64,000 nucleotides of DNA from positions 1 through 64,000 of IMG/VR virus record IMGVR_UViG_3300030041_000009. One strand, written 5' to 3'. Made by a program: the position numbers and the translations under genes. The notes beneath the pieces were generated by a model. The model saw only the letters and a program-made list of their open reading frames with translations. It did not search any database and was not told the DNA's origin. Numbering within the stretch: the first letter of the stretch is position 1; each line of letters begins with the position of its first letter. This document shows, piece after piece, positions 1-64,000 of this stretch.

Positions 1-264
1 GTTTGTTTCATATTTTTTTAAATTGTTTAATTTTTGTTTTCTTTCAAATTTCAATGATGTTTCAAATAATCCTATATAATATATTTGATATGGTTCTTCT
101 TTTAATCCAACACGTATAATTGAATTGTCTACTATTGAATTGACTAATTGATCTACAGTATAAATTTCATTAAAATTTAATGTTTTTGGTACACCCATTT
201 CTTCAAATATATTTGTAGGTTGTTTAAGTACAATTTTATCACCAATTTTCAAAGATGTTATCAT
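1..264 (-). CDS. Small KOW/SH3-like hypothetical protein with RxxKLxxL C-terminal tag (runs off the window edge)
   Basis: Own translation MITSLKIGDKIVL...FERKQKLNNL; no stop before position 1. Confidence 0.6.
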   Translation of the reverse strand, partial: MITSLKIGDKIVLKQPTNIFEEMGVPKTLNFNEIYTVDQLVNSIVDNSIIRVGLKEEPYQIYYIGLFETSLKFERKQKLNNLKKYETN

Positions 265-275
265 TATTATATCAT

Positions 276-530
276 TTAGCATTCAAATTTTTCTTTTTCA
301 TCTATTTCATTTACATCACAAAAATGAGTTTTTAATACATATAATGCTTTATTAAAATTATTTTCAGTAGTATCTATAACATCTTTATATTCTGATGAAC
401 TATCAGCAAATAAAATTGTCCAACCATTTTCACCTGCTTGAATTGTTACTGTTAATTGTCCAACACCAACTTTAAAGCTTTTACTTTTTTTTACCTCACT
501 TGAAGGCATCATTCCAAAAAATCTATTCAT
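276..530 (-). CDS. Hypothetical phage protein
   Basis: 84 aa ORF in a co-oriented run. Confidence 0.6.
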   Translation of the reverse strand: MNRFFGMMPSSEVKKSKSFKVGVGQLTVTIQAGENGWTILFADSSSEYKDVIDTTENNFNKALYVLKTHFCDVNEIDEKEKFEC

Positions 531-547
531 ATTATTTATTTTTAAAA

Positions 548-967
548 TTAGTCCATCTCTGAAATTTCATCTTCTGAAATTTCAATACAATCAATATCTT
601 TTCTACAATCTTCAAGAAAAATATGAATAAATGTTTCATTTTTTCTTGGCATAATACCTCTTACTATAGTATGTCCATTTTTATTATAATGTTTCCAAAT
701 AGGAACATTAAATTTATCAAATTTCCAATCTGATTTTTCATATGATTCAAAAATTATTGGTTTTAAATCATTTTGTTTTCCTACTCTATTAAATCCATTA
801 GGAAGTCCTAATAATATATGCCCTATTCCAAATATCATAGTTCCTATTACATGTTTTCCACATCCAACTCCTGCTATTGTATTAGGTTCAAAACATTTAA
901 TGTTTGATCCACATACGCAACCAGGACATTGATATTCTTGAATTGCTAATTTAAATTTTTTTTCCAT
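548..967 (-). CDS. Cys-rich hypothetical protein
   Basis: CPGCVCG and CGKH, possible metal binding. Confidence 0.6.
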   Translation of the reverse strand: MEKKFKLAIQEYQCPGCVCGSNIKCFEPNTIAGVGCGKHVIGTMIFGIGHILLGLPNGFNRVGKQNDLKPIIFESYEKSDWKFDKFNVPIWKHYNKNGHTIVRGIMPRKNETFIHIFLEDCRKDIDCIEISEDEISEMD

Positions 968-1230
968 TATTTATTTTAATAAATTTTTAATTTTTTCAGG
1001 TATTTTGTTATTATTTATTTTTTTTAAATTTTTTATATAATGATCATATGATATTTTTTCATCAATACATCTCTTAATTTGATTATAAAATGTATCAATT
1101 ATTTCATCTGGTATTAGTTCTAAGTAATTATAAATCATAATTTTTAATTATTATCATTGGGTATAATATTATATATTTCATCTAATAATTTATATAAATC
1201 TTTTTCAGTTTTCAATAATTTTTTTTCATA

Positions 1231-1545
1231 TTATTTTTTCACAGCTAAAATTGAACTACCACAAGAATTATAAACTTCAATACCAACAAATACTGTATCT
1301 TCATATAGAGTAAAATAATCATTACTGCAACCTACTGTATAAATACCGTTAATACCAGTTTTATAGTAATTAGTTTTATCTATAATAGATGTTTCTTTCC
1401 AACTATTATCATGACATTCTTCAACACAATCTGTCATTCCATCAAATGAACTAATATTTTTTACAAATAGTTTATCACTATTCCTTTTTGCAAAACTTTT
1501 TAATGTAGCAAGTGTAATTTTTTTTGTGCCTATTAACTGTTTCAT
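1231..1545 (-). CDS. Hypothetical phage protein
   Basis: 104 aa ORF preceded by TATCTTTG. Confidence 0.65.
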   Translation of the reverse strand: MKQLIGTKKITLATLKSFAKRNSDKLFVKNISSFDGMTDCVEECHDNSWKETSIIDKTNYYKTGINGIYTVGCSNDYFTLYEDTVFVGIEVYNSCGSSILAVKK

Positions 1546-1568
1546 ATTGGTTATGTTTTAATTAGATA

Positions 1569-1576
1569 CAAAGATA
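1569..1576 (-). promoter_or_regulatory. Bacteroidota-type -7 promoter element TAnnTTTG (representative site)
   Basis: Same motif on the minus strand at 2021, 2897, 8294, 8652, 12153, 18529, 20037, 23502, 34236, 40528 and 41279, mostly 15-60 nt upstream of a start codon. Confidence 0.75.
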
Positions 1577-1599
1577 CTAATTATTTATCAGATTAATAG

Positions 1600-2001
1600 T
1601 TATTTGACAAAATCTTTAATGATTTTTAATCTTTCTTCATCTGACATAGATTTTTTTATATCATAAGAATATTTTTCTGATATTAATCTTAATCTTTCAC
1701 TTTCAGAATAGTTATATAGATTATCAATATTAGAGCAATCTGTTATAATATTATCATTTTCATCATAAATGATATAATTATCTTTATTTTTTATTAATAT
1801 ATCATCTATACTATCATATATAAAATCATTTATAATATCATAAAATGTTTCACCATAAATAGATTTTAATAAAATATTATTGATTTTATTATAATCTTCT
1901 AAAAAATCAAATAAATCTAATCCATTATCATGAATATTATTTTCTTTTTTACCTTTTTCTATAGATAATTCTATAAATTTTATGAATGCATTTTTTGTCA
2001 T
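1600..2001 (-). CDS. Hypothetical protein (likely start MTKNAF)
   Basis: ORF; TATATTTG at 2021-2028 favours the ATG at 2001. Confidence 0.6.
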   Translation of the reverse strand: MTKNAFIKFIELSIEKGKKENNIHDNGLDLFDFLEDYNKINNILLKSIYGETFYDIINDFIYDSIDDILIKNKDNYIIYDENDNIITDCSNIDNLYNYSESERLRLISEKYSYDIKKSMSDEERLKIIKDFVK

Positions 2002-2067
2002 AATTATGTTATTTAGAGTACAAATATACAAAATAAATTTGGAATAAAAAAATTAATATATAAATAT

Positions 2068-2691
2068 ATGAAAATAAAATTTGAAGAATTTATATTAGAA
2101 TCAAAAAATTATAACCTTTATAAAGGAGTAGGTAATTTAAAACAAATTTTACTTGATGGTAAAATAAAATTACTAAAAGGTGAATGGGGTTATCAATGGA
2201 GTTCAGATATGAGAAGAAATTTAGGAATAAAAGATGAAGTTGGCATATCAGTAACTAGAAATTTTTCAACTGCTGTTGGTTATGGTGATGCTGTAATAGA
2301 ATTTGATACTCAAAAATTGAGTGATAAATATAAAATTATTCCAATAATAGAAAATTTAGACTATTATTTGAATTTACCAAAAGAAAAAACTAAAAAATTA
2401 TCAATATCAAAACAACTTAGATTAAAAGAATTTGGTAAAGAATATTGGAACATCAAAACAAATAAAGATGCATTCGATTTTGGTATTGCAGAAGAGATAA
2501 TAGTATCAAATGAAGTTTCAATAAAATATATAAAAAAAGTATATATTATTTATAGTAATAGAGATATAACAAAAAAAATTGAATTGCTAAAATTGAATAA
2601 TATTCCTTACGAAATAATATCAAAAGATGATAAATATTTATCTAACGTTAAATATAGAAAAAATAAGATTAATACTTATTCACAGATGTGA
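2068..2691 (+). CDS. Putative ADP-ribosyltransferase-fold protein with CTS-like N-terminus
   Basis: MKIKFEEFILE leader; LYKG...ISVTR...AEE spacing resembles ART strands; TTAATATATAAATA upstream. Confidence 0.4.
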   Translation: MKIKFEEFILESKNYNLYKGVGNLKQILLDGKIKLLKGEWGYQWSSDMRRNLGIKDEVGISVTRNFSTAVGYGDAVIEFDTQKLSDKYKIIPIIENLDYYLNLPKEKTKKLSISKQLRLKEFGKEYWNIKTNKDAFDFGIAEEIIVSNEVSIKYIKKVYIIYSNRDITKKIELLKLNNIPYEIISKDDKYLSNVKYRKNKINTYSQM

Positions 2692-2866
2692 TATTATTAT
2701 CTTTAAATTCTATTTCTAAATTATTTGAGAATATTTCTACAACCTCATCATCTTTCATATAAACATAATCTTCACTTGAAGGCAGCCAACCATTTAAAGA
2801 TTCATTTAATCTACAAGATTTTTTTAATCTTAATTGTAAAATTTCGTCCAATTCTTTAAATTTCAT
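2669..2866 (-). CDS. Hypothetical protein
   Basis: 65 aa ORF with TATCTTTG upstream. Confidence 0.5.
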   Translation of the reverse strand: MKFKELDEILQLRLKKSCRLNESLNGWLPSSEDYVYMKDDEVVEIFSNNLEIEFKDNNITSVNKY

Positions 2867-3135
2867 ATCATTTATATTTATATAAGTTTATAAATACAAA
2901 GATACTACATTATTAATCATATGTCAATAATATAAAGTATATTTTCAATTATTTATATATTTTTAACTTATTATCATAATTTGCTGATTATAAGTACATT
3001 AAAATAAAAATAAACTAATTATTTAATTTTTACTATATAACAATGAGAATAATTTAATTTTAGTAATAAAGAATTACTATATAATAACATAACTAATAAT
3101 TATAAATCAAATTAGATAACCTAATTTTATAATTA

Positions 3136-3242
3136 ATTGATGAATTAATCCGCTGATTTTCTTACTGTAAATCCTATCTTATAAGCGGAATTTATTACCA
3201 TTTGGATATATTTATTTTTATCCTATTTACTGATTCATCAAT
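3136..3242 (+). ncRNA. Candidate structured 5' leader (three-way junction)
   Basis: Pairings 3136-3145/3233-3242 (10 bp), TCCGCT/AGCGGA and GGATA/TATCC. Confidence 0.3.
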
Positions 3243-3261
3243 AAAAAAACAATTTAAAGAC

Positions 3262-3732
3262 ATGAGAAAAATTTTACTAGGCATAATAATGCTATTCGCT
3301 TTTAGTGTATATTCAAATACTCAAAACATTACAACAAGATTTATTGATAAATATAATGCATTAACTATATCATTAAGCAACGAATATAAAATCCCTGCTA
3401 GCGTAATTCTTTCAATTTCAATATGGGAAAGTGGTTCTGGAACAAGTAAATTGAGTAGAACTAAACATAATTATTTTGGAGTTAAACAAGGAAAACATTA
3501 TAGAAGTTATGAAAATGATTCTATATCATTTAGGCATTTTTGTGAGTTTACTTCAAAAAGAAAATATTATTCTAAATTAATAAATAATAATGTTACAGAT
3601 TATAATATATGGGTACATAACATTCAAAGAGGTGGATATTCGCAAACAAAAAATTGGGGTAAACATATCGTTGACATGATTAAAATATACAATTTAAATA
3701 AAATTGATAATCAATATGTTTTTATTGATTAA
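3262..3732 (+). CDS. GH73 glucosaminidase (FlgJ-like peptidoglycan hydrolase) with signal peptide
   Basis: IPASVILSISIWESGSG, HNYFGVK, GGYSQ; hydrophobic N-terminus MRKILLGIIMLFAF. Confidence 0.85.
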   Translation: MRKILLGIIMLFAFSVYSNTQNITTRFIDKYNALTISLSNEYKIPASVILSISIWESGSGTSKLSRTKHNYFGVKQGKHYRSYENDSISFRHFCEFTSKRKYYSKLINNNVTDYNIWVHNIQRGGYSQTKNWGKHIVDMIKIYNLNKIDNQYVFID

Positions 3733-3889
3733 TTTGAAAATTATTTAATTTATTGAGTTTTTCAATTCTATCATCTTTCAATTTTTTTCTTTCTGCTTCT
3801 CTATCATATTTATATGATAGTTTTGCGTTTGAAAAACTTGGATCTGCTACTAAATCATAAGTAAATAGTTTATTTAAAATTATTTTCAA
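3722..3889 (-). CDS. 55 aa mini-protein: prohead-protease-like motif plus RxxKLxxL tag
   Basis: Own translation (TTG start): MKIILNKLFTYDLVADPSFSNAKLSYKYDREAERKKLKDDRIEKLNKLNNFQINQ. Confidence 0.6.
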   Translation of the reverse strand: MKIILNKLFTYDLVADPSFSNAKLSYKYDREAERKKLKDDRIEKLNKLNNFQINQ

Positions 3890-4181
3890 TTGATTTTAAT
3901 TTCTTTTTTCTTAAATGCTTAACATATTCATTTGGAAAATTATCATAGTCTAATACAGGTTTATCAGATGCTTTTTTTATCATATCTAATTGCCATTGTA
4001 TAGATTCTATTGGATCCTCACATTCACTTTCATATGAAAAAATGTTTATTGAATTTTCTGTACAAGATTCAGGTATATCACTTTCATCATTGTAATATAC
4101 TTCATAAACACCAAATTCGACTTCAGAGTCAAAATCTGTTACCATTCTTTTTGCTAAAATTCTATAATTCCAATACGACAT
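3870..4181 (-). CDS. Phage protein (WNYR type) with RxxKLxxI tag
   Basis: MSYWNYRIL...YEVYY...LRKKKLKSI. Confidence 0.7.
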   Translation of the reverse strand: MSYWNYRILAKRMVTDFDSEVEFGVYEVYYNDESDIPESCTENSINIFSYESECEDPIESIQWQLDMIKKASDKPVLDYDNFPNEYVKHLRKKKLKSIENNFK

Positions 4182-4217
4182 AATATATTTATATCACATG
4201 ATAAAAAAAAGTTTAAT

Positions 4218-4247
4218 AAAAAAGTCAGAATAATTATTCTGACTTTT
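4218..4247. terminator. Bidirectional intrinsic terminator; identical copy at 15732-15761
   Basis: Palindrome AAAAAAGTCAGAATAATTATTCTGACTTTT. Confidence 0.75.
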
Positions 4248-5691
4248 CTATTGTATCTAATTTAATTAATTTGTTTGTTTTTATAGCTGATCGTATGTCA
4301 AACTTATCAGAATGACAACCATTTTGAAATGGTACTTTTTTTCTCCATAAGAATTCGTCTGATATAATATTTTCAAATGATTTTCTCAAAATATACTTCA
4401 AGTGTTTTCCTTTACCGTTATTTTCATCACGATATTTTGGAGGTATTCTTAAACAAAAATTCACAAAATTATAATCAGCAAATGGAGTTCTTGCTTCAAT
4501 TGTACCTCCATACATCATAGATTTATTTAATGTACTCAGATTTTTATGATTTACATTTTTAACTAATGATATTCTTCTGTTATGATATTTTGTTTCATCA
4601 TTCCAGCACCACCTTTTAACATCATCATATGATCCAAATATTTCATCACTAACATCTCCACCAAATACTACTTTAAATCCTCTATTTGATATTTCTTTAG
4701 CTAATAATATTTGTGCAATAGCAAATGATAATTGAATATAATTTTCACTTTCTATCGCATAAATTGTTTCTTGCAATTTTTCTTTCATTACATCAAATGG
4801 AATATCAATAATAACTAATTTTATATTATTTTCTTCTGAGAATTTTTTTGCAAAATATAAATCATCTTTTAATATTTTTTTTGAATTTGTGGTGCCAGAT
4901 ATATTTATAACAAAACTTGTAATATTTTGTATTCTTTTAGATAATAAATATGTTATTAATGTAGAATCTATTCCACCACTTAATATTGTGCATATGGGTA
5001 CATCTGATACTAATTCATTATCAATAGCGGCATTTAGTAATCTTCTTATATTCGTTGTATAATAATTTTCACCTTTGTCAATTTTGTCATAATTAATATT
5101 ATCAAATGTAAAATATTTTGACATTTTTAATTCATTAGTATCTAAAAAATATTCTAATACTGTACCAGGCTGAACATCACAAATATTATCATTGGTATCA
5201 AAACATTTTTTTTCACTGGCAAATATCAGTTTACTATCATACTTATAATGAAATGGTAATCTTCCAATATAATCCCTACCTAAAACCAATTTATTTTTAA
5301 TTTTATCCAAGATACAAAAACAAAACATACCGTCTAATGATGACATAAATTTTATTAAATCGTCAGAATATTCTATATAAATTAATAATAATAATTCTAC
5401 ATCTGATTTATAATTATTAATATTGTATTTTTTTCTCAAATATGAAAAGTTATCAATAGTTCTATTAAATAATTCACCGTTAAAAACAATAACATAATTA
5501 TCATCTTTACTATGAAATGGCTGATTTGAATAATCTGACAAATCAACAATAGATAATCTATTATGACCCATAAATATATTTTTATATTCGTATATTTCTT
5601 GATAATCTCTTCCTCTGTGCTTAATTTTATCTAATGATATCTGAATATCTTCTTTAGATCCGAAACCATTTCCACCTACAATTCCACACAT
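4234..5691 (-). CDS. asnB: Asparagine synthetase B-like glutamine amidotransferase
   Basis: MCGI Ntn start, HRG, HNRLSIVD, FNGE, LSGGIDS PP-loop, SDEIFGSY, EARTPF. Confidence 0.85.
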   Translation of the reverse strand: MCGIVGGNGFGSKEDIQISLDKIKHRGRDYQEIYEYKNIFMGHNRLSIVDLSDYSNQPFHSKDDNYVIVFNGELFNRTIDNFSYLRKKYNINNYKSDVELLLLIYIEYSDDLIKFMSSLDGMFCFCILDKIKNKLVLGRDYIGRLPFHYKYDSKLIFASEKKCFDTNDNICDVQPGTVLEYFLDTNELKMSKYFTFDNINYDKIDKGENYYTTNIRRLLNAAIDNELVSDVPICTILSGGIDSTLITYLLSKRIQNITSFVINISGTTNSKKILKDDLYFAKKFSEENNIKLVIIDIPFDVMKEKLQETIYAIESENYIQLSFAIAQILLAKEISNRGFKVVFGGDVSDEIFGSYDDVKRWCWNDETKYHNRRISLVKNVNHKNLSTLNKSMMYGGTIEARTPFADYNFVNFCLRIPPKYRDENNGKGKHLKYILRKSFENIISDEFLWRKKVPFQNGCHSDKFDIRSAIKTNKLIKLDTIEKSE

Positions 5692-5858
5692 AAATTTAGT
5701 TTGTTTAATTTATTTCTTCTTGTAACATTCTTTATTGCTATATCAATAAGCTTGTTTGTGATATCTTTTTTATAATATCTGAAATAATAATCTCGTTTAA
5801 GTAATTCTAATTGAGATATACTAGCTGTCATTAATTTATTAAGAATACCATCTTCCAT
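5676..5858 (-). CDS. Small protein with RxxKLxxL tag
   Basis: Ends RRNKLNKLNL. Confidence 0.55.
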   Translation of the reverse strand: MEDGILNKLMTASISQLELLKRDYYFRYYKKDITNKLIDIAIKNVTRRNKLNKLNLCVEL

Positions 5859-5981
5859 TTTTTTTATATAATAGCATTTCTCCTACTACCTGAATATCTT
5901 TATATTTTAAAGTAAGTTCAGTAATTAATTCTAATTCTTCACAAGAATTATTTAACATTTTAATTAACTCTTCCATATTTT

Positions 5982-8071
5982 CTACATTATTTTTTTACTT
6001 AATTTATTAAATATTGGAGAACAGTGTTTTAATTTGCACCATTGAACAGATTTAAATGTTTTTATGTCGTATAATCTACCTGTATCCTCACCATTATATG
6101 AAATGTCATGATAATATGCCTTACCCCAATGATAGACAAGGATCATCTCTGCTTTATAACCAAAATATTCAGATTGAATTATGTGATGATATGGTATTTC
6201 TTTTCCAAGGATATAATTAGCAGATAAATTACCATCCTTAAATTCAAAGTTATCTAAACTCTGATATTCACTTCCTTCAAATATCCAAGTTTCTTTAATG
6301 CTATTGAAATAAATATTCATTAATCTACTAAACTCTTGAGTATTAATAATCTTAACATTAAAAAGCATAAATTCATTAAATGATAATCTTTTATCTACTT
6401 TTTTTATATCATTTCTTATAGAATATGTATCAGTATCTCTATTATATTGTATTAATTTACCACACTCTGATTTATAATATACTTTTTTATTCATGTTTAT
6501 TTTTTAAGAGTTAGTAGATAATATTTATCTTTATTAATCATAGATTTATATGTTAATTCAGATTTACATTGATAATTTCCAGAAGGTAACATCATCAATA
6601 TATCCTGTTCTTCAATAGGCAAATCAAGTTGCTCATAATCACCATCTAAGAACACTGGAATATCAAATTTTGCTAATTCTTCTGCATCATTATCAATATA
6701 AGCTCCTACTCCTTTAGGTAAATAATTACTTAATTCTCCTAAATTTATATTATCAGTTGATATTAATAATTCACTTTCACTTGAAGAGAACATTCCATAA
6801 GGATGAGTTGTAGTAAATCTTAATTGCTTCATAAATATATTATTTTTTTTATATTATTTCTAATCTATAAGCTTTTCCTTCATTATTATCTTCACATTTA
6901 CTATCATATTCAAATTTATCAAAGTTTTTTATGATAAATTTCTTACATTTAGTTTTTCTCATTATTCTATTTTTAAATTACCAAAAATATCTTTATTAAA
7001 ATATATAATTTCTTGTAGCTGTTTTGTTCTTGATTCCATTTTAATGTTATTTAAATAAAATTGAGCAACATTATTTAAATCTATAACAATTAAGTGTGTA
7101 TATAGTAAATCAATTCTCATTTCTTCTATACTTATACTACCAACCTTATGATTTATAATACTATCAGATAACAATTTAATAATAGCAAATTCTCCACAAA
7201 TTGACTTAATTAATATAGAAAGTGCAGAATTGTACACTTTTTCTTTGTTACATCTTGTGATTATAGCATCAGCTTTTTCTCTAAATAATTCTAATACTGA
7301 TTTGAAATTACCAATTGGTTTAATATCTTCAATTTTCATTATTAATGATTTAATTTTGAATCATATTCCATTCCAATTGATATTAACCAATCATTAGCAG
7401 ATTCAATTGTAGTAAAATGAATTGTTTCAAATATATTCTCCTCTATACAATCCCAATATCTATTAAAATCTGAATTATTAACATTTTCAATATCATCATA
7501 TGATTCATCTTCTTCTTTATAATCAATAACACAAGTAACGACATCATCTTCAATATAACATAAAAATACAGCTTCATCAGGATTTATAGTGCTCCTATTT
7601 CTATTTTTATATTTTTTTTCAATTCTATCATTTTTTATTGACATAACTTCATTATCATTAATATCAGTAACTAATGGAGTCCATATTTCAGTACCATTAA
7701 TTACTGTCACAAATGCTTCATAACCATCTTTATTTTTGAATCTATAATGCGTAACTACGTTATTATCAGGTTGTTCTACTACAAATTCCCAATCTATAAT
7801 ACCAAAATCTTCTTCTATTTTTTTCTTACAACGTTCTAATATGTTCATTATTATTTATTTTTTTAGATTCGATTTCTTTTTCTTTTTTCTTTACTTCTTC
7901 AATATTTTTATTCATATTTTGAATAATAGAACGAATTTCTTCTTCTTTCTGTTCAGATCCACTAAGATGACTATATTCATCATATCTAAAATTATATTTA
8001 GGATGATAAATTTTAGCAATACTATTCAATGCTTCATTCTTATACTGTTGTATGATTTGATTTTTTGTCAT
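5982..8071 (-). CDS. Run of five hypothetical ORFs (5982-6494, 6497-6832, 6962-7339, 7342-7848, 7826-8071)
   Basis: Tightly packed co-oriented ORFs with no recognised motifs. Confidence 0.6.
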
Positions 8072-8305
8072 GATTTTATATTTTATATTGTTTATAACTT
8101 AAGCCCAGAAATTTCAATCACAATATCTTCTTTTAATTTACCAGTACAAATTGCAAGAACTTCACTAATTTCAAAAATTGAAATTCTATCGACATCTTCT
8201 TGATTTTTGCTTGATCTAACAAATGCTCTTGCATTGTTTATCATCATTTTATAATACGGATTTTCCATTTGATTTAGTTTTATAATTTTGATACAAAGAT
8301 ATATA

Positions 8306-8363
8306 AAAAAATCCAGAACTAATCTGGATTTATTGTTTATTTAAAAAGATTAATATTATTTAA
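8306..8363 (+). repeat. Imperfect direct repeat (terminator plus flank); second copy at 11471-11524
   Basis: AAAAAA(T/G)CCAGAACTAATCTG...TTTATTTAAAAAGATTAATAT(T/C)ATTTAA in both copies. Confidence 0.7.
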
Positions 8364-8602
8364 CTTATTTCATATTCACTTTTTATTTTTAATAACTTAA
8401 GTTTTCTCTGTTCTTGAAGTGTACAGAAATATTCATAGAAATTAGGATAATCTCCTACAAATTTAGTTTTATTAAGAGAAAATATTCCAAAATTATACAA
8501 ATAAACTATATAATCATCATAAAATATAATATAATAATATTCACCTTCAATATAATTATTATATGCCTTTTTACAAATATATTTTGTATTTTTATTTAAC
8601 AT
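8360..8602 (-). CDS. Small protein with RKLKLLKI tag
   Basis: Ends FCTLQEQRKLKLLKIK. Confidence 0.6.
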   Translation of the reverse strand: MLNKNTKYICKKAYNNYIEGEYYYIIFYDDYIVYLYNFGIFSLNKTKFVGDYPNFYEYFCTLQEQRKLKLLKIKSEYEIS

Positions 8603-8728
8603 TATTTATATTTTTAAATTGAAGCATCATTTTCATGATTTTTAATTTTTACAAAGATAATGAAATTATTTGATATTACAAAAAAATAATAAATATTTTT
8701 ATATATAGTAGAAATAAATATTTTAAAT

Positions 8729-9388
8729 ATGAGTAGAATTAATAAATTTGATGAGTTTGTAAATGAGTATAATTATAAATTTGATGATTCAGAATTTTAT
8801 GATTCAGAATTTGATGACCCTGAATTCTATGACCCTGATTATGATGACTCTGTATTTGATGACCCAACAATGGGTGGTTTAAGTATTGATACTTTACAAA
8901 TTGCCGCAGATAAATATAAAACAAAAGAAGAATTTATTAAAAATGATCCAAGAGCTTATGATATTGCTCTTAAAAGTAATTTATTAGATTACTTATTCAA
9001 TAAACAATCTAAACAAGTGCCAAAAGGATATTGGACAGAAGAAAACCTTCAAAAAGAAGCTGATAAATATGAATTACGAAATGATTTCAAAGATAATAAT
9101 GCTTCAGCATATAATATTGCTTGTGATAAAGACATATTAGATAAATTGTTTAACGATCATGAGAATCAAGGATATGCGGAAAAACATAATCCTAATAAAG
9201 TTTTTACGAAAAAACAATTACAAAATATAGTAAATAAATATAAAACACGAAGAGAATTTCAAAAAAATGATTCAGAAGCATATTCTAATGCTGTTAGAAA
9301 TAGTTTACTAGATGAATTGTTCAAAGATAAACCAAACCAAGGATATAAAGGAAATCAAAGACAAAATAATAAAAATGACATCAGATGA
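8729..9388 (+). CDS. CTS-like leader, acidic repeats and three HEG-type helical repeats; no nuclease domain
   Basis: MSRINKFDEFVNE; (D)DSEFY repeats; WTEENLQKEADKY repeats like those in 14449-15747. Confidence 0.7.
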   Translation: MSRINKFDEFVNEYNYKFDDSEFYDSEFDDPEFYDPDYDDSVFDDPTMGGLSIDTLQIAADKYKTKEEFIKNDPRAYDIALKSNLLDYLFNKQSKQVPKGYWTEENLQKEADKYELRNDFKDNNASAYNIACDKDILDKLFNDHENQGYAEKHNPNKVFTKKQLQNIVNKYKTRREFQKNDSEAYSNAVRNSLLDELFKDKPNQGYKGNQRQNNKNDIR

Positions 9389-9522
9389 TGTCATTTTTAT
9401 TTTTAGTAATTTAAATTTTATTTCTTCTATTCTACTGTAAAAATAATCCGTAATTCTACTATCACAAGTTAATATAGAAATATTATAGAAACATTTAGAT
9501 TTCAATGTATCTATATATTTTT

Positions 9523-10455
9523 TTATTCATATTTTTGTTTAAAAATGAATTTTTTATGAATATAAAGAAGTAAATCTTTTATATTAATTGTATCTGATTT
9601 GTTATTTTTAAATTCATTTATAGATAAAATATCATCCAAAACTTTATATCCTTCTATTATATATTCATCAGATTTAGTAATAAAATATTTTTTCCAATTT
9701 TCAAAAAATATAAATATATCATTTTTATCTGCACATAAATTACCACCAAAATAATTTATAAAAATATTTACTTTATCTATAATATCTTGCTCATTAATTA
9801 ATTTATTATAATCAAATGATTTTAAAATATTAAAAGATTTATACATGTAAGAATCATGATATAACCTATATAATTCTTCTTTAGAACACTTACAATTTAT
9901 AAACATCTCCCATATCATAGTATTTCTAGCTATTAATTCGTGTTCTAATGATAAATAAATTAATTGTAAAAAATCTATAAAATATTTATTGCTTTCATTT
10001 TTAAGTAACTCAGTATAAAATAAAGAATTTGTGAATGATTTCATATCACTTTCTTCATTTATAGTGTAAACATCATAGATATGTCTTATTTCATGACTTA
10101 TAACTGAACATAATTTATCTACATTTAAATTTATATCATCAATTATAATTGGTATTATTGTTCTATCTTTTCCTGTTACTAAATCATTTATATTTACATT
10201 TGAATAGTAAATAATATCTTTATCCTCATATCTTATTTCAGAATTCAATTTGTTAAATTTAACATCTAATTCTATGATCAAATTACAAAATTCTAATGAA
10301 TTTAAATCTATATTTTTTTTAAATGATTTCGTTTGATTGCCTATAATTTGCCTTATTTCATTAAATAACTTTTTTAATTCATCTGGAATTTCTTTATTGA
10401 ATGATTCATATGTTTTTATGTATTTATTCCATAAATTTTTATTTAATATTTTCAT
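9523..10455 (-). CDS. HExxH (gluzincin-like) metallopeptidase, paralogue 1
   Basis: SHEIRH...YLSLEHELIAR. Confidence 0.7.
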   Translation of the reverse strand: MKILNKNLWNKYIKTYESFNKEIPDELKKLFNEIRQIIGNQTKSFKKNIDLNSLEFCNLIIELDVKFNKLNSEIRYEDKDIIYYSNVNINDLVTGKDRTIIPIIIDDINLNVDKLCSVISHEIRHIYDVYTINEESDMKSFTNSLFYTELLKNESNKYFIDFLQLIYLSLEHELIARNTMIWEMFINCKCSKEELYRLYHDSYMYKSFNILKSFDYNKLINEQDIIDKVNIFINYFGGNLCADKNDIFIFFENWKKYFITKSDEYIIEGYKVLDDILSINEFKNNKSDTINIKDLLLYIHKKFIFKQKYE

Positions 10456-10537
10456 ATAAAGTTTTTATTTATATATAAAAAGATAATAAATCTAATATTA
10501 ATTTTTAATATATAAACGAAATAAAATTTTTAAAATT

Positions 10538-11452
10538 ATGAAATATGTAAAAACATTTGAATTATATCGTGACTATGATATAGATTCTGTTGGTAATCTT
10601 GCTGTTGGTAATCTTGGTGGCTATCCTAATAATAAAAAACAATTATTAGCTTATATAGAAGCTGGCGGCGATATTGATGTTATAGATAAAAATGGAAACA
10701 CTCCTTTAATTAGATCTGTTACAAATAGCAAGAGTGAACTGACAAATATTTTAATTAAAAGTGGAGCAGATTTAAATATTCAAAATAATAATGGAGAAAC
10801 AGCATTAATGAAAGCAACAAAAAATAGAGATGTCATGAGATACATTAGTTTATTGATAGATGCTGGTGCAGATTGGAATATAGAAAAATATGACAAATTT
10901 TTATCATCTGTAGAAAATCCTATCTCTTATAGAGACAAATTATTAGCTAATATTGATTTTTTTGAGATGTTAACACCAAAATATCAAGAATTAACAAAAG
11001 AAAAATATCCAGAAAAATATAACTATTATTTAAGTAAAAAAGAAAGTTCAAATTCAAATTCAAATTCAAATTCACAGAATAATAAAGGAGATACAGCATT
11101 AATTTATGCAGTGAAAGATAGAAACATTAAACGTGTAGAATCTTTAATAAAATCTGGTGCAAATTTGAATATACAGAATAATAAAGGTGAAACAGCATTA
11201 ATTATTGCTGCTCGTTATCTAAATATGAATATAATTTATAAATTGATAGAAGCTGGATCAGATTGGAATATAACTAAATATAAAGATAATACTATTCTTT
11301 CATTTAATTCTATTAATGGTGGTAAACCTTATACGCCGAGAGGTAAATTTTATGAAGAAAAAGATTTTTTTGAAATATTATCACCAAAATATCAAGAAAT
11401 ATTAAAAGAGAAATATCCAGAAAAATATGCTAAATATTTGGCAAAAAAATAA
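10538..11452 (+). CDS. Ankyrin-repeat protein, internally duplicated, CTS-like leader
   Basis: GNTPLI/GETALM/GDTALI/GETALI repeats; duplicated DFFExLxPKYQExxKEKYPEKY; (AATTCA)n linker. Confidence 0.85.
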   Translation: MKYVKTFELYRDYDIDSVGNLAVGNLGGYPNNKKQLLAYIEAGGDIDVIDKNGNTPLIRSVTNSKSELTNILIKSGADLNIQNNNGETALMKATKNRDVMRYISLLIDAGADWNIEKYDKFLSSVENPISYRDKLLANIDFFEMLTPKYQELTKEKYPEKYNYYLSKKESSNSNSNSNSQNNKGDTALIYAVKDRNIKRVESLIKSGANLNIQNNKGETALIIAARYLNMNIIYKLIEAGSDWNITKYKDNTILSFNSINGGKPYTPRGKFYEEKDFFEILSPKYQEILKEKYPEKYAKYLAKK

Positions 11453-11530
11453 TATTCAAATTGAAAAATAAAAAAAGCCAGAACTAATCTGACTTTTTTA
11501 TTTAAAAAGATTAATATCATTTAATATCAT

Positions 11531-12094
11531 TCAATTTAAAATATTAAATAATATATATTCATTTGACATTATCAACTTAAATGAATAATTTCCATAATCT
11601 AAATTTTCAAGTTCAATTAAATATGAACTATCGCCGTATTTTGTAGCTTTATATTCAATTGTGTTTGGATTTTTTGATTCACCTCCACCAAAAACACTAC
11701 CAGTTGCTATTACAATAGATAGATATTTTTCACCTTCTGGTTCTAATTTTATAATCTTTATAATAGTAGTAGGATCAATTGTATTATTAAAACATTTAAT
11801 GATAAATTTATTGTTTTTATTTTTGAATGTGTATGAACCATTATCATGTGATAAAAATCTCAATCTTATTGTAGCTTTACCAGCAAATAACCCAACATAT
11901 GGTATATAAGATGCAGCATTTGCATTATTTTTATATGTTGGTATTTGTTTTTTTAATAATATACCGTCGCCAATTGTGTCATTGACATATACAACATTAT
12001 TTAAAAATTCAGGTTCTTTTATTTTTATTGTTTGTGTGAAAGAATTAATGCTAAAAATAATTAACATTATTAAAAATAATATATTTTTTTTCAT
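11531..12094 (-). CDS. Secreted/periplasmic protein with signal peptide
   Basis: MKKNILFLIMLIIFSINSFTQ Sec signal with +1 Gln, typical of Bacteroidota. Confidence 0.65.
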   Translation of the reverse strand: MKKNILFLIMLIIFSINSFTQTIKIKEPEFLNNVVYVNDTIGDGILLKKQIPTYKNNANAASYIPYVGLFAGKATIRLRFLSHDNGSYTFKNKNNKFIIKCFNNTIDPTTIIKIIKLEPEGEKYLSIVIATGSVFGGGESKNPNTIEYKATKYGDSSYLIELENLDYGNYSFKLIMSNEYILFNILN

Positions 12095-12273
12095 ATTTGT
12101 TAGACGATAACCTATACATCGTGAGGTTTTGGATTTTAAGATTTTTGAAAAACAAATATACAAAAAAAGTTTGGATTAACCAAACTTTTTTAAATATTTT
12201 TAATAAATTACTATACTAAAAATTATAAATATTACAATCCATATACTATTATCTTCTCAATATTTTTAAAATT

Positions 12274-13116
12274 TTATTTTTTAAAATTATTAAAATCAGA
12301 TATATATTTATTATAATCAATAACTTTTGATTTATTATATGTATTTGAAACATAAGTCTCAAAAATTTCCCAGTCTTTTTCTATTTCATTCAAAATTCTT
12401 TCAGAATTTTTTAAAAAAACATCTGATTTTAATTTAAATATTTTAAACCAGAAATTTAGCCAAGTTTCAATACTATTTGAAGTTATTGTTTTAACATCGT
12501 TTTTAATAAGTATATCATTAAAATCATCAACTTCTTTTTGTTTTAATTGTGAAACAAGAATACTCATTTTTATATTTTTTATATTATCATATAATTTATA
12601 TGTTTCCCAATCTTTTAATCTTAATATAGCATCATCTTTTGAACATCTACCTTCACTTTTAATATAAATATAAGTTTGAGCAACATTAGCATTAACTTCA
12701 TTGTCCAATGTTTTATAAAAAATATCAGTAATAAATTCCATTGCATTAGACATAGAATAATTTTTAAATTTTAATAAAGATGTTTTTATTTTATTATATT
12801 TTGGATAGTCCTTATCTCCAATACCTAAAATTTCTATAACATGAGTTAGCTCATGCGATATATTTTCCTTAACTCTATTTTCATTACCATTTGTTGGTAT
12901 TCCAATATTAACTATAATATTATTAGGTTTAATAATTTTAATGTTTGAGTAATAACTATTTATATTGTTAAAAATTATTGTAATATCTCTATATCCAATA
13001 TCATCACGTCCAAATTTTAATATGTGAGATGAATATGAATTATTAATAAATAATTTCCATATATTGTTTACTTCGTTCTTTATTATATCTGATATACCTT
13101 TACCCTCATTTAACAT
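12274..13116 (-). CDS. HExxH metallopeptidase, paralogue 2
   Basis: LNEGKGIS leader; SHELTH...YKTLDNEVNAN. Confidence 0.7.
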   Translation of the reverse strand: MLNEGKGISDIIKNEVNNIWKLFINNSYSSHILKFGRDDIGYRDITIIFNNINSYYSNIKIIKPNNIIVNIGIPTNGNENRVKENISHELTHVIEILGIGDKDYPKYNKIKTSLLKFKNYSMSNAMEFITDIFYKTLDNEVNANVAQTYIYIKSEGRCSKDDAILRLKDWETYKLYDNIKNIKMSILVSQLKQKEVDDFNDILIKNDVKTITSNSIETWLNFWFKIFKLKSDVFLKNSERILNEIEKDWEIFETYVSNTYNKSKVIDYNKYISDFNNFKK

Positions 13117-13236
13117 ATACTTATTCTATTTTTATTATATATTAAAGAATATATGTTATATTATTAAAAAATCAGAATAATTACTATTGATTTTTAATTT
13201 TACTAATTATTCTCAATACTAATATCTTCACAATAT

Positions 13237-13500
13237 TTATATCATTTCATATGTTTTTTGATACATATGTTCAATTTTATTAAGTTCTAATATATCATAA
13301 ATATCATCAGTTTCCATAGATATAAATGAAGTATCATCTTCATTTAATAATGATAATAATTTTTCAAATTTTATTTTGAAAAAATCACGAGTTTTTTCAT
13401 TAACATCTAAGACATCCCAATAAAAATCCCAAGTATCATTAGTTTTAACTAATGCAGAACAACAAAATTCAAATTCTTTTTTTAATTCTTTTTTATTCAT
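13237..13500 (-). CDS. Hypothetical protein (possible immunity partner of 13497-13958)
   Basis: Acidic 87 aa ORF overlapping the upstream stop. Confidence 0.5.
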   Translation of the reverse strand: MNKKELKKEFEFCCSALVKTNDTWDFYWDVLDVNEKTRDFFKIKFEKLLSLLNEDDTSFISMETDDIYDILELNKIEHMYQKTYEMI

Positions 13501-13958
13501 ATTTTTGTTTTTAATTCTATTATATTTTTTACATCAATAGTTTTTTGACCTGGTAATATTGTTATTATATTAATATTCAAATTATTAGAAATATTAACAA
13601 TTATAGTAAAATTATATTCTGAAAACCATAATGAGTATTTTCCATTATTCTTAATATAATCATAATTATTAATAAATAATTCATCTAATCCTTTACTAAT
13701 TAATGTATTTAATTCTGTTATATTTTTTAACGAAGTTCTTTCTTTAAATCTTTTTATTAAATCATGCTTAATTGTGTGATTCCAATTTATATTCAACCTA
13801 ATCTTTTTATTATCTATTCTTTTAGAGATAGTTTTATTTTTTATAAAATTATCTGTATTAATAATTTCTTGATCACTAAAAGTGACTCCAGTACCTTTAA
13901 TTATAGATATATCTGATAATCTTGCTTCATTAAATAATTTAAAATTTAATATCCTCAA
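13497..13958 (-). CDS. CTS-like leader plus possible BECR/RelE-like RNase fold
   Basis: MRILNFKLFNE; HDLIKRFKER...IITIL pattern. Confidence 0.35.
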   Translation of the reverse strand: MRILNFKLFNEARLSDISIIKGTGVTFSDQEIINTDNFIKNKTISKRIDNKKIRLNINWNHTIKHDLIKRFKERTSLKNITELNTLISKGLDELFINNYDYIKNNGKYSLWFSEYNFTIIVNISNNLNINIITILPGQKTIDVKNIIELKTKI

Positions 13959-13979
13959 AGTACGATTTTTAAGTATATA

Positions 13980-14138
13980 TTATTTTTTTATTTTACTAAT
14001 TATTATTTTCTCAATATATTCAGAATAATTCTCAATCCCATTATCCTCACAATATTTTTGCCAAAGTTCATACACTTCAGGATCAATAGATACTGATAAC
14101 TTTTTTCTTTTCTTATCTTCTGGCACAGTCTTTCTCAT
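13980..14138 (-). CDS. Ribbon-helix-helix (CopG-like) protein, not in the ORF track
   Basis: MRKTVPEDKKRKKLSVSIDPEVYELWQKYCEDNGIENYSEYIEKII. Confidence 0.7.
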   Translation of the reverse strand: MRKTVPEDKKRKKLSVSIDPEVYELWQKYCEDNGIENYSEYIEKIIISKIKK

Positions 14139-14269
14139 GACATATATAATAAAATTATTTTAAAATGTTTTATTTTTATTAAACTTTTTCTTAATAATTA
14201 ACTACAATTATTATAAAATTGTCAAAAAATGATTTTTGTATATTAATATATACAATAAAAATAATAATT

Positions 14270-14452
14270 ATGAGAAGAAAAATAGAAAAAAAGAAAATGA
14301 CATTTTCAATATCATTTGATCCAGATATATTAAATACTGTAAATAATACAATAGCAAATAGATCAAAATATATACAAAATATTATGATAGATGAAATGTG
14401 CAAAAATTATGAAATAAAAGAAGAACTAAAAAATAAACATATTATATTATGA
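14270..14452 (+). CDS. Ribbon-helix-helix protein
   Basis: KKMTFSISFDPDIL...NRSKYIQNIM. Confidence 0.7.
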   Translation: MRRKIEKKKMTFSISFDPDILNTVNNTIANRSKYIQNIMIDEMCKNYEIKEELKNKHIIL

Positions 14453-15747
14453 AGTGGACTAAGGAAATGTTGCAGGAAGAAGCAAACAAATATACAAATA
14501 GAATGGAATTTAGAGAAAATAGCAAAGCGGCTTACAGATATTCATATAGAAATCATATAATGAATGAATTATTCGAAAAACATATAAATAAAGGATATAT
14601 TATAACATGGACTAAAAAAAAATTAAAATATACCAACAAGCAGTTACAAGAAGAGGCTAATAAGTATTTTACTCGTGGAGAATTTATTAAAAATAATAAA
14701 CCTGCGTATCAATATTCATGTAGCAAAAATATGATAGATGATTTGTTTAAAAATCATAAAAATAATGGATATTATATAAAATGGACTGATGAAAAATTAC
14801 AAGAAGAGTCTAATAAATATTGTACTAGATGTGAATTTCAACAAAAATCGAATGGTGCATATTTATCTGCAGTTAGAAGAAATCTGATGGATGATTTATT
14901 TAAAAATCATAATAATAATGGATATTCAGATAAATACTCTAAAAATTATATTTATTTTGTTTATGTTTATGAATTGATAGATTATAATAAAGCTTATATT
15001 GGATTGACTATTAATATTGATAGAAGAGACAAAGAGCACGTATTTGATCAAAATGAAAAATTAAATAAATTTTGTAAAGAATCTAATATTTCATATCCAA
15101 AATATAAAATATTAGATTCTAATTTAAATTCAATAGATGCTAAAGAAGCTGAAATATTTTGGATTGATTATTATAAACAAAATAATTGGAAATTATTTAA
15201 TATTGCGAAAGGAGGTTCTTTAGGTGGCAAACCTTTTAAATGGACCGAAAATAAATTAATAAAATACGTTAAAAAATATAAAACTAGAGGAGATTTTTGT
15301 AATGATAACGAATCTGCATATAATTCTGCAAATAGATTAAAAATAATGGACAAATTATTCGAAAATCATATAAATAGTGGTTATACTAATAGACAAGTTA
15401 AAGAAGGATATTGGACGAAAGAAAAAATACAAGAAGAAGCTAACAAATATAATACTATAATGCAATTTAGAAAAGAATGTAGTAAAGCATATCATGCGGC
15501 AAGTAATTTAAAAATAATTGATGAATTATTTAAAAATCATATTAATCAAGGCAGGACAGCAAAGCATAAATATTATTGGACAACAGAAAGATTACAAGAA
15601 GAAGCTAACAAATATAAAACAAGAAATGATTTTAGAAAAAATGATATAAACTCTTATAGTTATTCTAAAACTAAAAAAATATTAAATGAATTATTTAAAA
15701 ATCATATAAATCAAGGATATATTCAAAAACAAAAAAAGTCAGAATAA
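14449..15747 (+). CDS. GIY-YIG homing endonuclease flanked by six helical repeats
   Basis: VYVY...YIGLT...RRDKEH...E...N; WTxEKLQEEANKY repeats on both sides. Confidence 0.8.
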   Translation: MKWTKEMLQEEANKYTNRMEFRENSKAAYRYSYRNHIMNELFEKHINKGYIITWTKKKLKYTNKQLQEEANKYFTRGEFIKNNKPAYQYSCSKNMIDDLFKNHKNNGYYIKWTDEKLQEESNKYCTRCEFQQKSNGAYLSAVRRNLMDDLFKNHNNNGYSDKYSKNYIYFVYVYELIDYNKAYIGLTINIDRRDKEHVFDQNEKLNKFCKESNISYPKYKILDSNLNSIDAKEAEIFWIDYYKQNNWKLFNIAKGGSLGGKPFKWTENKLIKYVKKYKTRGDFCNDNESAYNSANRLKIMDKLFENHINSGYTNRQVKEGYWTKEKIQEEANKYNTIMQFRKECSKAYHAASNLKIIDELFKNHINQGRTAKHKYYWTTERLQEEANKYKTRNDFRKNDINSYSYSKTKKILNELFKNHINQGYIQKQKKSE

Positions 15748-15783
15748 TTATTCTGACTTTTTGTTTTTGAATTATTTTAAAAA

Positions 15784-17655
15784 TTAGTGAACTTCTTCGA
15801 AATCCACGTCATTTATGTTTTCAGATTCATCTTTATTAGTTGATGTACTTTCATTAGTTGATTGATTATTATTCTCTTCGTAAAGCTTAGAACTTATATT
15901 TTGCCAAGTATCATTCAATTCTTTACTATATTTATCAATATCATCCAGATTTTGAGTTTTGTGAGCTTCTTTAAGATTATCAAGCTTAGAATTCAATTCA
16001 GTTTTATTTGATTCATTCAATTTATCGCCATATTCTTCAATTTGTTTTTCAGTTTGAAAAATCATAGCATCTGCTTGATTAAGTTTATCAATCTTTTCTT
16101 TTTCTTTTTTATCTGATTCCGCATTTTGCTCAGCTTCCATCTTCATTTTTTCAATTTCTTCTTTTGTTAAAGATGATTTACCTTCTATTCTAATATCATT
16201 AGATTTACCAGTTGCTTTATCAACTGCTTTAACTGTCAAAATTGAATTGCTATCTAAACTGAATGTAATTTCAATCTGTGGTGTGCCTCTACGAGCAGGT
16301 GGAACATCAAGTGAAAATGTGCCTAAATGTTTATTGTTTTTGTATAGAGGTCTATCTCCAGTACAAACATTTACCTGTACGCTTGGTTGTGAATCTGATG
16401 CTGTACTAAATACTTGACTCTTAGATGTCGGGATCGTAGTATTTGCGGGAATCATGATAGTAGCAATTTCACCCATTGTCTCAATAGAAAAGTTCAACGC
16501 TGTTACATCAAGTAATAATATATCTGTATTATCTCCATTTAATACAGAACCTTGAATAGCGGCTCCAGATGCAATTGCAGTATCAGCATTTAGAGATTTA
16601 TTTGCTTTTTTACCAAAGTATTTTTCAATACTTTCTACCAAATAAGGTATCCTGGTGCTACCCCCCACTAAAATTATATCATCAAATTGTGAAATTTGTT
16701 TGTTACTTTTCTTAAGTGATGACATAATTAATTTCATTGTTTTATCAACATAAAATTGAATTAATTGCTCAAATTTAGCACGAGTAATAATTTTATTTAA
16801 ATGTCGTGGTTGTCCATCTACCGCCGTGATGTACGGTAAGTTGATTTCAGTTTGTGTTACACTAGATAATTCTATTTTTGCTTTTTCTGCGGATTCAGTA
16901 ATACGTTGTAGTGCCATTGAATCTTTACGAATATCTACACCAGTTTCTTTTAAAAATTCTTCAGAAACATAATCAACAATTGCATCATCAATCAAATTTC
17001 CGCCTAAATCTAAATTACCGTCTGTTGATAGTACTTCATATAAACCATCTGATACCGTAATTGCTGAGCTATCCGTTGTACAACCACCAGCATCTATGAC
17101 CATATATAGTTTATCTGTCTTATCTTTAATATTTAATGCTGCTGCTGTTGGCTCTGAAATAATTCTATCTACTTGAAACCCAGCTATTTCACCTGCTACC
17201 TTAGTGCAACTTCTTTCATCCGAATTGAAATAAGCTGGAGTCGTTATAATTACCGAGTCTATTTTACAAGATAGATAATCTTCTGCTGTTTTTTTCATTT
17301 TTTGAAGAATCATTGCTGAAATTTCTTCTGGCGAATATACTCTATCACCAATTTTTACTGCTGCCTTACCATTATTATCAACTATATCATAAGGACGTTT
17401 TAGATGTTTAACTTCATCATATGTTCTACCAATAAGTCGTTTAATATTAAAAATGGTATTTTTAGGATTTAATGCTGCTTGGCGTTTAGCAGACTCTCCA
17501 ACTTTAATTTCTCCTGTTTTTTGATCAAATGCTACGATAGAAGGAGTTGTTAAATTTCCTTCTGCGTTTGGTATAACAACTGCTACACCTCCCTCAATGA
17601 TGCTTACTACCGAATTGTATGATCCAAGATCTACTCCAATAATTTTTTTACTCAT
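15784..17655 (-). CDS. dnaK: Hsp70 chaperone DnaK (divergent)
   Basis: GVDLGSYNS, TPSIVAF, TTPAYFN, EPTAAA, LVGGSTRIP, PQIEITF, C-terminal DVDFEEV. Confidence 0.95.
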   Translation of the reverse strand: MSKKIIGVDLGSYNSVVSIIEGGVAVVIPNAEGNLTTPSIVAFDQKTGEIKVGESAKRQAALNPKNTIFNIKRLIGRTYDEVKHLKRPYDIVDNNGKAAVKIGDRVYSPEEISAMILQKMKKTAEDYLSCKIDSVIITTPAYFNSDERSCTKVAGEIAGFQVDRIISEPTAAALNIKDKTDKLYMVIDAGGCTTDSSAITVSDGLYEVLSTDGNLDLGGNLIDDAIVDYVSEEFLKETGVDIRKDSMALQRITESAEKAKIELSSVTQTEINLPYITAVDGQPRHLNKIITRAKFEQLIQFYVDKTMKLIMSSLKKSNKQISQFDDIILVGGSTRIPYLVESIEKYFGKKANKSLNADTAIASGAAIQGSVLNGDNTDILLLDVTALNFSIETMGEIATIMIPANTTIPTSKSQVFSTASDSQPSVQVNVCTGDRPLYKNNKHLGTFSLDVPPARRGTPQIEITFSLDSNSILTVKAVDKATGKSNDIRIEGKSSLTKEEIEKMKMEAEQNAESDKKEKEKIDKLNQADAMIFQTEKQIEEYGDKLNESNKTELNSKLDNLKEAHKTQNLDDIDKYSKELNDTWQNISSKLYEENNNQSTNESTSTNKDESENINDVDFEEVH

Positions 17656-17658
17656 AAT

Positions 17659-18230
17659 TTACTTTAATTTTTTTTTTGAATTATTAATTTTTTTTAATTT
17701 TAATTTTCTATATTCTTTTAGTGATATGAATCTTTTAACATCTAATGAAAATGAACTATTACCAAATTCTTCAAATGATAAATTTATATATATGTAATCT
17801 AAATTACCAAAAGTTTTATAATAATCTGTTGTAAAATAATCATTATCTGATGAATACCACACTCTTCTGACTGTTAATATATCATATTTTTTAATATTAA
17901 TATTATCTTTTTCAAATAATTTATTATTTTTTAAAAGTTTCAAATAATCATCAAATGAAAATATATTATAATCTACAATTACTACTTTATCTCCTGATTT
18001 AAACACAACTTTTCAAGTTTTAATTTTCTATATTCTTTTAGTGATATGAATCTGTCTGCTCTGAAATTTCCTCCTATATTAATTAATTTTATATATTGAT
18101 TAAGCATATAATAATGACCATAACTTTCTATTTTATACGTAGAATATTTTTTCAAATTCTTATATGGTTCAAATGTTTTAGTATCATTACTATCATCAAT
18201 ACAAACTATTATATTTCCTTCTTTAAACAT
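17659..18230 (-). CDS. Two small FKxGD (KOW/SH3-like) proteins with an identical RFISLKEYRKLKL tail
   Basis: ORFs 17659-18006 and 17982-18230 share about 35 bp of identical DNA at the tail. Confidence 0.7.
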
Positions 18231-18327
18231 AATTAATATATTAATTACTTTTTATTATTATTCAAATGTTATGCCAAACCAAAAATAATGTCAATTTGTC
18301 ATATAATATGACACAATGACATCATAA

Positions 18328-18510
18328 TTAATAATACCAGCAATTTAAGCATTCATCAATACTATCATCAATATGAATCAATGATTGTATATCTTGTTTT
18401 CCTTCTGGAAAATATACATTATTAGAAATTTTTTCTCTTAAATCATCAATATGTTTTAAAATATCTTCTCTAATTGTATGCTCATAAATTTTTATTTCTT
18501 CGTTTTCCAT
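18328..18510 (-). CDS. Hypothetical protein
   Basis: Start MENEE, downstream of TATCTTTG. Confidence 0.5.
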   Translation of the reverse strand: MENEEIKIYEHTIREDILKHIDDLREKISNNVYFPEGKQDIQSLIHIDDSIDECLNCWYY

Positions 18511-18570
18511 ATTTTTATAATTTTGATGCAAAGATAATACATTTTTAGATATTTACCAAATTTTATAATG

Positions 18571-18607
18571 AAAAAAGGATGAAAAATAATTATTTTTCAT
18601 CCTTTTT
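18571..18607. terminator. Intrinsic terminator after rtcB
   Basis: AAAAAGGATGAAAAATAATTATTTTTCATCCTTTTT. Confidence 0.75.
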
Positions 18608-18611
18608 GTTA

Positions 18612-20006
18612 TTAAAACTTTTTCATTTTTTGATAAGAAATAGCATTTCTTTCATTGCTACGTTGTTTATCTTTCTTTTTTTGTTCTTTTCTATCTTTCC
18701 ATGAAGTACCTTCAGATTTATCTTTGATGTTTAAGATTGGTTTAATTTTATCAAGAATTAATGCAGTAGGTTCAATAGCTTTTTCAATCATTTCTGAGTT
18801 TTTGTAAGCAAATGGAGATTCATCAATTGTACTTTTACATACAGATGTTGAATAAACATTTTTCATTACTCTCTGAAAATCTTTTAAATCAATTGACTCT
18901 TTTGCTTTTGATCTTGACATCAATCTACCACTACCATGCGGAGCTGAATTATTCCAGTCTTCATTCGATTTCCCTTCACATATAAGTATTCCATCTCTCA
19001 TATTGAATGGTATAATCATTTTTTCTCCAAGATAAGATGATATTGCTCCTTTTCTTATGATAAAGTCTTTAAAGTCGACATAGTTATGTATTGAATTTAT
19101 TTCTTCATCAAATTTTTTGATATTTAATGCTTTTTTTATCAAAGATAACATAGTTTTTCTATTCCATAGAGCATATTGTTGTGCAAAAATCATATCAAAT
19201 AGATATCCAATAAGATTTTCACCGTCTAAATATTCTTTATTAATATTAAGACTATATCTTGTTCTTAAATCTTTTATTTTTTTATCAATATCAGATTTTG
19301 GATAAGTGTTCATAACAATATCATCTAATTCCATATTATATTCTTTGGTAGCAACAAATACTTTACCTCTTGCTACATTAGTCCAATATTCAGCAATTTT
19401 CAAACCAAAATTTCTTGAGCCAGAGTGAACTGTTATCCAATAATCATTAGTTTTATCTGATTTGCCAAGTTCAATAAAGTGATTGCCTCCTCCTAATGTA
19501 CCAATTGATTGAAAAAATTTACCTTCATCCATATTAATATCTTTCAATTTAGCTGTTAACCATTTTTCATTATATGTTGGTGACTCATAAGAAGTTCCAA
19601 ATTTCTCATTAAATTTTGCAGCAAATTTATCAGCAATTACTTGTACATCATCAAAAGGAATATTTTTGAATACTATATCTTCATGCATATCAAATCCCAT
19701 AGGAACATTTTCACGTATCAGATTATCAATTTTCTCTAAATCTAATGAAGTTTTACCTGAAAATCTTGCAGACAACATGCCACATCCGATATCTGTTCCG
19801 ATCGTACTTGGTTTGATGTATTTTCCTAATTCCATGGAAAATCCAATGCAGATATCCGATCCAACATGTGCATCTGGCATTATTCTAATTTTCAATCCAT
19901 TAGATGTTTCTGAGTTTATAACATTGTATATTTGAGTAAATACTCCTTCTTCAACTTCATCTATAAATATTTTAGCATCTGTATATTTACCTTTTAATTC
20001 TATCAT
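18612..20006 (-). CDS. rtcB: RtcB RNA 3'-phosphate/5'-OH ligase
   Basis: MPDAHVG, DIGCGM, GTLGGGNHFIE, VHSGSR, HNY, RKGA, PHGSGR, DESPFAYK. Confidence 0.95.
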   Translation of the reverse strand: MIELKGKYTDAKIFIDEVEEGVFTQIYNVINSETSNGLKIRIMPDAHVGSDICIGFSMELGKYIKPSTIGTDIGCGMLSARFSGKTSLDLEKIDNLIRENVPMGFDMHEDIVFKNIPFDDVQVIADKFAAKFNEKFGTSYESPTYNEKWLTAKLKDINMDEGKFFQSIGTLGGGNHFIELGKSDKTNDYWITVHSGSRNFGLKIAEYWTNVARGKVFVATKEYNMELDDIVMNTYPKSDIDKKIKDLRTRYSLNINKEYLDGENLIGYLFDMIFAQQYALWNRKTMLSLIKKALNIKKFDEEINSIHNYVDFKDFIIRKGAISSYLGEKMIIPFNMRDGILICEGKSNEDWNNSAPHGSGRLMSRSKAKESIDLKDFQRVMKNVYSTSVCKSTIDESPFAYKNSEMIEKAIEPTALILDKIKPILNIKDKSEGTSWKDRKEQKKKDKQRSNERNAISYQKMKKF

Positions 20007-20062
20007 AATTTTACTTTTTTATTTATATTTAATTTGCAAATGTACAACAATTATTTTAATTA

Positions 20063-22420
20063 TTAAAATGTTTCACTAATTTCTTTCAATTTATTTTTTC
20101 TTTCAATTCTTTTACTAATAAAAAATGTTTTAATAATTATATAGCAATCAACGTTAACATCAGTCATTATTAATATAGAACTATTTTTTTCATCTTCATA
20201 AATGTTTAATATTCTATATTCTTTACCTACTGTTATTAATAAATCATTTGTATTATCATTTTTTATACAAATAGCTAATTCTCCAACTTTAAATTTGTTG
20301 TTTGATTTCATTTATTTTCATTTTTCTAAGTTTTTGTTTACTAATGAAATAAGATTCAGGTACAAAAAAATTATAATTATTATTACATATCATATACATA
20401 TTACTTGAATTACAATTACTTAATTGAAGTACTTTATATTCGTTATTTATTGTCAATAATAGTTCAGTAAAAGTATCATTTTTTATACAAATAACTAATT
20501 CACCAACTTTAAATTTGTTTTTTGATTTCATTTATTTTCATTTTTCTAAGTTCTTTTTTACTAGCAAAACAGGATTTAGGTACAAAATAATTAATATTTA
20601 TATCGCATGTTACGCATATATTATCAGTATTAAATATTCCCATTGCTGATATTTTATATTCTTTATTTATTGTCAATATATTTGAATATTCAAAGGTTTT
20701 TATACAAACAATGGTATCATTTGTTTTGAACATATTTATTTAGTTTTTCAAGTTTAAATTTTCTTAAATCTTTTAAATTCTTTTTATTTATAAAATATGA
20801 ATCAGGTAACGGCATTATAAGATTATTATCGCATATTATATTTAAATATCCGCTATTTTTATATATCCATAATATTTTATATTCTTTATCTACTGTTATT
20901 AATTGATTGCTATTTTTTATACAAATAGCATAATCATCAATTTCAAATTTATTATTTTTAACTAATTTCATTTAGTTTATTTAATTTTAATTTTCTATAT
21001 CCTTTTACACTTATAAATCTCGTCATATCATAAACTGAATATCCATATTTATTTTCAATTTCATCTAATATATATGAAGTGCTTTCATATCGACTACTAG
21101 TATCATCAAGTGATTCATAACAATTTCCATCATCTCCCCAATATGATAGAATTTTTTTAATTGTGTAAGTTTTATTTATTTCTAATGGATTTATTTTATG
21201 AAATTCTAACATATATGATACGAAATCATAAAAAACATAATCTTGTTTAGGTTCATTATCTATACAAACAACTACATCACCTATTTTGTACATATTTATT
21301 TAGTTTTTTTAATTTTAATTTTCTGATTGATTTAATATCAGTAAAAAAACTTATTGGTACAAATTGGCTGAATTTTTTAGTGTCACTTTTTACTACAATT
21401 TTATTTTGAAAATACCAATCAATATATTCAATTTTATATTTTTTACCTATTGTTAAATGTTGATCCCAATAATCATTATCATCAATTTTTACACAAGTGA
21501 CAATTTGGCCAATTTTAAAATCATAATTTGTCAATTCATTTTCTTTCATTTAGTTTATTTAGTTTAACTTTTCTTAAAATTAAAATTAATTGATTTTCGG
21601 GTAAAGATAATAATCTAAATCTCATATTTGTATTCACTATATGATTATAATGAATAGTTACAACATAATTATCATTATTACAATCATATCTTATTTCACG
21701 TATATAAAAATCACTGTCTGGTATTTGTTCATCATAATATTTTTTCAGTTCTCTTAATAACAATAAATATGATTTGGTATCTAAGTTTGAAACTATATTG
21801 GTTGGCATAATTTATTTAGTTTATTTAGTTTATTTATTCTGGATATATTATTTAATTTGCATTCAGATAAATAATGATGTTCAGTAGTATAAAAATATCC
21901 TGATAATCTATATTTTTTTCTCATTTTAACAGAAATAACATACTCAGAATTATTATGATAACTTTTTCTAAATCCTGATATATCATATACAGTATATTTA
22001 AAATTATCATTTAGTATATTTGAATAATATATTTTTAATTCTTTGAGTAAATTTTCATATGATTGCGTATTTTCTTTATATTTATACATTATTAATTTTT
22101 TCTAATTTTTGTTTTCTTAAAAAAATATTATGTTCTTTATCATCATTAAATTGATATAATATATCATTAACTACTTCATATTTAGAGTATGTAATAACAA
22201 ATGGCAAATAATCATCAAATTTAATATAGAAAGAATATTCACTTGACATAAAAATTGAAAAACTTAAATTAAATTTCTCAGTCATTGCAATTATTGCGCC
22301 AGATCTAATTAATTCATTTTTTTCATTCAATTGAATATATTTATCCATAGAATAACAGTTTTTAGGCATACCCCATAACCCGTTATCTTGTTTTTTAGAA
22401 TTTATTTTTATTATTTGCAT
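20063..22420 (-). CDS. Tandem array of nine small overlapping ORFs, all ending in the RxxK[LI]xx[LI] tag
   Basis: ORFs at 20063, 20289, 20509, 20717, 20958, 21277, 21536, 21793 and 22082; the first six are [FY]KxG[DE]-xxCI paralogues; near-identical junction DNA at about 20282-20332 and 20502-20552. Confidence 0.75.
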
Positions 22421-22428
22421 AATACTGA

Positions 22429-22932
22429 TTATAAATTGCCTAATTTACTTACTTCGTCATTTAATTTAGTTCCAAGTGATTCTAAATTTATCATTTGCTT
22501 TTTTATTTGTTCTATACTATTATTAAATTCTTCTTTAATATCTTCTTCAGATATATCTTCGCTTGTCATTAGTTCATCAAATTTTTTAAATAATTCTTGA
22601 CTTTCTATATTATTTGATACAAATTCGAATGAATCATAATCTATATTTTGATCAATTTGATATTCATTTTCAGTTATTTTTTTATCTATGGTAAGTATAT
22701 CATTTTTCCTTTTATCTGAAAATTCTTTAAAGTTAAAAACATATTCTTCATTTTTAAGAGGACACCATTCTGCAGTGTAAAAACTAACATTATCATTAAA
22801 ATTAATAAAATATTCATCATTTTTTAAAAATTTTGATAGTATACATTCACTTATTGGTTCATCTCCTGATTCATAATAATATTCAGTATTACAAAATGGA
22901 CAATTTCCACAGCAATTTACGGTTTTTTTCAT
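22429..22932 (-). CDS. CxxCPFC zinc-finger plus coiled-coil protein
   Basis: CCGNCPFC...C...WCPL. Confidence 0.6.
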   Translation of the reverse strand: MKKTVNCCGNCPFCNTEYYYESGDEPISECILSKFLKNDEYFINFNDNVSFYTAEWCPLKNEEYVFNFKEFSDKRKNDILTIDKKITENEYQIDQNIDYDSFEFVSNNIESQELFKKFDELMTSEDISEEDIKEEFNNSIEQIKKQMINLESLGTKLNDEVSKLGNL

Positions 22933-23093
22933 TTTAAATTATTTATTTTTTCGATTTTTTCTTTTCTTTTCTTATTGAGTTCTTTTCTTTTAATTTCTCT
23001 CATAAATTCGTCATCAAATATAATATGTTTAGGATATAAGTTTGCATAATCCATATTTACTATCTGATATTCAAATTTATAATTTTTCTTCAT
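22929..23093 (-). CDS. 54 aa mini-protein: PolB motif A-like segment plus tag
   Basis: Own translation: MKKNYKFEYQIVNMDYANLYPKHIIFDDEFMREIKRKELNKKRKEKIEKINNLK. Confidence 0.6.
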   Translation of the reverse strand: MKKNYKFEYQIVNMDYANLYPKHIIFDDEFMREIKRKELNKKRKEKIEKINNLK

Positions 23094-23095
23094 AA

Positions 23096-23314
23096 TTATT
23101 TATATTGTTTATTTCTATTATGCTTCCAAGTTTTATACATTCTTATTTGATACATCAATAATTGTTTCTTTTTATATTTTTTTGTTATTCTTGAATATTC
23201 TGGATAAAAGTGTAAACCTTCGTCCCAATACGGATCTGTATCATCTTTTGTTAAGATGTTATAAGTTTTGTTGTCAGTTACAACTTCTGATTTTTTACAT
23301 TTGAATTTTTTCAT
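23096..23314 (-). CDS. Basic hypothetical protein
   Basis: Ends YKTWKHNRNKQYK. Confidence 0.55.
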   Translation of the reverse strand: MKKFKCKKSEVVTDNKTYNILTKDDTDPYWDEGLHFYPEYSRITKKYKKKQLLMYQIRMYKTWKHNRNKQYK

Positions 23315-23539
23315 TTTTATTAGATTATTTTTTAATAATCTAATATTTATCTAATTTTTTCTTCATTTTTGATATATTATGCTAATTTATTTTTTATATA
23401 TATGTTTTTTAAATAAATGTTTTTTAAAAATATAAAACTTTTTTTATTTATAATATATAAGTGATATAATTTTAAATGAACTATACTCAACTAGATTTTT
23501 ACAAAGATAACAAAAATATTTAATAATACAAATTTTTAT

Positions 23540-23830
23540 ATGATAAATAATAAAGTTGAAAGACTTTTAGCTGGAGAAACTATTATTAGTAAAGAACCAG
23601 GAAACTCAATGCTTCCAATAATCAAATCAAAACAGCCTGTAACATTAGAACCTGCAACTTGGGAATCAGTTGAAGTGGGAGATATTGTATATGCTAAATA
23701 TCACGGAAAATTATATACACACTTAGTAAAATCAAAAAACTCAGAACAAGGTGTTCTTATTGGTAACAATAAAGGACATATAAATGGATGGACCAAAAAT
23801 GTTTATGGTAAAGTAATAAACATTTTATAA
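23540..23830 (+). CDS. S24/S26 peptidase-like protein
   Basis: GNSMLP, VGDIV, THLVK, IGNN. Confidence 0.7.
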   Translation: MINNKVERLLAGETIISKEPGNSMLPIIKSKQPVTLEPATWESVEVGDIVYAKYHGKLYTHLVKSKNSEQGVLIGNNKGHINGWTKNVYGKVINIL

Positions 23831-23846
23831 AAAATAAATAAATATA

Positions 23847-25879
23847 ATGATGAGAGCAATATGTAAGCTAGATTACGGACAGTTTGAAAATAACAAAACC
23901 TACAATTATTCATGCACTAACGACAATAAATTCCACGTTGATGGTCAATATGGAAAAACAGAATTTAATAAAAGACAATTTAATGCATTATTTACATTAG
24001 AAAGAACAAAAAACCCAAACAAATCATTTAATTTTTAATATCTAATTTATGAAATTTAATATCGGAGATAATGTTATATTCATAAATAATTCTAAAACTA
24101 TTTATGCTTGGGATCTTGTTGATTATAAAATCTATAAAATTGAGAATTTTTCAATTCGTTCGTCTGAATTTATGTATTCGGTGAGTGATAATGATAGTAA
24201 TACAACTCAAAGTTGGTATTTTGAATGTGATTTTATTTCATTGCAAGAATATAGAAAAATTAAATTAAACGAAATAAAACAATTATCATGAGAAGATTTA
24301 GTAAAAAATTAAAAAATATATTTAATTCTATTAATCCATATTACGAAATTAATAAAGAATCCGATAGATTTCAAGAACTCAGAATAAAATTGAATGAAAA
24401 TCGATTAGATTATATAATAAAAGAGTTTGAAAGAATAGAAAATATGAGTGATGAAGAAAGAATAGAATATAAAAAAAATTTATTGAAAGAAGAAGCAAAT
24501 AATATAATTGATAAATTAGAATCAAATTCAGAATTATATAAAGAATATAATAATATTATGAGGAGAAAGAAAATTAAAAAATTAGAAAGTAATGAGTAAT
24601 TTAGTAGAACATGCAAAAAGAGAATTTCTTAAATTAGGTTATAAACCAATTGATAAATGCGAAAATGATCCAAATAAATGGATACAAGAAAATATATTAG
24701 AATTACTTGAAATATTTTCTAAACAAGGTCATTCTGGATTTTCAGCATCATATGTACTTAGTTATTTTAATAAATTGGCTAATTTTGAACCAATTGCTCC
24801 GATTATGTGTACCGATGATGAATGGAATGATATAGCAGATGAATGTTATCAAAATAATCGTTGTTCTGCAGTATTTAAAGAAAAAATTGATAGTAATCCA
24901 TATTATTTGGATGCTATTATTTTTGTTGATGAAAATAATTCATCTTTTACTGGTAGAGCATATAATAATAGTCATGATAGTATAACAAGTAGGCAAACAA
25001 TTAAATTACCATTTACACCTAAACGTTTTTATGTTGATGTAGTTTATTATAATGATGAAAATCATATTAAAGATGAATCCCAATTAAAAGAAGTTTGGAA
25101 ATATTATGAGCATCAAGAAACTAAGTCATATATTAGATTACAAAAATTAAAATCAATAGAATGAAAATTGGAGATGTTCAAGTTTATTTAGGAGATACTA
25201 ATATGTATTATACTAAAAATAAAAAATATTATGTATATAGGATAAATTCTCATTTTATACCTGGAACTATTTGTGGACATATAATGAATGATATAGGAGA
25301 TAGTGTTTATTTTCGTGATGATGATATCGACAGGAATTGGATAGATTTAAAAAAATATAGAAAAGAAAAAATTAATAATTTAAATAATATTTATGAAAAA
25401 AACTTTGAATGATTTTGATTATAGTTTTAAATTTCCTGATAATGATTTTAATAATTTATCGTTAGAAATGCTACAAAAATGGAAAACATTAATCAATCAA
25501 GATAAAATAAAATTAAAAAAAGAAGAAAGAATTGCTAAATTAAATGAAATAAATTCTAAATAAAATGACAATACAAAATTATAAGAAAAAATATTTAATA
25601 TGTAAAGATGATTTTGGTAAAAATATTTATGTTGGAGATACTGTGGAATTATTTTGTCCACTTGAATTTTCAACTACATGGAAATCAATTGTTTATTGGA
25701 GTATGTTATCTGGAGCGTGGGTAGATTTTCCTACTATATTTATTGATACTCCAAATCCTCAAAGAATTTTATATTCATTACTTAATCAGCAAGAATATAA
25801 TATTTGTGATGTAGATAGTGATATTCCAATAAAATATAAAGGATATTGTAAAAAAATAAAATCTTTTTATACAAAATAA
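23847..25879 (+). CDS. Run of small ORFs (23847, 24049, 24288, 24592, 25161, 25393, 25565); five carry the C-terminal tag
   Basis: Tails YRKIKLNEI, RRKKIKKL, RLQKLKSI, RKEKINNL, RIAKLNEI. Confidence 0.65.
25393..25563 (+). CDS. 56 aa mini-protein: LxKWxxLI segment plus tag
   Basis: Own translation: MKKTLNDFDYSFKFPDNDFNNLSLEMLQKWKTLINQDKIKLKKEERIAKLNEINSK. Confidence 0.55.
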   Translation: MKKTLNDFDYSFKFPDNDFNNLSLEMLQKWKTLINQDKIKLKKEERIAKLNEINSK

Positions 25880-25880
25880 T

Positions 25881-25914
25881 AAAAAAAGACTGAAATAATT
25901 ATTTCAGTCTTTTT
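25881..25914. terminator. Bidirectional terminator between convergent units
   Basis: AAAAAAAGACTGAAATAATTATTTCAGTCTTTTT. Confidence 0.8.
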
Positions 25915-25933
25915 ATTATATAATAAATGTTAT

Positions 25934-26308
25934 TTACTTTGAATCGTTTCCTATAGTATTAGTTTTTGTAGTATTCGTATCAGTAGTATTTTCTCCTGTA
26001 TTATCATTAGTAATATTACTAGTATTTGTATCAGTAGTGTTAATTATTTTTTTACCTTTTTCTATATAATTAATAATATATCCAGCAACCGCAAATTCTA
26101 TTCCAGCCCATATTGCGAAATCACCTGCTGATATTGTACTTAATGAGTGTAATAAAAAATAAATCATACCCCATTGACCAATTATAAACGCAATCGAAGA
26201 TTCAATCCTTTTCTTAGAAAAAAATGATGGTTGATTTGAATAAATTTTTAATATTTCCATGACAAATCTTTTTATATTAGTCCATCCAAAAAAATATGTT
26301 TTATTCAT
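25934..26308 (-). CDS. Two-TM membrane protein (holin-like?)
   Basis: Two hydrophobic segments and a Thr/Asn-rich tail. Confidence 0.4.
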   Translation of the reverse strand: MNKTYFFGWTNIKRFVMEILKIYSNQPSFFSKKRIESSIAFIIGQWGMIYFLLHSLSTISAGDFAIWAGIEFAVAGYIINYIEKGKKIINTTDTNTSNITNDNTGENTTDTNTTKTNTIGNDSK

Positions 26309-26319
26309 AAATTATATTA

Positions 26320-26841
26320 TTATTTTTTACCTTGTCTTTTTAATATGGCTTGCTGCAATGCAGTTGGTAGTTTCTTTTGGGCTGCAGAAAGACCAGTTTT
26401 TTCTTCTTTTTCATCATCGTCTTTAGAAAACTTTTTTATTGCCCCTTTTTTATCTTTACATTCTTTTTCATCATCTTTACATTTTTTTACGACTTTACCT
26501 TTTTTCTCATATTTATCATCGTCATCATCGTCATCATCTTTGATGTTTTTGAATTCTTTAAGAATATCTTTACCTACATTTGTGCGTTTAGTTGGACCAG
26601 AACTTTTAAAAAATTCTTTATCTGTAAAATTATCAAGATCACAAAGATTATTCAATTTACCAAATACGTGTTCTTCTTTACTTTTTGGTTTTTCTGTAAT
26701 ACATTTACCACCAGATTCTTCTTTATTTTCAAAAATATCTTTAGCAACTTCAGTTCTTTTAGTCACTTTTGCATTTTTGAAAATTTCTTTTTCTGTAAAA
26801 TCATCAATACTAAGTAGATTATTTAATTTATTATCTTTCAT
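26320..26841 (-). CDS. Charged head-core-like protein with two TKRT(E/N)V[AG]KD repeats
   Basis: Internal repeat shared with 37727-38578. Confidence 0.6.
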   Translation of the reverse strand: MKDNKLNNLLSIDDFTEKEIFKNAKVTKRTEVAKDIFENKEESGGKCITEKPKSKEEHVFGKLNNLCDLDNFTDKEFFKSSGPTKRTNVGKDILKEFKNIKDDDDDDDDKYEKKGKVVKKCKDDEKECKDKKGAIKKFSKDDDEKEEKTGLSAAQKKLPTALQQAILKRQGKK

Positions 26842-26864
26842 ATTATTTTATTTTTATTTTTATA

Positions 26865-28258
26865 TTATTTTATTGTTTTGTATTCTATATATTTTTTATA
26901 AAAAATGTCGTGATATATACTATTAAAATTTTTAGCAGATTTCATGTTTTGGGTTAAATGATTATCTGTTTCAGTTCTCAAATCATTTAACATTTTTATG
27001 CCTTGTTCATTCTTTCCATTTTTAAAATAATTATTAGCAGTTTCATCTAATAGTTTAGATTGTATATTAAGATAATTAACTAATTCAGTTTCAGCATTTT
27101 TATCTTGTGTTATTCCGTTTTCTGAATATCCAGCATAATCATCATCATTATTTTCGTTGTTTTCATTAACGAACATATCAAAAATCTTTAAGTGATTCAT
27201 ACATTTATTTTTTTTTTATATACTATATATATTATTTTTTATTTGTTTTTTCTTCACCGCAAATATCAATTTTAATTTTTTCTAAATCTTTAGTTGCACC
27301 TTTTCCTTTTGTCCAATATTTGTTTACATTATCAAAAAATTCACTTTTCTTTTCATCTGATAATTTAGCAGGAGATTTAACATCATAACAATCAAGTATG
27401 AATTTAAAATATTCTCTATATTCTATTTGTAAATCTGATAATTTTTCATTTAATGATAAACTTTCATTATATTGTTTGAAATTTTTAATTTTATTCATTG
27501 ATATTATTAGTTTTTTATATATATATTAAATAATAAAAATCATTTTTTATTATTTTAATGTAAATTGTCTTTTAATTAAATTTCCTTTTAATTTAACAGA
27601 TTTTTTAGTACCATCTTCAAAATAAATTATAATCTCAAAATTATCAAAAATTAAACCAAAGTCTTGATATTCAATCATATCATAACTACTTGATAGAATG
27701 ACAACATTTTTATTATGATAAAATCCTTTTCTTCCTATATAATATTCTTTAAACATTTATAAATTTAATTTATCTTGGATTAATTCTATTCGCAACTTGC
27801 ATCATAGAATTATATCTTGCTTTTTCAAACATTTCTAATGATACATAATCAGTATTAGTGAAATCTACTGTTTCATTTAAACTTTGACGTTCTTGCGCTT
27901 GTTTAACTTCATTTAGTCTTTCATCATGAAGTTTTTGCATAACTTCATTTAATTTATTTTCTTTTGCTTCTTGTTTAACTTCATTAATATTAAATCCATT
28001 TACTTTTGTTTCAATGTTAAATTCATTAATGTTAAAGTCTTGTGAGTATTCTTGACGTCTTACTTCATTTATATTTTGTTGACTATAATTACTATAATTA
28101 GTATTATAATTAGTATAATCAGGAGTTTCTTTTAACATTTGTCCATTAAAAGAATTATCATTACCTCTTAATTGCTCGTATGTGTAATCTGTTGTTTCTA
28201 TTTTTTTAGCATTTACTTGTTTGAATAAATCTAAATACGATTGATCATAATATTCCAT
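26865..28258 (-). CDS. Four late-type hypothetical ORFs (26865, 27232, 27550, 27770)
   Basis: CTS-like leaders MNHLKIFDMFVNE and MNKIKNFKQYNE; TAATATATA motifs upstream. Confidence 0.6.
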
Positions 28259-28508
28259 AAAAATTTATTATTTTTTGTTATATATTAATAATTAAGTATA
28301 TATTAATATTTACATATTGAATTTATTTGATTTATTTTTAATTTTTTGAATTTCTATTGCTTCTTTCGTAGCTAATATTAATTCATCTTCTGCTCCAGTA
28401 AAAATTTCACCTTCCCTTTTTAATCCGTTTTTTGGTTCAGATCCCATATATCTGGTAAACATAATAAGATTATTAGGTACATTATCATACTTAACATCAT
28501 AATAGCAT

Positions 28509-30001
28509 ATAGTTTCTAATTTCGATGAAAAACAATGAAATCAGTTTAAAATTAAGTTAATAATTTTTGGGGTAACTACAAACCCCTCTATTCCGTCAAT
28601 AAATATATTCGGAAATGCTTTTCTTAAAATGTTATAACTACCATTTACATCTGCGTTAATTATCACATTTGAATTTTTTATTTTATATAAACCTCTACTT
28701 TGACGATATCCACTGAATATTTTTTCGGTTTTGTCTCCGTAAACTGGTATTAAATCTAAATTCAAAAATGAAGATTTGCTAGTATAACTTTCTTCTTGTA
28801 ATATAACTCTTATTCCTTCTTTTTCGCACTTATACGATAACATCGATATAAATCTACTATGTGGAATCTGTATGAAATTCTGGTTGTTCTGTTTTGACAT
28901 GTTGCATTCTTGTTTCCAACCATCATTTTTACCAATAACTAATTTTGATATGTTATTGATAATTAATTCTTTAACTATTTGATTACTTGCTTTGTGTAGG
29001 TAATCATCTACTTTATTGTTTCGTTTATTTGTTAACTTCCTTATTCCTTTACTTGACTTCTTTTTATTAGTGATTTCAAGAACTGATTTCATTTCTGCTA
29101 AACGTTTATTGTAATATTGATTTGTAGATTTAAGTGGTCTACCATTAAAAATTAATGGTTGAAATCCTTTAATACTGGTCGTTAATGTCGCTAAATTATT
29201 TACACCTAAATCAATTGAAGCGTATCGTTTGTTGTCTCTGACTTGTTTCTTTTCATTATAGGTATAACACACTTCAATCACGTATTGATCAAGCCTTGGT
29301 ATTATCCGAACGCAATCTATTGAATTAATATCAGTTAACTTGGTATAGAATTCTATTTTAGTACCTGATAACTTGATTTTGTTTGTTTTCTTGAATACTT
29401 TTCTTGATATCGCTTGATAATTATATGAAATAATAAATCTTCCTTTAATCTTATGAAGAAATCCTGGTTGCTCTGGATAACTTTTATACTTTGATTTATT
29501 TTTACCATAATCTTTACATGAATTAAAGAAACTTTTGTAATTTCGTTGAACCTGAATGATAGTTCCAGTCGCAACTTTCATTGGTAATCTCTGAAAGCAC
29601 TCTTCAGACTTCATTACTTGATATAACTTATTTAAAGGATTATAATCAGTTGTTTCTAAACCTTGTCTGATTAAATAAACTGATCGATTATAGATGTTCT
29701 TTGATTTAAAACATAATTCATCACACTCTTTATAATTTGAATGTGATTTAGTAATTATATGTCTTTCCGTCAATTTCATGTATTAATACCTAATTTTAAT
29801 GTATATATTAATAAAAATATATTATTTATTTATATTTTATAGAAATTAAATCATTAAAAGTTTAAATTAATTTATTATTTTTATTTAACTATTTATTTTA
29901 ATTTATATGATAAATATTTACTATCTTAGTTTATTAAATCATTTGATGAAATAATTTCATTGAAATTCATTATTTTTCATTCATTTATATGAAGATTTTG
30001 A
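28509..30001 (-). mobile_element. Non-autonomous TnpB-only IS200/IS605/IS607-type element, about 1.49 kb
   Basis: Ends inferred from in-frame reconstitution at a shared TAT; TTCATTRTTTTTCAT inverted motifs near both ends; no tnpA. Confidence 0.75.
28541..29779 (-). CDS. tnpB: RNA-guided endonuclease TnpB
   Basis: SKNIYN, IDLGVNNL (RuvC-I), YLHKAS, EESYTSK, NADVNGSYNI (RuvC-III). Confidence 0.92.
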   Translation of the reverse strand: MKLTERHIITKSHSNYKECDELCFKSKNIYNRSVYLIRQGLETTDYNPLNKLYQVMKSEECFQRLPMKVATGTIIQVQRNYKSFFNSCKDYGKNKSKYKSYPEQPGFLHKIKGRFIISYNYQAISRKVFKKTNKIKLSGTKIEFYTKLTDINSIDCVRIIPRLDQYVIEVCYTYNEKKQVRDNKRYASIDLGVNNLATLTTSIKGFQPLIFNGRPLKSTNQYYNKRLAEMKSVLEITNKKKSSKGIRKLTNKRNNKVDDYLHKASNQIVKELIINNISKLVIGKNDGWKQECNMSKQNNQNFIQIPHSRFISMLSYKCEKEGIRVILQEESYTSKSSFLNLDLIPVYGDKTEKIFSGYRQSRGLYKIKNSNVIINADVNGSYNILRKAFPNIFIDGIEGFVVTPKIINLILN

Positions 30002-30212
30002 ATACCTTTATCATATTCAAAGTCAGCAATGATACCTACATTATTATCTAAAAAATCAACAATAGATTCATATTTATTTTGTCTATCTTTGATGTCAATT
30101 ATAACATAATCACCAATTTTAAATTTAGTATTTATATTTTCAAAAAATCTAATATATTTCATTTATAACTTATATTTATTTATATATATTAAAAAAATAA
30201 AGTTATTTTTGT

Positions 30213-30839
30213 ATGTCAAAAAGTGAAACACCAACAGCAAAAGATTATAAAGAATCTTTTCAAGATAATATAGATAAATTAAAAAGTGAAATTGAAGATG
30301 CCCAAGAAGAATTAGATTTTGATCCAACAGAATTTTTTCCAGTAAATAATAATATTGATCTAAATTTCAAAATTGAAATGCATGATTATGAAAAAGATTT
30401 GGAAGTAATTAGAGAAGAGTCAAAAGAAACTCTTGAATGTATAGCAAATTTGTATTTATCTGAGGATATTATGTTAAATAAAAACATAAATAATATAATT
30501 AAAAATGATGCACTTGCAATTTCGGATTTAAAATTTTCAATATCATGTTCAAAAAGAGGATTGATTAATTTAATGAAGCAAATAGATAATGGTAGCTCTG
30601 ATGCAGATTTGTTTCAAGCAGTATCAATGTTTCAAAGAGAGATGAAAGATTGTATTGAAACTTTATATAAATTACAAAAGAGTATGAAAGAGTTCTTTAA
30701 AGATCTTAAAGAAGAATTAAAAGAAATAAATATCGGAGATGCTGATTTAGAAATACATGATAAATATAAAGATATGAGAATTTCGGATAGAGATATAAAT
30801 AAATCAATTGATGCTGCATTAGCAAATAAGAAAAAATAA
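30213..30839 (+). CDS. Acidic coiled-coil hypothetical protein
   Basis: 208 aa ORF followed by a terminator at about 30840-30870. Confidence 0.65.
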   Translation: MSKSETPTAKDYKESFQDNIDKLKSEIEDAQEELDFDPTEFFPVNNNIDLNFKIEMHDYEKDLEVIREESKETLECIANLYLSEDIMLNKNINNIIKNDALAISDLKFSISCSKRGLINLMKQIDNGSSDADLFQAVSMFQREMKDCIETLYKLQKSMKEFFKDLKEELKEINIGDADLEIHDKYKDMRISDRDINKSIDAALANKKK

Positions 30840-31150
30840 AAAAATTCAGTAGATTTATACTGAATTTTTTTAAATGTTTCTGATTTAACTTTGTATATTG
30901 CTGCTATAATAATATTAACATATTGAGTTTTTTTATTATCCAACAAATTATACATTTTCTTTGTACTATCAGACAATCCTTTTAATTTATTATATTCTTA
31001 TTCTGTTAAATAAACAATTTTAGAATTTTTGTTTCTAACTTCAAATTCCTGAGTTTTAGTTAATTCTCCATTTTCAGATAACTCATATATATTTCTAATT
31101 TTAGACGTATCAAATTATTCATTAATTTTTTCTATTTTCATTTAATTTTT

Positions 31151-31876
31151 TTAATTTTTTTTATATTTATTTAATATAGATAATATTTGTTTATTATATT
31201 TATTAGAATAAAAATAATCATTTTTATTTACAATATCAAATACATTAAGTCCATCATCATTAGGTTCTGGTTTAAAATTATAGTCTTTAGCATATAAATT
31301 TGCACCTTTCTGTAAAAGTTCATCAATAATTTTCAATCTCATATCAACATTATGATTTTCACCAGAAAGTATATGATCTTTTCTTTTTAAATTTTCGACT
31401 GCTAGTATTAATGGAGTAGATCCATCTCTACTTATAGAATTAATATCAATATTAGGCTGTTCTAATAATAGTTCAAATACCTTAAATCCTTCTTCATTTA
31501 AACGTTTCTCATACACAATACTAGATAGTGGGCTAAAATTTGCATGTCCTTTTAAATTAATATCAGCTCCTTTATCAATTAAATACTTACATACATCATA
31601 ATTCTGATATGAACTTGATAAATTAAGTATATTATCACCAGCCAATTCAACATTTATTATTTCAGGATGCGCATCAATAAGACTTATAACATTATTTGTT
31701 TCTTTATTCATAAGATATGTTCTACACTCATAATAATAACTATGAATATTTTTTTCTAAATCTTTTTTCTGTTTTCTGCCGTCACTGTATTTCGTGAATG
31801 TTGATGTATAATCATCACCATAAAAATGTTCATCATTTGTAAATCCTTCAAATGATTTTAAATGTTTATTTTTCAT
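31151..31876 (-). CDS. Ankyrin-repeat protein with CTS-like leader
   Basis: MKNKHLKSFEGF; LIDKGADIN, GSTPLILAV, LLQKGANL. Confidence 0.8.
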   Translation of the reverse strand: MKNKHLKSFEGFTNDEHFYGDDYTSTFTKYSDGRKQKKDLEKNIHSYYYECRTYLMNKETNNVISLIDAHPEIINVELAGDNILNLSSSYQNYDVCKYLIDKGADINLKGHANFSPLSSIVYEKRLNEEGFKVFELLLEQPNIDINSISRDGSTPLILAVENLKRKDHILSGENHNVDMRLKIIDELLQKGANLYAKDYNFKPEPNDDGLNVFDIVNKNDYFYSNKYNKQILSILNKYKKN

Positions 31877-31891
31877 AATATCTATTTTTTT

Positions 31892-31975
31892 TTATAAATT
31901 AAATTTATCTGTTGTTCTATTAAATTCAGAATCATCTTTAACTCTTAAATATTCTTCAAATTTATTTACTTTCAT
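31892..31975 (-). CDS. 27 aa peptide made of a CTS-like leader and a KFNL tail
   Basis: MKVNKFEEYLRVKDDSEFNRTTDKFNL. Confidence 0.4.
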   Translation of the reverse strand: MKVNKFEEYLRVKDDSEFNRTTDKFNL

Positions 31976-31978
31976 ATA

Positions 31979-32287
31979 TCAATTTTTATTTTTAATATAT
32001 TTATCATAAATAACTTCTGCAGTATATTCTTTTCTTTTATCTTTAAGATTATTAATTTCTTTTATTATTTCTGGATTATTATCAAAAATATTTCTAATAA
32101 ATAATACAGCGTCATCTGATTGCTTAAATGATTTTTCACTTATATTGTGTTCATTACAATATATGTAGTCAATATGATCAAATACATCATCAACATAATT
32201 TCTTATAGGTACTTTCCATCCAAATGAATTTATTTCATGATCTGGATTTTTATTGTACATCTCTGTTATTAATTTTATGTGATTCAT
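31979..32287 (-). CDS. Hypothetical protein with CTS-like leader
   Basis: MNHIKLITE; TTTATATATA upstream. Confidence 0.6.
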   Translation of the reverse strand: MNHIKLITEMYNKNPDHEINSFGWKVPIRNYVDDVFDHIDYIYCNEHNISEKSFKQSDDAVLFIRNIFDNNPEIIKEINNLKDKRKEYTAEVIYDKYIKNKN

Positions 32288-32360
32288 TGAAATAATTTTT
32301 TTATTATATATAAAAAATTAAATAATTTAATTTTTTTATTATATATAAAAAATTAAATAA

Positions 32361-34208
32361 TTATTTTATAAATTTTTCAACCTTTTTATTAGTATCTTCT
32401 TTTAAGTATATTTTATTCATTATATTAAATATATATTTAAAAAATTTTTTAAGTTCTTTTCGTTGAAATTTTCTTGAATCAATAAGAATATCACTATGTA
32501 TATTATTTAATTCAAATTTAGTATATATTGCTTTAAATAATATACTATTTTCTATAACACTATTATTTTTGAAATATATTCTTTCTAAATCATTACATTT
32601 TATTGTTCTATTTTTTATTTCATTAAATTCAGTCTCAATATAAATTTCATAAATTTTTCTTATTGTATTATTTTTAAATTTTGAAATAATATCTTTATCT
32701 ATAATATTATTAATCACAAGATAATTTAATATTTCTCTTTCATCATTTTCAATTAAAATATCATTTTCACTACTAATATTATTGATATCAAGTAGTTTTT
32801 TATTAACTTCATCAGGTGCAAATACTTTACCTTTTTCATCTGATTCATTCCATAGCATAGTTATTCCCCATTTAACTCCTGATATATCATTAATGATTTT
32901 ATTTCTAAATAAATCTAAAAACTTAATATCTTTATATGATTCTAATTTACATTTATTGAATATATTAGAGCAAGAACCTATACCATCATGCCCCCCTGCA
33001 ACAGTTCTATCATCATTATATCCCATATGAGTTTGAAAATTTTTTAATAAACCATCCATATATTTACCTAAATTATTAATCGGTAATCCTAATTTATCTT
33101 TTGGTAAATCTTCTTCTAACATATCTGACATTTTAGTTGTTAAATTTGCAAGTTGAAGAGTATTACCATATTGTAATAATACAAAATTTATTTTAGTATC
33201 ATTAGGTATGATGCCAGATTTTACATCTTGTGCAAAAATTGCTTTTGCTCTTAGAGCATTAGACCATGTACCAGATGGAACATACATAAGATTTACAATA
33301 ATTTGATATACAACTGGTTTAACTTGTAATTTTACTACATCTGAATTTATAATATTACCATCATTGTCATAATCTATATATGAAATATTTTGTGCGAATT
33401 TTTTCCAAAATTGTTCTTGTGAAGTGAATATAATTTTTTTACCATCTTCTGAGAATCCTTGATATTTTTCTCCAATACCTTTTGTTTTTATTTTCATTTG
33501 TGCTAATCTTAAATATGCATCAGATACAAAATCAGGTTCATCACCATTTTTGAAATTAGGATTGTTTTTAGGATAGAATATTTTAAATAACCTGAATATA
33601 TTATAAATTGATGGCTCTTGAGATGCATTTATAACTTCAATAAATGTTTTATGATCAGAACGTTTTAACATTTGATTAAATGATGCTGCAAAATTTAATT
33701 TTGCATTAGGCCCGCTAGCAATTTTTTTTAAATCAAAATCTAATATTCCTTTGATATCAACGTTATATTCTTCATATTTAGCAGAATCAACCATATCAAT
33801 CCAATCTTTAGTATCATTTGAAAACGGTATTCCTAATTGTAACGCTAAACCTTCAGCAGCAGAACCTGTATCAGTTTTTATGCTACCTTTCTTTTGAGCT
33901 ATTATTTTATCTTCTTCTGAAAAAACACCGTGATGATCAACGTAATAATTAAATATTTCGTCATCTGATGCAAAATCTAAAGTTATATTAATCAACGAGT
34001 CATCAAGTTTAAATGCTGAAACACCTTCTTGATAATCAATCAATCCATATTTGATAATTTTAAAATCATGATTAATTAAATAATTTTTCATTATTATTGC
34101 GGAAACAATTCCGTCTAAATCGTTGTGTGTAATTAAACATACATTTTTTCCAGATTTTCCTTTTTTAATCCAATAATTTATATTATTTGGAAGTCTTGGC
34201 GCTGCCAT
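32361..34208 (-). CDS. DHH-family phosphoesterase
   Basis: THNDLDG, LDF, VDHH, GSAA, AGGH. Confidence 0.8.
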   Translation of the reverse strand: MAAPRLPNNINYWIKKGKSGKNVCLITHNDLDGIVSAIIMKNYLINHDFKIIKYGLIDYQEGVSAFKLDDSLINITLDFASDDEIFNYYVDHHGVFSEEDKIIAQKKGSIKTDTGSAAEGLALQLGIPFSNDTKDWIDMVDSAKYEEYNVDIKGILDFDLKKIASGPNAKLNFAASFNQMLKRSDHKTFIEVINASQEPSIYNIFRLFKIFYPKNNPNFKNGDEPDFVSDAYLRLAQMKIKTKGIGEKYQGFSEDGKKIIFTSQEQFWKKFAQNISYIDYDNDGNIINSDVVKLQVKPVVYQIIVNLMYVPSGTWSNALRAKAIFAQDVKSGIIPNDTKINFVLLQYGNTLQLANLTTKMSDMLEEDLPKDKLGLPINNLGKYMDGLLKNFQTHMGYNDDRTVAGGHDGIGSCSNIFNKCKLESYKDIKFLDLFRNKIINDISGVKWGITMLWNESDEKGKVFAPDEVNKKLLDINNISSENDILIENDEREILNYLVINNIIDKDIISKFKNNTIRKIYEIYIETEFNEIKNRTIKCNDLERIYFKNNSVIENSILFKAIYTKFELNNIHSDILIDSRKFQRKELKKFFKYIFNIMNKIYLKEDTNKKVEKFIK

Positions 34209-34276
34209 ATTTTTATATCTTTAATAATTAGATTACAAAGATACAAAATATTTTTTATATACAACTATTTAAGTGA

Positions 34277-34774
34277 TTATTTTTTCTTTGATAGTAAAGA
34301 TGTTATATCATTAATAAATTTCTCAGAATTTTTTGGATTCATATTTTCAATTATAGTAAAATTTTGATTCCCTTTAATTTTTATTCCTTCTGTAATTTTT
34401 CTTAATTCAGGTTTTGTTGAATAATATTTTAATAAAGTATTGACGAATTCATTAATATTCATTTTTAATTTTTCATTATATTTAACAATATGTAATTGAT
34501 TATCTTTTTTTCTAATAAAGTAATCAGTATCTGAATATTTATTTTTTATAGTTTCTAATATATCAGTTATATGTCCGCTATTAAATTTTATAATTTTTTC
34601 CTCTAATATTTCAATACTCAACATAGAGTCATCTTTAGGAGCTAGTAAAACTTCTTCTTTTATAGGTTTAATAACCTTTTCAATAGTTTCATCTACTGCA
34701 TTATTTGATGAAATATTATCAGATTCTATTTTTGTATCAATTATATTAAAATCTGTATATTTTTTAATAGGCAT
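34277..34774 (-). CDS. Hypothetical protein, paralogue of 48550-48936
   Basis: Shared LxxxKYN...YY...KIxGNxxFxII. Confidence 0.65.
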   Translation of the reverse strand: MPIKKYTDFNIIDTKIESDNISSNNAVDETIEKVIKPIKEEVLLAPKDDSMLSIEILEEKIIKFNSGHITDILETIKNKYSDTDYFIRKKDNQLHIVKYNEKLKMNINEFVNTLLKYYSTKPELRKITEGIKIKGNQNFTIIENMNPKNSEKFINDITSLLSKKK

Positions 34775-34904
34775 ATTATATTGTTATTTTTTATTATATA
34801 TTAATAAATTAAAGTCATTTTTATTTTTTATTGAATAAAAGTTAATTATATAAAAAAAGATTATTACTTTATAGTAATAATCTTTTTTTGTGTTAAATAA
34901 TTAA

Positions 34905-35414
34905 TTAAATTTCTTGTGCTGGTACTTGAGATGCAGCAGATTGAGCACTTGGTTGAATAGTTGCTTGAACTTGTCCTTGTGCTGAGCCTGCAGGTTGAGC
35001 TTGTGCAGTTCTTGGTTGAACTTGTGCTTGTGCACCTTGTGCCTGTGGTTGAGCTTGTGAATCATCATTAAATTCATCTTGTGCACCTTGAGCTTGTGGT
35101 TGAGCCTGAACTGGTCCTTTATCTGAACCTGTTACTATTTCAACAGGAAGATTTTCTATGTTCAAATAATTTTCATTTGCCCATTGTACTAATCTTTCAG
35201 CTAATCTTTTTTCACCCATTTCTGCTCTTAAATCTTTACCAGAGCTTTCTTTTACTTTTTTGATGAATGATCCAACTAAAGATTTAGGAAGATCAACATC
35301 AACACTAACTCTATAAAAATCATCAATAGCATCTACCATTTCATTTATTGCTGAATCTTGTGTAATAGATTTCTTACCTTTGAAATCGTTTAAACTTAAA
35401 ATATTTTTTGTCAT
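34905..35414 (-). CDS. Hypothetical late protein with QAQPQ low-complexity tail
   Basis: ORF; two TTAATATATAAATAAAA copies upstream. Confidence 0.7.
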   Translation of the reverse strand: MTKNILSLNDFKGKKSITQDSAINEMVDAIDDFYRVSVDVDLPKSLVGSFIKKVKESSGKDLRAEMGEKRLAERLVQWANENYLNIENLPVEIVTGSDKGPVQAQPQAQGAQDEFNDDSQAQPQAQGAQAQVQPRTAQAQPAGSAQGQVQATIQPSAQSAASQVPAQEI

Positions 35415-35432
35415 TTTGTTGATATTATTTTT

Positions 35433-35466
35433 TTTTATTTATATATTAATTTTATTTATATATTAA
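35433..35466 (-). promoter_or_regulatory. Late-type promoter motif TT[AT]ATATATA (tandem copy; representative site)
   Basis: Motif recurs about 5-30 nt upstream of starts at 2068, 8729, 10455, 10538, 14270, 27498, 28258, 29779, 30162, 32287, 34774, 38578, 45309, 47111, 48550, 56208 and 59638; resembles T4 late TATAAATA. Confidence 0.6.
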
Positions 35467-35599
35467 AATTCATATGCCTATTTTTATTCAAGTATATATA
35501 TTAAATAAAAAAACTCATTTTTTGATTTTTTTATACTAAATAATTAATTAAACTTTATAAGAAAAATATTATAAATAAATCAAATTGAATAATTAAAAT

Positions 35600-36091
35600 A
35601 TGAAAATAAATATTATTGTAGCAGCATCAGAAAATTGGGTTATCGGTAATGATAATAAATTATTATGGAAACTTAGTAATGATCTTAAAAAATTTAAAGA
35701 ATTAACTCTAAATAAACCTATTATAATGGGTGATAAAACATTTTACTCTTTACCAAAAGGCGCATTACCAAATAGAATAAACATTATACTGACATTAGAT
35801 GAGAGTTTTAATGAACCTAATACAATTGCTGCATATTCAATAGAAGATGCTTTAAAAACAGCCGAAATGTATGGAGATGATGTTTTTATAACAGGCGGAG
35901 GTGGTATATATAAACAATTTTTAAATATTTCAGATACTGTATATTTAACTGTAGTTCATACAATTATAGATGGAGATACTAAATTTCCAGAACTTGATGA
36001 TAAATGGATTTGTATATCTGAAAAATTTGAATCAAAAGATGAAAAAAATGATTACGACCATACTTATAAAATATATAATAGAAAGATATGA
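35600..36091 (+). CDS. folA: Dihydrofolate reductase
   Basis: IVAASENWVIG, LLWKLSNDLKKFK, IIMG, LPNR, GGGGIY, GDTKFP. Confidence 0.95.
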   Translation: MKINIIVAASENWVIGNDNKLLWKLSNDLKKFKELTLNKPIIMGDKTFYSLPKGALPNRINIILTLDESFNEPNTIAAYSIEDALKTAEMYGDDVFITGGGGIYKQFLNISDTVYLTVVHTIIDGDTKFPELDDKWICISEKFESKDEKNDYDHTYKIYNRKI

Positions 36092-36339
36092 TAATATTAA
36101 AACGTAGTAAAATAAATGCGATGATAGAATTATTAAATCATAATAATTCATACATAGAAAATGATGATACTGAATATCTAATGAGTCACATATATAAAAC
36201 TTTAGAAATAAGAAAGAAAATTTCTATTAATAATAATTTTACTTCTGATGAATTTAAAGAAACTGCAAATTTTGTGAAATTATTGAACAATGAAGAATAT
36301 GAAAAATTAACAAATTATTACGTTGATGAAAATCAATAA
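36088..36339 (+). CDS. Hypothetical protein
   Basis: 83 aa ORF in the operon. Confidence 0.5.
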   Translation: MIILKRSKINAMIELLNHNNSYIENDDTEYLMSHIYKTLEIRKKISINNNFTSDEFKETANFVKLLNNEEYEKLTNYYVDENQ

Positions 36340-36359
36340 AACAAAAAAAATTAAAATTA

Positions 36360-37694
36360 ATGGCTAAAAAAGAAAAAAGTGATAAAATATTTGTACTCGA
36401 TACAAGTGTAATACTTTATGATCACAATGCAATTTACAATTTCGAAGAAAATGATGTCGCAATTCCTATTACAGTTTTTGAAGAATTAGACGATTTTAAA
36501 AAAGGTAACGATACAATTAATTACGAAGCAAGAGAATTTATTAGAAAAACAGACAAATTAGCAGCAAAAAATAATTTGAGTGATTGGATTTCTATTGGTA
36601 AAGGTAAAGGAAATTTGAAAGTTGTGATGAATGAAACTACTGGAACAACAGATGCTTGCGTAGTTTTTAAAACTACAAAACCAGATCATTTGATTTTAAA
36701 TACAGCAATCTCATTATCAGAAGAATATCCTAATAAAAAGATTATACTTGTATCAAAAGATATAAATCTGAGATTAAAAGCTAAATCATTAAATATTAAC
36801 GCAGAAGATTATTTAACAGGTAAAATCAAAGATACTGATAAATTATTTACAGGTAGATCAACAATAGAACTTGACGACGATGAAATAATTACAAAATTAT
36901 ATCAAAATAAAGTTTGTACACCTCAAGAATTAGGTATCACAGATCTATTAAATAATAAATATTTAATTATTAAATCTTCAACATCATCTGCATTAGCATA
37001 TTACAATTCTTTAACTCAACAAGTAGAAAGAATTGATAAAGAAACTTGTTATAAAATAACTCCAAGAAATTCAGAACAAATTTTTGCTCTACACGCATTA
37101 TTAAATCCTGATGTTAAATTAGTTTCATTACAAGGAGTCGCCGGTACAGGTAAAACATTGCTAGCATTGGCTGCAGCACTTCAGCAAAAAAGAAATTTTA
37201 AACAAATATTTTTGGCAAGACCAATTATACCTCTAAGTAACTCATCAATAGGCTATTTACCTGGCGATGTGTCGGAAAAAATATCCCCATATATGCTTGC
37301 ATTGTTCGATAACTTAAAATTTATACAAAGTCAGTTTAAAGATACTGATAAAGAATATAAATTTATTCAAGATTGTGTTAAAGAAGAAAAATTAGTAATT
37401 ACTCCGTTAGCATATATTCGTGGACGTAGTATTTCAAATGTATTTTTTATAGTAGACGAATCCCAAAATCTAACTCCTCACGAAATTAAGACTATTATAA
37501 CTAGAGCAGGAGAAGGAACTAAAATAGTATTCACTGGAGATATAAATCAAATTGATACTCCTTATTTAGATGCACAAAGTAATGGATTATCACATATGAT
37601 TGCTAAAATAAAAGGACAACCTATTTATTCTCACGTAACATTGGTAAAAGGAGAAAGATCCGAATTAGCAAATATCGCAAATGAATTATTATAA
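36360..37694 (+). CDS. phoH: PIN-PhoH (PhoH2-type) protein
   Basis: VLDTSV...EELD...SKDINLR PIN domain; GVAGTGKT, GYLPG, RGRS, DESQN, GDxxQID. Confidence 0.92.
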   Translation: MAKKEKSDKIFVLDTSVILYDHNAIYNFEENDVAIPITVFEELDDFKKGNDTINYEAREFIRKTDKLAAKNNLSDWISIGKGKGNLKVVMNETTGTTDACVVFKTTKPDHLILNTAISLSEEYPNKKIILVSKDINLRLKAKSLNINAEDYLTGKIKDTDKLFTGRSTIELDDDEIITKLYQNKVCTPQELGITDLLNNKYLIIKSSTSSALAYYNSLTQQVERIDKETCYKITPRNSEQIFALHALLNPDVKLVSLQGVAGTGKTLLALAAALQQKRNFKQIFLARPIIPLSNSSIGYLPGDVSEKISPYMLALFDNLKFIQSQFKDTDKEYKFIQDCVKEEKLVITPLAYIRGRSISNVFFIVDESQNLTPHEIKTIITRAGEGTKIVFTGDINQIDTPYLDAQSNGLSHMIAKIKGQPIYSHVTLVKGERSELANIANELL

Positions 37695-37695
37695 A

Positions 37696-37726
37696 TAAAA
37701 AAGCTACTCATTTGAGTAGCTTTTTT
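37696..37726. terminator. Bidirectional terminator
   Basis: AAAAAAGCTACTCATTTGAGTAGCTTTTTT. Confidence 0.8.
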
Positions 37727-38578
37727 TTATTTTTCTTTTTTAAGTTTAACAGCATCTTTAATACTAAATTTTTTAATTACTAGAGGATCATCAGGAGATT
37801 CAATATAAACATCTTTACCGTCAATTCTATTCACACGTCCATTCATAATATCATTATCTATGTATACACCAGCATTAAGAATTGATCTTTCTTTTGGTGT
37901 TTGTGGATCGATAACATTAAAGTCTGATATTTTTTTAACCCATTGTGCTTTTACTGCACCTATGCCGAAGTTTGGATCAGATTTAGGTTCTTCTTCTTGA
38001 CCTAACATAGTATATTTAGGCATTTCATTTGATTCTGTTATTTCATCAATTTTTAAATAATCATACAAATCTTCAACTTCTTTATCACTAATTGAATTTA
38101 ATGCATCTTCATCAATATCTGAGTTACTATTAAGTATTTCTTTTTTTAAAGTTTCAATATATTCACTATATTCGTCATATGCAGGTTTAGCTTCTACAGA
38201 ATCTCTACTATAATATTCTTTTATTACATCTTTTGCTACATCAGTTCTTTTTGTCTTTGTTACATTTTCTTCTTTCCAATTATCATCAAAATCTTTAAAT
38301 TTTAATACATTTTCAATATTTTTCATATTACTATAATTATTTTCTTTTATTGATTGATTTACTAATTTAGATTTGAACGCAATTGTTTGTAGTTTACTAT
38401 CCTTTGCAGCAAATTCATCCCAGCTTTCTATATGATGATCAACTGCATTACCTATATATTGAAGATTTGGAATGCCTTTATTCATTCTATCATTGGTTGT
38501 TAAATCTCCGATATCTTTTCCTTTGGTCTCTGCTCTTAATTTTTTTAATTGTCGAATACTAGTTTCTCTTGGTAACAT
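37727..38578 (-). CDS. Hypothetical late protein with TKRTDVAKD motif
   Basis: ORF; late-type motif upstream. Confidence 0.65.
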   Translation of the reverse strand: MLPRETSIRQLKKLRAETKGKDIGDLTTNDRMNKGIPNLQYIGNAVDHHIESWDEFAAKDSKLQTIAFKSKLVNQSIKENNYSNMKNIENVLKFKDFDDNWKEENVTKTKRTDVAKDVIKEYYSRDSVEAKPAYDEYSEYIETLKKEILNSNSDIDEDALNSISDKEVEDLYDYLKIDEITESNEMPKYTMLGQEEEPKSDPNFGIGAVKAQWVKKISDFNVIDPQTPKERSILNAGVYIDNDIMNGRVNRIDGKDVYIESPDDPLVIKKFSIKDAVKLKKEK

Positions 38579-38649
38579 ATTAAGTTGTTATTTTTTATGT
38601 ATATATTAAAAACCGTTTTCCGTTTTTTTATAAAAAAATGTTGTGAAAA

Positions 38650-40498
38650 TTAATTCACAACATTATCATTTTTCTTTTCCATTATTTTTATTAATTCAAG
38701 AATTTTTGTTTTTTCATTAAATGTTTGAATTTCTTTATCAGAAATTTCTAATGGTTTAAAATGTAAAACTATTTCACCTCCTGCTAATTTGTGTAATTTA
38801 CCTTCAACAGTATGCCAATCTAAAATTCTGTGAATTCCTTCTATATGTGAAATTACATTTTCATTTTTTGATATTTTAATAGCATGTTTTTTATTTCTTT
38901 TATAAATTTCAATCGAAGGACATCCTTGATTACTAATAATACCAATCTCTTTAGAATTTTCATCAAATAATTTAGAATAAATAGTGAACTCTATGTTACA
39001 ACGCTTTGTTGTATATCCAAGTGATATACATATATCTTCCATAAAATTAATATTAAATACATCATTTATGACATAGTATTCCATTATACCATATTTTTCA
39101 ATTATTGGATTTTTAATATTATTATTTTTTCCTATCCATTCTTCTTTTGTCATATTTGTCATTTTACCAACAATCATAATCAGTTATATTTTCTTCTTTT
39201 TTTAAAAGATTATCAATTATAATTACTGCAGTTCCTATTCCTGTTGGAGTAAATCTATAACTAAATCTACCGCCTATTGCTGTTTTCGGTGATTTTTTCT
39301 TTTTCTCTTGTTTTTTGATCCATTCATTTGCAGATTTTTCTTCTTTTTCATTTAAATAATATGTTATCATAATTTAATATATTTTTAATTGTTCAAGTTT
39401 TTGCTTACGAATATCTTGTTTACAAAAATGATGATAATCTATTAATCTAATAGTAATTAATTTCATTCTATTTTTTGCAAGTTCTATATCAAAATATTTT
39501 ACTGAATAACAAGCTAAATCATCAGTATACGTAGATAATTTTATATCTTTTATTATATTTTCACCTAATGAATTTATAGATTTTAAATAATTTTTAACTG
39601 ATGTATTTTTCATTATTTTAATTTCTTAATTGTTTTAATTTTTATATCTATCATTGATATCAATCTATTTATTTCTTGAGAATGAATGCCACCCTGTGAT
39701 ATTTTAATTAAATATTGAATATTTATATTATATAAATCTTCTAATATGGTAATTGTATCAGAATTATTTATCAAAGTTTCAAGTTCTGTACTATCATTCC
39801 AAAAAATTTTATTTTTCCTTGTAGAATTAGTAGTAATTATTATTAATGAAGAAAATAAAAAAGATATATAAAGCGCCAATTTAAGCATAATATTAACTGA
39901 AATATCTTTATCTATAGTAATAAAATAAACCATCGAATAAATAATAATAAAATATATCACGAATGATATACCAAAAATAATCCATAAAGAACATTTACTA
40001 AAAAATTTAGTTATTGCTTTCATAATTTTATTTTTTTAAACTGAAATAATATAGAATTAACCATGATAAAACTAATATAATAAAAATAATTAACAAATAA
40101 TATTTACTAAAAAAATTATTTATTGCTTTCATAATTTTATTTTTTAAATGTAAATACTAAAAAGTTTATAAACCTATGCTTATGAATAATATCAAACAAT
40201 TACTTTTAAATTTATTTGAGAAAATAGAATACATATTTAAAAATATAGTAAATTCGCTAATCAATTCTTTAAATTTTATATCTGCATCTTCTTGACTCAT
40301 TTTATTATCAAGTACATAATTTTTAATATCAATCATTCTATTTGATAAACTAAATACTTTTTCGACCATTTTGTCAGAAAAAACTCCAATCAAATCAAAT
40401 GTTTCCATTAATTTGTTGAAAGATTTATAATTATCAATATTATTATCATTTATCCAAGAATTTTCTAAATTAAAACTATAGTCTGATTTCATTTCCAT
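38650..40498 (-). CDS. Five hypothetical ORFs (38650, 39164, 39374 tagged, 39613 two-TM, 40166)
   Basis: Co-oriented packed ORFs. Confidence 0.6.
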
Positions 40499-40565
40499 TT
40501 ACATTTGTTTGTTTAATTAATAATGTACAAAGATAATAAAAATAATATGTAGTTCATTACATTTT

Positions 40566-40793
40566 TTATTTATTTAATTTTTTTTTAATGTTTTTTGAAT
40601 TAGATATTTTTTCAAGATTTTTTAATTTTTTAATTCTTTCTTCCTTTTTCTTTCTTTTGTTTTCGTATTTTTTTAATATTTCTGCAGTTTTAAAATTAAT
40701 AATTATAAAATCTCCTGATCCTGAAAGTTTTTTATTATGTATCAGATTAGATGCATCTAATAATTTTTGATAAAGTTCATTATTAATCGACAT
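40566..40793 (-). CDS. 75 aa mini-protein: major-capsid-like segment plus tag
   Basis: KLLDASNLIHNKKLSGSGDFIIINFKTAEIL...EERIKKLKNL. Confidence 0.6.
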   Translation of the reverse strand: MSINNELYQKLLDASNLIHNKKLSGSGDFIIINFKTAEILKKYENKRKKKEERIKKLKNLEKISNSKNIKKKLNK

Positions 40794-41265
40794 TTAATTT
40801 TTTTAATTTTTTGCTTCTTATATATTTAACAATATTAGAATTTTTATTAATTATATCATTACTAATATAACGAATACAATTTTCTTCTACTTCACAATAA
40901 TTATTGTAACAATTTTTTAATTTACATGCATCATATTTATCATAAGAATCCCATTCAATTCTTTTATTCGGACAATTTTCATCAATAAAATTAATAAATT
41001 TTTTCTTATTTTCAATATTAATATATCTATTCTTTGATGTTTTTATATCTGTTTTTATTGTGAAAGTTTTTAATGCACTTGATGATATAGTTAATTCTAT
41101 TTCAGCCTCATTATCTCTTATGGTGTATCCCGTTATTGAATCATAATCAATTATTGTGAATTCATGATAACAACTAAATTTACAATAACTTAAAGTTATT
41201 TCAGTTAATGATACAATTATATCTCTTACTTTAAATTCTGGATTTAAATAAATTGGAATTACCAT
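40783..41265 (-). CDS. Cys-containing hypothetical protein with tag
   Basis: Ends YIRSKKLKKL. Confidence 0.6.
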   Translation of the reverse strand: MVIPIYLNPEFKVRDIIVSLTEITLSYCKFSCYHEFTIIDYDSITGYTIRDNEAEIELTISSSALKTFTIKTDIKTSKNRYINIENKKKFINFIDENCPNKRIEWDSYDKYDACKLKNCYNNYCEVEENCIRYISNDIINKNSNIVKYIRSKKLKKLNVD

Positions 41266-41360
41266 ATTATATTTTTTTCAAAGATAATAAAAAAAAATTG
41301 AATTACCTACTATTTTAAAAATATTTATATAAAAAAAGTCCCATAAAGAGACTTTTTAAT

Positions 41361-41432
41361 TTGAGCAAGTGGTCTGATTTGAACAGAATCCTTTAACTGG
41401 AAGCTAAACGCATTAACATATGCTACCACTGC
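41361..41432 (-). tRNA. tRNA-Gly(TCC)-like, atypical (copy 1)
   Basis: GCAGTGG...TTTAG-CTTCCAG-TTAAA...TCTG-TTCAAAT-CAGA-CCACTTGC-TCAA; bulged acceptor stem, 4 bp T stem. Confidence 0.7.
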
Positions 41433-41435
41433 ATT

Positions 41436-42293
41436 TTAATAATATCTATATTTTTCATTCATATTTCCTTGATCCTTAATAACTTCATTAATTATAGATA
41501 ATAACTTTTTTTTATTTTTAATACATTTATTTTTAAATATATTTTCCCATTTTTTAAAATAATCTATTAATGGTAAATTTGAATCTATAAAATCTAAATT
41601 GTAATTATTTTTAATAATTTGTTCATTTAAATGATTAATTAAAACTATTAACGCTGGCTCTGATATTTTTTCTAACATATAATTATAAAATTTTTCAGCA
41701 TTAAAACTATCCAATTCTTCATATTTTTTCCATGATTCACATTCTTTAATTTTTTCTAATAAAATATTTTTATCTATGCTATTAAATTTCATTAAAAAAT
41801 GATACGCTTCTGAAACTCTAGCGTTTAATTCATTATCCAAAGATAAATAAATAAAATATGTAAAATCATTTAAAGGTGTCTCGATTTTGTTAAAATTTGT
41901 TATAATTTTTTGTAAATTAACATGAGTAGGTAAATCTCTTTGATTCTTAACCAAATTATAAAATTCTAAAACATGAGTCAATTCATGAGATATTTTACTT
42001 TTTATGATGTAATCATCAGTTCCAATAGGAACAAAAAAGTATAAATTTATATTTTTTAATATATTATTTGAAAAAGTATAATTTATAGGATCAAATTTAG
42101 CATAACAATCTAATCTTTTTTCAAAATTAATAGTCAATTTAATATTATATAAAGGAAATAAAATATCTTTTAAATCTAAAAAAATAATCTTATCTTCATA
42201 GTCTAAAAAATTAGTATAAATAATATCAGAATATGTTTTAATAATGTTAGAAATACCATTACCTTCATTGATAAAATTTAAATACTTTTTCAT
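41436..42293 (-). CDS. HExxH metallopeptidase, paralogue 3
   Basis: MKKYLNFINEGNGIS; SHELTH...YLSLDNELNAR. Confidence 0.7.
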   Translation of the reverse strand: MKKYLNFINEGNGISNIIKTYSDIIYTNFLDYEDKIIFLDLKDILFPLYNIKLTINFEKRLDCYAKFDPINYTFSNNILKNINLYFFVPIGTDDYIIKSKISHELTHVLEFYNLVKNQRDLPTHVNLQKIITNFNKIETPLNDFTYFIYLSLDNELNARVSEAYHFLMKFNSIDKNILLEKIKECESWKKYEELDSFNAEKFYNYMLEKISEPALIVLINHLNEQIIKNNYNLDFIDSNLPLIDYFKKWENIFKNKCIKNKKKLLSIINEVIKDQGNMNEKYRYY

Positions 42294-43264
42294 ATTGGTA
42301 TATTAAAATTTTCATTTAATAAATTTTTAAAAAATATAGGATCATATAAATACATTCTATTAAAATCTTTATGAAATATTGCAGATGGTATCGATGAGAA
42401 CTCTAAATTACCCTCATTAATCCTATTATCAACACTTGATATTTTACTTTTTATATATTTTAACCTAATATCAAATAATTCTTTAAGATCAATTAAAAAT
42501 TTATCATTATTAGTTTCTTTCCATATAGATTTATTTAATTTCTTAATATATTTCTTATTTTTTGAATAATAATAAATACTCTGATATATTTTATCTTTTA
42601 ATAAATTTAATTCAATTTCTTCTATATTACTAAGCTTTTTTATATTAAATTTTTCAATATCTTTAATATTATCAAATATTTTATTGTATTTTTTACCAAT
42701 CTTACTAAAATAATAATATTGATGTATTTGAGCATCGATTTCATGACTTAAAGTTTTATATAATAATTCAATTATATTATTAATATAATCTGATTTAAAA
42801 TTGTTTCTAAATTGACTCAAAATAACTCCGATAGACCAAGAAGATGACCTAAATTTATTATTTTTAGAAATATTGTAATATTGAAAAATGTGTAAACATT
42901 CATGTAAAATGACAGAATCTATATAATCATTAAAATATATCTCATCTTTATCAGAAATATAAATATCTAAAACTATTTCAATATTAGATAAAATATCATT
43001 ACTCATTTTAGAGTTATTAAATCTAGCAACAGAGTTGCAAACATTTTCTTTATATTTATATAAATTAAATATTACTTTAATATTATCTAATTTTAAGTCA
43101 TTTTCAGATAATTCATAAGTAAACTCATTACTTAAATTAATATTATTAAAATTAATTAATATATTATGCAAATCTTTTGATATAGTCTCCTGTAAAATTT
43201 CACAAGAATCAGATATCGATTTTCTTTCTAATAAATATGTGTTGTAATTGTTTAAATAATCCAT
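42290..43264 (-). CDS. HExxH metallopeptidase, paralogue 4 (start MDYLNNY)
   Basis: LHECLH...YKTLSHEIDAQ; the longer track ORF extends into the tRNA. Confidence 0.7.
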   Translation of the reverse strand: MDYLNNYNTYLLERKSISDSCEILQETISKDLHNILINFNNINLSNEFTYELSENDLKLDNIKVIFNLYKYKENVCNSVARFNNSKMSNDILSNIEIVLDIYISDKDEIYFNDYIDSVILHECLHIFQYYNISKNNKFRSSSWSIGVILSQFRNNFKSDYINNIIELLYKTLSHEIDAQIHQYYYFSKIGKKYNKIFDNIKDIEKFNIKKLSNIEEIELNLLKDKIYQSIYYYSKNKKYIKKLNKSIWKETNNDKFLIDLKELFDIRLKYIKSKISSVDNRINEGNLEFSSIPSAIFHKDFNRMYLYDPIFFKNLLNENFNIPI

Positions 43265-43273
43265 AATATAAAT

Positions 43274-43345
43274 TTGAGCAAGTGGTCTGATTTGAACAGA
43301 ATCCTTTAACTGGAAGCTAAACGCATTAACATATGCTACCACTGC
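43274..43345 (-). tRNA. tRNA-Gly(TCC)-like (copy 2, identical)
   Basis: Inside the 88 bp perfect direct repeat 43271-43358 = 41358-41445. Confidence 0.7.
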
Positions 43346-43379
43346 ATTTTAATAATATAGTAATTAAATATTAAAAAGT

Positions 43380-43706
43380 TTATAAATTAAATTTTTTAAT
43401 ATCATATTTTATTTGTATTTCTGGATCTAATTTTACATCATTTAAAACCTTAGCAGTATCTAAATAAATTTTTTTATCTAAATCACATACATTAAAATTC
43501 TCAATTAATGTATCAATATCAAAAATATCTTCAATTTCATAATCTATATCATTGTCTTTATATTCATTGCAAATATGATTTATAGTAAAATTATTTCTGC
43601 TTAATTTATCATCAAATGAATACATATCATTTATACCACAATCTGATATAGTACAAAGATAAATTATTGTTCCAGTATTATTTTCAAATAATTTTAAATG
43701 CTTCAT
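43380..43706 (-). CDS. Hypothetical protein with CTS-like leader and KKFNL tail
   Basis: MKHLKLFE...DIKKFNL. Confidence 0.6.
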   Translation of the reverse strand: MKHLKLFENNTGTIIYLCTISDCGINDMYSFDDKLSRNNFTINHICNEYKDNDIDYEIEDIFDIDTLIENFNVCDLDKKIYLDTAKVLNDVKLDPEIQIKYDIKKFNL

Positions 43707-43707
43707 A

Positions 43708-45309
43708 TTATTTTTTTAAAGTATATATAAATTTTAAAAATCCAGAATCATATATGCGATATACCTTCCGTTCTAACATAATTTCATGCTCTGTTTTATT
43801 TATATCAAATCCTTCTGTTACTAATTTATTTTTACGAAAATTACATTTATTATGCCTAATATTATCAATAATATATTGATAATCTGGCTTAACTTTATCG
43901 ACAAAATCAAATCCTATTTTTTTATATAAATTAATTTGACTAAAACTTCTATCAAAATAACATACTATTTCTTTCGCACTATATTTATTTATAAAATAAT
44001 TTAATAACGTAATTTCACTATCAATAATATTAGTATTTATTTTATTACTAAAACTTATCATCTCATAATTATTATTCTTAATATTAAATGTCATTAAACT
44101 AATTAATTCATTACCTAAATATAAACCAATTTTTATATTAGATTTAATATATCCATGTATATCATTTTTTTCTAAATAACTTTTAATTAAATTTATATCT
44201 AAAACTTCTCTTATTTCACAATCTTTTGAATCAATTACGTTTTCAAAAATATTTAATTTACTTAATATTATAGATTTTATAATTTCATTATTATAAATCC
44301 AGTCATCTTCATAAATATGAATCAATTGAATGCCTTGTTTTTCACATTCTTCAGTTTTATTTAAATGATAATCTTTATCTTTATTTAATTCATTGTGCCA
44401 CCATAAACCATTAAATTCAAATGCTAATTTCAAATTAGGTAAATAAATATCTAATTCTAAAGGATTTAAAATTTTTCTATCATTCAAAATTATCTCATCA
44501 TTATAATTTTCTTTAATAAAACCTAATAATTGTAACTCTAACCCACTAACATTTTTTGAAATTGGATTGCATTCTGTACATAATATTGTTTTATTATTTA
44601 TCCTATTCCACAATAATTTATAATCAATATTAAAATGATGATCTTTATGTAAATCACATTTAAATTCATATTGACCATTTGATAAATATCCAACAAATAT
44701 ATCTTTTCTATCTCTAATAATTTCAGATTTATATAATCCTTTATCAAAATTTTTCTTAAAACTAATAAATTGATTTTCTCTCATTTTAATAGATATTTCT
44801 GCATTTTGACTAGCATATTCTACTCCATATCTTTCTAAATTCGTTGATTTCATTTTATATGGATTTGTATAGTTAGCATCTCCATATTTTTCTAATTTAC
44901 TTACATGTCCTTTTTTGTTAATTTCTTTAGATTGCTGAGGATATTCGACACCAAAATTTTTTAAACAAGTTTCTACTTTTTTATCTTTAATAATTTGAGA
45001 ATTTGAAACATTTTCTACTCCATATTTTTCTAAATTTGTATTTTTTGATTTTTGTTCAGAACATTTTCTACTACAAGCATAATATGTTGTTGAATTTTTT
45101 GTGTTATAATTATATCTACTATATGAAATAATAGTTTCTTCGCCACAAACATCACATTTTGCTTTAATTTTTGATACACTTCTTGTAGGTAAATCTATTG
45201 CAAGTATAGAAATAATTTCATTTCCTCCTTTTACTTCATACCCTTTTTCTTTATAATATTTAATTTGATTATTAGATATTTTTACATCGACATACTTTGT
45301 CAAAATCAT
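43708..45309 (-). CDS. Hef-like homing endonuclease (Vsr/PD-(D/E)xK type)
   Basis: CDVCG, KYGV repeats, ELDIYLP...AFEFNGLWWH...IHIYEDDW. Confidence 0.75.
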   Translation of the reverse strand: MILTKYVDVKISNNQIKYYKEKGYEVKGGNEIISILAIDLPTRSVSKIKAKCDVCGEETIISYSRYNYNTKNSTTYYACSRKCSEQKSKNTNLEKYGVENVSNSQIIKDKKVETCLKNFGVEYPQQSKEINKKGHVSKLEKYGDANYTNPYKMKSTNLERYGVEYASQNAEISIKMRENQFISFKKNFDKGLYKSEIIRDRKDIFVGYLSNGQYEFKCDLHKDHHFNIDYKLLWNRINNKTILCTECNPISKNVSGLELQLLGFIKENYNDEIILNDRKILNPLELDIYLPNLKLAFEFNGLWWHNELNKDKDYHLNKTEECEKQGIQLIHIYEDDWIYNNEIIKSIILSKLNIFENVIDSKDCEIREVLDINLIKSYLEKNDIHGYIKSNIKIGLYLGNELISLMTFNIKNNNYEMISFSNKINTNIIDSEITLLNYFINKYSAKEIVCYFDRSFSQINLYKKIGFDFVDKVKPDYQYIIDNIRHNKCNFRKNKLVTEGFDINKTEHEIMLERKVYRIYDSGFLKFIYTLKK

Positions 45310-45371
45310 AACATTTTTTATTTTATATATAAAAATAAAAATATAAAAAAATTATATTTTTATTTATTATT

Positions 45372-46856
45372 TCATAAAGGAGTTCCCTCTAATTTTTTAA
45401 GCTCATTTTGTAATTTATCAAGTTCTTCATGTTTTTCCATCATCACGTTTTTCCACTTTTTTCTATCAGAATATACTTCTCTCATTACACTACTAACAAC
45501 TCCTTCCTCATTCTTAAATACTGATCCATTTAAAGTTATGATATCATCAGGCTCAATTGTTAATTGATGTCCATTAAATATGGAATAATCTTTACCTTTT
45601 ACTTTTTGACCTTTATATGAATCTGCAGATATGTTAAATTCTCTCATAGTAGTAGGATACAAGGAACTAAAGTCAAAACAGCATGTCCATTCTGCCATAC
45701 CTCTTACAGGTTCTTTAACCCATCCTCCTTTTATAGATTCAGTTTCAGTATCTCCGTATTCACTATCTTCATTTCTAACAAGAACAATATTTTTTTGATC
45801 TCTTAATTTTTCTCTTAAAATTCCTTCTGTTAATGCAAGAGTTGAAATTGCATCTTTAATCTTAATTTTACCCAATACAGCCATGCCATAAAGTATGTCT
45901 ACATATTTCATTTTTTTATGTATCTGTTGAACTAAGCAACTATCTACAGCATTATAGAATACAAATTTCTTATAGTCCTCTTTATGCAATTTTTTTAAAT
46001 CTCCATCGTAATTAATTTTCTTAATTTCTTTTCCTAGTAATTTTTCAGAAGCGAAATCTAAAGATAAACTTTCCTTTACTTTAACTGATTGATCCCATTT
46101 TTTAAATAATTCCATATAATCAACTATAACCCTATGCGCTGGCATTTCTGCGTAACTTGGATTAATAGCATTAGGAGGATTAAATGGTTTATTAAGTTTT
46201 TTTGTGAATGAGGCAACCTCAGGTTCAAGTCCAATTCTTCTTGCTCTTGCAACTAAATATGTCCAGTCATAATTAATGAAATTCCAACCAGTTATTACTG
46301 GCATTTTAGGAACTAATTTGTTAAAAAAACTATGAAGCATATCATATTCAGTTTTGTACTGAACATATTTAAATTTATAATTTGTTCCAAATTTTTGAAA
46401 ATGAGTATTGATATCATTACCAATTGATTCAATTTGTGCAGCATCTAAAAACTGAGTTCCAATTACCAACACTTTATCTTTATTTACTATTGATATTGTT
46501 TGTATCTCACCCTCAGCAAGTTGTGGTTGTGGTTTACCAGTATTAAGAATCTCGTTCTCAATATCAACGAAGAATATATCTGGTTCTGCATATGAATATA
46601 TTTCATCTCGTTCTTCTTTATCAAAACTATCTATGAAATCATAAATGGAATACCGATTTGGGTATTTTGTATAAATCTCTTTAACATTTTCTCCTGACCA
46701 TGTGACAAATCTACCACTTTTTTCTTTATCATCATCAGTAGTTTTTATAAATTTTGTTGGGCGACTCCAATTTTTATATTTTAGTTTGATCTGACCAGAA
46801 CTATCTATATATGAGATAATTAGGTTATTATTTTTATATTCAGTATCTACAATCAT
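45372..46856 (-). CDS. Family B DNA polymerase, N-terminal subunit only (exonuclease plus motif A)
   Basis: VDIE (ExoI), GWNFINYD (ExoII), YNAVD (ExoIII), GGWV, DFSSLYP; motifs B and C absent. Confidence 0.9.
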   Translation of the reverse strand: MIVDTEYKNNNLIISYIDSSGQIKLKYKNWSRPTKFIKTTDDDKEKSGRFVTWSGENVKEIYTKYPNRYSIYDFIDSFDKEERDEIYSYAEPDIFFVDIENEILNTGKPQPQLAEGEIQTISIVNKDKVLVIGTQFLDAAQIESIGNDINTHFQKFGTNYKFKYVQYKTEYDMLHSFFNKLVPKMPVITGWNFINYDWTYLVARARRIGLEPEVASFTKKLNKPFNPPNAINPSYAEMPAHRVIVDYMELFKKWDQSVKVKESLSLDFASEKLLGKEIKKINYDGDLKKLHKEDYKKFVFYNAVDSCLVQQIHKKMKYVDILYGMAVLGKIKIKDAISTLALTEGILREKLRDQKNIVLVRNEDSEYGDTETESIKGGWVKEPVRGMAEWTCCFDFSSLYPTTMREFNISADSYKGQKVKGKDYSIFNGHQLTIEPDDIITLNGSVFKNEEGVVSSVMREVYSDRKKWKNVMMEKHEELDKLQNELKKLEGTPL

Positions 46857-47005
46857 ATATTATTTTTTAATTTATTTTTTAATAAAGTTTCAATGAATTT
46901 TGATTTAGATTTTTTAATATATTTATCTAATAATTCATAAATATATGGATTTAGTGAAAAACTCACTGTAATTTTTTTTTCACTATCTAACATTTTTTTC
47001 TTCAT
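46853..47005 (-). CDS. Ribbon-helix-helix protein, not in the ORF track
   Basis: MKKKMLDSEKKITVSFSLNPYIYELLDKYIKKSKSKFIETLL. Confidence 0.65.
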   Translation of the reverse strand: MKKKMLDSEKKITVSFSLNPYIYELLDKYIKKSKSKFIETLLKNKLKNNI

Positions 47006-47110
47006 ATAATTTATATATGTTTTTATATTATTTGTTTGTTATTTTATAAATAAGATATATTCTTGTGTTATGACTTGAAATTATTTATATATAGAATAAA
47101 AATAAAAGTT

Positions 47111-47275
47111 ATGAAAAAAGTTGAAGAAAAAAAGAGGAAAATAACAATAACATTAAGTCCTGACATACTTATATTATTAGATGATAAAACATCTAATAGA
47201 TCTAATTATGTAGATAATTTATTATTAGAATATTTTAATAAATTAGGAGAAGATGTATCAAAAATAAAATTATAA
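47111..47275 (+). CDS. Ribbon-helix-helix protein
   Basis: KRKITITLSPDIL...NRSNYVDNLL. Confidence 0.7.
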   Translation: MKKVEEKKRKITITLSPDILILLDDKTSNRSNYVDNLLLEYFNKLGEDVSKIKL

Positions 47276-47277
47276 TA

Positions 47278-48492
47278 ATGAGAAAATTAACTACAAATGA
47301 ATTTATAGAAAAATCAAATGAGATACATAATAATAGATATGATTATTCAAATACTATTTATACTGGTTGTAAAAATGATGTCGAAATAATTTGTTCAATA
47401 CACGGAAAATTTACTCAAAATGCTCAATCTCATTTAAATGGGCATGAATGTACGAAATGTTCTGGTCATTATATATATTCTAAAATAGAATTTATTGAAA
47501 AAGCTAATATTGTACATAATAAATATGACTATAGTTTAACGAATTATATAAATAGTAGAAATAAGATTAAAATAATATGTCCGATTCACGGAGAATTTAT
47601 CATAAGGGCGAATAATCATTTACTTGGAATAGGATGTTCAAAATGTAGTGGAAAAAATAAAAATATATCTGAAATAATTGATGATTTTAATAAAATATAT
47701 GATTATAAATATGATTATAGTTTAGTTAATAATTATAAAGATAAACATTCTATAATTAAAATAATATGTCCAATTCACGGAGAATTCGAAAAAATTGCAT
47801 ATGCTCATAACAATGGTCACGGATGTCCAAAATGCGGCATAAATACATTATCTACTTCTAAATTTATAGAATTATCAAAATTAAATCATAATAATAAATA
47901 TGATTATAGTTTAGTTAAATATAATGGTGTTATGAATACTGTAAAAATAATATGTCCAATACATGGTATGTTTGAACAGATTAGTAGATTTCATTTAAAT
48001 GGTAGTGATTGTCCAAACTGTTCAGAATCTAAAGGTGAAAAAGAAATCAGAAATTATTTAGATAATAATAATATAACTGAGAATGAATTTAATAAATTAT
48101 TTAAAAAATATTATAAACAATGTTACATATATGATGCTTCTATAATGTTAGATAAATTTAATTTAAAAAATTTTAGTAGATTAAATTCTAATAATTTGGT
48201 TATATTTTTTAATGTTTTAAATGATAAAAAGAATTTATTGAAAATACATCAAAAAAGTGGAAAATTTAAAAAATTTTTATTAGATATTTATGATGTGTTA
48301 ACTAACCGTTATTTTAATGATTATTATTATAAAAAAATAGATAAGAGTATTAAAATAGAAAATTTGGATAATATATTAGAAATTTATGATAAAAGATTTA
48401 AGAATGCATCAAAAACTATTAAAAATAAGTTATCTAAATTATATAGTTTAATATTAGATGAATTAAAACATGAAAATTTAATAAAAAATTAA
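47278..48492 (+). CDS. Chimera: four C[PS]IHG zinc repeats (HEG type) fused to a metallopeptidase C-terminal domain
   Basis: C[PS]IHG..F...H..G..CxxC four times, SKGE, then about 140 aa matching the end of 49934-50866. Confidence 0.75.
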   Translation: MRKLTTNEFIEKSNEIHNNRYDYSNTIYTGCKNDVEIICSIHGKFTQNAQSHLNGHECTKCSGHYIYSKIEFIEKANIVHNKYDYSLTNYINSRNKIKIICPIHGEFIIRANNHLLGIGCSKCSGKNKNISEIIDDFNKIYDYKYDYSLVNNYKDKHSIIKIICPIHGEFEKIAYAHNNGHGCPKCGINTLSTSKFIELSKLNHNNKYDYSLVKYNGVMNTVKIICPIHGMFEQISRFHLNGSDCPNCSESKGEKEIRNYLDNNNITENEFNKLFKKYYKQCYIYDASIMLDKFNLKNFSRLNSNNLVIFFNVLNDKKNLLKIHQKSGKFKKFLLDIYDVLTNRYFNDYYYKKIDKSIKIENLDNILEIYDKRFKNASKTIKNKLSKLYSLILDELKHENLIKN

Positions 48493-48549
48493 TTATAAAA
48501 TTGAATCTTTTAATATTAATATATAAAAGTATAAAAATTTAAATTAAAA

Positions 48550-48936
48550 ATGGAAGATAAAGATAAAAAACTAGAATTTATCGGTAAAGTGGTTAAAATG
48601 CCAAAAAACACTAAAGCAAAAAATGCATACAATTTTTTAGAAAACATAAAAGTTTCAAAAAGTAAATTGTGGTATATTCTTATTGAAAAAGATGAGAATA
48701 AGTTACAATGTATTAAATATAATAATAAAATGGGTGTTAATTTAACTTTATTAATAGAAGGAATGAAGAATTATTATGAAAAGGATGAGAACATTCAGAA
48801 ATATATTAATGAGCTTAAAATTGAAGGTAATGATAAATTTAGTATAATTACAGCTATTCCTGATGTAGAAATTTTACCAGGTAAAAAAATGATAACGTTT
48901 TTAACAGAGAATTTAATACAGTTATTATATAAATAA
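48550..48936 (+). CDS. Hypothetical protein, paralogue of 34277-34774
   Basis: Shared motifs. Confidence 0.65.
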   Translation: MEDKDKKLEFIGKVVKMPKNTKAKNAYNFLENIKVSKSKLWYILIEKDENKLQCIKYNNKMGVNLTLLIEGMKNYYEKDENIQKYINELKIEGNDKFSIITAIPDVEILPGKKMITFLTENLIQLLYK

Positions 48937-48948
48937 AAAATTAAATAT

Positions 48949-49893
48949 ATGATAAATAATTACGATGAATATATATTAGAAAATAGAGGAATATCAAATA
49001 TTATAAAACAATATACAGATATAATATTTATAGAAATTAAAAAAAATATAGAAGATAATATTTCAGATGAAATAATATTAGATTTAGATGCTCAGAATGA
49101 TTTTATTTTAAAAAATATGTTAATTGATTATAAATTATCTAATAGAAATTATGGATTATTTGATTCATCTCATATTATATTTAAAGATGATATATTATAT
49201 AATGTTATAATTAGAATTGAAATAGATCAAAATAAATTCAACGACGTAAAAATAAAGGAAATAATAACTCACGAATTGACTCACATTTTAGAATATTTTA
49301 GAATAAAACAAAATGATGTAAAATTAAATTTAAATATTAACGTTGATCCGAACTATATTTCAGTTCGTAAATCTATAAACTATATTAATTTTGATAATGA
49401 GTGGAATAGTTTTAAAACTCTGATTTATTTATCTTTAGATACTGAATATAACGCAAGGATTGCACAACTTTATCAATTTTTAATAGATTTTAATTCAAAA
49501 GATAGTGATTTTTTAATGAATAAATTTTTAAATAGTGAAACTTATAAATGTTACAGTTATTTAGATGAATTTAATGCAGAACTATTTTTGATAAAATTAA
49601 AAATGAATATTGGAGAAAATACATTAATATCGGAAATTAATAGATTGAATCAGGAATTAATAAATAGTGGTGTAAACAAACTTAATGGTTATAAATTTAT
49701 AAAAATTGTTGATATAGATAATGTTGAAGCATATTTAAACAATTGGAAAAATTTATTTAAGAATAAAAATAAAAAACACATAAAAAAAATAAATTTGATT
49801 ATCAAAGAAGTTATATCCGATGTTAAAGATAATAAAAAATGGTGTGATAATTTTGAAATTGATGAGAGTTATAAAAATAGATTATTAGAATAA
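48949..49893 (+). CDS. HExxH metallopeptidase, paralogue 5
   Basis: MINNYDEYILENRGIS; THELTH...YLSLDTEYNAR. Confidence 0.7.
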   Translation: MINNYDEYILENRGISNIIKQYTDIIFIEIKKNIEDNISDEIILDLDAQNDFILKNMLIDYKLSNRNYGLFDSSHIIFKDDILYNVIIRIEIDQNKFNDVKIKEIITHELTHILEYFRIKQNDVKLNLNINVDPNYISVRKSINYINFDNEWNSFKTLIYLSLDTEYNARIAQLYQFLIDFNSKDSDFLMNKFLNSETYKCYSYLDEFNAELFLIKLKMNIGENTLISEINRLNQELINSGVNKLNGYKFIKIVDIDNVEAYLNNWKNLFKNKNKKHIKKINLIIKEVISDVKDNKKWCDNFEIDESYKNRLLE

Positions 49894-49933
49894 ATTATAT
49901 AATTAAAAAATAAATTGAATTATAAATAAAATA

Positions 49934-50866
49934 ATGATAATAAAAAATAAAATATTTAATTTAATAGTAGAGAAAGTTGGAATTGAGTTGGATATTAAAG
50001 ATTTAAGTGATCAAATTTATAAATTGATTATAAATGATAAAAAATTATATTATAAATTTGATGGTAAGTTATTTGATGTTAGAATTATGCACATTAATTC
50101 AATACTGATATTTATATCAAACAATGATTCTTCATTTGATGCATCATCTTCAACATTAACTGAAAAAGGATTTGATATTATATTGAATATAAATAAGAAT
50201 GATATAGAAACTAAAGTTATACATCACGAATTAAATCATGCTTTAAAATTTTATATGATAGGTAAAGAAAAATATATAGATAAAACTCGTGAATTAAAAA
50301 GTTATAAAATGAGTAGAACTTTTATTAAAAACCCAGATATTGAAGATTTTATAGATTTGGTTTATTATTCTGATTTAGAAGAAGTTGATTCTTTCATTAG
50401 TGAAGCATATTATGAAATTATGGAAAATTTTAAAAAAATTGGTAGAGTTATAACTAATATAGAATTTAATAAATATTTTAATTCATTTCACAAAGATACT
50501 TACATATATAAAATGTCTGATGTATTATATAATTATAATTTTAAAATATTAAAAAAATATAATTCTGATATGCTGGTTGTATTTTTTAATGTTTTAAATG
50601 ATAAAAAAAATTTATTAATAATATCAAAAAAAAGTGGAAAATTTAAAAAATTTTTATTGAATATTATAAATTTATTTAATGATAAATATTATATGAGTTG
50701 GTATTATAGTAGAATAGATAAAAACATTAAAATTGAGAATTTAGATGAGATATTAGAAATATATGATAAAAGATTTAAAAGTGCATCAAAAACTATTAAA
50801 AATAAATTATCTAAATTATATAGTTTAATCTTGGAAGAATTAAAGAATGAAAATTTAATAAAATAA
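49934..50866 (+). CDS. HExxH metallopeptidase, paralogue 6
   Basis: HHELNH...YYSDLEEVDSF. Confidence 0.65.
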   Translation: MIIKNKIFNLIVEKVGIELDIKDLSDQIYKLIINDKKLYYKFDGKLFDVRIMHINSILIFISNNDSSFDASSSTLTEKGFDIILNINKNDIETKVIHHELNHALKFYMIGKEKYIDKTRELKSYKMSRTFIKNPDIEDFIDLVYYSDLEEVDSFISEAYYEIMENFKKIGRVITNIEFNKYFNSFHKDTYIYKMSDVLYNYNFKILKKYNSDMLVVFFNVLNDKKNLLIISKKSGKFKKFLLNIINLFNDKYYMSWYYSRIDKNIKIENLDEILEIYDKRFKSASKTIKNKLSKLYSLILEELKNENLIK

Positions 50867-50919
50867 AAAATGTAGATATTAATATCTACATTTTTTATTT
50901 TCAAGGAAGTTGAGAGTAA

Positions 50920-51546
50920 TAATCTATTTTAAAATTAGGATATAATTCTATTATATAAATAATTCATCAACACTGACTAATTTAAGTAATTCTTTTCTAT
51001 TATAATTAAAATAATTCCAATCTGTTTGTAAATTATATTTTTTTGAACTAAAATTTATGTTTTCCTTATTTTTTTATAACTTCGACTCCCCAATCTGTAT
51101 CTACTGTAAAATAATTTAATTCAAAAGTAGTTACTGCATTAATATAACCACAATATACATTTCCATTCCAATCACCTCCATCTTTAATCCACAAAGTTGA
51201 AAATCACCTATCATATCAGAAAAAGAAAAATAATCAAAAATGTATAATATAAGAATTCATAACAACCCTAATATCACTTAAATCTTTTGATATATAATTA
51301 TCATAACAATATTGAAGAGCAGTTTTATGATGCATTGCTGTCATATTAATCTTATCGTTATTTTGTATAACTATTTCTTTAATATTTAATATATCACAAA
51401 AATCTCTTATTGTTTTTCTAAAATCATCATCAATTCCATTATTTACAATAACATAATTTATTTTTTTTACAATATTTCATTAATTGAAAATATTGTAAAT
51501 ATAGATGATCTAATTTATTATAATGAATAGAATATACTGTTATCAT
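50920..51546 (-). pseudogene. Frameshifted glycosyltransferase-like pseudogene
   Basis: MITVYSIHYN...LQY, frameshift, YVIVNNG...HHKTALQY...VVMNSYII, then further shifts; 3' end approximate. Confidence 0.5.
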
Positions 51547-51556
51547 AAATTATATA

Positions 51557-51608
51557 TTAGTTTATTATTTTGAATATTAATAAATTCATTCTTATATATT
51601 AATAATTC
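51557..51608 (-). repeat. Duplicated 3' end of the GT6 gene (identical to 52411-52462)
   Basis: 52 bp identity encoding ELLIYKNEFINIQNNKL. Confidence 0.85.
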
Positions 51609-51653
51609 ATTTTTAATATTTTGAATATCTAAATTTGTATATTAATTAAATAA

Positions 51654-52385
51654 TTATTTATAATATTTCAATCTAGATTTATTTAATCTTATATTAGTCA
51701 CCAAAGTAGAATATGTTAAATTTAAATCCTTTGCTGCTTGTCCTATGGTATCATAAATTTTATTAGTTAATGTATCAATAACTTTTTTTGATTTTTTGTG
51801 ATTTTTACCGGATTTTTTTTCTATTTGTTCAATGGTTTGTTTTATACCAAAAAACGGAGAAGTACTTCCTGTTTTACCATACCAATAATTATTTTCTCCA
51901 CTAGTTTTTAATATTCTTTCAATTGTTTGTTTTTTTCCAAAATTCGGATTTTTTTCTCCTTTATTACCAAAATTCGCATTACCTTCTCCTTTTATTTTTT
52001 CACAAAATTCTTTAGTTCTTTTTTTACCATAAGAAGGATGCAATACCCCTTTTCTATTTCTCATTTTTTCTTTTGATTCTTCACTATGCTTTCCTCTACT
52101 ACCACCTGATGCCAAATTTAACATATCAAATCCGTTATTTTTATATTCATTAATATAATATATTTCTTTTTGATCTAATATATCTTGTGTAATATCATCA
52201 TTAAATTCACATATTATTTCTACAATATGGTTTTCAAAACCATATTTAACTAATGAATTAAATAATTTTCTTTGTTTTTCACAATTTAGATTTTTATATT
52301 TATTAAATCTTTTTTTTAAATCCCAACTTTGTCCGATATATATTTTTCCTGATGGACTAATAATTTTATATATTCCTATGTTCAT
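51654..52385 (-). CDS. GIY-YIG homing endonuclease with NUMOD3-like repeats
   Basis: GIYKI...YIGQS; HSEESKEKM; GKK repeats. Confidence 0.9.
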   Translation of the reverse strand: MNIGIYKIISPSGKIYIGQSWDLKKRFNKYKNLNCEKQRKLFNSLVKYGFENHIVEIICEFNDDITQDILDQKEIYYINEYKNNGFDMLNLASGGSRGKHSEESKEKMRNRKGVLHPSYGKKRTKEFCEKIKGEGNANFGNKGEKNPNFGKKQTIERILKTSGENNYWYGKTGSTSPFFGIKQTIEQIEKKSGKNHKKSKKVIDTLTNKIYDTIGQAAKDLNLTYSTLVTNIRLNKSRLKYYK

Positions 52386-52402
52386 AATTATATATTAGTT
52401 TA

Positions 52403-53158
52403 TTAGTTTATTAGTTTATTATTTTGAATATTAATAAATTCATTCTTATATATTAATAATTCTTTTTTAAGTTCATCTACATTTAGATCTGGATATCTAG
52501 TTTCTCCTATTCCACCTTTATCACTAATAGCAAAAGCAAAGTCTTTACATAAAACTACTTTTGTTGGTGGATTAAAGTGTAAGTAGCAATTAATGTAACT
52601 TTCATCGTTTACCCCAGGTTCATATGGTATTTTTTTATCTTCCAATTGATAATATCTCATAGTTTTACAAAATTCAATCATATTTTCAGATGTACCACCA
52701 AAAAAAGCACCATAAAAATACATTTGATGTAATTTAGTATCAAATGGTACATATGCTTTTGATAACGGATTTCTATCAAATCCTTTTTCATTTTTCATCC
52801 AATCTTGATCTGCATAATGCTGGCCTCCAACTAAATCTCCAATAAACCAATCTTCAATAAAATCTTTATTTACATTAGTATCAGCATCAAAATAAAATAG
52901 ATAATCACTTTTTAATTTATCTTTAATTGATAATATAGATGTAAATTTTAAGTTTGTTCCATCTACCCAATTACTATTAGTCACATGAAAATATTCAACA
53001 TCAATATTATCAGGTATATAATTTTTTGGATCATTATCCGAGAAAAAATAGAATGTGATATTTTTATCACCTTTGTAAAATTTCATAAATCTTTTAATAA
53101 ATCTTATTCCTAACACAAAATAAGCATTTGTAGCTAATACAACTATTCCTATATTCAT
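52403..53158 (-). CDS. GT6 (ABO-like) glycosyltransferase
   Basis: IGIVVLATNAY, YLFYFDAD, GAFFGG, NDESYIN. Confidence 0.85.
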   Translation of the reverse strand: MNIGIVVLATNAYFVLGIRFIKRFMKFYKGDKNITFYFFSDNDPKNYIPDNIDVEYFHVTNSNWVDGTNLKFTSILSIKDKLKSDYLFYFDADTNVNKDFIEDWFIGDLVGGQHYADQDWMKNEKGFDRNPLSKAYVPFDTKLHQMYFYGAFFGGTSENMIEFCKTMRYYQLEDKKIPYEPGVNDESYINCYLHFNPPTKVVLCKDFAFAISDKGGIGETRYPDLNVDELKKELLIYKNEFINIQNNKLIN

Positions 53159-53173
53159 TTAATTTTTTATTTT

Positions 53174-54088
53174 TTACCAGATTATATCTTTGAAATTTTC
53201 TTCTGTCTCTTTTATTTCTTTTACATAATTATATGTACAATTATCATCATCACCGTTGAGTTCTTTATTAAATGGAGAAACTTGATATTCTATTTTACTA
53301 AAATGTGTATCACTTTTTCCAGCAATACCTGCATTATGAAAAATATAAGTTTCATTCCATCTATTTATTGAATCAGTAGCCCAACAAAAATCCAATTCTT
53401 TATTAATCTCAACTTCATGATTATAATAAACTGCATTCCATAGAACTGCCCACATATCAGATGTCCATGATTGAATAGGATGTTCAGGATTATATATACT
53501 TTCTGTTTTTTTCATATGAGAATATAAATTTTCACTATCATCATACACCTTTTTCCAATAATCAGAATTTATTCCTTTCATTAAATATTGTGCTCCTCCT
53601 GCATTTTCATCAATTGCTACAATATCTTCTGGTTTTACTTTAGATATTTCACACATCTCATTAAATAATTGTTCACTTTTACTTTTAATATACACTGTAT
53701 CAATATACGATTTTGTATCACTTAAATGCCATTTTTTATCATTTATCATTTCAGTGAAATCTAATTTTTTTGTGAAAACCATATCTGGATCACAATAAAA
53801 TAAAGTTTCATCATTATATTCAGGATGTTCATTAAAGAATTTTTCTAATATATGAGGTCTTAATGAAGATGGATATATTGGATTTACTCTTTCATCTTTA
53901 TAAATAAAAAATTTAGATTTAATTTTTTCATTATTCATTAATGATTTTAAAATTGGACTAGGATTTGAAGATGATACTACATAAATAGTGTCTTCATCAT
54001 ATCCATATTTCATAAAATTATTTATTTGTACAAGAACTTGCCATAAATAATAATTGTGATCAAAAGTTGCTACTAATATTTTCATTGA
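53174..54088 (-). CDS. GT-A glycosyltransferase, HPAT/peptidyl-serine galactosyltransferase-like
   Basis: YCDPDMVF, GGAQYL, WTSDMWAVLW, FHNAG. Confidence 0.55.
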   Translation of the reverse strand, partial: SMKILVATFDHNYYLWQVLVQINNFMKYGYDEDTIYVVSSSNPSPILKSLMNNEKIKSKFFIYKDERVNPIYPSSLRPHILEKFFNEHPEYNDETLFYCDPDMVFTKKLDFTEMINDKKWHLSDTKSYIDTVYIKSKSEQLFNEMCEISKVKPEDIVAIDENAGGAQYLMKGINSDYWKKVYDDSENLYSHMKKTESIYNPEHPIQSWTSDMWAVLWNAVYYNHEVEINKELDFCWATDSINRWNETYIFHNAGIAGKSDTHFSKIEYQVSPFNKELNGDDDNCTYNYVKEIKETEENFKDIIW

Positions 54089-54177
54089 TTTATTTGTTTT
54101 TTTTATTGTAGGCAAAATATATAAATAGGTTTATATTTTATAAAAAAAATGACTGATTAATCAGTCATTTTAATAAT

Positions 54178-56208
54178 TTATATAAAATTTAAATTTGTTT
54201 CTTGATCAACACCAGCGGAGGTTACTACTTTAATCATAGAAAGTCCAATATATGTAGTATTAGGTATAATTCCTTGTATTTCAGTACTAGATATAAATTT
54301 TTGAGAATCTAATACTAAATATTGAACTGTACTTCCTGTAATTATACTTACATAAACATCAGTATAATATTTAACAAAATTACTTCCAAGAATAGTAATT
54401 AATGTTCCTCCTGATACATTTACAGGACTATCTAATTTATTTATTATTGGAGATGATGATGCTTCTACATAAATTTCAAAAGGAGAATATGTACAAGATC
54501 CAGCTATTGTTGTAGCATAAATATTTATAATTTCATTAGAATCTATTGTAAATCCAGATGGTACATAAACACTTAAATGAGTATCATCTATTGTAGTTGT
54601 TTCTGCATAAGTTCCTGGATACGAAGTTCCAAAACTAATGGTACCTCCTGATAAATATGTACCATAGATATCAATAATATCATCATATTGACCATATATA
54701 GGACTTATTTTTGAAATTATTGGTGGATTTAAACCTGTATTAGGATCAACTGTAAATCCATTTAATGTATAACTTGAATTTATACTTTCTACTCTAATAT
54801 CAACTGGTCCAGTCGGAATTAAATCACTTGTTGATGAAGCATTTAATATTTGAACAGTTAATCCTGATTGATTATTATAAGAAAATCTTGATAATACATT
54901 TCCAATATAAACACTCATTGATGGACTATTAATAAACCCACTACCATATAATCCAATTGAATTATTTCCTCTTTGCATATGATTAATACTAAAACTTGTT
55001 ATAGTCAAACTACCAGGATTTAATACTGTATAAGAATAAGGTAATGATGATCCATATTTATTTATAACAATTACTGTATTTATACCTGGAATTACATTAG
55101 TTCCTATATAAATATAGCAACTACCTGAATCTATAGGTAAAGTATTACATATAACGCTACTAAAAGTAACTGTTAATGGTGAATCTAAATTTGTCCCTGT
55201 CATAATTACAGTATTCCCTGGATATACTGATGTCGATATACTTGATACTGTTGGAATTAATGTAGAAGTAGAGCCACAAACTGTAAATCCTGAAAATGTC
55301 ATATCATTAACGCTAATTAATGTATCTCCAATTGGAGTATCTCCTGATATTGTAACTGTTAACTGTCCTGAATTTATTATGCTAATATTTGATGATTGAT
55401 TAGGTCCAAAACGTACTAATAAATTATTAATATCTATAAAATTTTCGCCAAATATATTAATAGTATCTCCTAAATTTGCATATGTTGGGTAAAAATTAGT
55501 AACTATTGGAATTGTTCCGCCATTAATATTAATATTTGAAAGTAAACTTTGTCCAAAAGTTGTTTGAATATAAAATTGTGTTGATCCAGTTGGAATTATT
55601 GGAACTACTGCTGTTAACGTAGTTGAATTAATTACCGTTGTTGTTGAAATAGTAGATGCTGGATTAAAATATACAGAAGTTTGTCCAGCGATAAAATATA
55701 ATCCATTAATAGTTATTGTAGAATTTATATTAGCAATTGATGGATAACTAGTAATTACAGGCTTATTTATTTGCTGATATACTTTATATTTTACGGAAGT
55801 TCCTGTTCCTAATGAAGAAGTTATTACAACATCAACTTCATTATCATAATTAGGTAAATTAGGTATTATTACGGTCAATTGATTTGAATTCACTACTGTT
55901 GTTATTCCTGTAATTCCACTAAATGACGCCACTACAGCACCAAAGAAATTTATACCATATATTGTTATAGTATCACCATTAAATGCTGATGATGTTGGAT
56001 TAAAAGATATAATATTTGGCGCATTTGAATAACCTGCAAATAAATATGTTGCTCCGCTACCAGTATCATCTTTCATCCAAAATCCACCAGTTACTCCACT
56101 AGTTACTCCACTACCAACTGTTGAATCATCATAACCAAAATAAATATAACCTTCTTCAGGTGTTTCAACTTCTTCTTTAAGTATTTTTTGAATTTTTATA
56201 TAGCTCAT
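54178..56208 (-). CDS. IPT/TIG (Ig-like) repeat virion protein, Ser/Thr-rich
   Basis: About seven PxIxxxxP...GxxITIxGxNF repeats. Confidence 0.8.
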   Translation of the reverse strand: MSYIKIQKILKEEVETPEEGYIYFGYDDSTVGSGVTSGVTGGFWMKDDTGSGATYLFAGYSNAPNIISFNPTSSAFNGDTITIYGINFFGAVVASFSGITGITTVVNSNQLTVIIPNLPNYDNEVDVVITSSLGTGTSVKYKVYQQINKPVITSYPSIANINSTITINGLYFIAGQTSVYFNPASTISTTTVINSTTLTAVVPIIPTGSTQFYIQTTFGQSLLSNININGGTIPIVTNFYPTYANLGDTINIFGENFIDINNLLVRFGPNQSSNISIINSGQLTVTISGDTPIGDTLISVNDMTFSGFTVCGSTSTLIPTVSSISTSVYPGNTVIMTGTNLDSPLTVTFSSVICNTLPIDSGSCYIYIGTNVIPGINTVIVINKYGSSLPYSYTVLNPGSLTITSFSINHMQRGNNSIGLYGSGFINSPSMSVYIGNVLSRFSYNNQSGLTVQILNASSTSDLIPTGPVDIRVESINSSYTLNGFTVDPNTGLNPPIISKISPIYGQYDDIIDIYGTYLSGGTISFGTSYPGTYAETTTIDDTHLSVYVPSGFTIDSNEIINIYATTIAGSCTYSPFEIYVEASSSPIINKLDSPVNVSGGTLITILGSNFVKYYTDVYVSIITGSTVQYLVLDSQKFISSTEIQGIIPNTTYIGLSMIKVVTSAGVDQETNLNFI

Positions 56209-56243
56209 ATGTAACGATTTTTCTTTTCGTTATATATAAATTT

Positions 56244-58715
56244 TTAAATATCATATTGCAATTCTAATATTTTATTTTTTTCGTAAAATACTATAAGTAA
56301 CTTATTTGTTTCTTCAAACATTTTTTTCTCTGGTATACTCCAAATTATATTATTTTTACTTAATGATGTGTCAGATAATGTATAATATATCATATCTGAA
56401 TTATAATCTCTAATATCAATATTTAAAGGTTCAACATCATCACCTTTATAAATTATTGTAAATTTATTTTCATTTTTATCATATTTAAAGAAAATATCAT
56501 TTTTATTTAAATTATATTTTAAATTATATTTAGTAAAATTGAAATTATTAGGATTTTCAATGAGTTTACATTTAATAATTTTATCAGTTATCATTTTTGG
56601 CGTAATATTAGTTGAACATTCAAATTGATTATCTGTATTTTTATGTATAGGACACCAATTCCAATCTCCTGGATCAAATTGATGAGTATTAAAACAACCA
56701 TTACAAACATTAAAATTATGAACATTTATATTATTAGATTTAAATTCACAGAAAGGATTAGAAAATCCAGACATCATTACTACTTTTTTACCAACAGCCC
56801 AAGCTAACCAACTTAATCCAGAACCAACTCCAATATAAAATTCACACCATTTTAATTCATTTATTCTTTGCTCAATAGGAAAATCACCAGTTTTATTTAT
56901 TATATTTTTAAGAGTAGTTGACTGCTTACTTATTACCATAACTTTATAACCTTGAACATTAAGCCAATCAACTAAAATTTGCCAGCCTTTGTTGCTATCT
57001 TTACAAGGGTAATGCCAGTGTTTTGCATTCGCAGTAGAAAATTGTCCAATACAAACATATTTTTCTTTAATTGGTCTAACTCCTTCAGGAATTTCAATTT
57101 TTGGTACAATTTCTTTATATTCTAATCCAAGAATATCACATGCTGTTTTTTGCAAAGGAATAGTTTTATAATCAATTGGATTTTTATTTCTATCAAATGG
57201 TAAATACCATCCTATTTTATATTTAGCATATAAATCGTTAATATTTGATTGACCAGGCTTTAAAAATGTAATTTCAGGATATTGATTTATAAACCAATTA
57301 TTCCAAAATGTAGAACAATAAACTTTACAGTTATGAATTTTTCTAAATTCTTCTATATATGGAAACCACGCTAATGTATCACCAATAGATTTACTTTCTA
57401 ATGTTATTAATACATTTCTATTTGTTAAATCAAAATTATGATTAATTACTAATTTATTATTATGATAAATGTTAATTTTATATTCTTTATAACATTCATT
57501 ATTTGTTTTACACCAATTATTATTATTTATTAAATTTTTATATATGACTTCTTTGGTATTTTTATCTAATATCTCAACATAAAATTCTGATTTTTTTGTA
57601 CCAAGAATTTCAACTTTTGCACCTTCAATAAAATCAATATTATATTCATATTGAGCATCAATTGAATTTTGTTTTATTTTATCTATATTAAGTACTTCTT
57701 TATATTCATTTATTAATATATCTTCAAATGTATCATTATCATCTATAAGTTTTATATTAAAATTATCTAATATTCTTTTAGCATCTTTATCAACATCTCT
57801 TGTAAGATATTTTATATTTTTATAAGAATCATAAGTATCTAAATATGTACTAAGATTATTTAAATATATCGGTAAATCATAAGATGTTGCTTCTTTTACT
57901 GCTAACGGATTTAATTCATTTATAGATGAATGTATAAGTAAATTTGATGCCTGATAAAATAAATCAATATCATCTCTTTCACCGTGAATAATACAATTAT
58001 TTGGTTTATTTTCTAATAAAGGTTTCCAATAATCTGAAAAATTATCAGCTTGATTACCTACAAAATGAAATTGTATTTTATATTTTTCTAATCTTCTTGC
58101 TATTTCAAATACATAACCTTGATTTTTACCTGATGTGAATAATCCAACATTCAAAACATGAAAATATTCAGGATCAAAATTTAATTTTTTAATAGCATAT
58201 CCTTGATTTTTTTTTAATTTATTCATTGGATATTCAACCACAGATGAAGGAATATTAAATTTTTCATATTGTAATTGTGAAAATTTAGATACGAATAAAA
58301 ATTTATCAGGAAAATATACTTTCTTATTTACATCAAATGTTGATGTGTGAGTAGTTTCAATAATTTTATATGGTCTATCATTCCTATATAACCAATCTGA
58401 ATGTTCTTCCCTCATTCCATCATTGAACAGTTCAGGAATTTCTTCCATATGAATGATATCAGGATTAATATTTTCAATTATTTCTTGAAATTTGTCTCTA
58501 ACACTTTCATCTTTATCCCATGTATTACCTAATGATATAAATCTATCTCCTAATAATTCTATTATTTTATTTCGTTGTACAACAAAACTCCAAGAAATTT
58601 GTCTATATTCTATAAGATATACTTCATTATTTTTTATTAAATATTCAACTCTTTTTAAAGATACAGAAGGCATTCCTCCAGTACTAACATGAGGTAAAAT
58701 TAACAATATTCTCAT
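56244..58715 (-). CDS. Bifunctional glycosyltransferase: GT4 plus autotransporter O-heptosyltransferase-like domain
   Basis: PHVSTGGMP, NVGLFTSGKNQ, ELNPLAVKEA; SIGDTLAW, CSTFW, SGLSWLAW, SGFS, CNGC...WCP. Confidence 0.8.
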   Translation of the reverse strand: MRILLILPHVSTGGMPSVSLKRVEYLIKNNEVYLIEYRQISWSFVVQRNKIIELLGDRFISLGNTWDKDESVRDKFQEIIENINPDIIHMEEIPELFNDGMREEHSDWLYRNDRPYKIIETTHTSTFDVNKKVYFPDKFLFVSKFSQLQYEKFNIPSSVVEYPMNKLKKNQGYAIKKLNFDPEYFHVLNVGLFTSGKNQGYVFEIARRLEKYKIQFHFVGNQADNFSDYWKPLLENKPNNCIIHGERDDIDLFYQASNLLIHSSINELNPLAVKEATSYDLPIYLNNLSTYLDTYDSYKNIKYLTRDVDKDAKRILDNFNIKLIDDNDTFEDILINEYKEVLNIDKIKQNSIDAQYEYNIDFIEGAKVEILGTKKSEFYVEILDKNTKEVIYKNLINNNNWCKTNNECYKEYKINIYHNNKLVINHNFDLTNRNVLITLESKSIGDTLAWFPYIEEFRKIHNCKVYCSTFWNNWFINQYPEITFLKPGQSNINDLYAKYKIGWYLPFDRNKNPIDYKTIPLQKTACDILGLEYKEIVPKIEIPEGVRPIKEKYVCIGQFSTANAKHWHYPCKDSNKGWQILVDWLNVQGYKVMVISKQSTTLKNIINKTGDFPIEQRINELKWCEFYIGVGSGLSWLAWAVGKKVVMMSGFSNPFCEFKSNNINVHNFNVCNGCFNTHQFDPGDWNWCPIHKNTDNQFECSTNITPKMITDKIIKCKLIENPNNFNFTKYNLKYNLNKNDIFFKYDKNENKFTIIYKGDDVEPLNIDIRDYNSDMIYYTLSDTSLSKNNIIWSIPEKKMFEETNKLLIVFYEKNKILELQYDI

Positions 58716-59638
58716 TATAAATTATTTTTTTCTCTTTTTATAAGTTTATATCCCAAAAAATGTTTACATATAAAGAAATATAAACTGCAATCTAATTTTT
58801 TTATTATTTCACTTTTTTTATTAAATATTAATATTTCTCCATTAGGAGATTCAATAGTATAAATATAATATTCATCATCTTCTTTATTTATTATTATTTC
58901 TTTTTTATTTATTATTTCTTTTCTTATAAGTTTATATCCTTTATATTTTTTTAATGTAAAAAATCCCATGCTACATCCAATATATTCAATTACTTCTTTT
59001 CTACTATTAAATATTAATTCTTTTTTATCTGGTGTTTCAATATAATATCTAGTTGCAGCAGGATTATTAATACCTACATTTTTACCTTTTCTTATTTCAC
59101 TCCAATGTTTTTTAGTTTCTTCTGAATGAGTTTTACCGTAAAAAGTAGATTTTTCCCCATATCTATCTAATTCTTTTGCTGCATTTTTTATTTTTTCTAT
59201 TGTTTCATTTGATTTATTTTTGCCTGGATTAGCATTAGTTTTCCATAATTTTCTAAGTCTTTCTTTTTCAAAATTAGACATTTTTTGAAGTTTTCTTTTT
59301 TCTTTAATTATAGCTCTAGTTTCTTCTGTATGATGTTTACCAAAAAATGGATGATTTTCACCTTTCATTGTTCTATATGTTTTTCCTCCTTCACAAATAT
59401 TATAAGCTATTTTTTTATTTGTTGCATTAAGTTCTTTTATCCAAAATATTTCTCTTTCATCCATATGTTTTTCATCAGTACAATATTCTATTATCTCTTT
59501 TTTAAAATTTTCTTTACCATATTTTTTTATTGCAAATGTAATTAATTTACCAGAACCATAATATTTAGGATTATCATTAAAATCTTGCCCAATATAAAAT
59601 TTATTATTAATGAGATTTGTAGTTTTATATATTATCAT
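58715..59638 (-). CDS. GIY-YIG (Seg-like) homing endonuclease
   Basis: IIYKTTNLINNKFYIGQ, YYGSG, GKHHTEE NUMOD3. Confidence 0.9.
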   Translation of the reverse strand: MIIYKTTNLINNKFYIGQDFNDNPKYYGSGKLITFAIKKYGKENFKKEIIEYCTDEKHMDEREIFWIKELNATNKKIAYNICEGGKTYRTMKGENHPFFGKHHTEETRAIIKEKRKLQKMSNFEKERLRKLWKTNANPGKNKSNETIEKIKNAAKELDRYGEKSTFYGKTHSEETKKHWSEIRKGKNVGINNPAATRYYIETPDKKELIFNSRKEVIEYIGCSMGFFTLKKYKGYKLIRKEIINKKEIIINKEDDEYYIYTIESPNGEILIFNKKSEIIKKLDCSLYFFICKHFLGYKLIKREKNNL

Positions 59639-59817
59639 AATTTTTTTATTAATATATATAAAAAATGAACCGCCCGTCGTGAAATTGGTAGTTAGATTTA
59701 CATTATATTCTCATATTATAAATTATTTATTTTTTATGTAATTTTTTATTATATTTTTTATAATAAGTTTAAACTTTTTATTTATTTTGTTATAGATATA
59801 AACAAAAAAATATAGTT

Positions 59818-59997
59818 ATGGAAAATTTGAAATTTGAATTCACAGTAGAAGAAGTAAATTTAATATTGGGTGCATTATCTGAAATGCCTTATAAAGTAGT
59901 AAATACTCTTTTATTAAAAGTTACTAAGGAAGCTAATGATCAAGTAAACGCACAAAACATTGCTAATGCACCAAAAGAACAAGCTTCAATTCAATAA
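59818..59997 (+). CDS. Small phage protein (59 aa), not in the ORF track
   Basis: MENLKFEFTVEEVNLILGALSEMPYKVV... Confidence 0.6.
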   Translation: MENLKFEFTVEEVNLILGALSEMPYKVVNTLLLKVTKEANDQVNAQNIANAPKEQASIQ

Positions 59998-60078
59998 TTA
60001 AAAAATTTTGATCGTTTTATTGATAAGATGACCAAATTTTTTAATTTTAAAAAACTCATAAATATTTTTATGAGTTTT

Positions 60079-60110
60079 TTTGTTTATATCAATTGTTATA
60101 TGTATCTTTG
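60079..60110 (+). promoter_or_regulatory. Bacteroidota -33/-7 promoter of nadE
   Basis: TTTG (60079-60082), 20 nt spacer, TATCTTTG (60103-60110). Confidence 0.75.
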
Positions 60111-60137
60111 TACTCAAATTTAAAACATTTATATATT

Positions 60138-61919
60138 ATGATTGAAAATGCAAATATTTCAGTACACCAAATTAATACAGTTACAGGAGATTTAATCGGT
60201 AATACCAGAAAAATTTTAAATTGTTTAAAGTTGGATAAAAATCATGCTAGTTATGATGATAATGTAGATATATCAGTGTTTCCAGAAACAGCTATTAGTG
60301 GATATTGCTGTGGTTCTCTTTGGGATAGAGAGGATTTTATTCGTGACCAAATTTCAAGGTTGAAAAAAATTGAAGAATATAGAAAAGAATTAGGATTGTG
60401 TGGAATAATTGTAATTGGATTTGTATCATCTCATGGTATAAATAGAAATGGATTTCCAATTTTAAAAAATTCAGTAGCTGTAATTGATGATAATGGAATT
60501 CGTACATATGATAAACAATTATTAGCTGATACAGACCATCATGAAGATAGAAAATATTTTACAGAAGGAACTGAAACTAAAGTGTTCGAAGTTAATTTAC
60601 CAAGTATTGGTAAAACCATTATAGGTACACCAATTTGTGAAGATGCTTGGTTTATGAATCATAGTAGAGATATTTCACGAGAAATGGTTGATATGGGTGC
60701 TGAAATTTTGATTATACCTAATCAATCTTATTTTTATTATGGAAAGCAAAAAATTAGAAAAAATTTATTTTCTAAAATTGCCAAAAATAATATGGTTCCA
60801 GTTATTTCAGTAAATTCAGTTGGTTGCGGTGATATAGTTAAAAATATTATAATTTATGATGGTGCTTCTCTTGTATATAATAGTTATGGAAGATTAGTTA
60901 AAGAACTTCCTAAATTTGAAGAAAAAACTGAAACATTCAGATTAAAAGATTGTGAACCAATATTAGGCAGTAATGATAGTAAATATAAAGAAATAACTGA
61001 AGCTATTATATTTGAGCAGAAAGAATTTTTTAAATTATCAGGTATTGAAAATGCTCAGGTTCATGTATCTGGCGGACTTGATTCGTCTATTGTAGCAGCA
61101 TTGGTTTATCGTGCTATGGGCAAAGAACACACTATATTCATTTCAAATCCATCTTCATTGAATACTAAATCTAAAAGTTATGTAAATCAATTAGATGAAA
61201 AATTAGGAATGATTACATATTGGCAACCTATTCAATCAACAGTTGATGAAATATTAAATGTAGATGATGTACATATGAAAAATGCGCCTAAACTAAGTGA
61301 TACGGGTAAAGCTTCAATACATGCAGTATTAAGAACTGTATTAGGTTTAGAAGATACTCATAGATTTAAAAGTGGTATCGTTTCAACAGGCAATCAAACA
61401 GAAATAGTGCTTTCTTGGTCTTCCTTTCATGACATTGGAAGTATTGGCGTTCATGCTATTATTGGAGATTTAACTAAAGTTGAATTATATGAATTATCTG
61501 AATATATTAATAAAGAATTATATAATGATGAAATAGTACCATATGATTTATATAATGGTAAATTTAAACCCGCTGCAGAATTACCTGATGCAAATGAAGA
61601 TCCAATTGATTATTGGGTACAAAGTGGTATATGTGCTTCATTAATACGTGATAGAAAAACAAGAGATGATTTAATTTTAGATTATAAAAATAAATCTTTG
61701 AATATTGATTATTTTCCTAAAATGGATGAAGTATATAAATATGACATTAAACAATGGGATGAGCAAGTCAATTTTGCAGTTAATAAAATGAAAATTTCAG
61801 TTTATAAAGCTGCTCAAAGTTCACCAATTGTTATTATTAGTCCACGTAGTAGAGGATTTAGTAATCGTGAAACATTAATCAATAAATATAAATCTATTAA
61901 TAATATATCATTAGATTAA
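60138..61919 (+). CDS. nadE: Glutamine-dependent NAD+ synthetase
   Basis: Nitrilase triad FPE / YDK / ICED; SGGLDS, TGNxTE, IGDLTK, PAAEL. Confidence 0.9.
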   Translation: MIENANISVHQINTVTGDLIGNTRKILNCLKLDKNHASYDDNVDISVFPETAISGYCCGSLWDREDFIRDQISRLKKIEEYRKELGLCGIIVIGFVSSHGINRNGFPILKNSVAVIDDNGIRTYDKQLLADTDHHEDRKYFTEGTETKVFEVNLPSIGKTIIGTPICEDAWFMNHSRDISREMVDMGAEILIIPNQSYFYYGKQKIRKNLFSKIAKNNMVPVISVNSVGCGDIVKNIIIYDGASLVYNSYGRLVKELPKFEEKTETFRLKDCEPILGSNDSKYKEITEAIIFEQKEFFKLSGIENAQVHVSGGLDSSIVAALVYRAMGKEHTIFISNPSSLNTKSKSYVNQLDEKLGMITYWQPIQSTVDEILNVDDVHMKNAPKLSDTGKASIHAVLRTVLGLEDTHRFKSGIVSTGNQTEIVLSWSSFHDIGSIGVHAIIGDLTKVELYELSEYINKELYNDEIVPYDLYNGKFKPAAELPDANEDPIDYWVQSGICASLIRDRKTRDDLILDYKNKSLNIDYFPKMDEVYKYDIKQWDEQVNFAVNKMKISVYKAAQSSPIVIISPRSRGFSNRETLINKYKSINNISLD

Positions 61920-61926
61920 AAATTAT

Positions 61927-62427
61927 TTATAATAAAGCTATTGCAACCGTCCAAAACGCAATCCATTCTAGTATATACATCCATTGAGGTAATTTTTTAT
62001 TAAGTAAGTATAATATTACTGCACTTACTGCGGTAATAATAACTAAATAATATAAATGATAGAAAAATATTAATGATAGTTGACTTAATACTACTGCTCC
62101 TAACGCACTATATTGATGCATATTTGCTGTAAAACTATCAAGTCTGAATGCTGACGCTATGCCTACAAAACAAATTAACCCACAAGCAAAAAACATAAAT
62201 CCATCGGTTACTAAGAATAAGGTTGGTATTGCATATCCTAAGCAAAATAAAAGAAATAATGAATTATATTTAATAGGTAAAGTTAATACTACATTATTAT
62301 TCCATTTTATTTTTATATATTCATCAGGTAAACTGTAGTAGCTTGCTGATATCGAATTTAACCATCCATATTTTAAAAGAATGAATAAATTGTAAAGTAC
62401 AAAAACTGAAATCATTGTTATCCACAT
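61927..62427 (-). CDS. Multi-pass membrane protein
   Basis: Several hydrophobic helices; SISASYY. Confidence 0.65.
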   Translation of the reverse strand: MWITMISVFVLYNLFILLKYGWLNSISASYYSLPDEYIKIKWNNNVVLTLPIKYNSLFLLFCLGYAIPTLFLVTDGFMFFACGLICFVGIASAFRLDSFTANMHQYSALGAVVLSQLSLIFFYHLYYLVIITAVSAVILYLLNKKLPQWMYILEWIAFWTVAIALL

Positions 62428-62443
62428 AATATATTATTGTTTT

Positions 62444-64000
62444 TTATACGCTCGTAATCGTCTCCCAACCTGTTGCACCACCAATTCTCATCTTATTCAA
62501 GGTAGTATCGAAATACATTCCACCTTTAACATATGCTGGTGCTGCTGCAGTAGTTGCTTGTTGTGGCATTATTACTCCCTGAACTACTAAACTACCAGTT
62601 GCTCCAACATACGCTTTTTCAACCCCATTATTTCTGAATGAAAATAACTTAGCTGTTGCATTTGCTAAAGCACTTGATGTATCTGTAAATGCTCCTACTG
62701 CACTCGCTCCATCAACTACACGAGGATCAATTCTAAATCTTTCAGTAGATACTATTGTACCTGAAATTAATGCTCCTGAAACTGATGTACAGTTGGTTGG
62801 GTTATCAGTTATATTTAATAAATTACCACTTACTGCATATGTGGAGTTACCATCAACACGTCTTGACATTATAAGTACAGAACCAGTATTGTTTTGGGTT
62901 AATTTATCTACCCCATCACCTATATACATTGCTCCACCAGATGAATTTGTTGATATACCAATAAATCCAACTCCAGTTGTTGATATACCGCCTAATCCAT
63001 AAGAACTACTTGATTGTCCATAAACTCCATAATTATTTGTAGAGTTTCCATTAACTCCAGCACTATTTGTAGAGATTCCTTGAACTCCATAACTATTTGT
63101 AGAGTTTCCATTAACTCCAGTACTATTTGTAGAGTTTCCGTAAACTCCATAACTATTTGTAGAGATTCCATAAACTCCACCACTATTTGTAGAGATTCCT
63201 TGAACTCCATAACTATTTGTAGAGCTTCCATAAACTCCAACATAATTTGTAGAGGTTACATAAATACCCCTTGGAGTCTGTCCATAAATAATATATCTTC
63301 CTAAACCTGTATTTATTGTCCAATCTCCACTCGCAGGAGTTACAACATTTGTCGTACTTAAAGAATTAGAATTTCTATCAACTGTAATTGAACCTCCTCC
63401 TGTTACCGATGCACTTCTTTCAACTACTAACCAATATGAAGTACCATTAACCATCGTATAGTCTCCACCAAACAAGTATTCAACATAAGAAGTCGTTAAT
63501 GTGCCCATTTTAACCTGATCAGAAGTGTATAATAAAGCATTTGGGGCTGTACCTGTATCTGAATATAATTTAAGTCTAATATAATCTGTTGTATTTGTAA
63601 CAGTACCTATTTTCTTCAATCTAACTGATAACGAACCCATTGTGTTTGCAGCACTTGCGGTAAATTTCCAGGCATAGTATTGATTTAAAAGTGGTTCATC
63701 ATTACCTGTAGATACTATATCTTGTTGAAGATTAGTAGCATTCATCACCACGTTTAATCCATAAACAGTGCGTTGATTCTGAGTTTGAGTATTATCTAAG
63801 AAATGTAAAGGAGTTGTATATCCGCCAATACCAGTATTACCCTGTAAAATAGTTTTAGTAATTAATGTATTACCTAATGTTACTGAGTTACTTCCATTAC
63901 CAGTTGCGTTATATCCAATTACTATTTCATTTGAATTGCCATCAGCAGATGCCATTGTATTTGCTCCAATATAGACAGAATTATAAGAATTGATATTAGT
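62444..64000 (-). CDS. Tail fibre / receptor-binding protein (5' part beyond the window)
   Basis: NEIVIGYNATGNGSNSVTLGN; GVxGxSTN repeats; C-terminal GGMYFDTT; frame open to the window end. Confidence 0.75.
   Translation of the reverse strand, partial: TNINSYNSVYIGANTMASADGNSNEIVIGYNATGNGSNSVTLGNTLITKTILQGNTGIGGYTTPLHFLDNTQTQNQRTVYGLNVVMNATNLQQDIVSTGNDEPLLNQYYAWKFTASAANTMGSLSVRLKKIGTVTNTTDYIRLKLYSDTGTAPNALLYTSDQVKMGTLTTSYVEYLFGGDYTMVNGTSYWLVVERSASVTGGGSITVDRNSNSLSTTNVVTPASGDWTINTGLGRYIIYGQTPRGIYVTSTNYVGVYGSSTNSYGVQGISTNSGGVYGISTNSYGVYGNSTNSTGVNGNSTNSYGVQGISTNSAGVNGNSTNNYGVYGQSSSSYGLGGISTTGVGFIGISTNSSGGAMYIGDGVDKLTQNNTGSVLIMSRRVDGNSTYAVSGNLLNITDNPTNCTSVSGALISGTIVSTERFRIDPRVVDGASAVGAFTDTSSALANATAKLFSFRNNGVEKAYVGATGSLVVQGVIMPQQATTAAAPAYVKGGMYFDTTLNKMRIGGATGWETITSV
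62990..63260 (-). repeat. 30 bp tandem coding repeat (GVxGxSTNSx), about nine units
   Basis: AACTCCAnnACTATTTGTAGAG recurs every 30 bp. Confidence 0.85.

What the first reader, a model, noticed from the sequence alone, without database searches (positions are those of the whole stretch)
40566..40793. Mini-ORF resembling an internal segment of a gp23-type major capsid protein
The helix-GxG-FII-helix segment recalls the conserved gp23 region (T4 ...RQTGRGEGNFIIAS..., from memory) and is fused to EERIKKLKNL. Capsid proteins are known defence triggers, so a capsid-epitope decoy is plausible.
Basis: partly seen in the sequence, partly recalled or inferred. Interest (0 to 1): 0.7.

Follow-up and report, generated by a model that had tools for sequence, protein, structure and literature searches.

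The report
Capsid-fragment mini-protein in a megaphage
A 75-residue gene of a roughly 700-kb bacteriophage is a conserved, diverged copy of about 43 residues from the core of a T4-type major capsid protein, joined to a basic tail motif that many other small proteins of this phage also carry; this capsid-derived mini-protein family appears undescribed and its function is untested.

Summary
The ORF is real: window 40566-40793, minus strand, 75 aa.

The resemblance to gp23 is homology, not chance. The ORF belongs to a family of about 40 protein clusters from uncultivated phages. A profile-profile comparison aligns family residues 3-45 with T4 gp23 348-390 (probability 95.7%, E 9e-9). The ORF alone scores 24.2 bits against a gp23-type capsid profile; the best of 2000 shuffles scores 8.3. 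In gp23 this segment is an A-domain helix-strand-helix and includes the capsomer-interface helix where gp24-bypass mutations N381S and A387T map.

The genome is a Mahaphage-clade megaphage, about 22% GC. Its nearest complete relative (735 kb) has a full gp23-type capsid protein; the window's 256-kb record holds only a 284-aa truncated capsid paralogue.

The gene is syntenic in relatives, with dN/dS 0.24-0.45. It always lies among replication and nucleotide-metabolism genes, never in a structural module.

The "EERIKKLKNL" part is a C-terminal peptide motif, R-x-K-K-L-K-x-L. It is found in 32 of 443 ORFs of the record.

Function is inferred only. I favour mimicry of the capsid interface.

The parts
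40566..40793 (-). Coding sequence of the 75-aa mini-protein (P0001), stop codon included
   Evidence: ORF list and translation. A 99%-identical copy lies on an independent contig. Syntenic orthologues have dN/dS 0.24-0.45.
40659..40787 (-). Residues 3-45: diverged copy of the gp23 A-domain helix-loop-strand-helix, equivalent to T4 gp23 348-390
   Evidence: hhalign probability 95.7%, E 9.4e-9. Pfam Gp23 hits of family members fall at profile positions about 220-263. PDB profile search gives gp23 351-390. Shuffle control: 24.2 bits against a maximum of 8.3.
40614..40637 (-). Residues 53-60, RIKKLKNL: this gene's instance of the clade-wide C-terminal motif R-x-K/E-K-L/I-x-x-L/I, inside a predicted long helix (34-74)
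   Evidence: R53 and K56 are invariant in the family. Genome-wide enrichment at C-termini, with a strong frame bias. AlphaFold2 helix.
40783..41265 (-). Upstream 160-aa cysteine-rich ORF that overlaps the mini-ORF start by 11 nt. It is the probable first cistron of a two-gene unit and ends in the same motif (RSKKLKKL).
   Evidence: ORF list. The same gene pair occurs in relatives L003, L043 and L045. Tail listing.
41279..41290 (-). Promoter-like element TTATTATCTTTG, containing the Bacteroides-type -7 box TAnnTTTG, 14 nt upstream of the 160-aa ORF (inferred, not shown)
   Evidence: Part of repeat D3. TAnnTTTG is enriched 31-40 nt upstream of start codons: 18 in that bin against about 5 per bin elsewhere.
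40528..40539 (-). Second copy of TTATTATCTTTG, in the 67-nt spacer after the mini-ORF stop and 30 nt before the next gene (110 aa). It probably marks the start of the next transcription unit.
   Evidence: Repeat D3, sequence, motif statistics.

Best explanation
SHOWN. The ORF is a genuine, selected gene of a Mahaphage-clade megaphage. Its first 45 or so residues are a diverged copy of one helix-loop-strand-helix unit from the A domain of a gp23-type (T4-like, HK97-fold) major capsid protein. That unit includes the short helix that forms the subunit-subunit interface in the capsomer core. The rest of the protein is a long basic helix carrying R-x-K-K-L-K-x-L, a peptide motif found at the C-terminus of about 7% of this phage's ORFs. 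The gene belongs to a family of 60-96-aa proteins found only in uncultivated low-GC phages, always among replication and nucleotide-metabolism genes. About 190-aa forms also exist in which the module is fused to a deoxyribosyltransferase-like domain. INFERRED mechanism, about one chance in three. The protein acts by molecular mimicry of the capsid interface. As a monomer it exposes an unpaired strand and the interface helix. It would therefore bind not-yet-assembled gp23-type capsid subunits, its own or those of a co-infecting rival, at the surface normally occupied by the neighbouring subunit. This would delay or poison capsomer closure. The basic helix would supply a second contact, to a partner shared by all tail-bearing proteins or to nucleic acid. 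Homology and gene reality: confidence at least 0.9. The specific mode of action: about 0.3.
For: Gene reality: conserved start and synteny downstream of the PolB fragment in relatives; dN/dS 0.24-0.45 in all six pairwise comparisons; 15 representative clusters by exhaustive phmmer and 39 by profile search. Homology to gp23; in addition, all annotated tblastn hits of two family members fall inside major capsid or vertex genes of T4-like phages. Structural meaning of the segment: gp24-bypass mutations N381S and A387T lie in a short A-domain helix at the interface of neighbouring subunits within the capsomer (PMC9546572), and that helix is inside the aligned block 348-390. The clade does use gp23-type capsids: LR756501 has a 608-aa capsid protein scoring 82.9 bits on PF07068, and LR756502, LR745206 and LR756500 have 554-572-aa frames hit by the family profile. 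The first helix carries the Mahaphage-capsid signature ASN-x-I, which suggests origin from a megaphage capsid gene. LR756502, a complete genome, holds a full capsid gene, a 250-aa truncated paralogue and a 59-aa free-standing mini-ORF. The AlphaFold2 model leaves the strand unpaired between two helices. Genome context points to expression with replication genes: PolB, DHFR, PhoH, dUTPase, topoisomerase II, 5'-3' exonuclease, dCMP deaminase.
Against: No binding, expression or phenotype data exist. No RNA run was listed that holds the locus. The phage's own capsid protein is not on the record, so cognate pairing could not be modelled. A protein acting on its own capsid would be expected in the structural module, which is not where the family lies. 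The fusion to an enzyme-like domain fits a generic docking or oligomerisation module as well as it fits mimicry. The central strand is buried in the folded A domain, so a 45-residue excerpt may not keep the native shape. No capsid-fragment inhibitor encoded by a phage is known to me.
Confidence: 0.33

Rival explanations
1. Immune decoy or antagonist. The capsid-like segment is made before the late genes. It occupies a host sensor that recognises unassembled capsid protein, without activating it.
For: Capsid proteins are frequent triggers of defence systems, including CapRel, Thoeris and CBASS (PMC13728456). The family sits in replication and accessory regions rather than structural modules. 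Some members are fused to a SLOG/deoxyribosyltransferase-like nucleotide-binding domain; my own speculation, not tested here, is that such a domain could act on signalling nucleotides in a counter-defence protein.
Against: No sensor is known that reads this A-domain segment. The segment is core and interface, not a surface epitope. For known sensors, binding of capsid protein activates rather than blocks. The PADLOC library and anti-defence family libraries were not searched. I retrieved no published capsid-derived decoy.
Confidence: 0.2
2. Generic docking or oligomerisation module. The capsid-derived helix-strand-helix plus basic helix has lost any capsid-related role. It now tethers small proteins or enzymes to a replication or nucleotide-metabolism complex, or to a partner that recognises the shared tail.
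For: The module is used as an N-terminal add-on to a deoxyribosyltransferase-like domain that is free-standing elsewhere. It is constantly adjacent to dUTPase, DHFR, PhoH, PolB, 5'-3' exonuclease and dCMP deaminase. The tail is shared with 31 otherwise unrelated small proteins.
Against: The homodimer prediction gave no verdict and cannot be used either way. It is unexplained why sequence similarity to gp23 would be retained well enough to exceed Pfam's threshold in three members.
Confidence: 0.2
3. Non-functional relic of a capsid-gene duplication or of homing-endonuclease-mediated gene fragment capture.
For: Endonuclease genes lie next to or near several members: HNH adjacent in LR756502, a weak GIY-YIG N-terminus in P0014, and GIY-YIG genes within a few kb in L050, L056 and L057. 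This may explain the origin of the family.
Against: dN/dS is 0.24-0.45. Start codon, length class and synteny are conserved. The family spans several distinct phage lineages.
Confidence: 0.05
4. One piece of a capsid protein encoded in fragments, as the PolB of this clade is, which reassembles in trans.
For: PolB is a conserved 494-aa fragment in this clade. The record also holds a 284-aa C-terminal capsid-like ORF.
Against: The 284-aa ORF contains its own copy of the same segment. Complete relatives have intact 554-608-aa capsid genes, one of them alongside a mini-ORF. The mini-ORF carries a tail that full-length capsid proteins lack.
Confidence: 0.03
5. Chance resemblance in an AT-rich, isoleucine- and lysine-rich proteome.
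For: Pairwise BLASTP at the homologous site gives E 0.22. Pfam does not hit the window's ORF on its own.
Confidence: 0.01

Closest known systems
T4 gp23 major capsid protein (Pfam PF07068; PDB 5VF3, 7VS5)
   Same: Residues 3-45 are homologous to gp23 348-390, the A-domain helix, G-x-G loop, strand and interface helix.
   Different: The protein covers only about 43 of 376 profile positions. It has no N-arm, E-loop, P domain, insertion domain or remaining A domain. It carries a basic helical tail that capsid proteins lack, and it lies in a replication module, not a head module.
Capsid-gene paralogues made by duplication: T4 gp24 vertex protein, and the truncated 250-284-aa gp23-like ORFs of Mahaphages seen here
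   Same: All derive from the major capsid gene. The 284-aa paralogue of this record carries the same C-terminal motif.
   Different: gp24 keeps the whole HK97 fold and is a virion component. The mini-protein keeps a single supersecondary unit.
Capsid-derived or capsid-binding interference proteins: the satellite capsid homologue Ccm of SaPIbov5, P4 Sid, and Gag-derived restriction factors such as Fv1 (from my own knowledge, not tested here)
   Same: Same principle: a protein derived from or mimicking a capsid subunit that redirects or blocks assembly or function of a capsid.
   Different: Those proteins are full domains with demonstrated binding. Here the fragment is about 45 residues and binding is only inferred.
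Short terminal targeting or recognition peptides: the T4 N-terminal capsid-targeting sequence, encapsulin C-terminal cargo-loading peptides, and the basic C-terminal ClpX recognition signal of MuA (from my own knowledge; an analogy for the tail only)
   Same: A short terminal peptide shared by many otherwise unrelated small proteins of one virus, as for the R-x-K-K-L-K-x-L tail.
   Different: The sequence differs. No receptor, protease or compartment has been identified. In the roughly 190-aa fusion forms the motif is internal.

Membership tests
Gp23 major capsid protein family (Pfam PF07068) | The sequence reaches the family's curated gathering score (24.4 bits) | tested here: not met
   The window's ORF gives no Pfam hit at E up to 1. 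Three relatives do pass: P0009 30.9 bits, P0011 26.9 bits, P0164 28.4 bits.
Gp23 major capsid protein family (Pfam PF07068) | Homology of the aligned segment to gp23-type capsid proteins | tested here: met
   hhalign probability 95.7%, E 9.4e-9, family 3-45 against gp23 348-390. P0001 scores 24.2 bits against the capsid profile; the shuffle maximum is 8.3.
Gp23 major capsid protein family (Pfam PF07068) | Complete HK97 fold (N-arm, E-loop, P domain with spine helix, full A domain) able to form capsomers | tested here: not met
   At 75 aa, matches cover profile positions about 220-263 of 376 only. The model is two helices and a loop.
Gp23 major capsid protein family (Pfam PF07068) | Location in the head-morphogenesis module, next to scaffold, protease or portal genes | tested here: not met
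   Neighbours are the PolB fragment, DUF7487, HExxH proteins and small ORFans. Relatives sit beside DHFR, PhoH, dUTPase and exonuclease genes.
gp23-fragment mini-protein family (defined in this report; alignments A2 and A5) | 60-96 aa; core L-x-x-K-I-x-x-A-S-N-x-I ... G-S-G-N-F/Y-I-I ... V-A; followed by R-x-K-K-L-K | tested here: met
   Alignments. phmmer E from 1.9e-15 to 8e-4 against 14 other representative clusters. The profile hits the ORF at E 5e-26 in its own genome.
gp23-fragment mini-protein family (defined in this report; alignments A2 and A5) | Conserved position in the replication and nucleotide-metabolism region, under purifying selection | tested here: met
   Synteny in L003, L043, L045, L050 and L051. 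dN/dS 0.24-0.45.
Proteins with the C-terminal R-x-K/E-K-L/I-x-x-L/I tail (defined in this report) | Motif within 25 residues of the C-terminus, in the reading frame | tested here: met
   RIKKLKNL lies 15 residues from the end, the longest distance of the 32 cases.
Mahaphage-clade megaphages (Al-Shayeb et al. 2020) | Clade membership by terminase and major-capsid phylogeny; genome above 500 kb; predicted Bacteroidetes host | tested here: inconclusive
   The PolB fragment's best matches are the 735, 642, 636 and 634-kb genomes, at 41.5-54.6% identity. Relatives occur on contigs up to 711 kb. CheckV estimates the 256-kb record as 36% complete. A Bacteroides-type -7 box is enriched upstream of genes. 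The clade definition is in PMC7162821. No terminase or capsid tree was built, because the capsid gene is not on the record and the terminase was not looked for.
Phage anti-defence decoys | Binds a host immune sensor and prevents its activation | not testable with these tools
   No sensor candidate or host genome is available. The PADLOC library was not searched for this protein.

The most novel reading that the evidence does not exclude
Megaphages express, together with their replication genes, a mini-protein cut out of the capsomer-interface region of the major capsid protein. It works as a competitive mimic: either a dominant-negative poison of rival phages' gp23-type capsid assembly, or an antagonist of host sensors that read unassembled capsid protein. 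Its R-x-K-K-L-K-x-L tail would be a previously unrecognised C-terminal address or turnover tag that marks 7% or more of the phage's small proteins for a common partner.
Probability: 0.2. Interest if true: 0.85.

Novelty: new variant of a known kind. Interest (0 to 1): 0.62.

Why it matters
Capsid proteins are now recognised as a main cue by which bacteria detect phages, and capsid-derived proteins are classic interference tools in eukaryotic virology. A conserved phage gene family that is an excerpt of the capsomer-interface region of the major capsid protein gives a concrete, testable candidate. It can be tested for capsid-assembly interference between phages and for manipulation of capsid sensing.

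Separately, the shared C-terminal motif covers about 7% of ORFs in this record and about 30% of the genes on one related contig. It suggests that megaphages label a large set of small proteins for a common fate. If so, this would help to organise the huge number of ORFan genes in these genomes.

Tried and rejected
1. Giant-virus hypothesis. I first read the genome as a eukaryotic giant virus (Hsp70, asparagine synthase, RtcB, PolB, 22% GC). I rejected this: no NCLDV capsid, A32, VLTF3 or Rpb2 was found, and the PolB fragment's nearest relatives are 460-735-kb phage genomes.

2. Single-sequence searches with the window's ORF gave nothing useful:
- Pfam.
- PHROGs, E 0.015 to an unnamed family.
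- tblastn against 50,697 phage records.
- Word-indexed homologue search, which returned only a near-identical copy.
- ESM Atlas.
- Foldseek against the PDB, with no match.

3. BLASTP of the ORF against T4 gp23 gave its best score at the cleaved N-terminal propeptide (E 0.007; 8 of 500 shuffles reach it), not at the homologous site (E 0.22). I treat this as noise. BLASTP against the LR756501 capsid protein likewise missed the homologous site.

4. This phage's own capsid gene was absent from the 256-kb record and from four related IMG/VR fragments, where the only Gp23 hit is the mini-ORF itself. The 615-aa ORF at 32361-34208 is not a capsid protein.

5. I tested whether all tail-bearing proteins are fragments of larger proteins. 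No common Pfam or PHROG family was found among the 31 others.

6. I tested whether the tail is a nucleotide-level signal, such as a ribosome-binding or promoter element. I rejected this. The DNA consensus is used 39 times in the coding frame at C-termini against once in the other open frame. Its distance to the stop codon and to the next start codon varies. It also occurs before a terminator-like hairpin and before long spacers.

7. Homodimer prediction gave no verdict and is not evidence either way.

8. An AlphaFold2 model of the 284-aa paralogue without an alignment had pLDDT 31 and is unusable.

9. RNA evidence: no listed RNA run holds the locus.

10. The search for related loci with the family alignment failed because it found no conserved 7-10-column block.

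Full report
**1. The observation**

Window 40566-40793 (minus strand) is an open frame of 75 codons from ATG to TAA. It reads as an N-terminal helix, the loop and strand GSGDFIII, a second helix, then a lysine-rich stretch containing EERIKKLKNL.

RQTGRGEGNFIIAS is gp23 residues 366-379 (T4 gene 23 taken from NC_000866). The literal pattern G.G.FII occurs once in the 75,378 residues of the 443 ORFs I called on the 256-kb record, in this ORF only.

**2. What genome this is**

The window has 17-33% GC over 2-kb windows, about 22% overall. It encodes Hsp70, asparagine synthase, RtcB, NAD synthase, glycosyltransferases and a 494-aa family-B polymerase fragment.

I first took it for a eukaryotic giant virus. 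That is wrong:
- No NCLDV capsid, A32, VLTF3 or Rpb2 is present on the record.
- The polymerase fragment's best matches among 50,697 phage records are the 735-kb (54.6% identity), 642, 636, 634 and 462-kb "uncultured phage" genomes.
- Relatives occur on contigs up to 711 kb.

The four largest of those genomes (634-735 kb) are described in Al-Shayeb et al. 2020. They are placed in the Mahaphage clade with predicted Bacteroidetes hosts (PMC7162821).

CheckV rates the 256-kb record 36% complete. The Bacteroides-type -7 promoter box TAnnTTTG is enriched 31-40 nt upstream of start codons. The phage is found in peat, freshwater, soil and permafrost metagenomes from several studies.

**3. Is the resemblance to gp23 real?**

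Pairwise methods are weak:
- BLASTP against T4 gp23 gives E 0.22 at the homologous site.
- Pfam does not hit the ORF.

The ORF nevertheless has a family. Exhaustive phmmer against 1.8 billion representatives found 15 clusters of 61-128 aa. A profile search found 39.

The alignment shows a core L-x-x-K-I-x-x-A-S-N-x-I ... G-S-G-N-F/Y-I-I ... V-A, then R-x-K-K-L-K with R53 and K56 invariant.

Evidence for homology to gp23:
- Eleven of the 15 first-round members hit Pfam Gp23 (PF07068), always at profile positions about 220-263, with best E 2.5e-7. Three family members in all exceed the curated threshold: P0009, P0011 and the fusion form P0164.
- The family profile's top hit among all PDB sequences is T4 gp23 351-390.
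- tblastn of two members against phage genomes lands in 222 and 36 records. All hits that carry an annotation lie inside major capsid or vertex genes.
- hhalign of 25 short members against nine gp23-type capsid proteins gives probability 95.7% and E 9.4e-9. The nine were T4 gp23 and gp24, two from LR756501, Tenacibaculum PTm1, two cyanophages, Lak-C1 and this record's 284-aa paralogue. The alignment pairs family 3-45 with gp23 348-390.
- Against an HMM of those capsid proteins, the window's ORF alone scores 24.2 bits. The best of 2000 shuffles scores 8.3, and all 25 family members beat every shuffle.

The resemblance is therefore homology to one helix-loop-strand-helix unit of the A domain.

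**4. What that unit is in the capsid**

In the T4 head structures, the gp24-bypass substitutions N381S and A387T lie in a short A-domain helix. That helix is located at the interface of neighbouring subunits within the capsomer (PMC9546572). It is the second helix of the aligned block.

The strand before it sits in the A-domain sheet; this assignment is my own, from general knowledge of the HK97 fold, and was not checked against a structure here. The copied piece is thus core plus intracapsomer interface, not a surface epitope.

AlphaFold2 with the family alignment predicts helix 3-21, an unpaired extended loop 22-33 and one long helix 34-74 (pLDDT 82).

**5. Relation to this clade's capsid genes**

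- LR756501 has a 608-aa gp23-type capsid protein (82.9 bits) and a second 479-aa one.
- The other complete Mahaphage genomes have 554-572-aa frames hit by the family profile.
- Their equivalent segment carries A-S-N-x-I-A, like the mini-family and unlike T4. This suggests derivation from a megaphage capsid gene.
- The window's own record lacks the capsid gene.
- It does hold a 284-aa ORF at record position 167695-168549, outside the window. This ORF aligns with residues 380-602 of the LR756501 capsid protein (E 2e-9) and ends in the same tail motif.
- LR756502, a complete genome, contains a full capsid gene, a 250-aa truncated paralogue and a 59-aa free-standing mini-ORF next to an HNH endonuclease gene.

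**6. Is it a working gene?**

- A 99%-identical copy lies on an independent contig.
- In related megaphage contigs the orthologue (92-96 aa; the window's copy is about 20 residues shorter) keeps the same start codon.
- It also keeps its place downstream of the PolB fragment, often overlapping a roughly 165-aa cysteine-rich ORF and followed by the same string of small genes.
- dN/dS over 66 codons is 0.24-0.45 in all six pairs.
- Other family members lie between dUTPase and DHFR, or next to topoisomerase II, 5'-3' exonuclease, NusG and dCMP deaminase, or near DHFR, PhoH and NAD synthase. None is in a head module.
- About a dozen clusters are roughly 190-aa fusions of the module to a deoxyribosyltransferase-like (DUF4406/SLOG) domain. 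That domain is free-standing in LR756501 and in cultured phages.
- No cultured phage in the collection carries the free-standing mini-gene.

**7. The "EERIKKLKNL" part**

The pattern R-x-[KRE]-K-[LIM]-x-x-[LIM] occurs 35 times in the 443 ORFs. Of these, 32 lie within 25 residues of a C-terminus, against 6.8 expected if placement were uniform. Most are in proteins of 54-140 aa.

A search with the nucleotide consensus at four or fewer mismatches finds:
- 39 copies in the coding frame at C-termini;
- one in the other open frame;
- none antisense;
- nine intergenic or in uncalled ORFs.

Arg and Leu codons vary synonymously. This is a peptide motif, not an RNA signal.

On a contig of a different low-GC phage, 11 of 37 genes end in ...RKKKLxSL. 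The motif recurs in other related loci. It is absent from the sampled parts of T4 and LR756501. The 31 other tail-bearing proteins share no known domain. Its role is unknown.

**8. Mechanism**

Nothing was measured, so this section is inference. I favour interface mimicry at about one in three. Under this model, a small protein made with the replication genes presents the unpaired strand and interface helix to unassembled gp23-type subunits, its own or a rival's. This would interfere with capsomer closure.

The alternatives are:
It fits the position outside the structural module and the current list of capsid-triggered defences. It has no sensor, and the segment is not a surface epitope.
- A generic docking or oligomerisation module, about 0.2. 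It is suggested by the enzyme fusions and the constant nucleotide-metabolism neighbourhood.
- A dead relic, about 0.05.
- A piece of a split capsid gene, about 0.03.
- Chance, about 0.01.

The last three are disfavoured by the data above.

**9. Novelty**

Database pipelines already tag a few members "Gp23 (weak)". I found no description of a family of capsid-fragment mini-proteins or of the shared tail in the papers retrieved. I rate it a new variant of a known kind, namely capsid-gene paralogues and exaptations. There is a modest chance that it represents a new class of capsid mimic.

Noticed in passing
Whole 256-kb record; in the window: 3870-4181(-), 22929-23093(-), 24288-24599(+), 25161-25412(+), 40566-40793(-), 40783-41265(-): A C-terminal peptide motif R-x-K/E-K-L/I-x-x-L/I (typical form RKEKLKKL) ends 32 of 443 ORFs, mostly ORFans of 54-140 aa. 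Of its 35 occurrences, 32 lie within 25 aa of a C-terminus, and it is used in the coding frame 39:1 over the other open frame. In locus L011, 11 of 37 genes end ...RKKKLxSL. Function unknown.
   Followed up: partly
Record position 167695-168549(-), outside the window (L026:1207-2061:-): A 284-aa truncated gp23-like paralogue covering the spine helix, the A domain and the C-terminal P-domain strands. It aligns to residues 380-602 of the LR756501 capsid protein (E 2e-9) and also carries the C-terminal motif. LR756502 has a similar 250-aa ORF. A single-sequence AlphaFold2 model was unusable.
   Followed up: partly
41358-41445 and 43271-43358 (tRNA at 41364-41432, minus strand, and the identical second copy): An exact 88-nt direct repeat contains a tRNA by Rfam (36.7 bits against a threshold of 29). 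The anticodon loop CUUCCAG gives anticodon UCC, probably glycine. ARAGORN missed it, apparently because of a bulge in the acceptor stem. Its translation produces the spurious shared peptide at the start of two listed ORFs.
   Followed up: partly
39936-40039 and 40045-40148: A tandem 104-nt duplication (77% identity) copies the 5' end of the 136-aa membrane-protein gene. It creates a 34-aa ORF with the same N-terminus.
   Followed up: no
41436-42293(-) and 42290-about 43265(-): Two adjacent paralogous proteins of about 285 and 325 aa each carry an HExxH motif, with a weak SprT-like hit. They are possible metalloproteases.
   Followed up: no
45372-46856(-) and 43708-45309(-): The family-B DNA polymerase is a 494-aa piece holding the exonuclease domain and the start of the polymerase domain. 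This piece is conserved as such in more than 100 relatives. A DUF7487 gene sits next to it; in the window it follows on the same strand, while in relatives L003, L050 and L051 it is shorter (329 aa) and on the opposite strand. The rest of the polymerase was not located.
   Followed up: no
38637-38664: An 11-bp-stem hairpin is flanked by T runs on both strands. It is a bidirectional terminator-like site between the 283-aa and 175-aa ORFs, and is the only such site found in 38500-43500.
   Followed up: no
Loci L015 and L056; proteins P0144-P0169: About 190-aa fusion forms join the capsid-fragment module to a deoxyribosyltransferase-like (DUF4406/SLOG) domain through the RRKKL helix. That domain is free-standing in LR756501 (668436-668804), Caulobacter phage CcrColossus and Anabaena phage A-1(L).
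   Followed up: partly
40566-40793 compared with L003:10001-10279, L043:6001-6291 and L050:10928-11218: The window's copy is 75 aa, whereas the syntenic orthologues are 92-96 aa. The last 20 or so residues (…EKY…KHKKH) are missing here.
   Followed up: no
L065:1435-1614(-) and neighbours; L008; L050, L056, L057: Homing-endonuclease genes lie beside or near several family members: an HNH gene overlapping the LR756502 mini-ORF, a weak GIY-YIG N-terminus in P0014, and GIY-YIG genes within a few kb elsewhere. This may bear on how the capsid fragment was captured.
   Followed up: no

What the first reader, a model, noticed from the sequence alone, without database searches (positions are those of the whole stretch)
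41358..43358. Perfect 88 bp repeat containing a whole tRNA flanks two metallopeptidase genes
41358-41445 equals 43271-43358 exactly, and the repeat supplies the last codons and stop of gene 41436. No integrase is nearby. Duplication of the full tRNA differs from usual att sites, which duplicate only the 3' part. Inference: a recent 1.9 kb cassette gain that can excise or amplify by recombination.
Basis: seen in the sequence. Interest (0 to 1): 0.65.

Follow-up and report, generated by a model that had tools for sequence, protein, structure and literature searches.

The report
Gene cassette flanked by duplicated tRNA
In a very AT-rich jumbo phage, two related zinc-protease-like genes sit between two identical copies of a small glycine tRNA gene next to a homing-endonuclease gene, and since relatives carry one tRNA copy with the same flanks and no cassette, this is a recombination-made gene gain or loss in a fast-changing region, not an integrase insertion.

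Summary
41358-41445 and 43271-43358 are identical (88/88). Each copy contains a 69-nt tRNA-Gly(UCC) on the minus strand: Rfam scores it 36.7 bits, ARAGORN misses it, and covariation supports a cloverleaf with a bulged U in the acceptor stem. Eight independent assemblies give the same two-copy structure, including a 346-kb contig and a 98.4%-identical strain.

The two genes in between (B 42290-43264, A 41436-42293) are distant paralogs with invariant HExxH and Glu residues. Their fold resemblance to zincin peptidases is only weak.

The locus lies downstream of the DNA polymerase N-half gene and a Hef-like homing endonuclease gene, and it is hypervariable among relatives. Some relatives have no tRNA. 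Several have one copy with the window's R2 left flank and R1 right flank and terminator, which is an empty-site-like allele. One has A–tRNA, and one has tRNA–A–tRNA.

The cassette was made by recombination at the tRNA unit and at microhomologies, not by an integrase. A's last codons are native to A, not supplied by the repeat. No same-strain empty site was found, so excision and amplification remain inferred. "Recent" is doubtful, because gene conversion could equally keep the copies identical.

The closest precedents are PeSL cassette shuffling and SegB-driven tRNA segmental amplification. I rate it a new variant of a known kind, of moderate interest.

The parts
43271..43358 (-). Repeat copy R2: 13-nt leader, tRNA, 6-nt trailer. 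Its left flank is homologous to the left flank of the single-copy tRNA in L025.
43277..43345 (-). tRNA-Gly(UCC), upstream copy. No hairpin follows it; gene B starts 12 nt after the tRNA.
42290..43264 (-). Gene B, 324 aa, with HECLH plus an invariant Glu. It is a zincin-like protein and a distant paralog of A. Its stop overlaps A's start (ATGA).
41436..42293 (-). Gene A, 285 aa, with HELTH plus an invariant Glu (E155). The model has pLDDT 84.8. Its native C-terminus YRYY* lies inside R1.
41358..41445 (-). Repeat copy R1, identical to R2. Its first 10 nt are also A's last codons and stop.
41364..41432 (-). tRNA-Gly(UCC), downstream copy.
41331..41357 (-). Hairpin plus U-run (terminator-like, -10.3 kcal/mol, z -4.5) directly after R1. 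It is conserved after the single tRNA in L025, and an analogous hairpin follows the tRNA in L008.
43380..43706 (-). g108, a small ORF of unknown function between HE1 and R2. It is absent from relatives. Its last codons and downstream flank derive from the tail of the HE gene, with about 8 nt of microhomology (AAAATTTA).
43708..45309 (-). HE1, a Hef-like homing endonuclease gene (phrog_3339, phrog_559, DUF7487). In relatives its 3' end is the conserved left boundary of the variable cargo.
45372..46856 (-). Family-B DNA polymerase N-terminal half (exonuclease domain plus the start of the polymerase domain). This is the conserved anchor gene; the variable locus begins right after it.
40783..41265 (-). 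g160, the first gene of the conserved right-hand block. In L023 and L024 it follows the polymerase gene directly.
48949..49893 (+). Paralog A2 of gene A (E 7e-33). It lies in a second variable segment bracketed by 78%-identical 415-nt direct repeats (48071-48485 and 50449-50863).
12274..13116 (-). Paralog A3 of gene A (E 8e-12).

Best explanation
The 88-nt repeat is a duplicated unit made of a phage tRNA-Gly(UCC) gene with 13 nt of leader and 6 nt of trailer. It sits in a hyperplastic locus of a jumbo phage (at least 346 kb, 22% GC), immediately downstream of the DNA-polymerase N-half gene and a Hef-like homing endonuclease gene.

The basic arrangement in relatives is HE – tRNA – terminator. 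In this phage two paralogous zincin-like genes (B, then A) lie between a tRNA copy and the tRNA's terminator, together with a second tRNA copy. The unit reads tRNA–B–A–tRNA–terminator and is probably one transcript.

The structure was produced by general recombination, not by site-specific integration. That means joins at short microhomologies on gene boundaries (ATATTATTAA between A's 3' end and the tRNA leader; ATGAAA at the B/A junction), plus homologous exchange or gene conversion between the tRNA units, which keeps them identical. Breaks made by the adjacent endonuclease are a plausible trigger (inferred).

The repeats are now substrates for homologous recombination. Loss of 1913 bp would give exactly the single-copy allele seen in L025, and unequal exchange would amplify the cassette and the tRNA (inferred, not observed).

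Shown: the repeat, the tRNA structure, the alleles in relatives, the junction sequences and the terminator position. Inferred: the order of events, the role of the endonuclease, co-transcription and current mobility.
For: - Exact repeat and tRNA. Covariation supporting the cloverleaf. The covariance model finds two copies only in the window, L106 and L107, and one or none elsewhere.
- Locus variability anchored on the polymerase N-half:
  - L023 and L024: polymerase then g160 directly.
  - L025, L034, L035: single tRNA.
  - L030, L031, L098: HE then a single tRNA.
  - L009, L010: HE–B–GATase, no tRNA.
  - L008: A–tRNA–terminator.
- L025's left flank equals the window's R2 left flank, and its right flank equals the window's R1 right flank with hairpin.
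- Hairpin plus U-run only after R1, conserved in L025 and L008.
- A's YRYY* end is native, and the spacer between A's stop and the tRNA is 32 nt in L008, 15 nt in L107 and 3 nt here.
- L107 is tRNA–A–tRNA.
- Independent assemblies agree.
- No integrase in the neighbourhood; HE1 is Hef-like.
- Published precedents: PMC2839356 (recombination between short repeated cassettes shuffles ORFs and makes mini-circles in T4-type phages) and PMC13096335 (a homing endonuclease next to tRNA genes drives recombination-dependent segmental amplification with a microhomology junction).
Against: - No empty-site allele of the same strain was found in assembled contigs, and reads were not available. Present-day excision or amplification is therefore unproven.
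- The direction of change (gain here versus loss in relatives) cannot be rooted, because the locus exchanges horizontally.
- L107 is only 971 nt long, and its two tRNA pieces overlap by just 13 nt, so its structure (two copies, tandem array or circle) is ambiguous.
- The junction between R2 and B (CAAATT|TATATT-ATG) shows no clear microhomology with B's native upstream sequence in L009.
- HE1's cleavage specificity is unknown, and some relatives have the HE without the tRNA (L009, L027).
- The promoter scan is uninformative in this AT-rich DNA: 66 sites found against 60.7 expected.
Confidence: 0.6

Rival explanations
1. SegB-like scenario, a more specific version of the main explanation. The adjacent Hef-like endonuclease cuts in or next to the tRNA gene, and recombination-dependent repair at microhomologies creates segmental duplications that are selected because they raise the tRNA-Gly(UCC) dose, for example against a tRNA-targeting host defence. 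B and A are passengers or extra anti-defence cargo. The true genome may carry more than one 1913-nt unit, collapsed by assembly.
For: - The HE gene, or its 3' remnant, lies just upstream of the locus's variable cargo in every tRNA-bearing lineage whose contig extends that far. In L025, L030, L031 and L098 it is directly upstream of the tRNA; in L008 gene A lies between; L107 is too short to show its flanks.
- There is a 10-nt microhomology between the neighbouring gene's 3' end and the tRNA leader, like the T6 junction described in PMC13096335.
- The whole tRNA is duplicated.
- GGA is the commonest Gly codon, at 46.5%.
- The phage also encodes an RtcB tRNA ligase.
- R–Z–R is what a collapsed tandem array assembles to.
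Against: - HE1 is not a SegB or GIY-YIG homolog, and its target is unknown.
- The unit does not include the HE gene.
- B–A is foreign to the single-copy alleles, so this is not a simple tandem duplication of local sequence.
- No coverage data were available.
- Relatives exist with the HE but no tRNA (L009, L027).
Confidence: 0.25
2. Reverse polarity. The two-copy cassette state is ancestral for this group, and single-copy relatives such as L025 arose from it by homologous recombination between the tRNA copies (cassette loss). On this view the window shows an old structure, not a gain.
For: - L025 has exactly the product expected from R1×R2 recombination.
- The window's tRNA allele shares four derived positions only with L107, which also has tRNA on both sides of A although its A gene is 85.5% identical at the DNA level. 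This suggests the duplicated state is not very young.
Against: - Five single-copy lineages (L025, L030, L031, L098, L008), with different right-hand neighbours, stand against two two-copy lineages.
- Relatives with B alone (L009) or A alone (L008) show that the two genes have separate histories.
- Perfect 88/88 identity would need continuous gene conversion.
Confidence: 0.2
3. Assembly artefact. The real population is an empty-site genome plus a separate 1913-bp circle or another strain, joined through the 88-nt repeat by the assembler.
For: Short exact repeats can cause mis-joins, and all the evidence comes from short-read metagenome assemblies. No reads were available here.
Against: - Eight independent assemblies from different samples and pipelines give the same joins.
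- One is a MEGAHIT k141 contig, whose k-mers are longer than the repeat. That comes from the contig name plus my own knowledge of the assembler.
- That contig is from a strain with 32 substitutions, so it is not the same data.
- No contig with the alternative join exists in either collection.
Confidence: 0.04
4. Site-specific integration of a small mobile element into a tRNA gene by an integrase, with att duplication.
For: Direct repeats containing tRNA sequence flank foreign genes, which is the classic look of a tRNA-targeted island.
Against: - There is no integrase or recombinase in the cassette or its flanks. The nearest transposase-like gene is 12 kb away, at 28541-29779.
- The whole tRNA plus its leader is duplicated, not just a 3' segment.
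- The left end of the repeat coincides with a microhomology to A's native end.
- The host here is a lytic-type jumbo phage genome, not a chromosome.
Confidence: 0.02

Closest known systems
PeSL (promoter-early stem-loop) mobile regulatory cassettes of T4-type phages (Arbiol et al. 2010, PMC2839356; Comeau et al. 2014, PMC4122927)
   Same: Short repeated non-coding units flank non-essential ORFs in hyperplastic regions. Recombination between the units explains insertions, deletions and replacements among close relatives and can release mini-circles. No integrase is involved.
   Different: Here the repeated unit is a whole tRNA gene, not a promoter plus terminator, and the terminator lies outside the repeat. 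Only two copies exist in 64 kb, rather than a dispersed family. Mini-circles have not been shown.
SegB-driven segmental amplification of the tRNA region in phage T6/T4 (Chihara et al. 2026, PMC13096335; Brok-Volchanskaya et al. 2008, PMC2330249)
   Same: A free-standing homing endonuclease gene lies next to tRNA genes. A segment containing a full-length tRNA is duplicated. The junction is a microhomology between the tRNA 5' region and the 3' end of the neighbouring gene. The process depends on recombination and needs no integrase.
   Different: HE1 is a Hef-like protein, not a GIY-YIG SegB. The repeat unit carries two foreign zincin-like genes and not the endonuclease gene. The structure is fixed in natural populations, not selected in the laboratory. 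Cleavage and amplification are untested.
tRNA-targeted integrative elements (att duplication by tyrosine integrases)
   Same: Direct repeats of tRNA sequence bracket acquired genes.
   Different: There is no integrase. The whole tRNA plus its leader is duplicated, and both copies are intact. The repeat ends fall at a microhomology.
Zincin (HExxH) metallopeptidases of the gluzincin type, such as IrrE/PprI, CapP and SprT/Wss1-like minimal zincins
   Same: HExxH lies on a long helix after a small beta-sheet, and an invariant Glu sits on a following helix. The top structural hits are enriched in zincins.
   Different: No sequence-family membership was found, and the best Z is only 5.1. The proteins have an extra C-terminal helical bundle. 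Activity is unknown.

Membership tests
tRNA (Rfam RF00005) | Covariance-model score at or above the family's gathering score | tested here: met
   36.7 bits against 29 for both copies.
tRNA (Rfam RF00005) | Cloverleaf maintained by compensatory changes among homologs | tested here: met
   100% of cells paired. Three pairs changed on both sides (5:63, 6:62, 28:38). 3/500 shuffles reached the observed percentage paired and covariation score, and 17/500 reached the count of compensatory pairs.
tRNA (Rfam RF00005) | Seven-nt anticodon loop with U33 and a purine at position 37 | tested here: met
   The loop is CUUCCAG, giving anticodon UCC and A37. The L008 allele has a 2-nt insertion in the loop.
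tRNA (Rfam RF00005) | Canonical uninterrupted 7-bp acceptor stem and 5-bp T stem | tested here: not met
   The canonical register pairs only 86.7%, with two positions never paired. The supported register has a bulged U and a 4-bp T stem. ARAGORN does not call it.
tRNA (Rfam RF00005) | Expression, processing and aminoacylation with glycine | not testable with these tools
   G1-C72, C2-G71 and U73 fit bacterial Gly identity rules as I know them. No data here.
Integrase-mediated tRNA att duplication | Integrase or recombinase gene in or beside the element | tested here: not met
   None in 36-49 kb by Pfam or PHROGs.
Integrase-mediated tRNA att duplication | Repeat limited to the 3' part of the tRNA | tested here: not met
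   The repeat covers all 69 nt plus 13 nt upstream and 6 nt downstream.
PeSL-type regulatory cassette shuffling | Repeated unit made of a strong sigma-70-like promoter plus a stem-loop terminator | tested here: not met
   The repeat is a tRNA. The hairpin lies outside the repeat and follows only R1. The promoter scan shows no enrichment.
PeSL-type regulatory cassette shuffling | Repeats bracket dispensable ORFs in a hyperplastic region, and relatives differ by gain or loss at the repeats | tested here: met
PeSL-type regulatory cassette shuffling | Mini-circles formed by recombination between the repeats | not testable with these tools
   Needs reads or PCR. L107's 13-nt terminal overlap is suggestive only.
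SegB-type HE-driven tRNA segmental amplification | Free-standing homing endonuclease gene within 1 kb of the tRNA | tested here: met
   HE1 ends 363 nt upstream of R2's tRNA. In L030 and L031 the gap is about 37 nt.
SegB-type HE-driven tRNA segmental amplification | The endonuclease is a SegB (GIY-YIG) homolog | tested here: not met
   Matches are phrog_3339, phrog_559 and DUF7487, and annotated relatives are 'Hef-like'.
SegB-type HE-driven tRNA segmental amplification | Head-to-tail repeat units containing a full tRNA, with a microhomology junction | tested here: inconclusive
   One unit bounded by two tRNA copies, with a 10-nt microhomology at A|tRNA. Copy number cannot be read from contigs.
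SegB-type HE-driven tRNA segmental amplification | The endonuclease cleaves within or beside the tRNA genes | not testable with these tools
   Needs a biochemical assay.
Zincin metallopeptidase | Invariant HExxH and a third ligand (Glu) on a downstream helix | tested here: met
   H103, E104, H107 and E155 are invariant in 19 sequences spanning the A and B subfamilies. The helices are in the model.
Zincin metallopeptidase | Fold match to solved zincins | tested here: inconclusive
   Best matches are PprI Z 5.1, lugdulysin Z 4.5 and CapP Z 4.0. Foldseek finds nothing at E <= 0.001 in the PDB. BFVD gives weak hits labelled as peptidases.
Zincin metallopeptidase | Membership of a curated peptidase family | tested here: not met
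   No match in Pfam, NCBIfam, PHROGs or PADLOC. One distant member shows a sub-threshold SprT-like hit.

The most novel reading that the evidence does not exclude
The tRNA-Gly unit is a portable recombination and targeting module that travels with a Hef-like homing endonuclease. The endonuclease cuts at or beside the tRNA in rival genomes, and repair repeatedly captures cargo genes (here the zincin-like A/B family) between tRNA copies. This would give jumbo phages a natural cargo-capture and dosage-amplification device that supplies a defence-resistant tRNA (with its bulged acceptor stem) and possibly anti-defence proteases. It would extend the laboratory SegB phenomenon to a different endonuclease family and to gene acquisition in the wild.
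Probability: 0.15. Interest if true: 0.75.

Novelty: new variant of a known kind. Interest (0 to 1): 0.5.

Why it matters
The locus shows, in uncultivated jumbo phages, how accessory genes are gained and lost without integrases: through a short functional RNA gene reused as recombination homology beside a homing endonuclease.

It is a natural counterpart to two laboratory-documented processes, PeSL-mediated shuffling and SegB-driven tRNA amplification. It gives a concrete, testable locus with defined alleles carrying zero, one or two tRNA copies.

It also flags an atypical but structurally conserved phage tRNA-Gly that standard tRNA finders miss. And it identifies a large unannotated HExxH protein family (about 900 clusters) that is multi-copy in this phage.

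Tried and rejected
- ARAGORN on the window and relatives found no tRNA. I do not take this as evidence against a tRNA, because Rfam and covariation support one.
- Rfam at gathering threshold missed the diverged L008 copy. Reading the sequence and my own covariance model found it.
- Pfam, PHROGs, NCBIfam, PADLOC and a PDB sequence search for A and B gave nothing.
- Foldseek against the PDB gave nothing significant for either model. VIA-align on the whole model returned only helical-bundle noise.
- The same-strain empty-site pattern found nothing in metagenome or viral contigs.
- The tRNA pattern found nothing in 185,579 cellular genomes, so there is no host or donor clue.
- The search for related loci with the family alignment failed for lack of a conserved stretch. 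With B alone it found only the same phage.
- The promoter scan was uninformative in AT-rich DNA, and the terminator scan's GC rule missed the hairpin, which I then folded directly.
- The idea that the repeat supplies A's stop codon is rejected.
- The idea that g108 is bounded by a long duplication like B–A is rejected. Only about 8 nt of microhomology is present.
Full report
**1. The observation**

Window positions 41358-41445 and 43271-43358 are identical over 88 nt and lie 1913 nt apart. No other exact repeat in the window exceeds 54 nt.

ARAGORN finds no tRNA in the whole window. Rfam's tRNA model, however, matches the minus strand of both copies (41432-41364 and 43345-43277) at 36.7 bits, above its gathering score of 29. 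The anticodon loop reads CUUCCAG, so the anticodon is UCC (Gly).

The repeat consists of 13 nt of leader, the 69-nt tRNA and 6 nt of trailer.

**2. Is the tRNA real?**

Homologous units were recovered from relatives, giving five distinct full-length alleles plus a diverged one in L008.

- A cloverleaf with a 7-bp acceptor stem carrying a bulged U on its 3' strand, together with a 4-bp T stem, pairs 100% of cells.
- Three pairs show compensatory changes: 5:63 U-A to A-U, 6:62 G-C to U-A, and 28:38.
- The canonical register without the bulge pairs only 86.7%, and two positions never pair.

The RNA is therefore under selection for this unusual shape, which explains why ARAGORN fails. A covariance model built from these alleles finds exactly two copies in the window, none elsewhere in it, and one or none in most relatives.

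GGA is the commonest glycine codon in the window's long ORFs, at 46.5%. The pattern occurs in no cellular genome of the collection.

**3. The genes in between**

On the minus strand the order is:
- DNA polymerase B N-terminal half (46856-45372)
- HE1, a 533-aa homing endonuclease gene (45309-43708)
- g108 (43706-43380)
- R2
- gene B (43264-42290)
- gene A (42293-41436), whose start overlaps B's stop
- R1
- a hairpin plus U-run
- g160 (41265-40783)

The hairpin after R1 folds at -10.3 kcal/mol (z -4.5, 0 of 200 shuffles fold as well). Nothing comparable follows R2.

A and B have no match in Pfam, PHROGs, NCBIfam, PADLOC or PDB sequences. They are distant paralogs: A matches B homologs at 27% identity. 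A joint alignment of 19 sequences has invariant H103, E104, H107 (the HExxH motif), Y149, E155 and A158.

A has two further paralogs in the window, at 48949-49893 and 12274-13116. A profile search finds 910 representative clusters at E <= 0.001, so this is a large unannotated family.

The AlphaFold model of A is confident (pLDDT 84.8). The N-terminal domain alone was modelled. Its best structural neighbours are weak but enriched in zincins:
- PprI/IrrE at Z 5.1, ACE2 at 4.7, lugdulysin at 4.5, VgrG2b at 4.1 and CapP at 4.0.
- MATCAP, neurolysin, lethal factor, SPRTN and Wss1 lower down.
- ZMPSTE24, IrrE and selecase in Foldseek, at non-significant E-values.

BFVD gives three strong matches to uncharacterised phage proteins, then weak ones labelled as peptidases. 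'Zincin-like, probably a metallopeptidase' is reasonable. Membership of a known peptidase family is not shown.

**4. What kind of genome this is**

The window is 22% GC. It encodes a split family-B polymerase, PhoH, DHFR, an RtcB tRNA ligase, NAD synthetase and at least three homing-endonuclease-like genes.

The window is the first 64 kb of IMG/VR contig 3300030041_000009, which is 256 kb. The same sequence occurs in a 346.5-kb contig. Distant kin of its genes lie in 460-735-kb 'huge phage' records. It is a jumbo phage with an unknown host.

**5. Is the assembly right?**

Seven contigs from different samples are 100% identical here and all show two copies 1913 nt apart. An eighth, the ENA k141 contig L106, is 98.4% identical with 32 substitutions. 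It has the same tRNA–B–A–tRNA order, with both 88-nt copies identical to the window's.

A chimeric join is therefore very unlikely. Contigs cannot exclude a tandem array of the 1913-nt unit collapsed to one unit.

**6. Relatives: the key evidence**

Loci anchored on the polymerase N-half were mapped with the window's proteins and repeat.

| Loci | Polymerase identity | Order downstream of the polymerase N-half |
|---|---|---|
| L023, L024 | 83% | g160 directly; no HE, g108, tRNA, B or A |
| L025, L034, L035 | 85% | HE remnant – one tRNA – hairpin – g75… |
| L030, L031/L103, L098 | 74-77% | HE – one tRNA |
| L009, L010 | 79-83% (partial) | HE – B – GATase; no tRNA |
| L008 | 82% (partial) | reversed HE – 44 aa (reversed) – A – tRNA – terminator |

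The alignment of the tRNA units with their flanks shows two things. L025's left flank is homologous to the window's R2 left flank. L025's right flank, including the hairpin, is homologous to the window's R1 right flank. L025 is therefore what the window would be without the 1913-nt unit.

In L008 the tRNA lies 32 nt after A's stop. It is diverged and carries a 2-nt insertion in the anticodon loop.

In L107, a 971-nt contig whose A is 83% identical, the order is tRNA 3' part – 16 nt – A – 15 nt – tRNA 5' part. A alone is therefore bounded by the tRNA on both sides, or the unit is tandem or circular.

The 3' end of the HE gene (…NSGNLKF…*) is the conserved left boundary. After it come different cargoes in different lineages.

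**7. The junctions**

A's C-terminus YRYY* is conserved in P0002 and P0003, and at the DNA level (…AGATATTATTAA) in L107 and L008. The native tRNA leader in L025 and in R2 is ACT-ATATTATTAAAAT.

The first 10 nt of the 'repeat' are thus a microhomology between A's own end and the tRNA leader. Relative to L008 and L107, the window has lost the 15-32-nt spacer between them. This is what a microhomology-mediated join would give. It is also what a gene-conversion tract copied from R2 and ending in that microhomology would give.

B's stop overlaps the next gene's start at ATGAAA both here (B/A) and in L009 (B/GATase). g108 is inserted in the HE tail at an ~8-nt microhomology.

These are the marks of general or illegitimate recombination at gene boundaries, not of a site-specific recombinase. 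None is encoded nearby: the nearest transposase-like gene is 12 kb away.

**8. Age and direction**

The two copies are identical, while orthologous units in relatives differ by 6-17 positions. The state is shared with the 1.6%-diverged strain L106.

The window's allele shares A28, G29, U38 and G42 only with L107. That is the other lineage with tRNA on both sides of A, and its A gene is 85.5% identical at the DNA level. There are two readings: the duplication is older than that split and the copies are homogenised by gene conversion, or it has arisen more than once. 'Recent' is therefore not secure.

Single-copy alleles could be ancestral, or they could be products of loss through R1×R2 recombination. 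The locus exchanges horizontally, so I cannot root it.

No empty-site allele of this strain is present in assembled metagenome or viral contigs.

**9. Mechanism and comparison with known systems**

The best-supported reading is a cassette bounded by a duplicated functional tRNA unit in a homing-endonuclease-rich hyperplastic region. It was created and maintained by the phage's recombination machinery.

Two precedents are close.

PeSL cassettes in T4-type phages are short repeated promoter-terminator units whose recombination shuffles ORFs and yields mini-circles (PMC2839356). The logic is the same, but here the repeat is a tRNA gene and the terminator lies outside it.

SegB in T6 is a homing endonuclease beside tRNA genes that cuts within them. 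It provokes UvsX/UvsY-dependent segmental amplification of a unit containing a full tRNA, and the junction is a microhomology between the tRNA 5' end and the 3' end of the neighbouring gene (PMC13096335). The window shares with that system:
- the endonuclease-tRNA adjacency
- the full-tRNA duplication
- the microhomology junction

It differs in three ways. HE1 belongs to the Hef-like family. The unit contains two foreign genes rather than the endonuclease gene. Nothing has been tested.

An RtcB tRNA ligase elsewhere in the window fits a phage that contends with damage to tRNAs, but this is circumstantial.

**10. Verdict**

The cassette is a gain or loss at the tRNA unit, with no integrase. But A's stop is native, a homing endonuclease is adjacent, recency and direction are open, and mobility is unproven.
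- It is a new variant of known kinds of phage genome plasticity, with an atypical conserved tRNA and an unannotated HExxH family as by-products.
- Interest is moderate.

Noticed in passing
window 48071-48485 and 50449-50863; L020:1-3630: The last 415 nt of HE2 (47278-48492) and of g310 (49934-50866) are 78%-identical direct repeats (66% at the protein level) that bracket g128 and the A-family paralog A2. Contig 3300029913_000075 is 100% identical to the window up to 48075, exactly the edge of this repeat, and then carries different genes. This is a strain-level structural variant in the same phage population.
   Followed up: partly
window 41364-41432 and 43277-43345 (minus strand): The tRNA-Gly(UCC) has a conserved bulged U in the 3' strand of the acceptor stem, a 4-bp T stem and a 6-nt D loop with a single G. 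ARAGORN misses it in every locus.
   Followed up: yes
L008:2444-2514: The tRNA homolog downstream of A in L008 has a 2-nt insertion in the anticodon loop, giving either a 9-nt loop or a shifted 7-nt loop. It falls below Rfam's gathering score, so it may be a decaying copy or an unusual decoder.
   Followed up: partly
window 18612-20006 (minus strand): An RtcB-type tRNA splicing/repair ligase (phrog_1075, E 1e-116). Phage tRNA repair enzymes commonly counter host anticodon nucleases, which may bear on why tRNA dose matters here.
   Followed up: no
window 45372-46856 (minus strand): The family-B DNA polymerase gene is split. This 494-aa product covers the exonuclease domain and only the start of the polymerase domain, and it is a separate gene in all relatives. 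The C-terminal half was not found among the ORFs examined between about 28.5 and 50.9 kb of the window. The variable HE-rich locus starts right at the split.
   Followed up: partly
window 28541-29779 (minus strand): A transposase-like gene (phrog_506, E 2e-37) inside the phage genome, 12 kb from the cassette.
   Followed up: no
window 40638-40683; L003:3287-3304: Contig 3300029911_000002 carries an 18-nt in-frame expansion of a Lys/Glu-rich repeat (GAAAGAAAAAGGAAGAAA-like) in g75. It is the only indel between these assemblies in the region.
   Followed up: partly
window 39936-40039 and 40045-40148: A 104-nt tandem duplication at 77% identity covers the start of g136 and its upstream region.
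   Followed up: no
window 43680-43770 and 43380-43440: g108 appears inserted into the 3' tail of the homing endonuclease gene. HE1 keeps a tail (…LKFIYTLKK*), and g108 ends with …KKFNL* followed by the flank that follows the HE tail (…LKFIYNL*) in L025. The join is at an ~8-nt microhomology, AAAATTTA.
   Followed up: partly
window 51555-51608 and 52409-52462; 63061/63181; 17698/18018: Other exact direct repeats of 54, 44 and 36 nt in the window were not examined.
   Followed up: no
proteins P0019-P0164: The A/B HExxH family has about 910 representative clusters at E <= 0.001 and no Pfam model. Some members are fused to other domains: a 2H phosphoesterase/Acb1-like domain in P0141, and a sub-threshold SprT-like hit in the 1328-aa P0062.
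   Followed up: partly
L012:568-1761: A more distant phage carrying a B homolog encodes a PolyA_pol/CCA-adding-type nucleotidyltransferase, another tRNA-related function in this phage group.
   Followed up: no
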